A program made the translations under genes and the position numbers. From positions 8,997-63,280 of the forward strand of contig CAZXGO010000005.1 in assembly GCA_964640035.1 (NCBI GenBank): DNA of 54,284 nt, written 5' to 3'. A model generated the notes under the pieces. The model did not search any database. It saw only the letters and a program-made list of their open reading frames with translations, and was not told the origin of the DNA. Source of the stretch: an uncultured Chitinophagales bacterium. GTDB taxonomy: Bacteria; Bacteroidota; Rhodothermia; Balneolales; CAYWCV01. Positions 1-54,284 of the stretch are shown in pieces (position 1 is the stretch's first letter; the number at the start of each line of letters is the position of its first letter).

Positions 1-1230
1 CTTGATGCTGACGTCAACTATGATGTAGCCCGCGAGTTTACCCGTCGTGTAAAAGAAGCTGCTGAGGGTGAGAGTGTTATCACTGCCGTTTCGCCCGGAC
101 AGATGTTCACCAAAATCGTTTACGACGAGCTGGTACGCATTTTGGGCAAGGAAAAAGAAGATATTCGCATGGCGGCGAATCCGCCGACCGTAATTTTAAT
201 CGCGGGTTTGCAGGGATCGGGTAAAACGACATTCACAGCTAAATTAGCCAACCTGCTCAAAAGTCAGGGTCGCAAACCGATGCTGGCCGCTGCCGATGTC
301 TATCGTCCGGCAGCCGTAGAGCAGCTCAAGACGCTTGCCGGACAAATTGGCGTTCCGGTCTACTCCATTGAAGAAAAAAATGCCGTTCGGGTGGCTACGG
401 AGGCCCTGGAGGCCTGTAAAAGAAATATGTGCGATGTCCTCATCGTCGATACGGCAGGTCGTCTGCATGTCGACGAAGAGATGATGTCGGAGGTTGCAAA
501 GATCAAGCAGCTTCTCAAGCCCCATGAGACGCTCTTTGTGGTGGATGCCATGACGGGTCAGGATGCGGTCAACACCGCTCGCGAGTTCAACCAGCGTATA
601 GATTTTGACGGGGTTGTGCTCTCCAAATTGGATGGCGACACACGTGGGGGTGCTGCGCTTTCGGTGACCTATGTGGTCGAGAAGCCTATCAAGTTTATGA
701 GCACCGGCGAGAAGATGGATGCCATCTCGGTCTTCTATCCGGATCGTATGGCGCAGCGTATCCTCGGCATGGGTGATGTGATCTCGCTGGTAGAACGCGC
801 CCAGCAGCAGATCGACGAGGAGCAGGCAGCCAAGCTCAACGCCAAAATGCGCTCTAATACCTTCAACCTAGAGGATTTCCTCGATCAAATGCAGCAAATC
901 AAGCGCATGGGATCTATGAAAGACCTCCTGGCGATGATCCCAGGTATGAGCGGTGCTATGAAAGATTTACCTATCGACGACGATGCCCTCAAGCCCATTG
1001 AAGCCATCATCCGTTCCATGACTCCCGACGAGCGACGTAATCCCGATAAAATTAATGGTAGTCGCCGTAAGCGCATTGCGGCCGGATCGGGAACAGAAGT
1101 TCGTGATGTCAACGATCTTCTCAAACAATTTGAGCAGATGCGTAAGATGATGAAATCGATGACCAACATGGGCAAAATGAATCGATTGATGCAGGGGATG
1201 AAAGGAATCAATCCTGCGCTCAGAAGATAA
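1..1230 (+). CDS. ffh: Signal recognition particle protein Ffh (5'-truncated by window edge)
   Basis: Frame is open from base 1 (LDADVNY...). Motifs GLQGSGKTT, DVYRPAA, DTAGR and KLDGD, plus Met-rich M domain with SRRKRIAAGSG. First gene of the ffh-rpsP-rimM-trmD-rplS cluster. Confidence 0.98.
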   Translation, partial: LDADVNYDVAREFTRRVKEAAEGESVITAVSPGQMFTKIVYDELVRILGKEKEDIRMAANPPTVILIAGLQGSGKTTFTAKLANLLKSQGRKPMLAAADVYRPAAVEQLKTLAGQIGVPVYSIEEKNAVRVATEALEACKRNMCDVLIVDTAGRLHVDEEMMSEVAKIKQLLKPHETLFVVDAMTGQDAVNTAREFNQRIDFDGVVLSKLDGDTRGGAALSVTYVVEKPIKFMSTGEKMDAISVFYPDRMAQRILGMGDVISLVERAQQQIDEEQAAKLNAKMRSNTFNLEDFLDQMQQIKRMGSMKDLLAMIPGMSGAMKDLPIDDDALKPIEAIIRSMTPDERRNPDKINGSRRKRIAAGSGTEVRDVNDLLKQFEQMRKMMKSMTNMGKMNRLMQGMKGINPALRR

Positions 1231-1277
1231 TCCACTAATCAAAACAAACATCAAACCATAAATCTGAGGAGATCACA

Positions 1278-1985
1278 TTGGTTAAAATCCGACTCCAACG
1301 GCATGGACGCAAGAAAAAGCCGTATTATCACATTGTTGCAGCCGACGTACGAGCAAAACGTGATGGTAAAATCATCGAAGACTTAGGTCGCTACGATCCG
1401 GTTGGTTCTGTAACGAAGGTAACCCTCAAAACAGACCGCGTTATCCACTGGCTCAAAACCGGAGCTCAACCTACCGACACAGTACGTGCCATCCTGAAAA
1501 AAGAGGGTGTTATGTACCGTATTCACCTCATGGGTTGGGGTAAATCGGAAGAAGAAATTAATGCAACCCTCGAAGCCTGGAAAAATGCCAAAGGTACCAA
1601 AGTGGCTAAAACAGGTGCTGAATTGATGCGCGAGCGCCTCAAAGCAGAAGAGGAATCCTACAAGGTAACTCAGGCTGAAAAAGCTAAAAAAGCTGAAGAA
1701 GCTGCCAAAAGAGCCGCTGAGGCACCAGCTGAAGCACCAGCTGAAGAAGCCGTTGAAGCCGCTGCAGAAGAAACAGCTGCAGAAGAATCCGCTGAAGCTG
1801 CTGAAGCTGTTGAAGCAAGTGAAGCTCCTGCCGAAGTTGCTGCCAGCGAAGAAGCTGCTGAAGAAGGTGTAGTCGAAGAAGCGCCAGCTGAAGAAGCTGC
1901 TGCTGAAGAAGCACCAGTAGAAGAAGCTCCTGCTGAGGAATCGCCAGCCGAAGAAGCCAGCGACGAAGAGAATAAGGAAGCCTAA
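1278..1985 (+). CDS. rpsP: 30S ribosomal protein S16 with long acidic Ala/Glu/Pro C-terminal tail
   Basis: VKIRLQRHGRKKKPYYHIVAAD...GAQPTDTV. TTG start preceded by GAGGAG. Confidence 0.97.
   Translation: MVKIRLQRHGRKKKPYYHIVAADVRAKRDGKIIEDLGRYDPVGSVTKVTLKTDRVIHWLKTGAQPTDTVRAILKKEGVMYRIHLMGWGKSEEEINATLEAWKNAKGTKVAKTGAELMRERLKAEEESYKVTQAEKAKKAEEAAKRAAEAPAEAPAEEAVEAAAEETAAEESAEAAEAVEASEAPAEVAASEEAAEEGVVEEAPAEEAAAEEAPVEEAPAEESPAEEASDEENKEA
1690..1980 (+). repeat. Low-complexity coding repeat (GAAGAAGC/GCTGAAG units) encoding the EEAPAEEA tail of S16
   Basis: Repeated gaagaagc, gctgaag and gcaccagctgaa units are directly visible. Confidence 0.85.
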
Positions 1986-2010
1986 ACCCTTCCAAAAGGG
2001 GGAGGCCGTC

Positions 2011-2550
2011 ATGACCACCAACAAACAGATCCATCAAAGCTTCGATACCATCGGTACGGTGGGAAAGCCTCATGGATTGAAAGGTGAGTTTGGCGTTCGA
2101 ACCCAAGTGCCCTATCCGGAGCAGCTGCTCGAGCTTGACAGAGTGTATCTGTTGGGCGATTTCGGGATGCTGCAGCCCTACACGATACGATCATCACGAT
2201 TAGATCTGCAGGGTAATCGGCAAACGTTCTTTGTTAATTTGGAAATGGTCGCTGATCGAAATGCAGCAGCGGCTCTGTCAGGGAAAGAAATCTTCATTGA
2301 AACAGGTCGTATCGACCTGGACGACGACGACCCTGACGACCTAAGCGGCTATCGCGTACTCAACGAGAAGGGAACGACGATCGGGGAAGTCCTCGAAACC
2401 TTGGAAAATCCAGCACACCCCATCCTTCGAACACGTATCGACGGAAAAGGTGAGGTGCTTATCCCGTTTGTTGAAGCATTTGTGTATCAAATCGATGATG
2501 ATGAAGCCACGGTAACGCTGGTTGATATCGAAGGATTACTCGAATTATGA
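2011..2550 (+). CDS. rimM: 16S rRNA processing protein RimM
   Basis: IGTVGKPHGLKGE, DRNAAAALSG, VLIPFV. Lies between rpsP and trmD. Confidence 0.95.
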   Translation: MTTNKQIHQSFDTIGTVGKPHGLKGEFGVRTQVPYPEQLLELDRVYLLGDFGMLQPYTIRSSRLDLQGNRQTFFVNLEMVADRNAAAALSGKEIFIETGRIDLDDDDPDDLSGYRVLNEKGTTIGEVLETLENPAHPILRTRIDGKGEVLIPFVEAFVYQIDDDEATVTLVDIEGLLEL

Positions 2551-3242
2551 TACGTTTCGATCTTCTTAGTGCGGTTCCAGAGCTATTGGTATCACCATTG
2601 AACCATAGTATTGTAAAAAATGCTCGTGACAAGGCGCTACTTGATGTACACCTTCACGATTTGCATGATTACTCAGAGGATAAACATCGAAAAATCGATG
2701 ATACTCCCTATGGCGGTGGTGCCGGAATGGTGATGAGTCCGCAACCCATTTACTCCTGCATCCAGCAGCTTTTGTCGGAGCGTCCTTACGACGAAATTGT
2801 GTTTATGGCTCCCGATGGGATCCCGTTTACACAGACCGAAGCGAATATGCTATCCACAAAAAAGAACATCATCATCTTGTGTGGACATTACAAAGGAGTA
2901 GATCATAGAATACGCGACCATGTGATTACACGCGAGTATAGCATCGGTGATTATGTACTATCGGGAGGCGAGCTTCCTGCTTTAGTTATCGTTGATGCCG
3001 TTGCCCGTCTGATACCTGGGGTTATTGGGGATGCTGAAAGCGCCTTAAAAGACTCCTTTCAGGACGGACTACTCGATTGTGAGGCTTACACCCGACCGGC
3101 TACCTTCAATGGATGGAAGGTGCCCGAAGTGCTCACTGGTGGAGATCACGCCAAAATTGAGAAATGGAGGCATGAAAATGCTTTGGAACGGACGAAGCGT
3201 CTTCGTCCCGACATGTATGAAACCTATTTGAATGAACAATAA
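2547..3242 (+). CDS. trmD: tRNA (guanine37-N1)-methyltransferase
   Basis: [20 protein letters not shown] and [11 protein letters not shown] motifs. Confidence 0.98.
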
Positions 3243-3268
3243 ACAGCCCAGCCAGCAAGGAAAATAAG

Positions 3269-3616
3269 ATGGAAACGATAAAACTAGTCGATAACACGCA
3301 GGCAAACGAGTTACCGGAATTCTTTCCGGGCGACACCGTGAATATCCACTACCGTGTACGTGAAGGCGAAAAAGAGCGTATTCAGCAGTACGAAGGGGTG
3401 GTCATTTCTATTCGCGGAGCAGGCGCAAGCCGCACGTTCACCGTACGTAAAATCTCAAACAACGTCGGCGTAGAGCGTATTTTCCCGGTAGTGTCTCCTT
3501 ACATTGCTCAAATGGACATCAAAAAACGCGGCCGTGTACGTCGCGCCAAGTTGTTCTATCTGCGCGAGCTTACCGGTAAAGCTGCACGTATCCGCGAAAA
3601 AACACAGAACCGCTAA
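3269..3616 (+). CDS. rplS: 50S ribosomal protein L19
   Basis: PGDTV...EGEKERIQ...[15 protein letters not shown]...[12 protein letters not shown]. Confidence 0.98.
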
Positions 3617-3638
3617 GTCGATCCTGTGCATTTGGAAT

Positions 3639-3675
3639 AAAAAAGGGGTCGGTGCTCAGCGCCGACCCCTTCTCT
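3639..3675. terminator. Intrinsic terminator between convergent rplS and mrp, probably bidirectional
   Basis: AAGGGGTCGG (3643-3652) / CCGACCCCTT (3662-3671) inverted repeat. A6 tract on the left gives a U tract on the minus strand; pyrimidine run on the right. Confidence 0.85.
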
Positions 3676-3695
3676 GTATGTAGGAGTTCCATCGT

Positions 3696-4787
3696 TTAAC
3701 GAAAGAGGATATCGATTTTTTTGGTTGCCGGTAAAGAGGCATTGCGCACCGAAATCGATTGAGCAGTCTTTTCCGAGATAGCCGTCAGAGCGCGTGCACT
3801 CTCCGAGTCGGGATTGCGTAACACAACTGGAACACCCTCGTCACCGCCTTCACGTACCACTTGCTCCAGGGGAACCTCACCCAGAAATGGAACCTCGAGG
3901 GATTCAGCCAGTTTACGCGCACCATCTTTTCCAAAGATATGGTGTTTATTTCCAGCTGGATCCATAAACCATGCCATATTTTCGATTATTCCGAGAATAG
4001 GCACATTTACTTTTTTGAACATCGCCACACCTTTGCGGGCATCTTCAAGAGCCACGTCTTGGGGAGTTGAAACAATAACAGCCCCGGTGAGAGGAACATT
4101 CTGAACGATGGTCAGTTGAATATCACCCGTACCAGGTGGCATATCCAAAATGAGGTAGTCGAGCTCGCCCCATTCGGCATCGCTCAAAAACTGACGAACG
4201 GCACTCGATACCATGGGACCACGCCATATTACAGCCTGGTCCGGATCTACCATAAACCCCATCGATAACAATTTAACGCCATATTTTTCCAAAGGAATCA
4301 ACTTACGGCGCACACTGATATCTGGTCGCTCGTTGATGTCGAACATCACTGGAATGCTAGGGCCATAAATATCCGTATCCACAATTCCCACCTTTGCACC
4401 GGCCTTAGCAAGTGCGATCGCCAGATTAACGGATACGGTTGATTTGCCAACGCCACCTTTCCCAGATGCTACTGCGATGATATTTGCAACCTCACTAGCC
4501 AGCGTTTGATCACCTTGACCATCGGTTCGGTTCTTTTGAACATTTGCCGTCATCGTTACGGTCACTTCAGCGTCACTATCAACAAGATGTTTAACGGCAT
4601 TAATACACGCTCGCTCAATCTCCGCCTTTAGCGGACAGGCAGGTGTAGTTAAATTAACGGTGAAGGAAACCTTTTTTCCGTCAACGGCGATATCATGAAC
4701 CATGTTTAGGGTAATGAGATCTTCTCCCAGATCCGGTTCAATTACATTGCTCAGCGCATCGCGAACGCTCTCGATAGATAGTGCCAT
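3696..4787 (-). CDS. mrp: Mrp/ApbC/NBP35 family Fe-S cluster carrier ATPase with N-terminal DUF59-like domain
   Basis: LTTPACP, ASGKGGVGKS, DIYGPSIP, WRGPM, DMPPGTGD, ENM motifs. Confidence 0.93.
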   Translation of the reverse strand: MALSIESVRDALSNVIEPDLGEDLITLNMVHDIAVDGKKVSFTVNLTTPACPLKAEIERACINAVKHLVDSDAEVTVTMTANVQKNRTDGQGDQTLASEVANIIAVASGKGGVGKSTVSVNLAIALAKAGAKVGIVDTDIYGPSIPVMFDINERPDISVRRKLIPLEKYGVKLLSMGFMVDPDQAVIWRGPMVSSAVRQFLSDAEWGELDYLILDMPPGTGDIQLTIVQNVPLTGAVIVSTPQDVALEDARKGVAMFKKVNVPILGIIENMAWFMDPAGNKHHIFGKDGARKLAESLEVPFLGEVPLEQVVREGGDEGVPVVLRNPDSESARALTAISEKTAQSISVRNASLPATKKIDILFR

Positions 4788-4937
4788 AGTATTGTCTAAA
4801 TTTTCAACAAGATACGGAGCCTAAGACCTCGTTTGAATAACAAAGTCAGAATTTATATCACCCAACAACAAATTATGGTGTAAAGTTTACCGATGGGGTC
4901 GTACCTTTACGATGATTAATGCTATCTAATTTTCATA

Positions 4938-5297
4938 ATGAAATACCATATTCAACAAGCCCCTGTTCGCATTCCTGTGCCAGGAAATAAACGTATCGAT
5001 GAATATATCGGTAAAGCCAGCACAAAAAATGAAGAGGTTTCTGTTGCCCATATGATCGCTCCACCCGGTTGGACCGAACCTGTTCAAATCCCCGAATTTG
5101 ACGAAATAACCATAATTCTAAGGGGAAAAATGCGTATCCTTATCGACCAAAATGAGCATATTGATTTACAGGCAGGGAATAGCATTACATTATCCCGAAA
5201 CGTACCCGTTCAGTATAGCAATCCCTTTCAAGAAGAATGTGAATATTGGGCCATATGTCTACCTGCTTTCAGCGTAGACACCGCTGGCAGGCAATAA
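4938..5297 (+). CDS. Small cupin-domain protein
   Basis: SVAHMIAPPGWTEP.Q.PEFDE...LRG and ...YSNPF...EY.AICLPAFS cupin-like pattern. Confidence 0.75.
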   Translation: MKYHIQQAPVRIPVPGNKRIDEYIGKASTKNEEVSVAHMIAPPGWTEPVQIPEFDEITIILRGKMRILIDQNEHIDLQAGNSITLSRNVPVQYSNPFQEECEYWAICLPAFSVDTAGRQ

Positions 5298-5327
5298 GAT
5301 TTTAGTTGAGTTCTGCACTCTTTAATT

Positions 5328-6428
5328 ATGCTAAAAAGAACACCTTTTTACGAGTCACATAAAAATGCCGGGGCCAAACTCATCGATTTTGGTGGTTTTG
5401 AAATGCCCGTTCACTATGAAGGTATTAAAATTGAACACCATGCTGTTCGACAGGCGGCCGGCCTTTTCGATGTGAGTCATATGGGAGAAGTCATCGTTGA
5501 AGGTCCTTCGGCACTGGAATTCTTACAACAGATTACCATCAATGATGTAAGTAAATTGCACATCGGCAAAGCACAGTATTCTGCGATGTGCTACCCGCAC
5601 GGAGGTATCGTCGATGATTTGATCATCTATATGCTGGATGACCAGCGATACCTATTGGTCATTAATGCATCCAATCGAGAAAAGGACGTTCAGTGGATGA
5701 GAGATCATCTTATCGAAGGGGTCCGGCTCAGCGATGAATCGGATGACTATTGCCTATTGGCATTACAAGGGCCTTCATCGCAAGCGATTTTGTCTACATT
5801 AACGACTGCCGATATTGGCTCTATACCCTATTATCATTTTACAGAATCGAGTGTAGCGAACTTTTCGAATGTTATCATTTCTGCAACAGGCTATACTGGT
5901 GAACCAGGCTTTGAAATCTACTTTAAGCCAGGTAATCAAGATCCGAACATCATGTGGGATGCGATGATGACTGCAGGCGAACCTTTCGGCATCAAGGCCT
6001 GTGGATTGGGAGCTCGCGATACCCTCCGTCTGGAGATGGGATATGCATTATACGGAAATGACATTTCTGACAAACGAACCCCTATCGAAGCCGGATTGGG
6101 ATGGATAACAAAGTTGAACAAAGGCTCCTTTATTGCCAGTGATGTTCTTGCCACCCTGAAAGAGCTGGGTACCCAGCAAAAGCTCATTGGTTTTGTGATG
6201 GATGACGAAAAAGCCATCCCCAGATCTCATTTTGAAGTTAAAAATGATCAAGGCGAAATAATAGGCGAAGTAACCAGCGGCACTCAGTCGGTCACATTGG
6301 GTATTGGCATTGGCATGGCTTACCTTGATTCAGAATATGCTTCACCGAATCAGAAAATCTATATAGACATTCGTGGTAAACGTGCTCCGGCAACGACCCA
6401 AAAACCCCCATTTGTGCATAAAAAATGA
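5328..6428 (+). CDS. gcvT: Glycine cleavage system aminomethyltransferase T
   Basis: GLFDVSHMGE, TGYTGEPGFE, GLGARDTLRLE, GEVTSG. Confidence 0.97.
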   Translation: MLKRTPFYESHKNAGAKLIDFGGFEMPVHYEGIKIEHHAVRQAAGLFDVSHMGEVIVEGPSALEFLQQITINDVSKLHIGKAQYSAMCYPHGGIVDDLIIYMLDDQRYLLVINASNREKDVQWMRDHLIEGVRLSDESDDYCLLALQGPSSQAILSTLTTADIGSIPYYHFTESSVANFSNVIISATGYTGEPGFEIYFKPGNQDPNIMWDAMMTAGEPFGIKACGLGARDTLRLEMGYALYGNDISDKRTPIEAGLGWITKLNKGSFIASDVLATLKELGTQQKLIGFVMDDEKAIPRSHFEVKNDQGEIIGEVTSGTQSVTLGIGIGMAYLDSEYASPNQKIYIDIRGKRAPATTQKPPFVHKK

Positions 6429-7156
6429 GTAAACGCTCCATAGAAGTATTTTCTACTGCCCAGTCATTTCAGGAAGACGAAGTCCGCAGTAAAACGGTTA
6501 TCGTTATCGATGTGTTGAGAGCAAGCTCAAGCATGGTAACAGCCTTTGTGAACGGTGCAAAAGGAATTATTCCCGTCGAAGACATGTCAGCAGCAAGTAG
6601 AATTGCCGCTAATTTAGACACGAAAAGTGTGATCTTATGCGGTGAAAAAGACGGCCATAAGATTGCTGGTTTTCAGTATGGTAATTCACCCATGGAATTT
6701 TCCAAAGAAACGGTTGAAGGCCGCACCATGATCCTTCATACCACAAATGGTACCAAAGCAGTTACCAGGGCAGCCCTTGCCAGTAGAATTATGATTGGAT
6801 GTTTTCTGAATGCAGGAGCTGTTGTGGAAGAATTAAAGAAATATGACGATGACATCATTCTTATCTGCGCCGGTTGGAAAACCCGTCTGTCGCTGGAAGA
6901 CATGCTATGTGCAGGATTAATCATCGACCGTCTTATGGATGGCACAATAGATGAAGAAGCCACCGATGGGGCAAAAATGGCCCATCTTCTCTATAAGAAT
7001 TATGAGGATGATATCGAAGGTGCCGTACTCAAAAGCAGCCACGCTCGTCGTTTAGAAGGAATTGCACATCCCAATGATATCTTTTATTGTAGTCAAATAG
7101 ACCTAATATCAATAGTTCCACACGTTAATATGAAAGACGGGATTATTTTATCTTAG
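6425..7156 (+). CDS. comB: 2-phosphosulfolactate phosphatase family protein
   Basis: IDVLRASS, CGEKDG..I.GF..GNSP.E, TTNGT, LEDMLCAG. ATGA overlap with gcvT. Confidence 0.9.
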   Translation: MSKRSIEVFSTAQSFQEDEVRSKTVIVIDVLRASSSMVTAFVNGAKGIIPVEDMSAASRIAANLDTKSVILCGEKDGHKIAGFQYGNSPMEFSKETVEGRTMILHTTNGTKAVTRAALASRIMIGCFLNAGAVVEELKKYDDDIILICAGWKTRLSLEDMLCAGLIIDRLMDGTIDEEATDGAKMAHLLYKNYEDDIEGAVLKSSHARRLEGIAHPNDIFYCSQIDLISIVPHVNMKDGIILS

Positions 7157-7162
7157 TCTGGA

Positions 7163-9718
7163 ATGGAAAAGTCCAAAAAAAATAGTGCTGATTCTACACC
7201 AGGTCTCAAAACGATAAGCTCGCAAAGAAAACTCGAGATTTTCGGTATTGTCCTGATAGGTATCGCTGTTCTCGTTGGCGTAAGTATCCTGACGTATGAT
7301 GATGCTGATCGTTCGTTTATTCAATCGCTCGGTGTTCCCGGGGTAAGCCCAGTCGACGAAGGTTCACAACGTGTTAAAAATGGCCTCGGTGTATTGGGAG
7401 CTTGGATTTCCCACGGATTCGTCAAAAATGGATTCGGCTATTTTAGCTTACTCATCCCGCTCCTAACCATTTACTATGGATGGTACATATTTAGAAGTAA
7501 GCCATTGCTTCACCTGAATGGAATTACCATGTTGGTGACCTATCTCATGTTTCTTCTTGCTACGCTAACGGGATACCTCCGATATGCCCTCGATTTAGAG
7601 GAAGCATTTGGCTTCACCTGGGCAGGAACAGTTGGGATCACTCTATCTGGTTTATTACTTAAATACACGGGTGAAGTGGGCACCCCAATCATTTTGGGAA
7701 TACTCTTGTTGGTAACGGGCTTGTTTGTCATAGATAAGGATGTTCAGGGGCTCATCGACAGAATCAAACAGTGGAAACAAGATAGAGACCAACGTATTGC
7801 ACAAAAGGCATCTGAAATTGCCGAAAAGAAGGCATCGCCGGTATATTTCGAAGACGAACCCCTCACCAAAGGTGTTCGCAAGCAAGTAAAGCCGAATCAG
7901 GTGGATTCGGATGCCACGGATGAATCATCGAATGTGGTAGAATCAAAGAAAGATGCCCGAATGAGCCTTGAAGAAGAGCAGCAGGCGTCCATACAAGCTA
8001 CTATTGCCGAATCGCGCCGCCGGGCTGAAGAGCGTCGCAAAGCAGAAGATGCAGACAGAGTGTACTTAGAGTCGATGCCCCCTCGGGCCGTGCTTGAAAA
8101 AAAGCAACCTGAAGAGGGTGTGGCATCGCATGATGATGTCGAGGTCAAAGTTTTTGTTGGTGAAGAAGATGAACAAGCCAGTGGTGATGAACTTGCACGC
8201 AGACAAAAAACCCTCGAGCGACAAATCCCCGAAATACGCTACAGTTTTCCAACGCTAAACTTACTTGATACCCCACCGAATGAGGGTAAAGAGATCGATT
8301 ATGCGGAGATCGACGAAACGAAAGAAATCATCCTGGAAAAGTTGCGTCGACACAACATTGAAATCATCAGTATAGAAGCTATCGTTGGACCAACGGTCAC
8401 TCTCTATGAACTCACGCCTGCACCGGATGTGAAAATCAGCCGAATTGAAAGCTATGCCGATGACCTCAAGATGGCCATGGCGGTACACGGATTGCGTATC
8501 ATTGCTCCTATTCCTGGTAAGGCTGCAGTAGGAATTGAGGTTCCGAATCAAAAAAGAGAGGTGGTATATGCAAAATCGGTGATCAATACGCGCAAGTTTG
8601 TTGAAACCGATATGGATCTGCCCGTCGCTTTTGGCAAAACGATCGAAAATGAAATTTTCATGATCGATTTAACCAAGATGCCGCACCTTCTCATAGCTGG
8701 TGCTACCGGATCCGGTAAGTCGGTAGGTATTAATACCATCTTAACCTGTTTGTTGTTTAAATGCCATCCGGAGAATCTGAAGTTTGTACTCATCGATCCT
8801 AAAAAAATTGAATTATCGCTATATCAGAGTATACAACACCATTTTCTAGCGACGCTACCCCATTTTGAAGAGGCTATTATTACAGACACCTCCCGAGTAC
8901 TTGAGATGTTGAATAGTGTGTGTAAGGAAATGGATGAGCGCTATGATCTGCTCAAGATGGCTATGGTGCGCGACTTGAAGGCATACAATACAAAATTCAA
9001 AGCAAATCAGCTCGAGCCCGACTTGGGCCACAAATATCTGCCCTATATCGTGGTCATCATTGATGAAATGGCTGACTTAATGATTACTGCCGGTCGCCAG
9101 ATTGAAGAGCCTATCGCTCGTATCGCTCAGCTCGCACGTGCAGTAGGCATCCACCTGGTCGTTGCAACCCAACGTCCATCAGTAAATGTGATTACCGGAA
9201 CCATCAAAGCAAACTTTCCAGCGCGTATTGCCTATAAAGTGGCATCTAAAGTTGATTCCCGTACTATTTTAGATACTATGGGGGCCGACCAACTCGTTGG
9301 ACGTGGCGATATGCTCTTCTCTGCGGGTGGACCCATGGTACGAATCCAGAATGCCTTTATATCGACCGAAGAAGTTGAACGCATTACTGCTCATATTGGT
9401 AATCAACAAGGTTATGATCGTCGGTATATGTTACCGGTTATTGAAGATCCAAACGGCGGTGATAGTGCCCAGAATGCAATAGAAGATCGGGATACACTTT
9501 TTGAGGACGCGGCTCGCGTTGTTGTTATGCATCAACAAGGATCGGTTTCTCTGCTACAGCGCAAGCTAAAAGTGGGTTACGGTCGAGCCGGTCGACTCAT
9601 CGATCAACTTTTTAATGCTGGCATTGTTGGTAAATATCAAGGTAGCTCTGCTCGTCAGGTACTTATTGCAGACGAAGAAGAATTGGAAAACCATTTACGA
9701 GATCTCGATGCTGACTAA
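7163..9718 (+). CDS. ftsK: DNA translocase FtsK
   Basis: N-terminal TM domain, linker, PHLLIAGATGSGKS, IIDEMADLM, ATQRPS, gamma domain LQRKLKVGYGRAGRLID. Confidence 0.97.
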   Translation: MEKSKKNSADSTPGLKTISSQRKLEIFGIVLIGIAVLVGVSILTYDDADRSFIQSLGVPGVSPVDEGSQRVKNGLGVLGAWISHGFVKNGFGYFSLLIPLLTIYYGWYIFRSKPLLHLNGITMLVTYLMFLLATLTGYLRYALDLEEAFGFTWAGTVGITLSGLLLKYTGEVGTPIILGILLLVTGLFVIDKDVQGLIDRIKQWKQDRDQRIAQKASEIAEKKASPVYFEDEPLTKGVRKQVKPNQVDSDATDESSNVVESKKDARMSLEEEQQASIQATIAESRRRAEERRKAEDADRVYLESMPPRAVLEKKQPEEGVASHDDVEVKVFVGEEDEQASGDELARRQKTLERQIPEIRYSFPTLNLLDTPPNEGKEIDYAEIDETKEIILEKLRRHNIEIISIEAIVGPTVTLYELTPAPDVKISRIESYADDLKMAMAVHGLRIIAPIPGKAAVGIEVPNQKREVVYAKSVINTRKFVETDMDLPVAFGKTIENEIFMIDLTKMPHLLIAGATGSGKSVGINTILTCLLFKCHPENLKFVLIDPKKIELSLYQSIQHHFLATLPHFEEAIITDTSRVLEMLNSVCKEMDERYDLLKMAMVRDLKAYNTKFKANQLEPDLGHKYLPYIVVIIDEMADLMITAGRQIEEPIARIAQLARAVGIHLVVATQRPSVNVITGTIKANFPARIAYKVASKVDSRTILDTMGADQLVGRGDMLFSAGGPMVRIQNAFISTEEVERITAHIGNQQGYDRRYMLPVIEDPNGGDSAQNAIEDRDTLFEDAARVVVMHQQGSVSLLQRKLKVGYGRAGRLIDQLFNAGIVGKYQGSSARQVLIADEEELENHLRDLDAD

Positions 9719-10334
9719 AACATATGTTATTGGCTTGTGGCTGCTACTGCTTCTTGCAATACCAGCCTTAGCCCAAAAATCAACGGGAAATAAACAGTTT
9801 GATCAACTGAGGAGTCGCTTTGAAAAGGGCGAACTTTTTCAATCGCAACTCAACCATCAGTTTATAGATTCATACACCAACGATACTACGCTAACCCTTG
9901 GTGAAATACTCATAGACAAATCCCGCTATCGTCTTTCTACCTCTACAGGCGTAGTGTTAGTTGATGGAAAAACCTCCCATGTATATAACCCTGAAAAAAA
10001 CCAGGTTATTATCAGTTCCTATAATCCGGAAGAGGATGAATATGCTCCATCTCGTTTCTTATTCGGGTCATTGAGTGAGTATGTCATTCGAAATGGTCCA
10101 ATGCGCAATAAAAATAGCACGGTAGTTATGACCTCAAACGACCCTTTTGCGCTATTTACGAAGGTTGAAATTGAATTGAATGAACAGGCGATACCTGTTC
10201 GTATTACTGCTATTGATCAAAGTGACAATGTGATTGTATCACGTTTTTCTTTTGGGAAATTTACTACTCCAACACCGCAGTCATTTTTACTTTCGTATCC
10301 AAAGTCGGCAGAGATCATCGATCTACGAAATTAG
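9708..10334 (+). CDS. lolA: Outer-membrane lipoprotein carrier LolA-like protein
   Basis: Signal peptide from ATG 9708 (in frame with the ORF-track 9615 start). VDGKT..VYNPEKNQVII pattern, C-terminal P..AEIIDLR, conserved ftsK-lolA order. Confidence 0.8.
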   Translation: MLTKTYVIGLWLLLLLAIPALAQKSTGNKQFDQLRSRFEKGELFQSQLNHQFIDSYTNDTTLTLGEILIDKSRYRLSTSTGVVLVDGKTSHVYNPEKNQVIISSYNPEEDEYAPSRFLFGSLSEYVIRNGPMRNKNSTVVMTSNDPFALFTKVEIELNEQAIPVRITAIDQSDNVIVSRFSFGKFTTPTPQSFLLSYPKSAEIIDLRN

Positions 10335-10354
10335 AGCGTCATTAAGGAGCAAGC

Positions 10355-11368
10355 TTGAACCAACAACAGAGCAATGTTTTTAAAGGTCTAATCAGCTTTC
10401 TCATAGCCATTGTTTTTCTGTGGTTGGCGGTTCGATCCATTCCTATCACCGATTTACAGGAAGTATGGCCGTCTATCCAATATTCCTGGTTGCTTTCGTT
10501 TATACCGATTACCCTATTAAGTCTTTGGTTACGTGCAGAACGATGGAAATTGCTCACCGAACACGATGACGTGGCATCTAGCAGGAGAGTATTATTTGCT
10601 GGGGTGATGTATGGATATGCGGTAAACTATGCCGTTCCACGATTGGGTGAATTTACCCGGTGCTACTATCTGGCAAAGAAAGAACAAAAGCCTGTCGCAG
10701 CGGTTCTGGGTACGGTGGTGCTCGAAAGAATCATTGATATGGTAGCACTACTCCTTCTTTTGGTCATCGTCTTTTTCTTTCTTCTGTCCGACAAAAGGAT
10801 CCTTTTGGTCTTAATGGGTATGGACGAACCAACGAATTGGATGAGTTTTTACTTAAAACTGGTGCTCTACGGAGTTTTGGTGCTGCTCTTTTCGTACGCC
10901 TCCTGGTTTGTATTCGGTAAGATTGCCGCGAAATCGGAACGTTTTGGCGCGTTTTATGCTAAAGTATCGATGGTTTTGTCTCATTTTAAAGAGGGATTTT
11001 TGTCCGTTAGGACCATCAAGCGACCCTTTTTCTTTCTAGTGCTAACACTGGGGATATGGGTATGCTATACGCTGATGACATTCATTCCTTTTGGTTTCAT
11101 TGAGGGTGGATTGCTTTCAAACCTTGGGATGAAGGAAGCATTGGTAATCACCGTCATATCGGCGGTAGGCGTGGCCATTCCATCTCCAGGTGGTATTGGA
11201 ACCTATCACCTCATTGTTCAACAGGGCCTGCATCTTTTCTATCAGATTCCTGAAGTCACCGGACTAGCATATGCCTTGATTTCGCATGCTAGTGTGATGA
11301 TTATCATCCTTAGTACAACGCCACTTTCGTTACTATTTGCGGCAAAACGTACCGTCAAGCCGCTCTAA
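10355..11368 (+). CDS. Lysylphosphatidylglycerol-synthase TM-region (flippase-like, UPF0104) membrane protein
   Basis: RAERW, N..VPRLGE..R, GTVVLERIID, PSPGGIGTYH and multiple TM helices. TTG start after AAGGAG. Confidence 0.85.
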   Translation: MNQQQSNVFKGLISFLIAIVFLWLAVRSIPITDLQEVWPSIQYSWLLSFIPITLLSLWLRAERWKLLTEHDDVASSRRVLFAGVMYGYAVNYAVPRLGEFTRCYYLAKKEQKPVAAVLGTVVLERIIDMVALLLLLVIVFFFLLSDKRILLVLMGMDEPTNWMSFYLKLVLYGVLVLLFSYASWFVFGKIAAKSERFGAFYAKVSMVLSHFKEGFLSVRTIKRPFFFLVLTLGIWVCYTLMTFIPFGFIEGGLLSNLGMKEALVITVISAVGVAIPSPGGIGTYHLIVQQGLHLFYQIPEVTGLAYALISHASVMIIILSTTPLSLLFAAKRTVKPL

Positions 11369-11386
11369 CAAGTCTGCTCTTCGTTT

Positions 11387-11408
11387 CGTATCTTATAAGG
11401 TTAAGATA
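11387..11408 (+). promoter_or_regulatory. Putative promoter box CGTATCTT overlapped by an inverted repeat (TATCTTA-N6-TAAGATA)
   Basis: Box at 11387-11394 matches the motif seen upstream of several genes in this window. IR arms at 11389-11395 and 11402-11408. Confidence 0.45.
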
Positions 11409-11430
11409 TACGCTTAAAATCCAGCCAGCC

Positions 11431-12579
11431 ATGCTTTCTTCTGCAGAGCGTCGACTTACTGCAATAATGTTCACCGATGTGGTTGGGTACAGTACGCTAA
11501 CGCAGCGTGATGAAGCGCTTGCTTTGGAGTTATTACAATTTCATCGGGATCTCGTTCGACCCATATTTCGATCTTTTGGAGGTAACGAAATCAAGACGAT
11601 GGGGGATGCATTTCTGGTTGAGTTTCAAAGTGCTATCCAGGCGGTAAAATGTGCCATAGCCATCCAGCGGGAGTTTAAACTCTACAATGCCTCGGTTGAA
11701 TCGGGTCGCGCCCTTCAATTGAGGATTGGTCTGCACATTGGGGATGTGGTTTTTGAATCGAATGATGTGTTTGGTGATGGCGTTAACCTGGCTTCCCGCA
11801 TCTATACGCAGGCATCGCCGGGTGGGATTTGTTTTACCCGATCCGTCTATGATCAGGTGTATAATAAGCTAGATGTGCCCATACGCAAGCTTGGTTCGCA
11901 ACGTCTGAAAAGTATACAACAGCCCGTAGAATTGTTTGCAATCGAGGTGGATCAGGCTCCGGTTGGTAGGAGGGTGTTGTTAAACCTTGGACTGGCCCTA
12001 ACAGTGGGTGCTCTTTTAGTCGCATCGTATTGGGCGTATACCCATTTTCAAACCCCAGTCAAGGAAGATTTGGTGCAAGAAGACAGTACGGTGGTGGCTC
12101 CTGTTGAGGATGAAATTACAAAGCCATCTCCAGTGGAATCAGGTGATGTAAGTACTAAACCTATGGCATCCGAACAAGAGGAACCTCTGAATACGCCGGC
12201 GGTGTCGAACGAGTCGGGGGTAGATGCGGCAAAAAAAAATGTTCCCACTCGGGAAAAATCATCAGACCCTCTGGATGCATTCAAAAAGAAATATGCCAGT
12301 GTTATGGCCACCTCAACATGGTATGATGTGCAGAGGGCCTTGGTTAGAAGTCGTGATATGGGCTCGCTGAATTTTTACCCCTCGCGAGATAGTCTGCCAA
12401 ATAGAGAGGGTGCAATGGTCATCGTCATTGATCCTAATGCCGCCAGCAACTCTTCTGTTGATGCCTTTCTATTGTTTACCGATTCTCGGTTTATTAACCT
12501 AAAAACGAATGAAGAAATAAGCTCTTTGTCGCAGCGTTACCCCGGGAAACGTGAAATTTGGGTTCGTTATCAGCAGTAA
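11431..12579 (+). CDS. Class III adenylate/guanylate cyclase, single TM helix, C-terminal extracytoplasmic domain of unknown function
   Basis: RRLTAIMFTDVVGYS, IKTMGDA, LRIGLHIGDV, DVFGDGVNLASRI. TM segment LLNLGLALTVGALLVASYWAY followed by a P/S/E-rich linker. Confidence 0.9.
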   Translation: MLSSAERRLTAIMFTDVVGYSTLTQRDEALALELLQFHRDLVRPIFRSFGGNEIKTMGDAFLVEFQSAIQAVKCAIAIQREFKLYNASVESGRALQLRIGLHIGDVVFESNDVFGDGVNLASRIYTQASPGGICFTRSVYDQVYNKLDVPIRKLGSQRLKSIQQPVELFAIEVDQAPVGRRVLLNLGLALTVGALLVASYWAYTHFQTPVKEDLVQEDSTVVAPVEDEITKPSPVESGDVSTKPMASEQEEPLNTPAVSNESGVDAAKKNVPTREKSSDPLDAFKKKYASVMATSTWYDVQRALVRSRDMGSLNFYPSRDSLPNREGAMVIVIDPNAASNSSVDAFLLFTDSRFINLKTNEEISSLSQRYPGKREIWVRYQQ

Positions 12580-12598
12580 TCATCATCCTTTTAAGCCC

Positions 12599-13597
12599 AT
12601 GAAATCGATTACCCTCTTTATTCAATGGATCTTTGTTGCATACTTGAGCGCCTCATCAGTACTTGCTCAGGCAAATAATGATGTAAGGGTTATTCTCACA
12701 GATGGACCAGGCAGAGACATCGTTGCCTTGCTTGAGTCGAATGCAAGCATCGTGATGTCGTCCATCAATCGCTTTAATCCAACTATTGGAAGGGTTGTTT
12801 TGCCTGACAATATTAAGGCGGGAGAGGGAATTTTTGGCCAAGAACGATTATCAGAGCTCATTCGGGAGACGGGAATACGTGTTACTTCACCCGAACTGCG
12901 TTCACAGGTTATTATGCTCAATAATAACACCTATGAAATACGACGAATGTATGTGACCACAGATGCTGAAAATGATCGTCAGTCGCTGGAGCTAATTTTA
13001 AGTTTTAATGCTGAGGGTAGATTAACAGACACCCGGTTTGCCATTGCTGAACACCAGTTTAATACCATCCTAGAGAGTGCAAAAAGCCTCGAAGAGGATT
13101 ACTATCTGCGTCAGATTATTAATTATATCGAACAGATTAAAACCGCATATAACAGAAAAGATGCTGACTATATCGAACTACAATTTAGTGATAAGGCCCT
13201 GATCATTACAGGTACACGCATTCAGGAGTTCGAGGGCGAGTCAAATATGGTAAGAGCGAGTGATAATGAGGTAGTCAGGGAAAAATTTCGACTCAATAAG
13301 CAAACAAAAGCGGAATACATGAGCCGCTTGCGTGATGTTATCTTTAAGAACAATGAATTCATCAATGTGGATTTCAGCGGTATTAACATCTATGTTCATC
13401 CAGATTATGAAAAAATCTATTGGGTTCAGGTTTTTCAAAAATGGTCTTCATCTACCTACTCTGATGAGGGATATCTTTCGTTTATGATTGACTTTGGTAA
13501 TGAAGATCAACCCTTGATCTATGTGAGGGCCTGGCAACCGGAGCCCTTTTCTGATGGCACCCTGATTGATTTGAATATGTTTGAAATCATCAAATAA
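12599..13597 (+). CDS. Exported protein with probable C-terminal NTF2-like domain
   Basis: Signal peptide from ATG 12599 (MKSITLF...SVLA|Q). AYNRKD..YIE..FSDKALIITG...Q.W.S.TYSDEGYL...DF...P.IYVRAWQP resembles NTF2-like Bacteroidota hypotheticals (from recall, not searched). Confidence 0.6.
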   Translation: MKSITLFIQWIFVAYLSASSVLAQANNDVRVILTDGPGRDIVALLESNASIVMSSINRFNPTIGRVVLPDNIKAGEGIFGQERLSELIRETGIRVTSPELRSQVIMLNNNTYEIRRMYVTTDAENDRQSLELILSFNAEGRLTDTRFAIAEHQFNTILESAKSLEEDYYLRQIINYIEQIKTAYNRKDADYIELQFSDKALIITGTRIQEFEGESNMVRASDNEVVREKFRLNKQTKAEYMSRLRDVIFKNNEFINVDFSGINIYVHPDYEKIYWVQVFQKWSSSTYSDEGYLSFMIDFGNEDQPLIYVRAWQPEPFSDGTLIDLNMFEIIK

Positions 13598-14946
13598 TGA
13601 AACGCTCTGAGTGTAGAGTCTATATGATGTCGCCGTTTAACTCATTCGTTGATTGCCTAAACCAGGGGTTTAGGCTGATCATGGTATGTGTGGTGCTCAT
13701 CGTAGTATTAAGCTCGAAGGCAGAAGCCGGTGATATGTTTGTTAGCTCCTATCCGAAGGCTGTTTTTGAGAAATGGTTACGTGATGTAGATGCCCAACAA
13801 GTGAACGAAGATGAGTATCGGCGTACTACGCTTTTGGGTCAGAGTTTTATACGCACGTACAACACGAATAAGGGCCAGCGTAAACTTGAAATTCATCGTA
13901 CCATCGATGGCTATATCTATGATATTGGTGAATATGTTGATTTGGGTTCTGTAGGCGACACCTACATTTCGTCTACTATTCAAATTATCACCTCTAGAAT
14001 CATTTGGGCTGCATTAACTCATAATGAACCCTATCTGCGAAGTGTTCTCGCCTCTGAACGTATTCATGTTGAATCGCCCTATTTAGGATCTAAAGAGTCT
14101 CAGGTTCTTGGGTTCGTACGAGCTAACCCCAATCTTCATGTTGGTAATTTTTATCTGAGCATATTTGAAGGCTCACCCGTGTTAGCCGCTGAAACGGATA
14201 ATAACTTTATCAAAATCAACATTAATCCTACCATAGACCTGCTTCTACAGGGTCAGGTAGTTTTATATCAGGAAATTTTACAAAAACGGCTAAAAAACGT
14301 GGAAAACTCAGCTGAAGAGCCTTTTTCTATCCACCCTGCCTATCAATTTGTACATTCTGAAACCCAGTTTTCTTATAAACTGCCAAAGATAAATTACTAT
14401 CAGAATGAACGATCATATTTGAGAAATGGGCCCCAAGATCAGTGGATACCTACCAATAGAGAACTCCTGGCTATTCCTGAAGGAAGGCTCGCTTCCCTTG
14501 TGGCTCATCGATGGGCAACCCTGGCACTCGATAAAGAGTATCGATACCGCGATGTTAACGTCGCTGATTCTTTTAAGGTTAATGTAGCCATTGAGGGAAA
14601 ACAGCTCGAACGAATAGAAATTAAATCAAATCAAGCCATAGAACGACTCGGAGATTTATTCGGCAGAGGCTTACCAGCCTATTACAATACCATTAGTGCA
14701 CAACGCCACGAAAATGACGAGGTTCACATCAAAGGCGTATGGCTAATTATAGATCCTGACCTGGCATACGAACATATCTTTAGAATAACGGATGTCTTTA
14801 GGCTCGATGATAATAGCCGATATGTTTGGATGGAATCTCAAATTGGGGCTATTTTAGGGGTACGAATAGATCATCTAAATCAAAGAAAGATTCAGATAGC
14901 GCCTACCAAAAAAGAATTGCCATTGTTTAAAATCAACGCAAATTAA
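13597..14946 (+). CDS. Hypothetical exported protein (start uncertain)
   Basis: 449-aa ORF with TAATG coupling to the upstream gene. Signal-peptide-like MVCVVLIVVLSSKAEA. No family recognised with confidence. Confidence 0.65.
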   Translation: MKRSECRVYMMSPFNSFVDCLNQGFRLIMVCVVLIVVLSSKAEAGDMFVSSYPKAVFEKWLRDVDAQQVNEDEYRRTTLLGQSFIRTYNTNKGQRKLEIHRTIDGYIYDIGEYVDLGSVGDTYISSTIQIITSRIIWAALTHNEPYLRSVLASERIHVESPYLGSKESQVLGFVRANPNLHVGNFYLSIFEGSPVLAAETDNNFIKININPTIDLLLQGQVVLYQEILQKRLKNVENSAEEPFSIHPAYQFVHSETQFSYKLPKINYYQNERSYLRNGPQDQWIPTNRELLAIPEGRLASLVAHRWATLALDKEYRYRDVNVADSFKVNVAIEGKQLERIEIKSNQAIERLGDLFGRGLPAYYNTISAQRHENDEVHIKGVWLIIDPDLAYEHIFRITDVFRLDDNSRYVWMESQIGAILGVRIDHLNQRKIQIAPTKKELPLFKINAN

Positions 14947-15020
14947 GTAAAATAAGCCGAAAATAACGAATACGAATTATAGTAGTCGAATCTTTAATCG
15001 ACAAATCACCGATCTCTAAC

Positions 15021-15935
15021 ATGATAAAAACACCCTATACTAAAAATAATACAATTGGACTATTAAATATAGTCAGATGGGGTGTATTCATCTGTATGAT
15101 GGTGTCGCATAGCACATTGGCGCAGACCAATGGAAATCCGAAATTGCTGAAATCGGGCAAATTTGCACTTGAATTCGTGGATATTCAGGAAACAGCCAAT
15201 GTTGTTCCACCCGTAACGGAAGATGAGGGCATCATACGAATACTTCTAGATCCGAGTGTTCTTAGATACTATTCGGCTAATGAGGTTCTTAACTGGATCA
15301 AAAACGATCAGCTTCAGATTAGAAATATCAAATTTGATCGTCAAAATGTTGTCTTAAGACCGGATGGCAGCATCAGTTTTCGATTCGAGTTTCTATTTAT
15401 GCCCAATACGAGTCGTATAGACAGGCACATCCAAATTAGAAATGTCCGTGATTTTGATATTTACTATCAATTACATGAACTACACCAACAGAAAATTACT
15501 AACTACAGACTACGGGTTGCAAATGAACCGGTTTATGACAATCCCCGAACGGGTAAAGTTGTATTTCGATCCAATCTACCTGAATATGCCATTGAATTTG
15601 TTGATCCCAACAACACCGTTCGACGATTCAATGTTTTAGATAAAGTTCAAGAATTGGACATGTTGCCGGGTCTGTATCGCCCCATTCGTCTTACAAAAAC
15701 GGGACATCTGGATGTTGAGGCTACTCAGATTGTGGAGGCCGATTCCACCTATTCTATCGATGTACAATTCAGGACAATCGAAGTTAATGCTATCCCAAGC
15801 CTGCGACCACAAAGAAACAGGCGTTGGATTGTCTGGACCCTTTCAGGAATTGTCGCTACCTCTGCAGCGGCAATCTACTTCTCAAATCAAAGTCAAAACC
15901 GCCTACCATTGCCTCCAGGACCGCCTACCAATTAA
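15021..15935 (+). CDS. Exported protein with PEGA-like domain and C-terminal hydrophobic anchor ending in LPLPPGPP
   Basis: Signal peptide (..STLA|Q). GKVVFRSN...L.PGLY..IRLTKTG PEGA-like pattern. RNRRW + hydrophobic stretch + Pro-rich end. Confidence 0.65.
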   Translation: MIKTPYTKNNTIGLLNIVRWGVFICMMVSHSTLAQTNGNPKLLKSGKFALEFVDIQETANVVPPVTEDEGIIRILLDPSVLRYYSANEVLNWIKNDQLQIRNIKFDRQNVVLRPDGSISFRFEFLFMPNTSRIDRHIQIRNVRDFDIYYQLHELHQQKITNYRLRVANEPVYDNPRTGKVVFRSNLPEYAIEFVDPNNTVRRFNVLDKVQELDMLPGLYRPIRLTKTGHLDVEATQIVEADSTYSIDVQFRTIEVNAIPSLRPQRNRRWIVWTLSGIVATSAAAIYFSNQSQNRLPLPPGPPTN

Positions 15936-15940
15936 GCTAC

Positions 15941-18900
15941 ATGAGCACAGTTAGAACACAACATAGTATTCCATTGATACAGAGAGCAACGAAAGTATGC
16001 TCTACGTATCGCATGCGATATGTTGTACTGTTTCTTTTTGTATTCATTCATGGTCAAACCCTGGCTCAAAGTTCTTCTCTTATTGATAAGCAACTTTCTT
16101 TTGGCACAGGCTTAAATGGCAAGGTACTCGCCACAACCTTTCACAATAATGCATTGTATGTCGGCGGTGAGTTTACAACTGCAGACGGTTCAACACTCAA
16201 TTATATCGCCAGATGGGATAAAGATCGTTGGAGACCCTTGTTGTCAGGCTTAAGCGGACCCGTCTATACTATGGTTAGTTTTCAGGGTAAGCTCTATGTC
16301 GGGGGAGATTTTAATACTGCTGGTGGTAAAACGGTCAATAATATTGCAACCTGGGATGGGTCAAGATGGGATGTGATGGGTTCAGGTTTCAATGACCCAG
16401 TCAAAGCAATTGCGGTTCACAATAATCAGATTCATGTTGGGGGTGATTTTACCTACTCAGGATTAAATCCCAGACAACGGATTGCTTTTTGGAATGGATC
16501 TTCATGGGAGCAGGTGGCTTCTACTGGACCTAATGGATCCGTAAACATGCTCTTATCCTTTGACGACAAACTCTTTGTTGGTGGATCGTTTACAACGATA
16601 GGATCACTTAACGTAAATAGCATTGCCTCATTTAATGGAGCTATATGGGCAAGTCTATCTGAAGAGCTGGAGGGGCCAGTCAACAGCTTGACGGCATATC
16701 AAGGTTCTCTTATTGCAGCAACAGCATCGTCAAATCCCTCATCTAGTGCTTTGAGACGCTGGACGGGAACCAGATGGGAAACGATGATGCAACGTATCGT
16801 CGGAACGGTTTACTCCCTTACTAGTCTTGACGAAACGCTCATTGTTGGTGGAAATTTCTTTACTGTCGTTGATACGGATACCATTCGAAATATGACGAGG
16901 CTCACAAACCAGCAGTGGGTACCATTGGGAAATCCAGATTCGACGGTCCATTCTTCTACCCTGAAGGATGATGTCATTTATTTTGGCGGCTCCTTCGAAA
17001 GTCATGATGGTATGAAACGGTCGTTTTATTCAAGACATGCGCTGACTACACCACAAAGGCCCATCATTTTATCCCCATCAAACAACAGTACAAGGGTAAG
17101 TATTCGCCCCAATCTCTCTTGGGAATCAAAAGCTGCATTTGGCTACAGAGTGCAAATTTCTAATCAGCAAAATTTCTCGACCTCTGAAATCGACACGATT
17201 CTTGTTGATTCTAATCAACTTAATCTCGAACTAAAGGAAGGATTAACAAGGTACTTTGTCCGGGTTTTAGGATCGAATAATATTGCCGAAAGCGAATGGT
17301 CTGAAGCCTCTAGTTTTACAACACTTCTACGATATCCTGAACAAATTGAACCACCTAGTGGACAAAACCTGGCCAGTAGTACCGTCGTTTTCAGATGGTC
17401 AGGCCTTCCTCAGGCTCTTTCGTATCGAATTCAAGTTTCAACATCAGCCGAAGAAGACCCAGACACCTCTTCATTACTGGTTAATCAATCTGGTATACCG
17501 GTCGAAGTAACGCAATTTACCTATGCTGGTTTACTGGATGATGCCACCTATTATTGGCGCATCAGTGCTGAATACAACGATGGCGTTGTGGTCGTGCCTA
17601 CAGATTGGTCTAGGTTCGTTCCTTTTACAGTAAATTTGGTTCCACCTTCTCCAATACCGTTGGTGCCATTTGACAATGTTGAGTTGGATTCATCGAACGT
17701 TGTTTTTCGATGGGGTACTGTTCCAACGGCATCTAATTATCAGTTTCAGTTATCTACGACTACCAATTTTGATGTGAATCTTTGGGAGCAATCAACAACC
17801 AATGACTCACTGACGATAACAGATTTAAAAGCATCCCAAATCTACTATTGGCGAGTTCGTTCACAAAACATTTCAGGTTCATCTCAATGGTCACTTGTCA
17901 AATCATTCAAAACAAAAAACGTTAAGCCATCCAAAGTGAACCTAATTGGTCCGGATGATCGTGAAAAGGACATTGTTTTAACACCGTTTTTAGTATGGTC
18001 TAGATCAATAGGGTCGTCGAGATATCAGTTAGAACTATCCAACTCAGGTACTTTTCCTGTGGGTTCAACGGCTGTATATCTCGTCGAGAATGATACTACA
18101 TATCAAGTACCCAAGCTTCAACAAGGTCTTGTATACTTCTGGCGTGTTACTGGTATCAATGAACATCAGGTGTTGGGCGAAACATCCGTTTCCAGATCAT
18201 TTACCACAATTAATGCACCCACTCTGACGTCTGCACCAAGTCTTATTAGTCCTGTAAACAACTCAGACAGTTTAAGTTCAACAGTTACCCTATCATGGCA
18301 AGCCATTTCAGGAGCCACTAAATACAGAATACAGTTATCGAGAGACCTTGATTTCATGCAGCTTATTCTCGACAACAAAAATGTGACAGCAAGTCAACTT
18401 CAAGTAGACAACCTCTTACCATCCGAGACCTATTATTGGCGTGTTACAGCCATAAATCAAGCTGGTGATGGCCCCTGGTCTTCGAAATGGTCGTTTTCTA
18501 CAAACGTCATCATACCAGCCCCTCCTTCGCTCTTATTGCCGTCTAATGCTTCTGTTAAAGTAAGCCTTCCGCCTGTCTTACACTGGAACGCTGTGCAAGG
18601 TGCGGAGTCGTATCAGATTCAAGTATCAACACAATCCAATCTCACCGAAAGTACCCCCATTTTATCTTCGAATTCGAACTCGATTACTATCACCACAGCA
18701 ACGCATCGAACCCCATATTACTGGAGAGTAAGGGCTGTCAACAAAGCTGGTGTTAGTGAGTGGAGTGCTGCTTGGGTGTTTACCACTATCACGAATGTCG
18801 CCGAGCAGGTTACATTGGTGAGTCCGACTGACTTGGCGAGAAACATTCCGCAAACCATATTATTGCAGTGGGCTCCTCTGAATCAGGTGCGATCCTATCG

Positions 18901-21289
18901 TTTACAATTGTCGGAAACAGTCAATTTTTCGAGTAATGTCGTTACGGATGCACAAATTGATACCACCTTTTTTACTCAAGTTCGGTTAAAAGGGGGCAAA
19001 AATTATTACTGGCGCGTTGCTGCATTAAATGATGCTGGACAAGGTCCTTGGTCTGCCGTCCGATCTTTCCTAACCATACCCTCAAAACCTTCTCCTCCGG
19101 TTCTAGTCTTTCCTGCAAATAGCAATCAATTTATTGTTAAACCGGATAGTCTAGTATGGAGAGTGATCGGTATTGTTGACACGTACCGTATTCAACTTTC
19201 CAAGAACCAAGAATTCGAATTTGATGAAGATTATTTGTTTGATTTAGACAACATAACGACATCAAAACTTGACTTTCTTGCTTTGAATATTTCAAAACTT
19301 GAAAGTAATACCACGTATTACTGGAGAGTAAGGGCTCAAAATACAACGGGTATCAGCGAATGGTCTCCAGTGTGGTCATTTAAAACCAACCCAAGCAAGC
19401 CTACCAAGGTACAACTCATCGACCCTGCTGATAAAAAACTGGTTGATAATATTCAGAATCTGATCTTTAAATGGGCCCCAGCTGAAAGTGCACTTTTTTA
19501 TGAAATCGATATCTCCGGATCTAATCAGTTTATCGGAGATTTCTTACCAATAATCAGATTAACAGAACAATCCTATAATATCCCTACCCAAACACCACCT
19601 TCACCTAATAAAACCTACTACTGGAGGGTAAGGGCTGGTAATGAATTCAATGCAGGGGATCAATTTGGAGACTGGTCGGAGGTTAGAACGTTTCTAACGA
19701 AACCGAATCCTCCCGACTCAGTTAAACTCACATCTCCATTCAGTGGTATCGCCAATGCAAGACGCAAACAGGTGCTTCGATGGGAAACACAGAGTTTAGT
19801 TACGAAATATGTTATAGAGATATCGACCTCCCCGACGTTTTCTAGTACCATTAAAAGAGATAGCCTTAGCTCTAACCTTGACTCTTTGGAAGTATTTTTC
19901 CCCAATTTTAATCAAAAATACTATTGGAGGGTGCAGGCAGAAAATGAAGGAGGTAAGGGAAAATGGTCTAAACCTTCTGATCTTACTACCTTTAATTATC
20001 CCGGTACGATCAGCACCTCCTTTAGTCTAAGCTTTCCCAACACAAACCAATCTAGCTACCGATTGGTTAGTATTCCAGGTAAAGTCGATGTTCCAATTCA
20101 TATCACCTTTGAGGGATTAGGAAAGCAAGGGGTCGACTGGAATGCCTTTACGTTTGAAAACGGTCAGCTCATTGAGGCAAAATCCGGTGACCGTCGATTT
20201 AATTTTAAACCAGGTAACGGGTTCTGGATGTTGAGCAAAAAGCCGTGGAATATCTCCAGACAACAGGATACCTCTGTGGATCTTACCACGGATGATGCAT
20301 TCAGGATTGAACTCAAACCCGGTTGGAATCTCATTTCAAACCCCTTCAACATAGGGGTTCCATGGCAGTCTGTGATTACTGCAAATAAACTAAATGCGAA
20401 TAGATCACTCTTCTTTTTTACCTCTTTAGGTTGGACCCCACAAACCACGCTGATTCCAACGCAAGCATACTATTTCTACAATATTGAAAATGCTTCTTAT
20501 TTAGACATTCCATATCCAGTTGAAGGATTGAATCTTCCCAAAGGTGGTGCAAACCCTGCAAAACTTGTACAACCATCTGACTCCCAGATCCAGGTACATT
20601 TTCTCAAAGAAGACGTCAAGATTGGCTCTGTGAAGCTAATCCTATCGGACGATCAAAATGTAAAAAATAAGCCTGACCGAGAACCTGCTCCTCCGACACA
20701 TTTTTCAACGAATAGCATCACCTGGCTTGATACTGATCCTATGCTTCCTCAATCGGAATGGTATTCGATAACAGAATACTTGGATCAATCGCCAATTTCG
20801 AAGAAAATAACAGTCAATGTAGGTGAATCAGCGAACTACAGCTTAGATGTAGAGCTTTTCCTGGAGGATAATCTTATTGCTCATCTATGGGATACCAAAA
20901 ATCAACGTTGGTTACAAAAAGGTGATCGTGGATTTGAGGTATTTTTACAATCAGGTCAACATCATTTCGAACTCTTTTTAGGCTCAGACCAGCAAATCAC
21001 AAAGATTATTGAGGAGACCCTACCAACACAATTTGAATTGTTGAGTAACTATCCGAACCCATTTAATCCTACGACGACCTTGCGGTTTTCACTTCCAGAG
21101 CCTAACAAAGTGAATATGAATATTTATGACATTATGGGCCGTAAAGTGAGCACCCTGATCAGCCAACGACTAGAGGCGGGATATCATAGTATTGATTGGA
21201 ATGCGTCGCATTTAGCTAGTGGGGTCTATATCGTAGAATTAGTGGCAGGCCAGCAAAGACGTACCCAAAAAATAGCTCTTATAAAGTAA
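15941..21289 (+). CDS. Large T9SS-secreted surface protein: 7-blade beta-propeller, 10 FN3-like repeats, T9SS type A CTD
   Basis: Seven LYVGGxF-type blades and ten YYWRVxAxN..G...WS...F.T repeats. C-terminal NYPNPFNPTT...LASGVY...KIALIK. Start is ATG 15941 or ATG 16013 (signal peptide MRYVVLFLFVFIHGQTLA); the ORF-track start 15824 overlaps the upstream gene. Confidence 0.88.
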   Translation: MSTVRTQHSIPLIQRATKVCSTYRMRYVVLFLFVFIHGQTLAQSSSLIDKQLSFGTGLNGKVLATTFHNNALYVGGEFTTADGSTLNYIARWDKDRWRPLLSGLSGPVYTMVSFQGKLYVGGDFNTAGGKTVNNIATWDGSRWDVMGSGFNDPVKAIAVHNNQIHVGGDFTYSGLNPRQRIAFWNGSSWEQVASTGPNGSVNMLLSFDDKLFVGGSFTTIGSLNVNSIASFNGAIWASLSEELEGPVNSLTAYQGSLIAATASSNPSSSALRRWTGTRWETMMQRIVGTVYSLTSLDETLIVGGNFFTVVDTDTIRNMTRLTNQQWVPLGNPDSTVHSSTLKDDVIYFGGSFESHDGMKRSFYSRHALTTPQRPIILSPSNNSTRVSIRPNLSWESKAAFGYRVQISNQQNFSTSEIDTILVDSNQLNLELKEGLTRYFVRVLGSNNIAESEWSEASSFTTLLRYPEQIEPPSGQNLASSTVVFRWSGLPQALSYRIQVSTSAEEDPDTSSLLVNQSGIPVEVTQFTYAGLLDDATYYWRISAEYNDGVVVVPTDWSRFVPFTVNLVPPSPIPLVPFDNVELDSSNVVFRWGTVPTASNYQFQLSTTTNFDVNLWEQSTTNDSLTITDLKASQIYYWRVRSQNISGSSQWSLVKSFKTKNVKPSKVNLIGPDDREKDIVLTPFLVWSRSIGSSRYQLELSNSGTFPVGSTAVYLVENDTTYQVPKLQQGLVYFWRVTGINEHQVLGETSVSRSFTTINAPTLTSAPSLISPVNNSDSLSSTVTLSWQAISGATKYRIQLSRDLDFMQLILDNKNVTASQLQVDNLLPSETYYWRVTAINQAGDGPWSSKWSFSTNVIIPAPPSLLLPSNASVKVSLPPVLHWNAVQGAESYQIQVSTQSNLTESTPILSSNSNSITITTATHRTPYYWRVRAVNKAGVSEWSAAWVFTTITNVAEQVTLVSPTDLARNIPQTILLQWAPLNQVRSYRLQLSETVNFSSNVVTDAQIDTTFFTQVRLKGGKNYYWRVAALNDAGQGPWSAVRSFLTIPSKPSPPVLVFPANSNQFIVKPDSLVWRVIGIVDTYRIQLSKNQEFEFDEDYLFDLDNITTSKLDFLALNISKLESNTTYYWRVRAQNTTGISEWSPVWSFKTNPSKPTKVQLIDPADKKLVDNIQNLIFKWAPAESALFYEIDISGSNQFIGDFLPIIRLTEQSYNIPTQTPPSPNKTYYWRVRAGNEFNAGDQFGDWSEVRTFLTKPNPPDSVKLTSPFSGIANARRKQVLRWETQSLVTKYVIEISTSPTFSSTIKRDSLSSNLDSLEVFFPNFNQKYYWRVQAENEGGKGKWSKPSDLTTFNYPGTISTSFSLSFPNTNQSSYRLVSIPGKVDVPIHITFEGLGKQGVDWNAFTFENGQLIEAKSGDRRFNFKPGNGFWMLSKKPWNISRQQDTSVDLTTDDAFRIELKPGWNLISNPFNIGVPWQSVITANKLNANRSLFFFTSLGWTPQTTLIPTQAYYFYNIENASYLDIPYPVEGLNLPKGGANPAKLVQPSDSQIQVHFLKEDVKIGSVKLILSDDQNVKNKPDREPAPPTHFSTNSITWLDTDPMLPQSEWYSITEYLDQSPISKKITVNVGESANYSLDVELFLEDNLIAHLWDTKNQRWLQKGDRGFEVFLQSGQHHFELFLGSDQQITKIIEETLPTQFELLSNYPNPFNPTTTLRFSLPEPNKVNMNIYDIMGRKVSTLISQRLEAGYHSIDWNASHLASGVYIVELVAGQQRRTQKIALIK

Positions 21290-21417
21290 CAATATGATCG
21301 TACTTGTACGTTACGTAACGATCGCCATACAAGACAGCTGATGACCCATTTTGGTTAGCTCATCAGGCCTTAATGTAGTATATTCACCATGATTTAGGGT
21401 TCCTATTCTGTTTATTT

Positions 21418-23070
21418 ATGAAGCAACGATTGTTTATCGCAATGTTATTGGTGCTGATGGTATCATCGGCTTCAGTAGCACAAACTCAAACGGGAACCCT
21501 TCTCCCAGAAATAGACCCACAGGATATAGAAATACGTGGTGATTTCAGAATCCGATTCGCCAGCCTAATCCGTCAACCAATACTTGGATTTACCAATAAT
21601 CAACGTATTTATGCTTTGGACCCAAATCGGCTTCCATTCATGGAAACTGAAGAGCAAATCAGAGCAAGCATGCCTATTGATGATCTTGAGCGTCCTGTAG
21701 CACCGACTAGAAGAAGAATTGTTTATCCTCAGAAAAGCACCTTGTACGGGAAAGCCGGATTTGGAAGATTCAATAGTCCGGAGGCCTCCTTGGCGGTAGA
21801 GACACCCCTAAAAGAAACAAGTTCAGTTGTGGCTGGATTTACATATGACGGTGGTGGAGATCATTTAGATGTCAATAGTTCCTATCGTTTGATGAATGCA
21901 CAAGCGGGTGTATCAACGAAGATTCGAAGCAATGGAAATTTTCGACTGATGGGTTCCGTACAAAGCGATGTTAATGACACGAATAATCCGGATGTTCAAA
22001 AAGAGTATTTCGGTGCTGGTCTTCATGCGCAATATCGCCATGTAACCAATAGTCTTACCCACACAGAGCTCACGGCGGGTTATTCTATCTATGATATTGG
22101 GTCAAATCTTGCTTTTACCAATGATCAGGAGCATCGCATCAGCTCTCGTTTTACGCGTCAATGGGCTGGAACGCGCACAAATGACATCTTTTTAGTGCAT
22201 GGTCGTGCAGATCTTGGTTTAATACGTAACAACAATACGCAATCCCAAACCTGGGCTCTTGTTGGAGTACAACCAAGGTATCAGATCAGACAAAAGTACA
22301 ACAGTCGTATTACTATGGGTGGCCGGGCCTACTTCGGAACGGATGAATCCGGCTCTAAACCTGTCTTGTATCCCGATGCAAAAGTAGAATACTTCGGCAT
22401 TGATAATATCATATTAAGTGGCCATCTATACGGGGAAATGAGCAATAGGGGTTTAGATGGAATCCATACCGACAACAGATTTACGGGATTAAATGTGCAG
22501 GTCCAAAATGAACGCAGATGGATAGCAGATACACGTCTCGATATACAGGTTCTTAATGCCATTTCAGTTTATGGTGGGGTGCAATACCGCTATTCACCCA
22601 AGTATGCATACTTCCAAAAGAGCCCCCTTCTGATTTCTGGATCACCCTATGAGATGTTCTACGACGAAAAAATGATGCAACTCCAGGTGAAGGCCGGTGC
22701 CCAGGTAACGATCATTCCGAGTCTGGTAACGCTTCATGGATGGGTTTACAACCAAAATCATAGTTTAAAAGATGGAGGCAAGATTCCATTTGTTGAGAAT
22801 ACGGGACTTGTTGCTGAGACTCAGTTTACACCCTTTCGTAGATTAGCCATAAAATCATGGGTTCAATTCATTGGAGATCGAGAAACAGGACAAGAGAGCG
22901 AAGTATTAGATAGCTTTGTTCTGGTTAATGCACAAGCAGAGTTTATGTTGACCAATCAAATCGGTTTCTATTTTAAAGGTCTTAATCTACTCGGCCAGGA
23001 CTATCAGCTTTGGTCAGGGTATACAGAACGTCCATTACAGCTATATGGAGGGGTAGTAATACGACTTTAA
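21418..23070 (+). CDS. Outer-membrane beta-barrel protein (TonB-dependent-receptor-like barrel, no obvious full plug)
   Basis: Signal peptide, alternating amphipathic strands, C-terminal NLLGQDY..W.GY......YGGVVIRL. Confidence 0.7.
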   Translation: MKQRLFIAMLLVLMVSSASVAQTQTGTLLPEIDPQDIEIRGDFRIRFASLIRQPILGFTNNQRIYALDPNRLPFMETEEQIRASMPIDDLERPVAPTRRRIVYPQKSTLYGKAGFGRFNSPEASLAVETPLKETSSVVAGFTYDGGGDHLDVNSSYRLMNAQAGVSTKIRSNGNFRLMGSVQSDVNDTNNPDVQKEYFGAGLHAQYRHVTNSLTHTELTAGYSIYDIGSNLAFTNDQEHRISSRFTRQWAGTRTNDIFLVHGRADLGLIRNNNTQSQTWALVGVQPRYQIRQKYNSRITMGGRAYFGTDESGSKPVLYPDAKVEYFGIDNIILSGHLYGEMSNRGLDGIHTDNRFTGLNVQVQNERRWIADTRLDIQVLNAISVYGGVQYRYSPKYAYFQKSPLLISGSPYEMFYDEKMMQLQVKAGAQVTIIPSLVTLHGWVYNQNHSLKDGGKIPFVENTGLVAETQFTPFRRLAIKSWVQFIGDRETGQESEVLDSFVLVNAQAEFMLTNQIGFYFKGLNLLGQDYQLWSGYTERPLQLYGGVVIRL

Positions 23071-23071
23071 C

Positions 23072-23263
23072 ATGAAAGAACACGTTGCCAAAGAGATCGT
23101 TGCCTTGATTACCGAAGAGCTTATGAAGCGTGGTGAAGTCCATCTTGAATCAATAGGAAAATTCAAGGTTCTACACCAAAAACAGCGATTACGTGAAACA
23201 AATTTGGGGTCAATAACGATGCTACCCCCACAAGACACCCTCGATTTTGAACCAGAGTCCTAA
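23072..23263 (+). CDS. Small HU/IHF-like (HU-CCDC81-type) protein
   Basis: I.EELMKRGEVHLESIGKFKV...PPQD.LDFEP resembles the HU-fold V.L.G.G.F and P....F.P pattern. Tightly packed between neighbours. Confidence 0.6.
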   Translation: MKEHVAKEIVALITEELMKRGEVHLESIGKFKVLHQKQRLRETNLGSITMLPPQDTLDFEPES

Positions 23264-23264
23264 G

Positions 23265-24314
23265 ATGCTCGACCGAAAAAAAATCATTGATAGTCTTGCG
23301 GAGCGATTGAAAATTGACCTCCCTACGGCCGAGCATGAATATCAAGTGATTGTAGATCATCTGCAGGACGAATTAAAAGCGAATGGAATGGCTGGATTGC
23401 CAGGCTTGGGTGATTTTGTGATGTTTGATGGTAAACTATCGTTTGTGCCTGACACCCTATTAGTACGCAGCATCAACTTTCGGTACCATGGTCTGGACGA
23501 ATGGGAACTCGCAACCATAAAGACTCCGACGCTTCAGGAAGAGGATTCATACTCTGAGCATGAATCAGAACCTGCCGTATACATCGTTGAAGAGCAGGCG
23601 AATGACCATGAACCCACTCACAAAGAAGATCAAAAGGAACAAGTTGTTCATGAAGTCATTCCTGCTCAAATAGCCATCGATTCGAATAGTAGGACCAAGC
23701 CGATAAAAATCAGAGTTACAAAAAAGTACATGGACAGAGGACTAGGATTAAAACGGGCCTTTGCCACCTTTTTGATTCTTGCCACCCTCCTCGCCGGATC
23801 CTCTATCGCATGGTATAACGACTGGCTCGCCGGATACGGAGTTCCTTCCTTCTTCGACGTCTTCCCAGAATACGCCACCAAAGGTGATCCCCAATCGATC
23901 ACTCTAAATACACCCATTATTCAGGTTCCCACCCCTAAACCAGAGTACATCGATAATAATCCTGACTCCACCTCCTCAATTTCCCCTATCGAAGAGGGTG
24001 TAAATCCTGAGCTTCCCGAACCTACCTCGCCCATGTCTACCACCGGACTCGTCGGAGCCTTCGAAGACTCTCGTAGACCATACTACACCATCATTGCGGG
24101 GACATTCTTTTCTGAAGAAGGGGCTACAAAGGCTCTTACTATGGCTCAGAATGCCGGACTACGCTCCCGCATGAGAACGATCTCCATTGATGGCGACAGG
24201 GCCTGGGAAATCCATATCGGACAATTTACCTCCAGAGAAGAGGCCCTGGAGTCAAATAAAACCCTCCCTGGATCGTTTCAGTCCAATATCGTACGAGGGT
24301 ATGGACTACAATAA
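23265..24314 (+). CDS. HU-like N-terminal domain - TM - SPOR domain protein
   Basis: ATG 23265 one base after the upstream stop. N-terminal ...LPGLGDF...F.PD. TM FATFLILATLLAGSSIAWY. C-terminal YYTIIAGTF.SEE.A...IHIGQFTSREEA SPOR pattern. Confidence 0.75.
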   Translation: MLDRKKIIDSLAERLKIDLPTAEHEYQVIVDHLQDELKANGMAGLPGLGDFVMFDGKLSFVPDTLLVRSINFRYHGLDEWELATIKTPTLQEEDSYSEHESEPAVYIVEEQANDHEPTHKEDQKEQVVHEVIPAQIAIDSNSRTKPIKIRVTKKYMDRGLGLKRAFATFLILATLLAGSSIAWYNDWLAGYGVPSFFDVFPEYATKGDPQSITLNTPIIQVPTPKPEYIDNNPDSTSSISPIEEGVNPELPEPTSPMSTTGLVGAFEDSRRPYYTIIAGTFFSEEGATKALTMAQNAGLRSRMRTISIDGDRAWEIHIGQFTSREEALESNKTLPGSFQSNIVRGYGLQ

Positions 24315-24366
24315 ATTAAGTTTACAAAATCATATCTTTCATTTTCGCTAAATCCTCTCTAGATAT

Positions 24367-25083
24367 ATGCCCCTTTTATACCTTCTTGCTCTTCAAATTG
24401 ACGCTACCCTTCTAGACACCCTGGCTCAAGTAGAGGCTCCAGAACCCGAACGGATGACCCTCATCGACATGCTGATTACGGGTGGATGGTTGATGATTCC
24501 TATAGCGATCCTTTCCGTTATAGCCCTCATTGTTATCATCGAACGCTGGAGAGTGATTAGTACATCATCCATGAAAATGGAAGGTTTCCTCAGCGATGTT
24601 CACGACATGCTCACAGAAGGAAATGTGCGTCAAGCCATCCGATATTGCGAACAAACGGATAAACCACTCTCTCGTATTCTGGTTAAAGGCCTTCAACGCT
24701 TAGGTAGACCTATAAAAGAGATTGAAGATGCGATCATGTCGGCAGGAAAACAGGAGGCGTATCGTCTTGAAACTAAAATGGATTGGTTGGCTACCATTGC
24801 AGGGGTAGCACCACTGCTAGGATTCCTTGGTACGGTTACTGGGATGATCGAAGCCTTCCAACAAATTCAAACGATGGAAGGGCAGGTTAATCCAAGTATG
24901 CTCGCCGGTGGTATCTGGGAAGCCTTGATTACGACTGCCTTTGGTCTTATGGTTGGAATTATAGCCTATGGCTTTTATAACTTCCTCCTAACTAAGATCA
25001 ATAGAAAAATCTTTGAGTTAGAAACAGCTTCAACGGATTTTATCGATCTACTACAAACACCTGCACCTAAGAAAAATGCATAA
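24367..25083 (+). CDS. exbB: MotA/TolQ/ExbB proton channel protein
   Basis: GGWLMIPI, LATIAGVAPLLGFLGTVTGMI, GI.EALITTAFGL. ExbB versus TolQ is not resolvable from sequence alone. Confidence 0.88.
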   Translation: MPLLYLLALQIDATLLDTLAQVEAPEPERMTLIDMLITGGWLMIPIAILSVIALIVIIERWRVISTSSMKMEGFLSDVHDMLTEGNVRQAIRYCEQTDKPLSRILVKGLQRLGRPIKEIEDAIMSAGKQEAYRLETKMDWLATIAGVAPLLGFLGTVTGMIEAFQQIQTMEGQVNPSMLAGGIWEALITTAFGLMVGIIAYGFYNFLLTKINRKIFELETASTDFIDLLQTPAPKKNA

Positions 25084-25097
25084 CGAGGCTAAATGCT

Positions 25098-25505
25098 ATG
25101 AATTTTAGGGACGACAGCAATAAGCCAAAAGTGTTAGCGATGTTCTCCCACTCATCGCTGACCGATATCGTGATGCTCCTTCTTATTTTCTTCCTGATAA
25201 CATCCTCTTTTGTCACCAATTTCGGTATCAAAGTCGAAATACCTCAAGCCGACAGTGGGGCTCCACCTGAAACTAAAATGGTTGAGGTAGCTCTGACAAA
25301 AGATGGTCGTTTCTATGTAGCCGGTAAAGAAGTTGTTGGCCAATCCGGACTTGAAACCGGGATAGTTGAAGAGTATACTAAAAACCCTATGGCTACACTT
25401 GTACTCAGAGCGGACAAAGCTGCTGATTTTCAATATGCTGTCGATGTTCTGAGTATTGGCGCTAAATTAAAAATGAAAACGGTTATTGCGACCGAGCTGG
25501 ACTAA
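25098..25505 (+). CDS. exbD: Biopolymer transporter ExbD/TolR
   Basis: SLTDIVMLLLIFFLITS with the essential TM Asp, and LRADK. Confidence 0.88.
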   Translation: MNFRDDSNKPKVLAMFSHSSLTDIVMLLLIFFLITSSFVTNFGIKVEIPQADSGAPPETKMVEVALTKDGRFYVAGKEVVGQSGLETGIVEEYTKNPMATLVLRADKAADFQYAVDVLSIGAKLKMKTVIATELD

Positions 25506-25509
25506 GTCG

Positions 25510-26319
25510 ATGAACAAGATAAAAATGAGTAAAGAAGAACGGGAAGGAGTAATCTACTCGGTGGCCATCCACGGAATTCTTTTCCTTTTAGCATTCTTTA
25601 TCTTTGTAGGTCAGGAACAGCAACGATACGCATACCTGGAGGTGAATATTGGAGATTTCAAAGATGGTAGCCCATCAGAATTTTCTCTCGAGCGACCAGA
25701 AATCGTTGCTACGTCACCCAATCCTTCACCTGTTGATCCTGTAGACCCTAGGCCGGTAGATGTTGTGAAACCGGTTCCTGAGGTCAAAAAAGAAGTCACA
25801 AAACCTGTTGAAGCTCCAAAACAGACCCAGAAAGTCGAAAATGAAATCATTAAGACTCCTGAGACAAAACAAATAAGTCCACAACCAACAGCTGATCGAC
25901 AGAATCAAAAAACTGCTCAGACACCTAGAACGCAACAGTCCCCAACACGTCAGGATGGTGCCGAGAGGAGTGGGGATGTGCGTGGTAGAACCGGACAAAC
26001 AAACACTCAGCAGGGTACGGCTAATGACCCAACAAAATCGGCACCTTTCTCTCTTCAGTGGGACGGCGATATTGTCCGATCACCGATGTCTCAGCCCCTT
26101 CCTAATTATGTTGAGGATGTTGAGGCAGTGATCACAGTACGTTTTCAGGTGATGCCTAATGGAAGCATCAATCAAATCATTCCGCTGAGAAAAATGAGTC
26201 CAGCACTCGAAAAAGAAGTGATGGCTACTTTACGCAGCTGGAGATTTCAACGACTACCGAGCGGTGTTCCTCAAGAACCGCAGTGGGGAACGATTACTTT
26301 TCGTTTCACCACCCGATAA
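25510..26319 (+). CDS. tonB: Energy transducer TonB family protein
   Basis: TM with S..IH motif (YSVAIHGIL), Pro/Lys-rich linker, C-terminal ITVRFQV.PNG...W.F...GTITFRF. ATG 25510 chosen over the ORF-track TTG at 25486. Confidence 0.82.
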   Translation: MNKIKMSKEEREGVIYSVAIHGILFLLAFFIFVGQEQQRYAYLEVNIGDFKDGSPSEFSLERPEIVATSPNPSPVDPVDPRPVDVVKPVPEVKKEVTKPVEAPKQTQKVENEIIKTPETKQISPQPTADRQNQKTAQTPRTQQSPTRQDGAERSGDVRGRTGQTNTQQGTANDPTKSAPFSLQWDGDIVRSPMSQPLPNYVEDVEAVITVRFQVMPNGSINQIIPLRKMSPALEKEVMATLRSWRFQRLPSGVPQEPQWGTITFRFTTR

Positions 26320-26321
26320 GA

Positions 26322-28781
26322 TTATTTGACGGCCGTTGTTTCCCAAATCTCTCTGGCATAGTCAGCTATTGTACGATCTGAACTGAATTTGCCAATGCGA
26401 GCCACATTTAACACCGCTTTCTCGTACCATAAAGATGGGTCAGCATATACCTGTTCTACTGCAGCTTGTGCGCGTAAGTAGTCAGCATAGTCGGCCAGAA
26501 CCATAAAATAATCGCCTTCTTCAAGGAGAGCGTGAGTGATAGCATGGAATAGATCCGGATTTTCAGGGGAAAAGAACCCACTTTGGATTTGTTCTATGAT
26601 TTTGGCTAACTCAGGATGATGACTCACGTAATCATGAGGATTATATCCACTCTGGCGAAGTTCCTGAACATCGTCTACCCGTAATCCAAAAATAAACATA
26701 TGTTCTTCCCCGATCTCTTCACTCATCTCGACATTTGCCCCATCCATGGTACCAATGGTTAAGGCACCATTGAGAGCGAATTTCATATTACCAGTTCCAG
26801 ATGCCTCCATACCGGCGGTTGATATCTGCTCGGATAGATCGGTAGCTGGAATCATGAGCTCAGCCAGGCTAACATTATAATTGCCTAAAAAGATAACCTT
26901 GAGCTTATCTCCAACATCAGGGTCATTATTGATTTTTTCCGCGACAGCATTAATCAATTTGATGTGCAACTTTGCCATCACATAACCCGGTGCCGCTTTT
27001 CCACCAAAAAGTATGGTTCTCGCTTGGAACGGTGCTAAAGGATTCGATTTAATTCTGTTGTACAACGTGATGGCATGAAAAATAGCCAACAGTTGGCGCT
27101 TATACTCATGAATACGTTTGATTTGAATGTCAAAAATCGAATCAATATTTAGTCTTATACACTTCTTTTTAAAGACATAATCAGCCAGCGCTTGCTTGTT
27201 GAGCCTCTTGACGGTTGCAAATTCCTTTCTGAACGATGCTTTTTTAGAAAATGGCTCCAGATTTTTAAGCGCATATAAATCGTGATGCCAATCAGAGCCG
27301 ACGGTCTTATTGATGAGAGATGACAAACGAGGATTACATTGATTTAACCAGCGTCGTTGGGTGATACCATTTGTCATATTAACGAACCTTTCGGGCCACA
27401 TTTCGTGAAAATCGTGGAAGATCGTCTTTTTAATCAGATCTGTGTGTAAAGCGGAGACGCCATTTACTTTATGCGACCCCACGATACCCAAGTTGGCCAT
27501 TTGGACCATAGGTTGTTCGCCCTCACTGATGATACTCATACGGCGAATGCGATTTATGTCTTCGCCAAAGTGGCTGCGAACGGCATTAAGAAATCGATTA
27601 TTGATTTCGAAAATAATTTGTAGGTGACGTGGCAGCAGGGTTCTCAGTAAACTCACAGGCCATTTTTCCAAGGCCTCAGGCAGGATGGTATGATTCGTAT
27701 AAGCGATCGTGCGCGTTGTAATATCCCAACTCATATCCCAATCCAGACCTTCTAGATCCACCAGAATCCTCATTAATTCCGGGATGGCAAGATTTGGATG
27801 GGTATCGTTACATTGGATAGCCACTTTCTCCGGTAAAAGCCTAAAGTCGGAATACTCTTTCTTGAAGCGACGGATGATATCTTGTAGTGTAGCTGATACC
27901 AGGAAATACTCTTGTTTAAGACGTAACTCCATGCCAACAAAAACTTTGTCGTTTGGATACAATACCCGGGATATATTTTCCTGAAGCTCAATTTCCCGAA
28001 TCGCGTTTACGTAGTCACCTTGATTAAAGCAGTGTAAATCAATGGACTTTGATGCGCTTGCCTTCCATAGACGAAGGTTATTTACGACATCGTTCTGATA
28101 TCCTGGAACGGGGGTATCGTAAGCTACAGCAATTACATTCTCTGTATTGTGCCATTCAAAACGTAAGCGCCCTTTTTCATCCGTGGTAGTTACAACATCA
28201 CCATAGAACTCTACGGGATAGGTTAACTTAGGTCGTACCACATCCCAGGGGTTGCCAAATCGCAGCCAGAGATCTGGCGACTCAACCTGGAAACCGTCTA
28301 TAATTTTTTGGTAAAACATGCCATAATCGTACCGTATGCCATATCCGTAACCAGGCAAACCCATTGTTGCCATCGAGTCTAGGAAACAGGCTGCCAGGCG
28401 TCCCAGGCCTCCGTTTCCGAGACCGGCATCACGCTCGGCATTACGTAATTCTTCATAGTCAAAGCCGATTTTTTCAAGGGCTTCAATGATCTCGTCACGA
28501 ATACCCAGATTGAGTAGGGCATTATCGAGTTGACGTCCAATCAAATATTCCATTGAAATATAATAGACCCTCTTTACCCCTTTTTGATAATAGGTTTGTT
28601 GCGTTTCTATCCATTTATCGTGTAGACGATCTAATACTGTAAGTACTACACTCCGATAGCGATCCCAGTCTGTTGATGAAAACTGGTCTTTTGCCAGGGT
28701 ATATCGCATATGGTTTTGGATATCTTTAGCCAAGCTATCAACATCGTTTCCTGTGCGGGGTGACACGTGCTTTTTTGCCAT
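26322..28781 (-). CDS. glgP: Glycogen/starch/alpha-glucan phosphorylase
   Basis: GLGNGGLGRLAACF, NDTHP, IKRIHEYKRQ, EASGTGNMKF (PLP lysine). Confidence 0.98.
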   Translation of the reverse strand: MAKKHVSPRTGNDVDSLAKDIQNHMRYTLAKDQFSSTDWDRYRSVVLTVLDRLHDKWIETQQTYYQKGVKRVYYISMEYLIGRQLDNALLNLGIRDEIIEALEKIGFDYEELRNAERDAGLGNGGLGRLAACFLDSMATMGLPGYGYGIRYDYGMFYQKIIDGFQVESPDLWLRFGNPWDVVRPKLTYPVEFYGDVVTTTDEKGRLRFEWHNTENVIAVAYDTPVPGYQNDVVNNLRLWKASASKSIDLHCFNQGDYVNAIREIELQENISRVLYPNDKVFVGMELRLKQEYFLVSATLQDIIRRFKKEYSDFRLLPEKVAIQCNDTHPNLAIPELMRILVDLEGLDWDMSWDITTRTIAYTNHTILPEALEKWPVSLLRTLLPRHLQIIFEINNRFLNAVRSHFGEDINRIRRMSIISEGEQPMVQMANLGIVGSHKVNGVSALHTDLIKKTIFHDFHEMWPERFVNMTNGITQRRWLNQCNPRLSSLINKTVGSDWHHDLYALKNLEPFSKKASFRKEFATVKRLNKQALADYVFKKKCIRLNIDSIFDIQIKRIHEYKRQLLAIFHAITLYNRIKSNPLAPFQARTILFGGKAAPGYVMAKLHIKLINAVAEKINNDPDVGDKLKVIFLGNYNVSLAELMIPATDLSEQISTAGMEASGTGNMKFALNGALTIGTMDGANVEMSEEIGEEHMFIFGLRVDDVQELRQSGYNPHDYVSHHPELAKIIEQIQSGFFSPENPDLFHAITHALLEEGDYFMVLADYADYLRAQAAVEQVYADPSLWYEKAVLNVARIGKFSSDRTIADYAREIWETTAVK

Positions 28782-28825
28782 AATAGAATCGCCGTCTAAA
28801 GGGGGTGTAGATAATAGTTCACTCT

Positions 28826-28872
28826 GAAAGAGAAAAAATACCGATTTTCATGCAATATGATTGTGAAAATCG
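28826..28872 (-). promoter_or_regulatory. Inverted repeat upstream of glgP (terminator of cca-ispE, or operator/promoter of glgP)
   Basis: CGATTTTCA (28842-28850) N13 TGAAAATCG (28864-28872), followed on the minus strand by GTATTTTTTCTCTTTC. Confidence 0.5.
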
Positions 28873-28884
28873 ATGGAAGCGGTT

Positions 28885-29766
28885 TCAGGATTCCTCGATA
28901 TAAACGCCCTGATCCGGGTTAAAACGAGGGCGCGTCAGATTGCATCTAAAGCCTAAATGTGTAAACGCATGCCATGCATTCAGAGCTACAAAATCCTGCT
29001 CAAATAATCCGAAAACAGAAGATCCGCTTCCTGACATTGCACTATAAATGGCTCCAAAATCCATCATTTGGTCTTTCATATCGCCAATCATAGGCCAGCT
29101 TACCATTACAGAGGGTTCGAGGTCGTTGGTAAGTAAGTATGACCACTCATCGAGCTCAATATCGCGTAAAATTGATTCTAGTTTCAGTTCATGATCCTCA
29201 TTTGGCTCACAGTAACGATAAGCATCAGCTGTACTACTCTGAAAATTTGGATATACAGTAAGTATCCATGCGTCTGGTTGGATATCGATCGGATGTAGCT
29301 CTGTACCGGTTCCATGACCAATAGCTGTAGATTGCATCAAAAAGAAAGGGACATCAGCACCAATTAGTGCGGCAGTATCCATCAAACGATCGATGTGGAT
29401 ATTTTTTTGTTCAATCTTATTCAACATACGTAACAAGGCAGCGGCATCCGTGCTACCGCCACCCAAACCGGCCCCTTGGGGGATCACTTTTTCGACATGA
29501 ATATCATAAGATTGAGAAAGACCATATTCATGAGCAAACAGTTTATATGCTTTTACTATCGTGTTTTGATCATCAATACGTAATTCAGGATCAGAAGTAT
29601 GAATCTTTGTTTGCCGTGCAGGGCGAATACGTATGGTATCGGCCCAATCGATATAGACAAAACCGGTTTCAATGGTATGATACCCATCTGGTCGTTTACC
29701 ATGCACAAATAAACCCAGATTAATCTTCGCAAAAGCTCTGGATACCCAATGATCAGTTGTTGTCAT
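28885..29766 (-). CDS. ispE: 4-(cytidine 5'-diphospho)-2-C-methyl-D-erythritol kinase
   Basis: AKINLGL, DGYH.IET, IPQGAGLGGGSTDAA, MSGSGSSVFG. Confidence 0.96.
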   Translation of the reverse strand: MTTTDHWVSRAFAKINLGLFVHGKRPDGYHTIETGFVYIDWADTIRIRPARQTKIHTSDPELRIDDQNTIVKAYKLFAHEYGLSQSYDIHVEKVIPQGAGLGGGSTDAAALLRMLNKIEQKNIHIDRLMDTAALIGADVPFFLMQSTAIGHGTGTELHPIDIQPDAWILTVYPNFQSSTADAYRYCEPNEDHELKLESILRDIELDEWSYLLTNDLEPSVMVSWPMIGDMKDQMMDFGAIYSAMSGSGSSVFGLFEQDFVALNAWHAFTHLGFRCNLTRPRFNPDQGVYIEES

Positions 29767-31186
29767 GAAAGTCTCGTAATAATTCGTCTTTATGTTCCAT
29801 CATGAACGCAAAAGCAGCATCATGCTCGTTTGGAATATCCCCGTTTAAAATAGCCTCTTCAATGGCCTTTTTGATTACACCAACGGCTCTTCCAGGTTTA
29901 AGGCCAAGTGTGTCCATAATTTCAATACCATCAACAGGAGGCTGCCAGTTTCGCAGACGATCTTTCTCTTCTACCTCTATGATTTTCTCAGCTACTCGAT
30001 CAAAATTCTTCAGATAGCGATTCACCTTCTCATGGTTTTTAGAGGTGATATCTGCTCTGCAAAGGGTCATTAAGTCGTCAATATCATTCCCAGTGTCAAA
30101 AATAAGACGACGAATAGCGCTGTCGGTCACAATCTCACTAGCTAAAGCAATGGGTCGAAGGTGTAAGCGTACCAACTTAGCTACATATTTCATGCGCTCA
30201 TCCATGGGTAGACCAAAACGCCGAAATATCGATTTTACCCAACGTGCACCCAGGGCATCATGCCCATGAAAGGTCCAACCCTCTTTGGGATCAAAGCGTT
30301 TTGTTGGAGGCTTTGCAATATCATGAAGCAGTGCGGCCCAACGCAACCAAAGGTCATTCGTTCGTTGACTGATATTATCCACGACCTCGAGAGTATGCCA
30401 GAAGTTATCTTTGTGCCGATGTCCGTTTACTTCGTCCACTCCCTGCAGATTGTGCAATTCTGGGAAAATGATCTTCAATAGTCCGGTTTTAAAGAGCATC
30501 GAAAACGGAAGGGATGGTTTTTCGCACAACAACATTTTATTCAGCTCATCGGTAATCCGTTCCTGTGAGATGATCTTAATTCGCTCTGCACATGCTTTTA
30601 TTCCGGCATAGGTAGGTTCGTCGATTGTAAAATTTAATTGACCCGCAAAACGTATAGCACGTAACATCCGTAGTGGATCATCATCAAAGGTGATCATGGG
30701 ATCGATAGGAGTACGAAGAACACCTTGATGTAGGTCCTGAATACCCCCAAATGGATCAAGCAAAAGGCCAAAGTCCTCTTTATTTAGCGACCATGACAAA
30801 GCGTTGATCGTAAAATCACGACGCTGTTGATCATCTTCAAGTGTTCCATCTTCGACGATGGGTTTTCGGGACTCTCTTCGGTAGCTCTCTCTGCGTGCCC
30901 CCACAAATTCTACAGACATCCGATCGTAATTGAAATGAGCTGTTCCAAATTGTTTGTACTCATTCACGGGTCCGGCACCAAGATCTTTAGCTACTTGTGC
31001 AGCTAGTTTCACACCCGACCCAATCGTCATGATATCAATATCGGCAAGCCCTTCGCTATTCAAACGACCAAGATAATAGTCACGAACAAAACCACCGACG
31101 ACATACGCCTTGTAGCCTAGCTTATCAGCTGCTGCCGAAATAACGCTGAACAAATGCTGGTAGGAAGGGCTTAGATCGGAAAACAT
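29753..31186 (-). CDS. cca: CCA tRNA nucleotidyltransferase / polyA polymerase family with HD domain
   Basis: VGGFVRD, DIDI, RRDFTINA, DDPLRMLRA.RF, LLHDIAKP. Confidence 0.92.
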   Translation of the reverse strand: MFSDLSPSYQHLFSVISAAADKLGYKAYVVGGFVRDYYLGRLNSEGLADIDIMTIGSGVKLAAQVAKDLGAGPVNEYKQFGTAHFNYDRMSVEFVGARRESYRRESRKPIVEDGTLEDDQQRRDFTINALSWSLNKEDFGLLLDPFGGIQDLHQGVLRTPIDPMITFDDDPLRMLRAIRFAGQLNFTIDEPTYAGIKACAERIKIISQERITDELNKMLLCEKPSLPFSMLFKTGLLKIIFPELHNLQGVDEVNGHRHKDNFWHTLEVVDNISQRTNDLWLRWAALLHDIAKPPTKRFDPKEGWTFHGHDALGARWVKSIFRRFGLPMDERMKYVAKLVRLHLRPIALASEIVTDSAIRRLIFDTGNDIDDLMTLCRADITSKNHEKVNRYLKNFDRVAEKIIEVEEKDRLRNWQPPVDGIEIMDTLGLKPGRAVGVIKKAIEEAILNGDIPNEHDAAFAFMMEHKDELLRDFHDNN

Positions 31187-31298
31187 AATGGGTCAATACA
31201 AAAATAGATACGATCAGGTCTTCCTTGGGTCAAACATTGCACTAAATATAGCCCAACAGGTAGAAGAATAAAAAAGAGCAGCGTGGATCTTTATATAT

Positions 31299-32981
31299 TT
31301 GGAGCTAACGATCCAAAATTTCGGGAATCAATACGTGCCTATACCCCTCAACTGGTACTACTATTTAATCGATGTATTGAGCGTGATGTTCATTTACATC
31401 ATGGCTCGACACATTCTTGCCAGAACGCTCTTCTTTTTGCAGATTTTCCAACAAAAAGGGTACAAACCGAAAGAGTATTACTCCTGGACCCGTTCCCAGT
31501 ACACAACCCTAGTGCATCCAATCTCAAAATCACTCATGAGTATCCTTGTGGTACTCCTGAGCTTGTTTAGAGATCATTTAACCGCATCTGCAACCACTAT
31601 TATCTTGTTCATCCTTGTACTCTTCTGGTACACGTTTGACACTCGTTATAGTCGTGATCAATCCAAAAAGCCACTTGCGTACACGCCTCGATTGATACGC
31701 ATGTTGTTTGTTCAATCGCTGTTCGTTTTTCTGCCTCCATTGGTGGGAAGCTACTACATGTTCATGACGACGGAGTTTTTATTCGATATATATGGCCTTG
31801 CGCTTGTTTGGGTGCTTTCGGATCTGTTTGTCCCATACCTTGTATTTGTCTCAGCTAAGATACTATCACCTGTAGAAGAGTCCATTCAACGTGGGTTTAT
31901 CCAAAAAGCGAAGGACAAACTGGAGCGCCTACCCCATATCAAAATTATTGCTATTACTGGGAGCTATGGGAAAACGAGCACAAAATTTATTCTACGTGAT
32001 ATACTCAAACAACGATATAATGTTTGCTCGACTCCTGGTAGTTATAATACGCCTATGGGTATTACCAAGGTGATCAATGAAGATCTGGATGCCTCTCATG
32101 AATTACTCATCCTTGAAATGGGAGCACGTTATCCCGGTAATATTGATGAGCTATGCGATATTGCTCGACCGGACATCAGCGTAGTAACGAATGTCGGTAT
32201 TGCTCACCTTGAAACCTTTGGAAGTGTTGAGGCCATCCGAAAAACGAAAGAGGGAATCGTTCGAAATGTTGCCCCAGGAGGCTTCGTTGTGCTAAACGCC
32301 GATAACGAACACGTGATGAAAATGACTGTTCGTGAAGATTGTCAATTAATGACTGCCGGTCTTGAATCCGGCGACATTAGAGCTCGTGATATGTATTACG
32401 ATGAGGATGGATGTAGTTTTACGGTAAGCCTTCCGGATGGATCGGAAGGAAGAGTTAAAACGCGATTGTTAGGCGCTCATAATGTTCTAAATATTCTACA
32501 AGGCTTAGCCGTAGGTTCCCACTTAGGGATGCGTTTAGCTACAATGATTCATGCCATCAAGGATATTCAACCCGTAGAACATCGTTTAGAGCTAAAAAAA
32601 CAAGGCTCTATCATCATTATTGATGATGCGTTTAACTCCAATCCGATCGGAGCGGCGAATGCTGTACGTGTTTTATCTCAATTCAAGACAGGTCGTAGGG
32701 TTATTGTTACCCCTGGTATGGTTGAATTGGGTGAGTTAGAGGAGAAAGAAAACTATGCTTTTGGGGAAGCAATAGGCCGGGCCAAGCTTGATTGGATTAT
32801 TCTTGTGGGACCAGAACGCTCGAAACCGATTCATCAAGGTATTCTTGCAGGAGGGGAACAAGCAGACAAGGTTACGGTAGTTAAAACGCTTTTTGAAGCA
32901 AATAACCTGCTCAAAGATTGGCTTCAAGCTGGCGACGTTGTTCTCTACGAGAACGATCTACCAGACACCTACAATGAGTAA
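31299..32981 (+). CDS. murF: UDP-N-acetylmuramoyl-tripeptide--D-alanyl-D-alanine ligase with N-terminal membrane domain
   Basis: ITGSYGKTSTK, SYNT.MG, EMGA, HLETFGS, IDDAFNSNP. The first ~190 aa are multi-TM. True start may be GTG 31335 because TTG 31299 lies inside a TATATTTG box. Confidence 0.85.
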   Translation: MELTIQNFGNQYVPIPLNWYYYLIDVLSVMFIYIMARHILARTLFFLQIFQQKGYKPKEYYSWTRSQYTTLVHPISKSLMSILVVLLSLFRDHLTASATTIILFILVLFWYTFDTRYSRDQSKKPLAYTPRLIRMLFVQSLFVFLPPLVGSYYMFMTTEFLFDIYGLALVWVLSDLFVPYLVFVSAKILSPVEESIQRGFIQKAKDKLERLPHIKIIAITGSYGKTSTKFILRDILKQRYNVCSTPGSYNTPMGITKVINEDLDASHELLILEMGARYPGNIDELCDIARPDISVVTNVGIAHLETFGSVEAIRKTKEGIVRNVAPGGFVVLNADNEHVMKMTVREDCQLMTAGLESGDIRARDMYYDEDGCSFTVSLPDGSEGRVKTRLLGAHNVLNILQGLAVGSHLGMRLATMIHAIKDIQPVEHRLELKKQGSIIIIDDAFNSNPIGAANAVRVLSQFKTGRRVIVTPGMVELGELEEKENYAFGEAIGRAKLDWIILVGPERSKPIHQGILAGGEQADKVTVVKTLFEANNLLKDWLQAGDVVLYENDLPDTYNE

Positions 32982-32982
32982 T

Positions 32983-34215
32983 CTATTCGTAGCGAATAGC
33001 ATCAGAAGGTAGAATGCTCGCTGCGCGTTTAGCTGGATATGCTGCCGCCAGAAGACACAGGCTCATTGTAACAATTAGTATTGCAGCAATGTCGGTCCAC
33101 TGAATCAATATCGGATAGGTATCAATTAAAAAAGCGGCAGAACCCGATAGTTTTACAATACCCCATATATCTTGAGCCTGCGCTACACCTATTCCAATGC
33201 TCCCTCCCAGAATGCTCCCAATTAGTCCAATATATAGGCCCTGAAGCATAAAGATGGAGCGCACTTGTTGTGTTGTGAATCCCATGCTCATTAATATGCC
33301 AATATCACGTTGCTTTTGAATAACGATCATGGTCAATGAACCAACAATATTCAACACGGCCACGGCAACAATCAGGCTTAAAATCACATAGGCTGCCCAT
33401 TTTTCCAGATTCATGATATCATACAAGGGCTTTTGAAGATCATACCAGGTGCTAAATCGATAGACTTCTCCCCAATCTGCTTCCAATTGTGCTTTGATAT
33501 GCTCTGCATCATCGGCTGACTCAAGGCGGATATCATAACCCGATATGGTATTTTTGAGGTTGAACAAACGTTGTGCCGCTTTCAGGTCTACAAATACTAT
33601 AGAGCCATCGAAAACAGATGCCAGGGAGTACATACCCCGAAGCTCAAAATTATAGTATCTAGGACCTGAAAACTGGGTCAAGGATCTACGAACCCCATCC
33701 GGACTCAACAGTGCGATACGATCTCCGGGAACAATATTCAATAGCGCTCTAAGATCATCACCGATAAAGATGCCTGGTCTTTGGTTCCGAACCCCAAGAT
33801 CAGGGACGACAATATTACCGAGTCGCTCTTGCTCTATCAAAGGGAAATAGGTATTTGTTTCTATACCCTTCACGACCACAACTTTATCTCTGGTACCTTC
33901 GTAGGCCAGCAAACTTTTACCCTCTACATAAGGACTTACGTTTACGACGCCAGGGATATTTTTAAGCGACGACACAAATGAAGTGTCAATGCGAAACGAA
34001 GGGGCAGTATTCGATTCAACTCGAATATCTGGATCATAGGTTTTCAATAAACCATTTATCACGTCAAAGAAGCCATTGAAAACAGATAAAACGATGATCA
34101 ACAGGGCAGTTCCAAGAGTCACACCGGCAATACTAATCATTGTCAATGTCGAGATCAGGGAGACCCGTTTCTTTGAAAAAAGATACCGTTTGGCTATGTT
34201 TTTAGTTAGATTCAC
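32983..34215 (-). CDS. LolC/LolE-family (FtsX-like) ABC transporter permease
   Basis: IAKRYLFSKK...LIIVLSVFNGF, EK...ILSLIVAVAVLNI, DIGIL.SMG, YPAKRAA...P.DAIRYE. GTG 34215 preferred over the ORF-track start 34275, which overlaps glgB. Confidence 0.88.
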   Translation of the reverse strand: MNLTKNIAKRYLFSKKRVSLISTLTMISIAGVTLGTALLIIVLSVFNGFFDVINGLLKTYDPDIRVESNTAPSFRIDTSFVSSLKNIPGVVNVSPYVEGKSLLAYEGTRDKVVVVKGIETNTYFPLIEQERLGNIVVPDLGVRNQRPGIFIGDDLRALLNIVPGDRIALLSPDGVRRSLTQFSGPRYYNFELRGMYSLASVFDGSIVFVDLKAAQRLFNLKNTISGYDIRLESADDAEHIKAQLEADWGEVYRFSTWYDLQKPLYDIMNLEKWAAYVILSLIVAVAVLNIVGSLTMIVIQKQRDIGILMSMGFTTQQVRSIFMLQGLYIGLIGSILGGSIGIGVAQAQDIWGIVKLSGSAAFLIDTYPILIQWTDIAAILIVTMSLCLLAAAYPAKRAASILPSDAIRYE

Positions 34216-34218
34216 ACT

Positions 34219-34228
34219 CAAAGATACG
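34219..34228 (-). promoter_or_regulatory. Bacteroidota-type -7 promoter box CGTATCTTTG
   Basis: Exact TAnnTTTG match on the minus strand, ending 3 nt before GTG 34215. Confidence 0.55.
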
Positions 34229-34264
34229 CAAATGACAGTGTGAAGGTGCAAGTCCGGAAAGTCT

Positions 34265-36487
34265 GTGCGTATCACAACCCCAAATCATCCAGCAGCGGTG
34301 AAAACAACTATAAGTAATTGGGATATTGATGCCATCGTCAGAGGTGTGCACCCTAATCCCTTTTCTGTGCTCGGTTGCCATGGAGTAAAGGGTAAAAAGG
34401 TTGCATATCGGGTATTTCGCCCCGGAGCTAAACGTATCAGCATTCATACATCTGGTAAAGAGATTTTTCTACATCAAATCCATGAACAGGGTTTGTTTGA
34501 AGGACTGACAAGCGGAAAACAAACTCAGGACTATGAGGTATCTGTTGATTATGATGATACCAACACACATCGCTTTAGGGATCCCTATTCTTTTTCAACC
34601 GGCATCACCTCGTTTGATTTGCAGCTATGGGGGGAAGGAAATCATGTAAAATCCTGGAAGTTCATGGGAGCTCACTATCGTGAGTTTGAGGGTGTTTTGG
34701 GAACACATTTTGTTGTATCTGCACCTAGTGCCAGCCGAGTAAGTGTTGTTGGGTCCTTTAATCATTGGGACGGGCGAGTTCATTGTATGCGACGCTACTA
34801 TGATCAGGGTCTTTGGGAAATATTTATCCCTGAGGTACATCCTGGTCAGGTGTATAAATATGAGATCTCGTCGCCACACACCAATTTTCCAGTCCTCAAA
34901 TCGGATCCCTATGGGCAAGCCTCTGAGGTCCGACCCAATACGGCCTCCATCGTAACGGGGAAATCTGCGTATACCTGGAACGACTCAGGCTGGCTTCTCC
35001 AGCGAGAAGATAAGTCCCTTTTAGATCAACCACTATCCATATATGAACTGCATCTTGGATCCTGGCGACGGGCTGCAGATCGAGAACCGGCCTTTTTAAC
35101 CTACAGGGAGATCGCCGATCAATTGGTGCCCTACGTAGAGGAAATGGGTTATACTCATGTGGAAATATTACCCATAACCGAGCACCCCTATGACCCCTCG
35201 TGGGGGTACCAGACTACGGGGTATTATGCCCCAACGAGTAGGTATGGTTCCGCCGACGATCTGCGATATTTTGTGGATCGATGCCATCAATCCGGTATTG
35301 GAGTCATCCTGGATTGGGTTCCGGCTCATTTCGCTAAAGATGCCCATGGACTACGAATGTTTGATGGTACGCACCTATACGAGCATGCGGACCCCCGCCA
35401 GGGTGAGCACCGTGATTGGGGCACCCTAATTTTTAACTTTGGGCGGACCGAAGTCGTCAATTTTTTACTCTCTAACGCCCTGTATTGGTGTGAAGAGTTT
35501 CATATCGATGGACTCCGAGTAGACGCGGTGGCTTCTATGCTCTATCTGGATTATTCTCGAAATGATGGAGATTGGATCCCAAATAAGTATGGTGGACGCG
35601 AAAATCTCGAGGCAATTCAGTTTCTGAAGCGATTCAACGAAGTGGTACATGAAGCATTTCCAGGGTGTATAACTATGGCTGAAGAATCAACCTCATGGCC
35701 AATGGTTTCAAAGCCCAGCTATCTTGGTGGATTAGGATTCGATTTCAAATGGAACATGGGTTGGATGAACGATACACTCGAATACATCCAAAAAGATCCA
35801 ATACATCGAAAATATCATCATCACAAACTTACATTTTCGATGATGTATGCTTTCAGTGAAAATTTTGTTCTTCCGTTTTCTCACGACGAGGTCGTTCACT
35901 TGAAAAAAGCAATGTTAACGAAGATGCCCGGGGATGAATGGCAACGGTTTGCAAACTTACGCATACTATATGCCTACCAATATGCACATCCTGGAAAGAA
36001 GCTCTTATTCATGGGCTCTGAATTTGGCCAATGGGGAGAATGGAATTGCGAAGAAGAACTTCATTGGGCTCTTTTGGGTAATCTGGCTCACGCTCAATTA
36101 AAAGATTTCATTTCTACACTTAATCAGGTTTACAGAACAACATCAAGTTTGTTTGAAGTTGATTTTGATTGGACTGGATTCCAGTGGATTGATTTGCATG
36201 ACGCCGATCATAGTATTCTATCGTTTGCTCGCTTCTCAAAAAATAGAGAACAGTATGTGATCTGTGTATTTAACTTTACACCAGTTGTTCATCATGACTA
36301 TAAAGTGGGAGTTCCGGATGTTGGCTTGTTCAAAACACTCATCAACTCCGATGATCACCGATTTGGAGGAAGTGGAATTGGCTCGGAAATATATCAAAGT
36401 ATAGAGGGTGAAATGCATGGTCAACCTGCATATCTTCCTTTGATGCTTCCCCCACTTGGAGCCATCATTCTTGAAAAACAATCTTAA
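34265..36487 (+). CDS. glgB: 1,4-alpha-glucan branching enzyme
   Basis: [55 protein letters not shown]. Confidence 0.98.
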
Positions 36488-36523
36488 TACAAACCAACAT
36501 TATAAGTACAGGCTCGGATAAGT

Positions 36524-38065
36524 ATGAAGTTTAAACGATCGGCAGGTACCCTAGTCCACCCCACTTCGTTTCCTACAGACTTTGGTATTGGCGATTTAGG
36601 TCAGTCAGCTCGACATTTTATAGATTTTCTCGTTGAAACGGATCAAAGTTCCTGGCAGGTTCTACCGCTGTGCCCCACTGGGTATGGAAATAGTCCCTAT
36701 GCGAGCTATTCTGCATTTGCCGGAAACCATTATTTAATTGATCCCTATGTGCTAATTAAAAAAGGGCATTTAGAACCGTCGGATATAAAGAGTCATAAAA
36801 TCCCTCAGAATACAAAGGTTCCCTACGAAAAAGCGTTTGCTCTTAAAGATAGATTGTTTCATAAAGCATTTGATCATTTTGCGACCAAGGGCAACGCCAG
36901 CCAGAAAGCTTCCTTTGAGGACTTCAAAAAAAAGAATGAAACCTGGCTGCCTGATTACGCTTTGTTCATGGCAGCGTTCGAACACTTTGGAAAAGTGGTT
37001 TGGAATCAGTGGGATGATGCACTAGCATCCAGAAAGCCGGCAGCAATTAAAGCCTGGAAAACGAAACTGGCTGATGTAATTCACTATCACGAATGGCTTC
37101 AGTTCGAATTTTTTTCTCAATGGCATGAACTTAGATCGTATGCCAATAAAAGAGGGATTTCCATTATTGGAGACATACCCATCTTTGTGGATCATAATAG
37201 TGCCGATGTATGGTCTAATCCTCATTTGTTTGAAATTGATAAAGGGGGGAATAGGGTTCTAGTTTCGGGTGTTCCTCCTGATTATTTCAGTGAAACGGGC
37301 CAGCGCTGGGGTAATCCACTGTATAAGTGGGACAAAATGGAAAAAGAGGGATACAGATGGTGGATTGATCGTTTCCGTCAGATGCTACAGCTCTATGATT
37401 CCATCAGAGTCGATCATTTTAGGGGTTTTGACGCCTATTGGGAAATAAAAGCAACGGAAGAAACTGCGGTAAAAGGACGTTGGGTAAAGGGACCCGGTGC
37501 CAAGCTGTTTAATGCCATTCAGGTTGCATTGGGTGAAATACCCATCATCGCTGAGGATCTTGGTGTTTTAACGAAGGAAGTGATAGAGCTCAGAGACCGC
37601 TTCGGTTTCCCGGGTATGAAGATTTTGCAGTTCGCATTCAACGATAATGCAGCAAATAGCTTTTTGCCCCACAATTACACAACTACGAATTGTGTGGTTT
37701 ACACGGGTACTCATGATAACGACACAACCCTGGGATGGTATCAAAAGGGCACCGAGTTAGAGCGACACCGCTGCAGAGAGTACACTCGAAGTGATGGTGA
37801 AAAAATTCAATGGGAACTTATTCGACTGGGTTATTTATCGGTTGCAGACCAATGTATCGTACCCCTCCAAGACTTCATGAATCTGGACAGTGAACACCGA
37901 ATGAATTTTCCAGGACTTTCCTCTGGAATGTGGGAGTGGCGATATACAGATGCTATGTTTACATCAATCGATCGAGGCTACATTAAGTATCTTGTGAATC
38001 TATCAAATCGAAATGCACACATCCATAGCGATGACAGCAATCTGGTTGAAATCAAGCCCGAATGA
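36524..38065 (+). CDS. malQ: 4-alpha-glucanotransferase (amylomaltase, GH77)
   Basis: HPTS, WQVLPL, GVPPDYFSETGQRWGNPLY, RVDHFRGF, AEDLG, GTHDNDT. Confidence 0.97.
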   Translation: MKFKRSAGTLVHPTSFPTDFGIGDLGQSARHFIDFLVETDQSSWQVLPLCPTGYGNSPYASYSAFAGNHYLIDPYVLIKKGHLEPSDIKSHKIPQNTKVPYEKAFALKDRLFHKAFDHFATKGNASQKASFEDFKKKNETWLPDYALFMAAFEHFGKVVWNQWDDALASRKPAAIKAWKTKLADVIHYHEWLQFEFFSQWHELRSYANKRGISIIGDIPIFVDHNSADVWSNPHLFEIDKGGNRVLVSGVPPDYFSETGQRWGNPLYKWDKMEKEGYRWWIDRFRQMLQLYDSIRVDHFRGFDAYWEIKATEETAVKGRWVKGPGAKLFNAIQVALGEIPIIAEDLGVLTKEVIELRDRFGFPGMKILQFAFNDNAANSFLPHNYTTTNCVVYTGTHDNDTTLGWYQKGTELERHRCREYTRSDGEKIQWELIRLGYLSVADQCIVPLQDFMNLDSEHRMNFPGLSSGMWEWRYTDAMFTSIDRGYIKYLVNLSNRNAHIHSDDSNLVEIKPE

Positions 38066-38131
38066 GCGAAATTTTAAGTTCCCGGTACATTTTTGTATAT
38101 TCCTTGATTGGATACTACAAATCCCACTTGT

Positions 38132-38953
38132 ATGTCGTTTGAATTATCGCATCTTCCAAAACGGATTGCGAAACCTAGAAATAATGGTATCACCCTCGTA
38201 CTTGATAAAGGGTTCAGTGTACGAGAAACGGAAGATTTTATCGAATCTTCTTCAACCTATACTGATATTGTCAAACTAGGTTGGGGAACAGCGTGTGTTA
38301 CGGCCAATCTCGAGAAAAAGCTCGAAGTGTACAAGAACGCTGGAATCCCTGTCTATTTCGGTGGAACACTTTTCGAAGCGTATGTGCTTAGAAACGAATT
38401 AGACAAGTACCTTCGCGTACTCGACAAATACGGTATTGGTTATGTCGAAGTCTCTAATGGCACAATTTGGCTTTCAGAAGAGAAAAAGATTGCTATCATT
38501 CGCGAGCTTACAAAAAATTTCACGGTACTTTCTGAAGTTGGCAGTAAAAATCCGAACGAAATCATCCCGCCATACAAATGGGTTAAATCTATTCAAGCTG
38601 AAATCGATGCCGGTGCGTGGAAAATCATCACCGAAGCTCGTGAATCAGGTACTGTTGGGGTGTTTCGTCCAAATGGTGAAGTAAGATCCGGTTTGATCGA
38701 TGAAATTGCTGATCAAATTAGCGTTGAAAAATTGTTGTTTGAAGCCCCACAAAAAGAGCAACAGGTTTGGTTTATCAGGAAGTTTGGAAGCAATGTGAAC
38801 CTAGGAAACATTGCGCCTAATGAGGTTATCTCTCTTGAAACCTTGAGATTAGGTCTGCGTAGCGACACCTTGTTTGATTTCTACACCCTCGACGATGAAA
38901 CCAGTTCATTTCTGCACGGAGCTACCGGACAGATCGAATCCAATGAATCATAA
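38132..38953 (+). CDS. comA: Phosphosulfolactate synthase
   Basis: KPR..G.T.VLDKG, VKLGWGT, GGTLFE, SEVGSK, EARESG, FEAP.K, VNLGNI, LETLRLGLR.DT. ATG 38132 preferred over TTG 38108. Confidence 0.93.
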   Translation: MSFELSHLPKRIAKPRNNGITLVLDKGFSVRETEDFIESSSTYTDIVKLGWGTACVTANLEKKLEVYKNAGIPVYFGGTLFEAYVLRNELDKYLRVLDKYGIGYVEVSNGTIWLSEEKKIAIIRELTKNFTVLSEVGSKNPNEIIPPYKWVKSIQAEIDAGAWKIITEARESGTVGVFRPNGEVRSGLIDEIADQISVEKLLFEAPQKEQQVWFIRKFGSNVNLGNIAPNEVISLETLRLGLRSDTLFDFYTLDDETSSFLHGATGQIESNES

Positions 38954-38967
38954 AGGCAGAATACCAG

Positions 38968-39762
38968 ATGAATGTTTTATACGCAGCCGCTGAGATTTCT
39001 CCTTTTGCCAAAATGACAAACACGGCTGATTTGCTGCGTTTTCTGCCGGCATCACTACAGGACAAGGGTTTTCAAATACGAATTTTACTTCCTAAATACG
39101 GAAGTATTAACGATCGTCGCAATCGTTTACACGAAGTTATTCGCCTCTCCAATATTCCGGTACCCTCCGGTGATGAGATGGAGAATATGAAGATCAAAGT
39201 CGCTAGTATTCCAAATGCTAAACTGCAGGTTTACTTTCTGGATAACGATACGCACTTTGGTCGAAAGGGGATGTTTACAGATCCTAAAACAGATAAGCCT
39301 TATCCAGATAATGATCAGCGTCTCGTTTTTTACAACCGCGGTATCATGGAGACGGTTATCAAGCTTAACTGGACACCAGATTTAATTCATTGTCATGACT
39401 GGGCCTCCGGTTTTGTTCCGGTCTACCTAAAGACACTCTACAGAGATCATCCTATTTTCAAGAACACGAAAGTGGTTTACAATATCCACAGTCCAGTCAA
39501 TGAGGGTGTTTTTGATGAGACTATCTTCAAATATTTGCATCTTCCAGACGATTTCGACAAATCAACCGTTATGACCAACGGTAAAGTCGATTTTTTGCGA
39601 GCAGGTTTGCGGTATGCTGATTACGTTGTTACAGGGAATGAATTGGGCAACCAATTAGACCCTCTTTTCGATGAGTTAGGCATCAAACCACATAAAATTC
39701 AGGGTGCTCCGCAAGATGTATCGCAAAAATTCGCAGACTATTACCGACAGCTAATACCCTGA
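38968..39762 (+). CDS. Short glycogen/starch synthase-like protein (GT5 N-terminal domain only)
   Basis: YAAAEISPF, PKYG.IN.RRN.LHEVIRLS, PDLIHCHDW. Only 264 aa, and the KTGG motif is replaced by KMTN. Confidence 0.8.
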   Translation: MNVLYAAAEISPFAKMTNTADLLRFLPASLQDKGFQIRILLPKYGSINDRRNRLHEVIRLSNIPVPSGDEMENMKIKVASIPNAKLQVYFLDNDTHFGRKGMFTDPKTDKPYPDNDQRLVFYNRGIMETVIKLNWTPDLIHCHDWASGFVPVYLKTLYRDHPIFKNTKVVYNIHSPVNEGVFDETIFKYLHLPDDFDKSTVMTNGKVDFLRAGLRYADYVVTGNELGNQLDPLFDELGIKPHKIQGAPQDVSQKFADYYRQLIP

Positions 39763-39802
39763 TTCCACTGATTTATTTTATCCTGTGCCTGACCAGAACA
39801 TA

Positions 39803-40984
39803 ATGACAAAGCGCATACGCTGGCAGATTTTGCTACTTTGTGCTATACCGATCCTTTTGACATCCTGCGACCAAACGACTAGCGTCGGGGGGAGCATTGT
39901 GCCCGATCGTACCATCATTGCGTCTGACACGCTAATAGTTCCCAGTTTGGAGCCATCCGTACGTGGTAAAGATTCATTGAATGCGTATACGGGCGACCTC
40001 GCATTTGTATCAGCTGGTACATATAATGATCCATGGTATGGTTCAATTACGGCAAACACCTATATATTACCTAGCCTTCTTTTAAGCGGGCTCGTAGATA
40101 CTCTTGATGAAAAAACGATTGCTACCCTTCGACTTGTACCCACTACTATCTACGGTGATACCCTATCAACAGCACGATTTGGTTTATATCGCGTAACGCA
40201 GCGATGGAGACCATCTGAATTCAGGGCAAAAACTAAGGTGGCAGTTGAAGCAACACCATTCACGACTTTTGAAATGTCGGCTGATACTGCCGTCACCATT
40301 ACATTGCCAAGCACTTGGTTGAATGAATACAAGGAATTTGTTTATTCAACATCATCAAATAAGGACTCGACATATGTGAGAAACTATTTTGGTTTTGCCA
40401 TTAAACCCCTTGATGAGAGTAAGGTTTTTTCTTTTCCTAAAGATTCTATCAAAATCAATTTTTATAATCCCAAGGATACGAACACCGTATTCGTCAGAGC
40501 TAGCGCATACAATTTTAGTCGCCAAGCCACATCAAAATCATCAGGGGGATTCCAGGTATCTTCAAACCAAGAAAATCTGCCTAGTTTTTTCCTGAAATTG
40601 GATTTAAACAGGCTCAAAGATGTCAACATATCCAGAGCTGTAATTCGCCTTGAAGAGATCACTGATTTAGAGCCCCCACTTCCTGCCGGTCATAAGAGAC
40701 CTAATTCACTCGTACTTAGTGCTTATAGTCCTGCTGGATTATTGGATCCTAATGATATCATCGTGCTAACTCCTGCGATTACATTCATTCGCCAAGTAGA
40801 CAACAGTTACCAGGCTAACGTTACAAATCTTGTGCGACAGATGATTGTTTCAGGTGAATCAGAGAAGCGTTACTACCTCGCCGTTCAACCGAGGTCTGGA
40901 ATAATGCACAATGTTATGATCAATAACACCTATCCAAAACAGCCAAGATTGATCTTGTCTGTCGTTAAAAGGAGCGAGCAATGA
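39803..40984 (+). CDS. Lipoprotein, DUF4270-like
   Basis: Lipobox LLTSC after a hydrophobic stretch, G.YNDP..G pattern. Follows the short glgA-like gene, as DUF4270 genes do in Bacteroidota. Confidence 0.65.
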   Translation: MTKRIRWQILLLCAIPILLTSCDQTTSVGGSIVPDRTIIASDTLIVPSLEPSVRGKDSLNAYTGDLAFVSAGTYNDPWYGSITANTYILPSLLLSGLVDTLDEKTIATLRLVPTTIYGDTLSTARFGLYRVTQRWRPSEFRAKTKVAVEATPFTTFEMSADTAVTITLPSTWLNEYKEFVYSTSSNKDSTYVRNYFGFAIKPLDESKVFSFPKDSIKINFYNPKDTNTVFVRASAYNFSRQATSKSSGGFQVSSNQENLPSFFLKLDLNRLKDVNISRAVIRLEEITDLEPPLPAGHKRPNSLVLSAYSPAGLLDPNDIIVLTPAITFIRQVDNSYQANVTNLVRQMIVSGESEKRYYLAVQPRSGIMHNVMINNTYPKQPRLILSVVKRSEQ

Positions 40985-42273
40985 AAAAAGTATTTTTTGT
41001 TCTTCTCCTATTTATCTACGGACAAAACGCATTTTCACAGGCGCAATTCAGCAATGAACGCGATCGCTGGAAGTCTGGATCGGTCTATTCGTATTTTGGT
41101 GTAGGAATGCCTAATCATTTCTACTCCTCCCAGGCGGCCGCCATGGGATTACAGGGGGTTTCACTCTACAATCCATATTCAAATAATGGTTCAAATCCAG
41201 CTTTATGGGGATATCCCGTTTTTACGACGGGTGTAGCCAGTCTATATGTACAGTCGTATGATGCAAAGGATTCTAATCAAAACGCTGCCTTTACAAACGT
41301 TGGAATAGGTTCGGCACAGATATTGTTTCCTGTAGAACGAAATAGATTGGGACTCAATATATCTTTGCAGCCTTACTCAACAGTCGGGTATCGCATTCAG
41401 ACTCAAAATACCATAAATGCTGGCGACTTACTCAGCGACGCCGATGTAAGTTATCTAACAGAGCAACGCGGTGTTGGTGGACTCAATAAACTAGAGGCTG
41501 GAATTGGTTTTGGAATCACTAAAGGGATATCAGTCGGTTTTGCACCTTCACTTGTCTTTGGATTGATTGAGCGAGATAATGAAATCGCATTTGATACGCT
41601 TTTGTTTCAAAACGTTGAATTTAAAAATCGCGAATCATTAAGAGGTTTTGGTGGTCGGGCCGGATTTATGGCCAACAAATCCTCCATATTCAGAGACGAA
41701 GATAATTTCAGCCTCGGTCTGAGTTATGAATTACCAACAAAAGTTGATTTTAAAGAAAGACTCTACACCCGTTATCTGGCGGATGAAGTAGAACTACCAA
41801 CTCGAACCGATGCTCAACAAACGATACCATCTAAACTTACTGCTGGTTTAGCATATCGTCCCTCGAACTGGTTTTTGATCTCAGGGGAAGTATCGCACCA
41901 AGCATGGGGAGGGTACAAAGATGTTGGGTCATTGGACCAGGTATCCTTTGTAGATCAAACAACACTTGGTTTAGGGGCAGAGTTAACCATTAAAAATCGA
42001 AGACCTAACAAATTTTTAACACAGTTAATTTATCGTGGTGGCTTGTCCCATGACTCAGGATATCTTAAATTCGGAGGTCAGAACATCTCAACTACATCTA
42101 TTCATGGTGGTTTTGGCATTCCGTCGCGCTTCACTAGTTCATCGATCGATATCAACTTCAGTTATGGAGTCAGAGGTCCGGGTGGTGATGATTTTGTGAC
42201 GGAGAAAATATTTCTGACTCGCATCTCGTTCAATTTATCAGAACCAATGTTCATCAGAAGAAAGCTTCAATAG
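40981..42273 (+). CDS. Outer-membrane beta-barrel protein (FadL/TodX-like Bacteroidota family)
   Basis: Signal peptide, S.YS.FG.G...AMG...NPA, PYS.VGY, G.GGLN, amphipathic strands. Confidence 0.7.
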   Translation: MKKVFFVLLLFIYGQNAFSQAQFSNERDRWKSGSVYSYFGVGMPNHFYSSQAAAMGLQGVSLYNPYSNNGSNPALWGYPVFTTGVASLYVQSYDAKDSNQNAAFTNVGIGSAQILFPVERNRLGLNISLQPYSTVGYRIQTQNTINAGDLLSDADVSYLTEQRGVGGLNKLEAGIGFGITKGISVGFAPSLVFGLIERDNEIAFDTLLFQNVEFKNRESLRGFGGRAGFMANKSSIFRDEDNFSLGLSYELPTKVDFKERLYTRYLADEVELPTRTDAQQTIPSKLTAGLAYRPSNWFLISGEVSHQAWGGYKDVGSLDQVSFVDQTTLGLGAELTIKNRRPNKFLTQLIYRGGLSHDSGYLKFGGQNISTTSIHGGFGIPSRFTSSSIDINFSYGVRGPGGDDFVTEKIFLTRISFNLSEPMFIRRKLQ

Positions 42274-42317
42274 TAGATCTATTCCCCTTTGTCTTTTCAC
42301 TTTTTCGATTTTTTGTC

Positions 42318-43622
42318 ATGAAAAAACTTCTCTTCATCTTCGCTTTTGTTCTTGGACTTGGCTCAGTAGTACAAGCCCAAGATATCCCAGAGCGTCCTTT
42401 AGAGGCCTTTTCTCTTTTTACCACGAATTATACGATGAAGGACTATGCTTTTGCCCTTCCTTATGGCAAGCACCTCATCAAAAATTTCCCCAAACAGCTA
42501 CCAGAACATCCAACGTATCGTGGACATACTGTTTTCTTACGAATGATCCGTATCTACGGAGCAATGGCCGAAGAAGCCATGGATCCATCCATAAAATCTG
42601 CGTACCTAGATACCGCATCAACACTATTTGATCAGGTATTTGAGCTTTTTACTCCTGAGGAAATTGATGTTTTTGAATGGAAACTCGAAAGAGGAACATT
42701 CTATCAGACCAATGCTGATTTTGTTGAAAATGGATTGAATCGAGCCATTGAACAGTACCGCGAAATGTATACTCTAGATCCAAATCGTACGATCGAATTA
42801 GGAGAAGGGTATTACGCTGGACTGATTGTTCAAAATATGGTTAGCAATGGCGAACGAGACGAAGCAGTATCATTAATCGAAAAAACGATTGGTAAAGTTG
42901 ATGCTACCACCGCTGAGTATTTTGACCGGGTAATGAATTCGTTATTCAGCAATCCAGCTGAACGAGTTGTTTTCCTGGAATCTAAGTTTGAAAAAGACCC
43001 AGAAAATCTCGAACTCATGGGAGAACTTTTTGACCTATACGTTCGAACAGATAACCTAGAGAAGGTTAATGAGTTTGGTACGAAGCTTTTCCAGGCTGAT
43101 CCAAACTTCAAAAACACGATGCGTATGGCCGATCTTGCAAGAAAGAATGGTGATTATCGCTCATCAAATTCATACTTAGACCAGGCAGTCGGCAAAGCTG
43201 AAACTAATGAAGAGAAATCGGCAATTTACCTGGTTATCGCTGATAATAGATTGAACCTCAATGATCTCCGTGGAACGCGTGATGCTGCTCGCCTGGCCAT
43301 TCAGAACAATCCAAATAATGGTAATGCATACTTTAAGATGGCAGAAGCTTATGCTAATGCCGTATCTAGTTGTGCAGGATCAAAAATTGAGCGTGAAGAT
43401 CGCGTGGTCTACTGGCTAGTTCTAGATTACTTGGATCGTGCTAAACGTGCCGATCCTAGTTTGGCAAATTCAGTAAATAGACAAGCCGCCACGTATCAAT
43501 CTGCAGCTCCCAGCGCTGAAGATAAATTCTTCAAGTCTTGGAAAGCAGGGCAGTCCATTCGAGTAGATGGATCTCTTCGTGATTGCTACTCCTGGATTAA
43601 TGAAACTACCACTATTCGCTAG
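42318..43622 (+). CDS. Exported tetratricopeptide-repeat protein
   Basis: Signal peptide MKKLLFIFAFVLGLGSVVQA, helical TPR-like repeats (A..AIQNNPNNGNAY), C-terminal C..WINETT.IR. Confidence 0.75.
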   Translation: MKKLLFIFAFVLGLGSVVQAQDIPERPLEAFSLFTTNYTMKDYAFALPYGKHLIKNFPKQLPEHPTYRGHTVFLRMIRIYGAMAEEAMDPSIKSAYLDTASTLFDQVFELFTPEEIDVFEWKLERGTFYQTNADFVENGLNRAIEQYREMYTLDPNRTIELGEGYYAGLIVQNMVSNGERDEAVSLIEKTIGKVDATTAEYFDRVMNSLFSNPAERVVFLESKFEKDPENLELMGELFDLYVRTDNLEKVNEFGTKLFQADPNFKNTMRMADLARKNGDYRSSNSYLDQAVGKAETNEEKSAIYLVIADNRLNLNDLRGTRDAARLAIQNNPNNGNAYFKMAEAYANAVSSCAGSKIEREDRVVYWLVLDYLDRAKRADPSLANSVNRQAATYQSAAPSAEDKFFKSWKAGQSIRVDGSLRDCYSWINETTTIR

Positions 43623-43678
43623 GTCGAATATCAGGTCTCTGGATTCCTTTTTAAATCCAAAGCCTTTTTGTATTTTAA

Positions 43679-43711
43679 CCGGAGAAGGAATAAAAACTTC
43701 TCCGGCTTTTT
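43679..43711 (+). terminator. Terminator-like hairpin (end of TPR operon or first element of rho leader)
   Basis: CCGGAGAAG (43679-43687) / CTTCTCCGG (43697-43705) perfect 9-bp stem followed by CTTTTT. Confidence 0.6.
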
Positions 43712-43923
43712 CAGTCGGTTCGTAACGACGCTTTTCCTTCCCGATAAAACCATTAGCTAGTGCGTCATCCTCGGTTTGTTTTTCAAACAAACAATGATCA
43801 GGCGAGGAAGTAAACCTGAAACAAACCGACGTATCGGGACTATTTGCGCCATCGTTCTTTCGGAATTCTCCGAGTTTCCTCCAATAACAAGCACGTCATC
43901 ATTAGGTTCAGGCCCGAAAAGGT
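43712..43923 (+). ncRNA. Putative structured 5' leader / cis-regulatory RNA of rho
   Basis: Nested complementary arms 43739-43746/43832-43839, 43771-43781/43819-43829 and 43798-43802/43815-43819, plus competing helices. No known family recognised. Confidence 0.45.
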
Positions 43924-45168
43924 ATGAATTATTACAAAGGTTATAAGAAAAATAAGAATAAGCCTAAGCCCAAGAATAAACATAAAGGTCGTCATAAAGG
44001 TCCTCAAAAAGGAGGCTTTAAAGCACCTGAGTTTGTTCAAAATGCTCAAATCATTTTTGGTGGGCGTTATCGTGGTGTTCTGGAAATACCACCCTCTATT
44101 GGTGGTTATGGGTTTGTTCGTAAACTCGATCATGAGTTTACCAAAACAGCTAAAGATCCTTTCTTGACCCCTGATATGATCTCATTTTACGATCTTCGAC
44201 AAGGTTTGGTGATCGAAGGAGAACTTGATCAAGACATTAAAGGTAATTTACGCGTTGGCTCAATCGAAAAAATAAACGATAAAGCTCCGGATGCCTGGAC
44301 CCAGCTATCCAGATATGAACACCAAACACCGATCATGCCTGTTGAACAGATTACCCTTGCTAAAACGGCAGATGAGATCGATTTAAGGGTAGTGGATTTA
44401 ATTGCACCGATCGGTAAAGGCCAACGAGCGATCATCGTTGCACCCCCAAGAACAGGTAAAACCGTTCTTTTGAAGAGAATAGCTCATGCCATCGATGAGT
44501 ATCATCCCGATATTCACCTTGCTGTGCTATTGGTTGACGAACGTCCGGAAGAAGTAACCGATTTTATGCGTACTACAAAGGGTCGGGTGTTTGCCTCTTC
44601 AAATGACAAACCTACCGAAAGCCATGTGCGTATATCAGAACTTGCCCTAAGTTATGTGAAGCGTAAAGCAGAAGCAGGAGAGGATGCCGTTCTTCTTATC
44701 GATTCTCTAACCCGTTTAGGTCGGGCCTATAATGCTGCTGCTACAAACAGTGGACGAACGATGTCCGGAGGTATGGACATCAGAGCTTTGGAAATACCCA
44801 AGAAGATTTTTGGATCTGCCAGAAAAATTGAGGGTGGTGGATCACTTACCATCATTGCCACCTGTCTAGTGGAAACGAATTCCCGTATGGATGACCTCAT
44901 TTTTGAAGAGTTCAAAGGCACCGGGAATATGGAGCTGGTTCTAGATCGAGAACTTGCAAATGACAGAGTTTTCCCCGCAATAAACATTGCCTCCTCCGGC
45001 ACTCGAAATGAAGAACGTTTCATCGAAGGATCCCTTGATGAGCGGAATATGGTTCGACGTTACCTCCTCAAAAAATCGCCGAAGGAGTCAATGACAAGTT
45101 TACTTCAAGTTCTAAGCAGAACACATAGCAATACCGAACTATTGAATCAAATATCGGCACTTGCTTAG
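43924..45168 (+). CDS. rho: Transcription termination factor Rho (atypical N-terminus)
   Basis: GVLEI...GYGFVR, PIGKGQR..IVAPPRTGKT, LLVDERPEEVTD, DSLTRL.RAYN, EEFKGTGNMEL. Confidence 0.95.
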   Translation: MNYYKGYKKNKNKPKPKNKHKGRHKGPQKGGFKAPEFVQNAQIIFGGRYRGVLEIPPSIGGYGFVRKLDHEFTKTAKDPFLTPDMISFYDLRQGLVIEGELDQDIKGNLRVGSIEKINDKAPDAWTQLSRYEHQTPIMPVEQITLAKTADEIDLRVVDLIAPIGKGQRAIIVAPPRTGKTVLLKRIAHAIDEYHPDIHLAVLLVDERPEEVTDFMRTTKGRVFASSNDKPTESHVRISELALSYVKRKAEAGEDAVLLIDSLTRLGRAYNAAATNSGRTMSGGMDIRALEIPKKIFGSARKIEGGGSLTIIATCLVETNSRMDDLIFEEFKGTGNMELVLDRELANDRVFPAINIASSGTRNEERFIEGSLDERNMVRRYLLKKSPKESMTSLLQVLSRTHSNTELLNQISALA

Positions 45169-45182
45169 TTTGCTTAGCAAGC

Positions 45183-45509
45183 TTACATAAAGGGCATACT
45201 AGGATCGATTTCTCGGACCCATTGGGTCATCCCACCGGTCATATTACGAACATTGGTGAATCCTTGACCCCTTAAGAATTGGCAAGCACTACCACTGCGA
45301 GCACCACTTCTACAATAGACAATGACTTCACCGTTTTTAAACTCTTCGATCTGCTCTAATTGATGAGGTAAATCGCCGAGTGGGATTAAATGCCCACCAA
45401 TATTGGCCATATCGTGTTCAAACGGTTCCCTAACGTCAATGATGACGAGATCTTCGTTATTTTTTAGTCGTTCGCTCAGTTCCTGAACGCTTATATCGCC
45501 TGTATTCAT
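45183..45509 (-). CDS. Rhodanese-like domain protein
   Basis: IDVREPFE, YCRSGARS, N..GG...W...IDP. Confidence 0.9.
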   Translation of the reverse strand: MNTGDISVQELSERLKNNEDLVIIDVREPFEHDMANIGGHLIPLGDLPHQLEQIEEFKNGEVIVYCRSGARSGSACQFLRGQGFTNVRNMTGGMTQWVREIDPSMPFM

Positions 45510-45515
45510 GATGAT

Positions 45516-46280
45516 TTATGTATTATTTGGTTTGTATCGTTCTAATGTAAACTGTTGACCGAGATACCGCTCTCTAGCTTCCTGATCGCTTGCTAATAGA
45601 TCTGCTGTACCTTCTTTTAAAATGTTGCCTTCATACATTAAATAAGCACGGTCGGTGATGGCTAGTGTTTCGTGCACATTATGATCCGTAATCAAGATTC
45701 CAATATCCTTTTGTTTCAAGGAGTAAATAATACGCTGGATGTCTTCAACGGCTATAGGGTCTACACCGGCAAAGGGTTCGTCTAACAATAAAAAGGTAGG
45801 ATTTGAAGCCAGAGCACGAGCGATCTCTGTTCGACGTCGTTCACCACCAGACAGGGTAAATCCTTTGTTTTGTGCTACTTTTTCCAGCCCAAACTCTTTG
45901 ATCAGCTCTTGGGTTCGATCATTTCTTTCTGCTGCACTTATTGACTGAAATTCCAGGATCGTGTGGATATTATTCCAGACGGTTAAATTCCTGAAGATAC
46001 TTGCCTCCTGTGCCAAATACCCAATACCAAGACGCGCACGCTTATACATGGGCATACTACTGATGTCAAGATCGTTATAATAAATACTGCCCTGATCTGG
46101 CTGAATGAGTCCGACGATAGAATAAAATGTAGTTGTCTTTCCAGCGCCATTTGGACCCAATAAGCCAACGATCTCACCACGATGTACGGATATACTCACA
46201 TCGTTGACGACCCGTCGTTTTTTATAGACCTTCACAAGAGATCGACAACCAAGAATATCAGCAGCTTTGGGAGCATCCAT
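45516..46280 (-). CDS. lptB: LPS export ABC transporter ATP-binding protein
   Basis: [56 protein letters not shown]. Confidence 0.95.
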
Positions 46281-46285
46281 GGACG

Positions 46286-46981
46286 TTAAAGCACTATCGC
46301 TTGCTCCATTAATGATTCAAAAACATAACGGCCATCGTCACTACCCAGCAGTTTTTCAACAGCTCTTTCTGGATGAGGCATCATTCCCAAGACGTTTTTC
46401 GAGGTATTGCAAATCCCCGCAATGTGTGCCAGAGACCCATTTGGATTTGACTCGGGTGTTAGATTACCCGACGAATCACAATAACGGAATATAATTTGCT
46501 GATGATCTTCGAGCGATTTGAGCGTGCTCTGATCACAGAAGTAGTTTCCTTCTCCGTGGGCAATGGGTATCTGAAGCACCTGACCTACACGCATCGTACG
46601 TGTAAAATCGGTGCTATTATTCTCACAGCGAATGTACACATGCTTACAATTGAACTTTAGATGATCATTATGTAGCATGGCACCGGGTAGCAACCCGGAT
46701 TCTAACAAGATTTGAAAACCGTTGCAGATTCCAATGACCCTTCCCCCTTTGTGTGCGAAACGAACGACCTCCTCCATCACAGGTGAAAATCGTGCAATAG
46801 CCCCCGAACGCAGATAATCACCGTAGGAGAATCCACCGGGTAAAAGCACAACATCAGGGTTACCCAGATCAGTATCTTTGTGCCAAACGAAGTGGACATC
46901 TTGTCCCAACACGTGCTTTATCGCGTGATAGGCATCATGATCACAGTTTGAACCAGGGAATACGACAACGGTAAATTTCAT
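46286..46981 (-). CDS. purQ: Phosphoribosylformylglycinamidine synthase subunit PurQ
   Basis: [40 protein letters not shown]. Confidence 0.97.
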
Positions 46982-46983
46982 GA

Positions 46984-47280
46984 CTAGCCCTTAATTTCGG
47001 TCAAAAGTTGTATTTCCGTTAATACTATGTTGATCTTAAAACACTCATTAAAATCACCCTCAAAAACAATGGTATTACCGTTCAAATGAGCGGCCATGGT
47101 AAGGTCTTCGGCCGTTTGACGATCACATTTCAAGGCCTTTACTAACTGTAAGACCACCTCGTCGAAGGTATGTATATCATCATTATATAGTATCAGAGAC
47201 CAAGGATTCGCAAGTTTTTCCTCAGTTTCAACGAGCTGTTCCGGAAAAAGACTTTTTTGATATTGAGGTTGGCTCGGCAT
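46984..47280 (-). CDS. clpS: ATP-dependent Clp protease adaptor ClpS
   Basis: [14 protein letters not shown]...A..L....H..G core. Confidence 0.85.
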
Positions 47281-47292
47281 AGGGTACGTGTA

Positions 47293-47541
47293 TCAGGCCT
47301 TTGTGATTTCAAAGGTGAAATCTTCCATTACCGTATTTGCTAAAAGCTTATTACAAGCCTCATTAACAATGTGGCGTGCGCTTTCCTCATTGGCTGCCTC
47401 CACATCCATTTCAACAAGTTTTCCCATACGAACACCTTTAACTTCCGACATGCCTAAACTTTGAAGAGCGTGGTGACTCGCCTTGCCTTTAGGGTCTAAA
47501 ATGGATGGTCGTAGGGTGATATAAATCCTGGCCTTGAACAT
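47293..47541 (-). CDS. purS: Phosphoribosylformylglycinamidine synthase subunit PurS
   Basis: LRPSILDPKGKA, VRMGK, C.KLLAN.V.E.F. Confidence 0.95.
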   Translation of the reverse strand: MFKARIYITLRPSILDPKGKASHHALQSLGMSEVKGVRMGKLVEMDVEAANEESARHIVNEACNKLLANTVMEDFTFEITKA

Positions 47542-47581
47542 GGGAAGAATTAAAATTCAAAACCCCAAATTACGCCATTTT

Positions 47582-48499
47582 TTATTGTCTTTCCACTGCT
47601 GCCAGTTTTGAAAGGATGTAGCCTAACATTTCATCCTCTGACTGTTCATCGGCATTGATCCAATCTACCCATGGCCAGCGTTTGAACCATGTCATTTGTC
47701 TTTTAGCATACTGTCGGGTATGAGCTTTGATCTCAAGGATCATGTCATCATAACTCAACGCATCATTCAGGTATCGAATTACCTCCTCATACCCTACCGA
47801 TTTCATCACATAATCAGACAAATCATAACCCAACCCGAGCATAGTTTTAACTTCATCGACTAAACCGGATCGTATCATATCATCCACCCGAGATTCAATT
47901 CGATCGATAAGGTGTTTGCGATCACGAAGAATCCCAAATACAAGGGCATCCTTGGGCTTAGCAAAATGTTCCCGTTGATGAAAGTCGCTGAAGGGTCTTC
48001 CGGTCTGTTTGCAGATCACCAAAGCACGCGTAATGCGTTGTATGTTTAAGCCATCCATCTTTTCGGCATAGATTGGATCGAGCTTTTTTAACTTATCCAA
48101 AGCGGCCTGAGCACCTGATTTTTGGATTAAAGATTCAACTTCCTGTTGAATCGCAGGATCACTTTTTGGGATGTCATCGAGTGGAAAAAGCAGAGATTGC
48201 ACATACAGAGTACTTCCCCCTGATATGACCCAGTATGTGTGAGAATGTAGATGTTGCCAGTCGTGAACCCGCTGCACAAAGCTAGCAGCATCATCTTTTT
48301 GAGAGGGATCCAGGATAGAGACATTATAGTGTGTTACGTCATTCAGATCAGCCTCGGATGGCTTTGCTGTGCCGATATCCATATGTCGATAACACTGACG
48401 CGCATCGGCCGAAATGATGGGGCACGCTAACGATTTTGCGAGTCTGAGGGCAAGTGATGATTTTCCCGAAGCGGTGGGCCCAATGATAAAGATGTTCAT
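47582..48499 (-). CDS. miaA: tRNA dimethylallyltransferase
   Basis: GPTASGKS, IISAD.RQ.Y..MDIGTAKP, GGS.LY, TRQYAKRQMTWF. Confidence 0.96.
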   Translation of the reverse strand: MNIFIIGPTASGKSSLALRLAKSLACPIISADARQCYRHMDIGTAKPSEADLNDVTHYNVSILDPSQKDDAASFVQRVHDWQHLHSHTYWVISGGSTLYVQSLLFPLDDIPKSDPAIQQEVESLIQKSGAQAALDKLKKLDPIYAEKMDGLNIQRITRALVICKQTGRPFSDFHQREHFAKPKDALVFGILRDRKHLIDRIESRVDDMIRSGLVDEVKTMLGLGYDLSDYVMKSVGYEEVIRYLNDALSYDDMILEIKAHTRQYAKRQMTWFKRWPWVDWINADEQSEDEMLGYILSKLAAVERQ

Positions 48500-48538
48500 T
48501 GTCTCAAGAGTTATCAGAGACGGTAGTGATTTCTGTGA

Positions 48539-49627
48539 TCACTTGTTTTTCGATGGAAGGCTAACAACTAGAGATAAGCGATGTGTATTTCCCAGATCGA
48601 ACGGACTACGACTAAATCCGTAGTCGACATTTACCATTCCAATACGCACACCTGCACCTACGGTAGGATTGGCATAAAGCTTGGAATTAAATTCGTCGGT
48701 ACTAAAGCCGGTGAGTCCAGCACGAAGATGAACGAGTTCTTTGTAACTAAATTCAGCACCGATATTTGGTTCATAACTGATGATACCTGAATTCAGATAG
48801 AACGTTTTACGTCCATCAAAACGGAGATCTACATCTGCAGCAGCCGTCACACGTAGATCTGGCAGGTAAAACTGTTTTGCCACCCCCGCTTTAATCGTTG
48901 GAAGCACTCTTTCATTTTGTCCAACAGGTAATTCATCCTCATAAACGGAGTTTATATTTGCCAAGGCCTCTGTATCAACCGACCAAAACTTCATCATGGT
49001 GGTGATATCCATTAGATTTAACCCCCACTGAAAGCCTTCTTTTCGACCTTGTAATCCAAGATCAACACTGTAACCCCATGCTTGAGCAAAGGGACCAATA
49101 CGACTATTCAACACCTTTGCCGAAACGCCCCATTGCATGTGATCACGAAGTTTATGAGCATATGTTATGAAGACGGCCATATCGGTAGCGCTAAATGTCG
49201 TAATCTGTGTCGGGTCTGGAATACCATTGGCATCATTGTAGACATTCAACGTGTTCTTAATATTATCCACCCCTTGTCGGAAGGCACTAATTGCTAAAAC
49301 TCCCCTGTCATCAAGAGGGAGAGCGAAGCCGGCATAATCGTAGCTTACAATACCATTAAATCGTTCGGAGTGCATATACGAACCCTGATACGTCCGAATT
49401 CCATAGAGTCCTGCAGGATTCCAATATGCAGCGGTCACATCATCAGCTGAAGCAACAAAGGCACTTCCCATAGCGAGTGCACGGGCTCCGGCTCCAATGC
49501 TAAGAAAATCATTTCCATATTTGGCATTTACAAAGCCCTGGGCTTGTACTGTAGACACGGAGAATACACCCAAAAAAATGGAAATCAGTAGTGATCTAAT
49601 GGTATTCGAATACATAGAAAGGGGCAA
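48539..49627 (-). CDS. PorV/PorQ family outer-membrane barrel (T9SS-associated)
   Basis: Signal peptide, FLSIGAGARALAMG.A..A..DD.TA.YWNPAGL, C-terminal LGNTHRLSL. Confidence 0.82.
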   Translation of the reverse strand: MPLSMYSNTIRSLLISIFLGVFSVSTVQAQGFVNAKYGNDFLSIGAGARALAMGSAFVASADDVTAAYWNPAGLYGIRTYQGSYMHSERFNGIVSYDYAGFALPLDDRGVLAISAFRQGVDNIKNTLNVYNDANGIPDPTQITTFSATDMAVFITYAHKLRDHMQWGVSAKVLNSRIGPFAQAWGYSVDLGLQGRKEGFQWGLNLMDITTMMKFWSVDTEALANINSVYEDELPVGQNERVLPTIKAGVAKQFYLPDLRVTAAADVDLRFDGRKTFYLNSGIISYEPNIGAEFSYKELVHLRAGLTGFSTDEFNSKLYANPTVGAGVRIGMVNVDYGFSRSPFDLGNTHRLSLVVSLPSKNK

Positions 49628-49865
49628 ACTATGTGGCTAGATCTATGGTTAAATGTGTAGTCAACGTGTAAGAGGCTTGACGTGTTGCATATCTTAAGCT
49701 TTTACAAGGTAGAGATTATCCCTTACATTTCTGAAAATCTAGGCAGTGATTTACCTTTCAGCAAATGCATTCAAGCGAATTTTCTTGTATTATTACTGAA
49801 TTGAATCAGTATTCCTAAAATAAAAATAAACGGTATGTGCATCATACCGCTAAAACCATCCGGAT

Positions 49866-50981
49866 ATGAAGTTTAACATTACTAGCGGAGAACTCGTTAA
49901 AGCGTTATCGGCAGTTGCCGGTGTAGTTCCCAGCAAGGCCACCCTACCTATTCTTGAAAACGTCTTATTTGAGAGTGTAAACGGTCATCTAAAGCTAACC
50001 GCTACCGATAACGAAATTTACGTTGTTGAGCAGGTTGAAGCGGAGATCACACAAGATGGATCGGTAGCTATTCCTGCACGGCGTTTACTTGATACGATGC
50101 GACAGCTCCCGGATATCCCACTGTCTTTTGATATTGATGACCGTTGTATTGTTAAATTTAAAACCGATCGTGGTGCATACAAATTAGTCGGTGCAAAAGC
50201 GGAAGATTTCCCATCTTTACCCTCTGTTCTTGAGGGAACAACGGTGGTTATAGATACAGAATCATTGACCAGTGCCATCGAAAAAACACGTTTTGCTGTT
50301 TCCACCGACGATCTTCGCCCAAACATGATGGGAGTTTATTTTCAAGTCGATGAGGAAAAAACCAGACTTGTAGCCACAGATGGACACCGATTAGTACGTC
50401 TCATCAAATACAACATGAAGGGTGATATACCCGTCAACTTCATTGTTCCCGACAAAGCCTTAGCACAGGTTACTCGTACCTTGACGGGTGGAGAAACAAC
50501 CATGCAGGTTACAAAACACCATGTTCGTTTCACCAATGGTGATGCAGAAGTTATTTCTCGACTCATCAATGAAGCCTATCCGAATTATGAGAACGTGATA
50601 CCGAAGGAAAACGAAAAAATTATGACCGTTTCTAAAGATGATCTTTTGGCAACGGTTCGTCGTGTTTCCATTTTTTCAAGCTCAACGACGCGTCAGATTC
50701 GACTCAATTTGTCTCAAAATGAGGTCAGCATTTTTGCTGAAGACTACGAAATGAGCAGTGAGGCTCGCGAGTCTGTAAAATGTCAATATGACGATGAGGA
50801 CATGGTGATTGGCTTTAATGCCCGCTACCTGGCAGATGTCCTACATAATGTGAGCAGCGAGGATGTTACCTTTGCTTTCTCAACGCCTAATCGAGCAGGT
50901 ATTGTACAGCCCTTGGATCAGGATGCTGAGGAAGATTTGTTGATGCTAATCATGCCCGTGATGCTGAATACACAGGGGTAA
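49866..50981 (+). CDS. dnaN: DNA polymerase III subunit beta (sliding clamp)
   Basis: TLPILEN, ATD.E, VATDGHRL, SRLI...YPNY..VIP, IGFNARYL, LIMPV. Confidence 0.97.
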   Translation: MKFNITSGELVKALSAVAGVVPSKATLPILENVLFESVNGHLKLTATDNEIYVVEQVEAEITQDGSVAIPARRLLDTMRQLPDIPLSFDIDDRCIVKFKTDRGAYKLVGAKAEDFPSLPSVLEGTTVVIDTESLTSAIEKTRFAVSTDDLRPNMMGVYFQVDEEKTRLVATDGHRLVRLIKYNMKGDIPVNFIVPDKALAQVTRTLTGGETTMQVTKHHVRFTNGDAEVISRLINEAYPNYENVIPKENEKIMTVSKDDLLATVRRVSIFSSSTTRQIRLNLSQNEVSIFAEDYEMSSEARESVKCQYDDEDMVIGFNARYLADVLHNVSSEDVTFAFSTPNRAGIVQPLDQDAEEDLLMLIMPVMLNTQG

Positions 50982-50983
50982 CA

Positions 50984-51778
50984 ATGTCGGGGTCCCTCGT
51001 CACACTTACGACCGATTTTGGGACCTCAGATTATTATGTCGCCGCAATGAAAGCCGTCATGCTTTCATTGCATCCTCAATTAAACCTTATCGACCTATCT
51101 CACGATGTAAAGCCTCAGGACCTAATGGCTGGGGCTTGGTTATTGAAACACTCAGCCTATTTATTTCCCGAGGGTACGGTACATCTGGTAGTTATCGACC
51201 CTGGTGTAGGCACAGATCGAAGACCGATAGCCATCAAACATCGTGGTCAGGTCTTTGTTGGACCCGACAACGGCATCTTTTCATTGGTCACCGATAATGA
51301 AACTATTGAAGGGGTTGAGCTTCGAAATCAACAGTATTGGCGAACCCCAAACCCATCTTCAACCTTCCATGGGAGGGATATTTTTGCACCGGTCGCGGCC
51401 CACATAGCAGCTGGTGTTCAACTATCTGAATTAGGACCATCACTCAGTGGTTTGGAAGTGTTCCACTGGGCGATGCCAACCGCCGACAAAAATGGCATCC
51501 AGGGCTGGGTGGTTCATATTGATCGTTTTGGAAATTTAATCACCAATATTCCGGCAGACATGGTGCGACAACTTGGTCCGACAGAGCATCTGAGAATTTA
51601 TGTGGGCACTCAGATTCTACGAGGCATGGTTGACACCTATGGTTCAGTTCCTGATGGTGAGGCAATAGCCTTGTTTGGTAGCACTGGAACCCTGGAAGTA
51701 GCTGTTAACAAAGGAAATGCTGCGGAAATGTTAAGTGTTTACCAGGGTGCTCCGATATCTATCATATTAGATACATAA
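50984..51778 (+). CDS. SAM hydroxide adenosyltransferase (DUF62; chlorinase/fluorinase superfamily)
   Basis: LTTDFG..D.YV, VIDPGVGTDRR, GPDNG, SSTFHGRDIFAP, IDRFGNLITN. Confidence 0.9.
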   Translation: MSGSLVTLTTDFGTSDYYVAAMKAVMLSLHPQLNLIDLSHDVKPQDLMAGAWLLKHSAYLFPEGTVHLVVIDPGVGTDRRPIAIKHRGQVFVGPDNGIFSLVTDNETIEGVELRNQQYWRTPNPSSTFHGRDIFAPVAAHIAAGVQLSELGPSLSGLEVFHWAMPTADKNGIQGWVVHIDRFGNLITNIPADMVRQLGPTEHLRIYVGTQILRGMVDTYGSVPDGEAIALFGSTGTLEVAVNKGNAAEMLSVYQGAPISIILDT

Positions 51779-51814
51779 GCTGCAACTCATTCACCGCACG
51801 ATCGTAAACCCACT

Positions 51815-52627
51815 ATGACACACTTTCTACATTTACGTTCTCCCCAGCATGATCGTGCTGCCATAGAGGTCCCGGCAGATATATTTGACCCTCACAAAAG
51901 CATACATGGCACTGTCTGCTCGCGATTAGGTGACGAATACGAAATCCGTAACAATGTTATTGATCTGCTTGGGCAGATTCCGGAAGGGATCACCATGGCA
52001 CAACGCAGTAACCATTGGTCGTTAACGGCAACCGTCTACGAAGATACCTGGAGGGTGAATAGTCTAGGCATGTTAACGGGCGAGTCATTTCCAATCGATC
52101 AGGAGCAAGCGCTATTGGTGGATTGGCTCAAACCAAAACCGGGTGAAATTTTTTTGGACGTTGCCTGTTCAACGGCCCTGTATGCACGAGCGGTGGCAAA
52201 CGCTGAACCAGATGCGCAGGTATGGGCTCTTGATTTCGCTACCCCTATGCTCGATGAGGCTCGACGTCGGATAAGTGCTGAAGGTCACTACATAGGCTTA
52301 CTTCGTGCTAATGCAGAAGAGATGCCTTTTTTTGCATCGAGCTTCGACGGGATAGTGATGGGTGGGAGCTTAAATGAATTTGCCGATCCTCGTAAGGTGT
52401 TGTACGAATGTCGCAGAATATTAAAATCGGGTGGAAGAATGTTTAACATGCACTTGCTGAGTGCGGGAACCTGGTATGGGAAAGCCCTTCAACAATCGAT
52501 GGGTATCGGCGGGCTCCATTTCTGGACTAGTGCAGAAAGTAATCAACTCTTTGAGCAATGTGGATTTCGAGTCGATGAACAACGAGTGATGGGAGTGGTG
52601 TGTTTTAGCTTGCTGAGTGCAAGCTAA
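51815..52627 (+). CDS. Class I SAM-dependent methyltransferase
   Basis: FLDVACSTA (motif I variant), ALDF...ML, ANAEEMPF...FD, E.RRILKSGG. Confidence 0.82.
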   Translation: MTHFLHLRSPQHDRAAIEVPADIFDPHKSIHGTVCSRLGDEYEIRNNVIDLLGQIPEGITMAQRSNHWSLTATVYEDTWRVNSLGMLTGESFPIDQEQALLVDWLKPKPGEIFLDVACSTALYARAVANAEPDAQVWALDFATPMLDEARRRISAEGHYIGLLRANAEEMPFFASSFDGIVMGGSLNEFADPRKVLYECRRILKSGGRMFNMHLLSAGTWYGKALQQSMGIGGLHFWTSAESNQLFEQCGFRVDEQRVMGVVCFSLLSAS

Positions 52628-52629
52628 AA

Positions 52630-52689
52630 CAATTAATATCAATGAGGATCAATGAGTAGCAATGATTAACAATCATTAGCAATAATCTT
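52630..52689. repeat. Six degenerate tandem 10-mers (CAATNA core)
   Basis: caattaatat caatgaggat caatgagtag caatgattaa caatcattag caataatctt. Confidence 0.8.
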
Positions 52690-52735
52690 TTCATCTTTTA
52701 ACCGCTTTACTCTTAATCCGATCCCTGATCCCTGA

Positions 52736-53878
52736 TCACATTTTATCAGGTGCAGAGATACCCAGAATGGTGAGTCCGTTAACGAGAACTGTGGAGGTCG
52801 CTTTAAGAAGTGCAATTCGTGCAGCTGCGATATCGGATGCTTCTCCTACGATACGGCAGTGGTGATAGAAATGGGTAAAGGTAGCAGCAAGCTCATTCAA
52901 ATAGGTAATGATTCGATGAGGCTCCATAGCCTCAGCACTTCGTTGTACGACCTCCGGAAAATCGAGGATAATCTTGATCAAGGCGATTTCAGCCTCATGA
53001 CGTAATAGCGTTAGATCTGCTTTCGAGGGAATATCAGTCATCACTTCCTCGGCTTTACGCAAAATACTTTGAACGCGAGCATTTGCATACTGCAGGTAGA
53101 AGACAGGATTCTTATCACTGGCATCTTTTGCTTGAGCAATATCAAACTCAAGGTGGGTTCCTGGTGCGCGCATCAGGAAAAAGAAGCGTGTAACATCGGC
53201 ACCAACTTCATCCATTAACTCATCTAATGTGATAAAATTCGCCTTACGTGTGCTCATTTTGAAAGGCTCGCCGTCTTTGACGATCGTCACAAACTGGTAG
53301 ACCATCACCTGTACTCGCGTACTGTCGTATCCAAGGGCATCTAGTGCCGATAAAACATCCGGATAGGTAGCAATATGGTCGGCGCCAAAGATATCTACAC
53401 AGAGATCAAACCCACGTTCTAATTTTTGAATATGATAGGCAATGTCGGGTAAACGGTAGGTTGGTTCGCCGGTTGATTTAATGAGTACCGTGTCCTTTTC
53501 TTTCCCAAAGGCTGTCGTCTTAAACCAAGTAGCACCCTCAGCATCGTAAGCAAGTCCTTTTTCGCGAAGACGTTCAACTACGGTATCGATAGAGCCATCT
53601 TCATAGAGGCTGTGCTCATTGAAGAAGGTGTCCATCGTTATTTTCATACGTACCAACGTTGCTTTGATGTCGTCGAACATCGCATCGCGGGCTTCCGCCG
53701 TGAACAGTGCCAGATCATCGCTTTGATGCAGCTGTTTACCCTTTTTCTGAATCAGCCCTTGAGCGATATCACGGATATATTCTCCTTCATAGTACCCGTC
53801 CGTAAGTTCAATGTCTTCACCCAGAAGCTGCCGATATCGTATCTGAACAGATTCGCCCAGAACGCGCATTTGTCGCCC
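52736..53878 (-). CDS. argS: Arginine--tRNA ligase, N-terminally truncated
   Basis: GRQM, FGADH, KMSTR (KMSKS motif), NPVFYLQYA.AR, C-terminal LGISAP.KM. No HIGH motif or N-terminal domain is present upstream. Confidence 0.92.
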   Translation of the reverse strand, partial: GRQMRVLGESVQIRYRQLLGEDIELTDGYYEGEYIRDIAQGLIQKKGKQLHQSDDLALFTAEARDAMFDDIKATLVRMKITMDTFFNEHSLYEDGSIDTVVERLREKGLAYDAEGATWFKTTAFGKEKDTVLIKSTGEPTYRLPDIAYHIQKLERGFDLCVDIFGADHIATYPDVLSALDALGYDSTRVQVMVYQFVTIVKDGEPFKMSTRKANFITLDELMDEVGADVTRFFFLMRAPGTHLEFDIAQAKDASDKNPVFYLQYANARVQSILRKAEEVMTDIPSKADLTLLRHEAEIALIKIILDFPEVVQRSAEAMEPHRIITYLNELAATFTHFYHHCRIVGEASDIAAARIALLKATSTVLVNGLTILGISAPDKM

Positions 53879-54284
53879 ACGTTCGACTCGAGGCTCGTTC
53901 CTACCGCAGTGATCGTGCTTACCCGGAAGTGGACGGCAACACCGAGCGGATAATCCAGATCACTTGCTTCGATCACGAGGTTCGTTGAGGTTGACTCCGT
54001 GTCGGCAACGACACTCGCCCAGCCGGTCGACCCGTCGGCACTTCGTTCGATCTTGTAGCCCGTGATCGGTGAACCACCGTCGACTTCCGGGGCAGCCCAT
54101 GACAGAACGATGCCACCTGACGGGACCGTCACTCCGTCAATACCAGTCACCTCGCCGAACAAGTAGGCAGTGAGGTCGGTCGGGGCATCCGCAACCTTCA
54201 CCGGAGTACCGGAGGCAGTAGCGGCTGCGCCGATTCCCACATTCGTGGTCGCCGTCACCGTCACCGTGTACGCCGTGCCGTTCT
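53879..54284 (-). CDS. Fragment of a high-GC fibronectin type III repeat protein (open to window edge)
   Basis: NGTAYTVTVTAT.N.G.G and LSWAAP..DGGSPITGYKIERS...W...FRVS.I..VG FN3 motifs. Hand count of 54001-54060 gives 39/60 G+C. Confidence 0.75.

Follow-up and report, generated by a model that had tools for sequence, protein, structure and literature searches.

Genes A–D of the window, a stretch of 54,284 nucleotides from an uncultured Chitinophagales bacterium, on balance probably represent a lineage-specific version of a bacterial envelope cluster, in which an LPP20/PKD part has been swapped for an adenylate cyclase whose outer domain would read its partners. Profile comparisons and gene neighbourhoods support the view that A–D are the core of an uncharacterised, widespread cluster of Bacteroidota-like bacteria. 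The fifth gene, E, probably encodes a surface adhesin-like T9SS cargo protein that was gained together with A–D.

The five-gene block

Genes A–E form a 9.9-kb block between two flanking genes that are adjacent in three of the five relatives checked.

10355..11368, + strand: left border, gene for an LPG_synthase_TM/flippase-like membrane protein (Pfam, 132.3 bits), outside the system
11431..12579, + strand: gene A, 382 aa (ORF call)
12599..13597, + strand: gene B, 332 aa; the ORF itself opens at GTG 12551
13597..14946, + strand: gene C, 449 aa (ORF call)
15021..15935, + strand: gene D, 304 aa (ORF call)
16013..21289, + strand: gene E, 1758 aa from ATG 16013; the ORF itself opens at TTG 15824
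21418..23070, + strand: right border, gene for a 550-aa outer-membrane beta-barrel-like protein, outside the system

The first-pass annotation had described five co-oriented genes with gaps of -1 to about 75 nt, inserted among housekeeping genes and all encoding products with a transmembrane segment or signal peptide. The measured distances are 19 (A–B), -1 (B–C), 74 (C–D) and 77 nt (D–E). Homologues of the border genes lie about 135–300 nt apart in G007, G050, and G020, and far apart in G135 and G137. Since the flanks are adjacent in three of five relatives, A–E were gained as one insertion block, and its order is conserved in all three other genomes of the window's genus. By simple hydropathy, B, C, and D each have a hydrophobic segment near the N-terminus and A has a single internal helix; a signal peptide of E was read by eye. 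The description of the products is thereby borne out. Pfam found no family in the right-border protein; in the atlas it resembles, at 0.99, clusters from Bacteroidota with lengths of 553–576 aa, one of them named TonB-dependent receptor family.

Gene A, a predicted receptor-type cyclase

From its sequence, gene A encodes a one-pass class III adenylate cyclase of the receptor type: a catalytic domain at the N-terminus is followed by a membrane helix, a linker and, at the C-terminus, a conserved domain.

11461..11913, + strand: cyclase catalytic domain, aa 11–161 (Pfam stretch)
11974..12030, + strand: single membrane helix, aa 182–200 (hydropathy mean 1.97 over 19 residues)
12046..12270, + strand: linker, about aa 206–280, composition rich in V, E, P, and S
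12271..12576, + strand: C-terminal domain, about aa 281–382 (about 100 residues), predicted outside the cytoplasm

The Pfam model Guanylate_cyc matches A at 64.5 bits (cut-off 21.9), and the canonical positions are occupied by D16, K55, D59, D112, N119, and R123, which we take from the class III literature to be the metal, substrate and transition-state residues; the Lys/Asp pair presumably fits ATP. All six are identical in 3mr7, the best solved relative, and five in Ma1120 (4wp9), where N119 stands opposite Ala. The alignments thus show the catalytic residues to be intact. The helix has RR on its N-side and an acidic stretch on its C-side, as read from the sequence, and these flanking charges predict an N-in, C-out orientation. 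The proposal that the gene set spans several compartments is upheld in so far as the topology of A (hydropathy, flanking charges) fits an inner-membrane span with the cyclase inside and the conserved domain outside.

The linker is probably disordered and is the least conserved part of A within the genus, where identity is 56–57% over the whole protein and 78% over the catalytic domain. The whole architecture is common to about 31 protein clusters (90–100% coverage, 44–92% identity); within the order, the cyclase fusion was found only in the window's genus.

The conserved envelope cluster

No Pfam model covers the C-terminal domain of A (AlphaFold2 model, pLDDT 90.0). A profile search places it in a family of 1152 protein clusters, and its position is C-terminal in all of the best 150 of the 1152 matches. 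Residues 271–382 of A align with the C-termini of protein cluster 5 (hhalign 97.3%, E 2.8e-11) and with protein cluster 9 (71.5%, E 3.6e-5). The domain and B are tightly linked as genes: 32 of 283 genomes of the order bear the domain, 30 of these also have B, and the two without it are 64% complete; B homologues lie directly downstream in 32 of 36 domain places, on the same strand and with starts 9–268 nt away (pairs matched up by hand).

The B product is, by its sequence, an exported protein with an NTF2-like C-terminal half and the marker of the cluster. Cds6_C (NTF2-like) matches at 24.2 bits, below the cut-off of 27, PF24125 is carried by 6 of the 86 B homologues among the matches listed, and the family alignment has 24 invariant columns in 17 sequences. 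Among the species genomes, 582 of 599 pattern matches encode a B relative, and cluster occurrence is given as at least 582 places. The neighbourhood counts refer to the 80 loci kept. In 65 of them B has protein cluster 1, a 374-aa protein, close by on its upstream side, with cluster 5 between the two in 18 loci and cluster 9 in 12. Downstream of B, a PEGA protein is found in 22 loci and in the window, and a TPR protein in 47; the A-type domain is wholly absent from the latter, which indicates that B can work without it. A cluster-1 or C-like gene is present in 9 of the 18 cluster-5 loci, and the C/cluster-1 profile has matches in only 7 of the 32 genomes that bear the domain in the order, so C is either not an obligatory partner or too divergent to detect.

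Pfam found no family directly in C or D. By profile comparison, C is an exported, divergent homologue of the 374-aa protein (C family and cluster 1 compared by hhalign: 90.1%, E 1.6e-6, 306 columns). In the model of C (pLDDT 89.7), residues 290–425 match NTF2-like chains (Z up to 11.7; Foldseek E from 1.6e-4), and the C-terminal domain as modelled is NTF2-like. D aligns with protein cluster 4, the PEGA protein (hhalign 99.1%), and with residues 29–231 of L009 (99.1%) and 35–246 of L012 (98.1%), homologues in which Pfam places CarboxypepD_reg at 175–250 and PEGA at 215–257. It consists of a signal peptide, a lineage-specific N-domain, a PEGA/CarboxypepD_reg-like domain at about aa 178–250 and a short proline-rich tail, with a C-terminal membrane helix at aa 270–288 (hydropathy). 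The PEGA part of its earlier designation as a PEGA-anchor follows from its homologues only; Pfam gave no direct PEGA match in D itself. The likeness to an uncharacterised PEGA-containing Bacteroidota cluster, pointed out in the first-pass annotation, is supported by the hhalign matches of the A domain, C, and D and by the B marker.

Related systems

The B-family cluster of Bacteroidota (Bacteroides, Prevotella, Flavobacterium, Cryomorphaceae), Balneolales and Melioribacteraceae has counterparts of the A domain, B, C, and D adjacent to each other, as in the window. The window differs from the usual cluster in having the C-type gene after B and not before the domain protein (an order common to L009, L010, G269, and G281), a cyclase in place of LPP20/PKD, and a D with a single PEGA-like domain. 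In 8 of the 80 loci, the second gene upstream of the module encodes a 1024–1085-aa protein, and a MORN-repeat gene separates it from the module; the only member scanned, in L042, is Tubulin_2. For FtsZl1/Tubulin_2 operons, membrane-associated complexes have been predicted (Makarova and Koonin, 2010; PMC2875224); a term search of that paper's main text gave no mention of Bacteroidetes or PEGA, and the tubulin-like gene of the operons described there is absent from the window.

The closest partial relatives of A are CHD-TPR/TolB-like proteins (52–60% identity over about 44% of A), named "adenylate cyclase", "TolB-like protein" and similar in the sources. Like A, they have the catalytic domain first and a non-catalytic part after it. 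They are 560–670 aa long with a TolB-like and TPR outer part, whereas A has 382 aa and the cluster domain of about 100 residues and, unlike them, sits inside a conserved cluster. To our knowledge, the signal has been characterised for no member. Among solved cyclases, 3mr7 (Ruegeria/Silicibacter structural genomics; E 4.6e-33), Ma1120 (4wp9, Mycobacterium avium; E 1.3e-18) and Rv1900c LipJ (1ybt; E 2.9e-13) match residues 3–171 of A; they are soluble or have other partner domains, and the helix plus outer domain of A is found in none. The trypanosomal receptor-type cyclases GRESAG4 (1fx2, 1fx4) match A at E of about 1e-8. In GRESAG4 and in PknB-type Ser/Thr kinases (outer PASTA), the enzyme is inside, joined through one helix to a binding domain outside, and activation is by pairing. 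A shares this layout, but its outer domain is unrelated in sequence and its enzyme is N-terminal.

Proposed signalling role

The usual cluster comprises four exported proteins. The 374-aa protein with NTF2-like parts has its counterpart here in C, and the PEGA or TPR member in D. The other two are B and a secreted LPP20/PKD protein, which has the domain of about 100 residues at its end and the B gene directly downstream. The window's lineage has probably exchanged the LPP20/PKD part of this secreted protein for a cytoplasmic class III cyclase domain plus one membrane helix, which now carry the cluster's C-terminal domain outside the cytoplasm. The likely source of the catalytic part is the common family of cyclases in which the catalytic domain comes first and a TolB-like/TPR part lies in the periplasm. 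Class III cyclases work as dimers. The outer domain may dock on periplasmic partners, B first of all, whose state (assembly or ligand load) would alter how two cyclase domains pair and hence cAMP synthesis. The cAMP could be read by a CRP-like protein, for which the single cNMP_binding ORF of the genome, on a different contig from the block, is a candidate.

In a rival reading, which we consider unlikely, the cluster builds a structure in the envelope, the domain does no more than hold the cyclase there or elsewhere, and cAMP output is independent of B–D. Such tethering would suit the long, variable, acidic and proline-rich linker, the loci that have B without the domain, and the fact that most carriers of the domain are secreted proteins outside signalling (of 148 scanned from the best 150 of the 1152 matches, 24 have PKD_4 and 6 have LPP20). 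A further two of these 150 are PEGA proteins. The probably disordered linker of about 75 residues argues against a rigid conformational relay, and clustering or mere tethering fits it equally. The same 150 also include two TIR_2 and two Ser/Thr protein kinase fusions with a hydrophobic segment before the domain, which together with the cyclase show that one-pass signalling proteins repeatedly use this domain as their outer part. This receptor layout, with cyclase, kinase and TIR each joined through one helix to the same outer domain, speaks against a mere tether, as does the retained adjacency of domain and B in the order.

Gene E

The E product has a signal peptide, a beta-propeller (Rax2/DUF5122), FN3-like repeats (ten of 95–104 residues each; fn3, 138.9 bits), a region of about 350 aa and, for T9SS, a sorting domain of type A (43.5 bits for Por_Secre_tail, cut-off 27; Pfam, NCBIfam). 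The start chosen lies ahead of the signal-peptide-like sequence. The genome encodes SprA (1499.7 bits) and has 13 Por_Secre_tail matches, of which E is the longest ORF. Within the genus, E is 37–38% identical. The 351-aa region that precedes its sorting domain has no second copy in the genome.

That A–D are an accessory set which helps to secrete, anchor or regulate E, the cluster serving large surface proteins, is quite improbable. It would accord with the single insertion of A–E, with same-strand Por_Secre_tail giants after the module in three other lineages (2797 aa in L009/G163, 1796 aa in L012, and 2765 aa in L016), and with the resemblance of the 351-aa region to that of the L016 neighbour. 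However, only 3 of the 18 cluster-5 loci have an ORF of at least 1000 aa downstream, and the 62 other loci show one downstream in 10 cases and upstream in 12; in G041, the E-like region sits in giant ORFs 20–45 kb from the module; and the giants are non-orthologous (FG-GAP/Kelch/ASH against propeller/FN3). The A domain, B, C, and D are neighbours in genomes of several families and beyond the order; giant T9SS proteins come after the module at no more than 3 of 18 related loci.

Transcription signals and other readings

A promoter-like box had been reported ahead of the first gene; the scan gave no promoter-like site in 11369–11430, and over 9500–24500 such sites are at chance level (23 observed, 33.5 expected), as are terminator-like sites (12 observed, 12.2 expected). 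The TAnnTTTG motif is absent from every gap of the block. From the initial description, the five genes, their spacing and their insertion stand; the promoter box was not confirmed.

These signals, together with a same-strand run that exceeds five genes and stretches from FtsK through the SPOR gene, would suit five functionally separate neighbours, a reading made very improbable by their gain as one block and by the recurrent association of the A outer domain, B, C, and D. Least probable is a conflict or defence role, with a Pycsar-type cyclase and a module sensing phage attack at the envelope: A matches PycC models weakly (best 28.1 bits, E 2.5e-7) and the cytoplasmic parts of the TIR and kinase fusions match ThsB and PD-T4-6 models, but any member of those broad families gives such matches, PADLOC has none for B, C, D or a cluster-1 protein, the neighbours scanned with Pfam include no cNMP-binding effector, neither signs of mobile elements nor flanking repeats >8 nt were found, the core sits in stable chromosomal contexts at its 582 or more places, and the Lys/Asp pair presumably fits ATP.

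The envelope-signalling interpretation of the first-pass annotation is sustained as far as the cluster resemblance (hhalign) and the inner-membrane topology go. With A–D read as a version of the cluster that has acquired a cyclase, the fusion hints that this envelope cluster takes part in signalling.

The inserted gene block

Genes A–E of the window all lie on the + strand, and the first-pass annotation was largely right in describing them as a five-gene block. The gaps A–B, B–C, C–D and D–E measure 19, −1, 74 and 77 nt, respectively.

Open reading frames (ORFs) of the block in the window, with identity within the window's genus
11431–12579, + strand: A, membrane cyclase (56–57%)
12599–13597, + strand: B, putative NTF2-like protein (70–73%)
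13597–14946, + strand: C, protein with a predicted NTF2-like region (48–49%)
15021–15935, + strand: D, putative PEGA protein (53–55%)
Most likely 16013–21289, + strand: E, giant T9SS protein, ATG 16013 preceding a signal-peptide-like start (37–38%)

The co-oriented run exceeds A–E, with genes for FtsK, LolA and LPG_synthase_TM before the block, and genes for a 550-aa outer-membrane protein and a SPOR protein after it. The FtsK-to-SPOR stretch is syntenic in the genus's other three genomes. The border genes on the left (LPG_synthase_TM, 10355–11368) and right (outer-membrane protein, 21418–23070) have homologues ~135–300 nt apart in G007, G050 and G020, which represent two further genera of the order; in G135 and G137 these homologues are widely separated. 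On this comparison A–E is an insertion, gained between the two border genes as one block of ~9.9 kb. No flanking repeat exceeds 8 nt, the length of the longest shared word.

A promoter-like box had been claimed ahead of A and was not confirmed: in the window region scanned, promoter-like (sigma-70) and terminator-like sites were at chance level, and the Bacteroidetes −7 motif was absent from all six gaps examined.

Several details of the surroundings were recorded. The border genes, direct neighbours in G007, G050 and G020, may themselves form a conserved pair. Look-alikes of the 550-aa protein in the Atlas are Bacteroidota clusters of 553–576 aa that have no Pfam family in common. The gap between E and this gene (21290–21417) holds two inverted repeats found by eye, GATCGT...ACGATC (~21307–21334) and CTGATGA...TCATCAG (~21340–21368), which have no T run and are absent from the terminator-scan list. 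The LolA ORF as listed shares 104 nt (9615–9718) with the end of ftsK, and a later Met ahead of the hydrophobic stretch TYVIGLWLLLLLAIPALAQ is the likelier start. DNA nearly identical to the block occurs in metagenome runs of seven studies (20 runs listed, none RNA), labelled crustacean, lagoon, marine, subsurface, wastewater, aquaculture and unspecified, and six runs contain at least half of the sampled words; these are only a pointer to saline or aquatic habitats.

A widespread cluster around B

Relatives of B are encoded at 582 of 599 pattern matches in species-representative genomes, and the cluster places include many in gut Bacteroides and Prevotella. All ORFs in the 80 loci kept were clustered and Pfam was run on the neighbours, giving groups that recur around B.

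Neighbour groups in the 80 loci of the B family
Cluster 1 (~374 aa, no Pfam family): upstream of B, 65/80 loci
Cluster 5 (LPP20 + PKD): between cluster 1 and B, 18/80 loci
Cluster 9 (shorter protein): in most loci between cluster 1 and B, in three Bacteroides loci downstream of B, 12/80 loci
PEGA/CarboxypepD_reg protein: downstream of B, 22/80 loci
TPR protein: downstream of B, 47/80 loci

In hhalign comparisons, residues 271–382 of A, which comprise its C-terminal domain, align with the C-terminus of cluster 5 (97.3%, E 2.8e-11) and with cluster 9 (71.5%, E 3.6e-5), the C family with cluster 1 (90.1%, E 1.6e-6, 306 columns), and D with the PEGA group, cluster 4 (99.1%, E 4e-19). A, 19 nt before B, scores 96.5 bits against the local profile of the domain. 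The cluster-1 counterpart C lies after B, and cluster 1 lies before it. The order seen in the window (domain protein, B, C-like protein, PEGA protein) is common to loci L009 and L010 and genomes G269 and G281. Since the profiles match and gene order is kept in the nearest loci, the resemblance to a PEGA-containing cluster of Bacteroidota, put forward in the first-pass annotation, is borne out. A–D are assigned on these comparisons to the core of a widespread, uncharacterised cluster. The alternative that the genes form no system at all sits poorly with the recurrence of the A domain, B, C and D as neighbours.

The 86 listed homologues of B reach down to 28% identity and include Flavobacterium and a Balneolaceae record. 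Homologues in Bacteroides and Flavobacterium go down to 26–33% identity, with 24 invariant columns; the invariant polar residues are R115, Y184, Y240, Q280, W282, Y287, D289, R310, W312 and Q313. The only Pfam match of B, to Cds6_C (NTF2-like), falls short of the cut-off of 27 with its 24.2 bits, and PF24125 is precomputed on six of the 86 listed homologues. Apart from this sub-threshold match, the core proteins of the cluster are without a curated family in Pfam, NCBIfam and PADLOC; none of B, C, D and the tested cluster proteins is covered by a PADLOC or NCBIfam model. A literature search gave no paper on the B-family cluster. The main text of the FtsZl1 paper mentions neither Bacteroidetes nor PEGA (PMC2875224).

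C and D have no Pfam or NCBIfam family. Relatives of C by sequence are 27 proteins, all of at least 43% identity; a single-protein search reaches only the genus (4/41 genomes), and a profile is needed to go further. C was modelled with high confidence (pLDDT 89.7), and its residues 290–425 are predicted to adopt an NTF2-like fold, matching 6w3g_B (Z 11.7, rmsd 2.3 over 104 residues) and 4q53_B, a Bacteroides DUF4783 protein (Z 10.9); Foldseek also matches NTF2-like chains. In the ESM Atlas C gave nothing usable (best score 0.81). B and C were considered as paralogues, and this was rejected: hhalign gave 0.7% for B against C and 4.1% for B against cluster 1, no detectable relation. Profile searches of PDB sequences for B, for C/cluster 1 and for the domain yielded chance-level or low-complexity matches only.

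D had been labelled a PEGA anchor. The label is reached through its relatives and not by direct recognition: D aligns, up to residues 232–242, to a stretch of the L012 protein with PEGA at 215–257 and CarboxypepD_reg at 192–255, and also to the parts of the L009 protein that carry CarboxypepD_reg and PEGA, whereas the PEGA model (PF08308) gave no match to D at E ≤0.1 in Pfam. The assignment is thus indirect.

Some loci carry further genes. In eight of the 80 (L041, L042, L044, L058, L069, L079, L080 and L087) a gene for a protein of 1024–1085 aa and a MORN-repeat gene sit just upstream of the cluster-1 gene; the scanned members, both of L042, are Tubulin_2 and MORN, and the MORN protein of L042 matches the gliding protein GltJ weakly (25 bits). 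Prevotella-type loci with a second B (L015, L033, L053, L056, L060, L066, L067, L076, L077, L081, L083 and L085) have a cluster 8 gene (384–408 aa) upstream of it, whose scanned member, from L015, is CHASE2 and shows no output domain. Since CHASE2 usually acts as the sensor part of cyclases or kinases, cluster 8 may be another signalling link of the B-family cluster.

The cyclase part of A

Residues 11–161 of A match Guanylate_cyc (PF00211) in Pfam at 64.5 bits (cut-off 21.9), and the solved cyclase domains matched are 3mr7 (E 4.6e-33), Ma1120 and LipJ. At D16, K55, D59, D112, N119 and R123, all six aligned residues of 3mr7 agree with A; five of the six canonical residues are identical in Ma1120, where N119 pairs with Ala. 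From the class III literature we take D16 and D59 to be metal-binding, K55 and D112 to contact substrate (ATP type), and N119 and R123 to act on the transition state. A belongs with the one-pass class III cyclases, a known kind, and is predicted to dimerise and make cAMP.

In a large protein collection, 31 protein clusters cover 90–100% of A at 44–92% identity, and several of them, whose longest contig has the length given for B or C homologues, appear to share contigs with these. In the next-best relatives (560–670 aa, 52–60% identity over ~44% of A) TPR/TolB-like parts follow an N-terminal catalytic domain. A thus looks like a cyclase of the TPR/TolB-like type with its outer part exchanged for the domain of the cluster.

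Simple hydropathy gives A one internal helix (182–200), B, C and D N-terminal hydrophobic segments, and D also a C-terminal helix. Arginines precede the helix of A, an acidic stretch follows it, and non-fused domain proteins carry signal peptides, which together argue that the domain lies outside the cytoplasm.

The window's genome encodes one other cyclase (G000:C145:543-2627, L089), a 694-aa ORF with a C-terminal cyclase domain; judged from the sequence, CHASE2 and membrane helices precede that domain. A defence system is a rival explanation. One such system, Pycsar (PycC cyclase with an adjacent effector), does not fit, as the PycC models of PADLOC score A at no more than 28.1 bits and there is no adjacent cNMP-binding gene: Pfam found no cNMP-binding domain in B–F or the flanks, and the single cNMP_binding ORF of the genome is on a contig other than that of A.

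The C-terminal domain and its fusions

A profile built from an alignment of 35 domain C-termini and searched against 1.84 billion representatives matched 1152 proteins at E ≤0.001, 503 of them at E ≤1e-10. The domain is C-terminal in all of the best 150 of the 1152 matches. It has no Pfam family of its own in 148 of these 150; the other two, the longest, were scanned separately. The N-terminal parts of the 148 contain PKD_4 (24), LPP20 (6), PEGA (2), TIR_2 (2) and Pkinase (1), and a second kinase fusion is P0138. The TIR-fused proteins P0132 and P0218 and the kinase-fused P0240 and P0138 share the layout of A, i.e., enzyme domain, hydrophobic segment, low-complexity linker and domain. A metagenome scan with P0240 found 79 loci matching the kinase part only, none of them with the domain or B.

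Within the order, the domain is present in 32 of 283 genomes and 10 of 68 genera, and B in 30 of these 32 genomes, the remaining two being 64% complete. Compared by hand, 32 of 36 domain places have a B match 9–268 nt downstream on the same strand; the four others are G281:C259, G025:C64, G256:C76 and G187:C286. The window's genome has B and the domain in single copy each. Fusion to a cyclase domain is confined, within the order, to the window's genus (three of 29 loci tested, plus the window), and domain-bearing ORFs outside the genus are mostly 500–730 aa. Of the order's 56 B-positive genomes, 26 gave no match to the domain. B-like matches in these 26 are often in ORFs of 580–700 aa (E ~1e-59 in G106, G110, G117, G118, G126 and G127), pointing to a B paralogue that is fused or extended.

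The model of the A domain is confident (pLDDT 90.0), and its fold has no Foldseek match at E 0.001 (best E 0.069). In VIA, where every row falls under the noise mark of Z 8, the best match is 8tw1_A (Z 5.9, rmsd 3.2 over 97 residues), and CHAP, NlpC/P60 or C39 chains make up most of the list. A CHAP/NlpC-like fold is thus taken as a lead only. The family has no invariant column, and a Cys common in it is missing from A.

The giant T9SS protein

Pfam and NCBIfam recognize in E a Rax2/DUF5122 propeller, FN3-type repeats (ten counted, 95–104 residues each) and a type A T9SS sorting domain above the cut-offs (TIGR04183, 44.6 bits, cut-off 23; PF18962, 43.5 bits, cut-off 27), so its description as a giant T9SS propeller/FN3 protein holds. 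A signal-peptide-like start was read from the sequence. The genome encodes SprA (1499.7 bits) and has 13 Por_Secre_tail matches, among which E is in the longest ORF. By sorting domain, signal peptide and genome machinery, E is a predicted type A T9SS cargo.

A rival reading makes A–D an accessory set for this giant. L009/G163, L012 and L016 likewise have a same-strand giant with a T9SS tail after the module; these make up only three of 18 cluster-5 loci, ORFs of at least 1000 aa are about equally frequent upstream and downstream at other loci, and giants at different loci carry different repeats. A 351-aa region before the tail of E (19991–21043) matches no Pfam family and lacks a paralogue in its own genome. 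It is seen again in giant ORFs of 2081–5111 aa in genomes G041 and G043, and giants with such a region occur both adjoining the module and far from it. E is part of the inserted block, and its functional tie to A–D is a candidate only.

Probable mode of action

Domain fusions are among the few clues to function obtainable from sequence alone. A single membrane helix connects the signature domain of the cluster with a cyclase in A, and with kinases or TIR domains in other proteins, which argues that the cluster is part of transmembrane signalling. The signalling interpretation of the block is plausible and unproven, and it is better grounded than before now that three kinds of signalling enzyme are seen to carry this domain.

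Homology, linkage, topology signals and intact catalytic residues are established; beyond them we infer, as the most likely mechanism, that the outer domain of A would dock on periplasmic proteins of the cluster, B first, that the state of these proteins would alter the pairing of cyclase domains, and that altered pairing would change cAMP output. Complex prediction for B (28–332) with the A domain, run without controls, scored 0.00, 0.38 and 0.00, which speaks neither for nor against docking. The long, variable linker of A fits control by clustering more than a rigid relay. It is equally compatible with the rival in which the domain serves as a tether only.

A broader reading, which we regard as possible and on balance improbable, is that the B-family cluster is an unrecognised, phylum-wide periplasmic sensing complex of Bacteroidota and their kin, with the domain, ~100 residues long, as a docking module and outputs plugged in by lineage. 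Most lineages would have a secreted LPP20/PKD lipoprotein-like form; the output across one helix would be a cyclase here and a Ser/Thr kinase or TIR elsewhere.

The main interest is the cluster that A plugs into, uncharacterised and widespread, with at least 582 places in species-representative genomes. The fusion to a cyclase names a testable read-out (cAMP) and a few candidate partners (B, C and D). If the sensing-complex reading is true, B and C could hold the signal, a cell-wall or lipid-derived ligand, in their NTF2-like pockets, the outer domain could be a CHAP/NlpC-like binder that has lost catalysis, and the window's genus would offer the first handle on the signal of the cluster, including its copies in gut Bacteroides and Prevotella.
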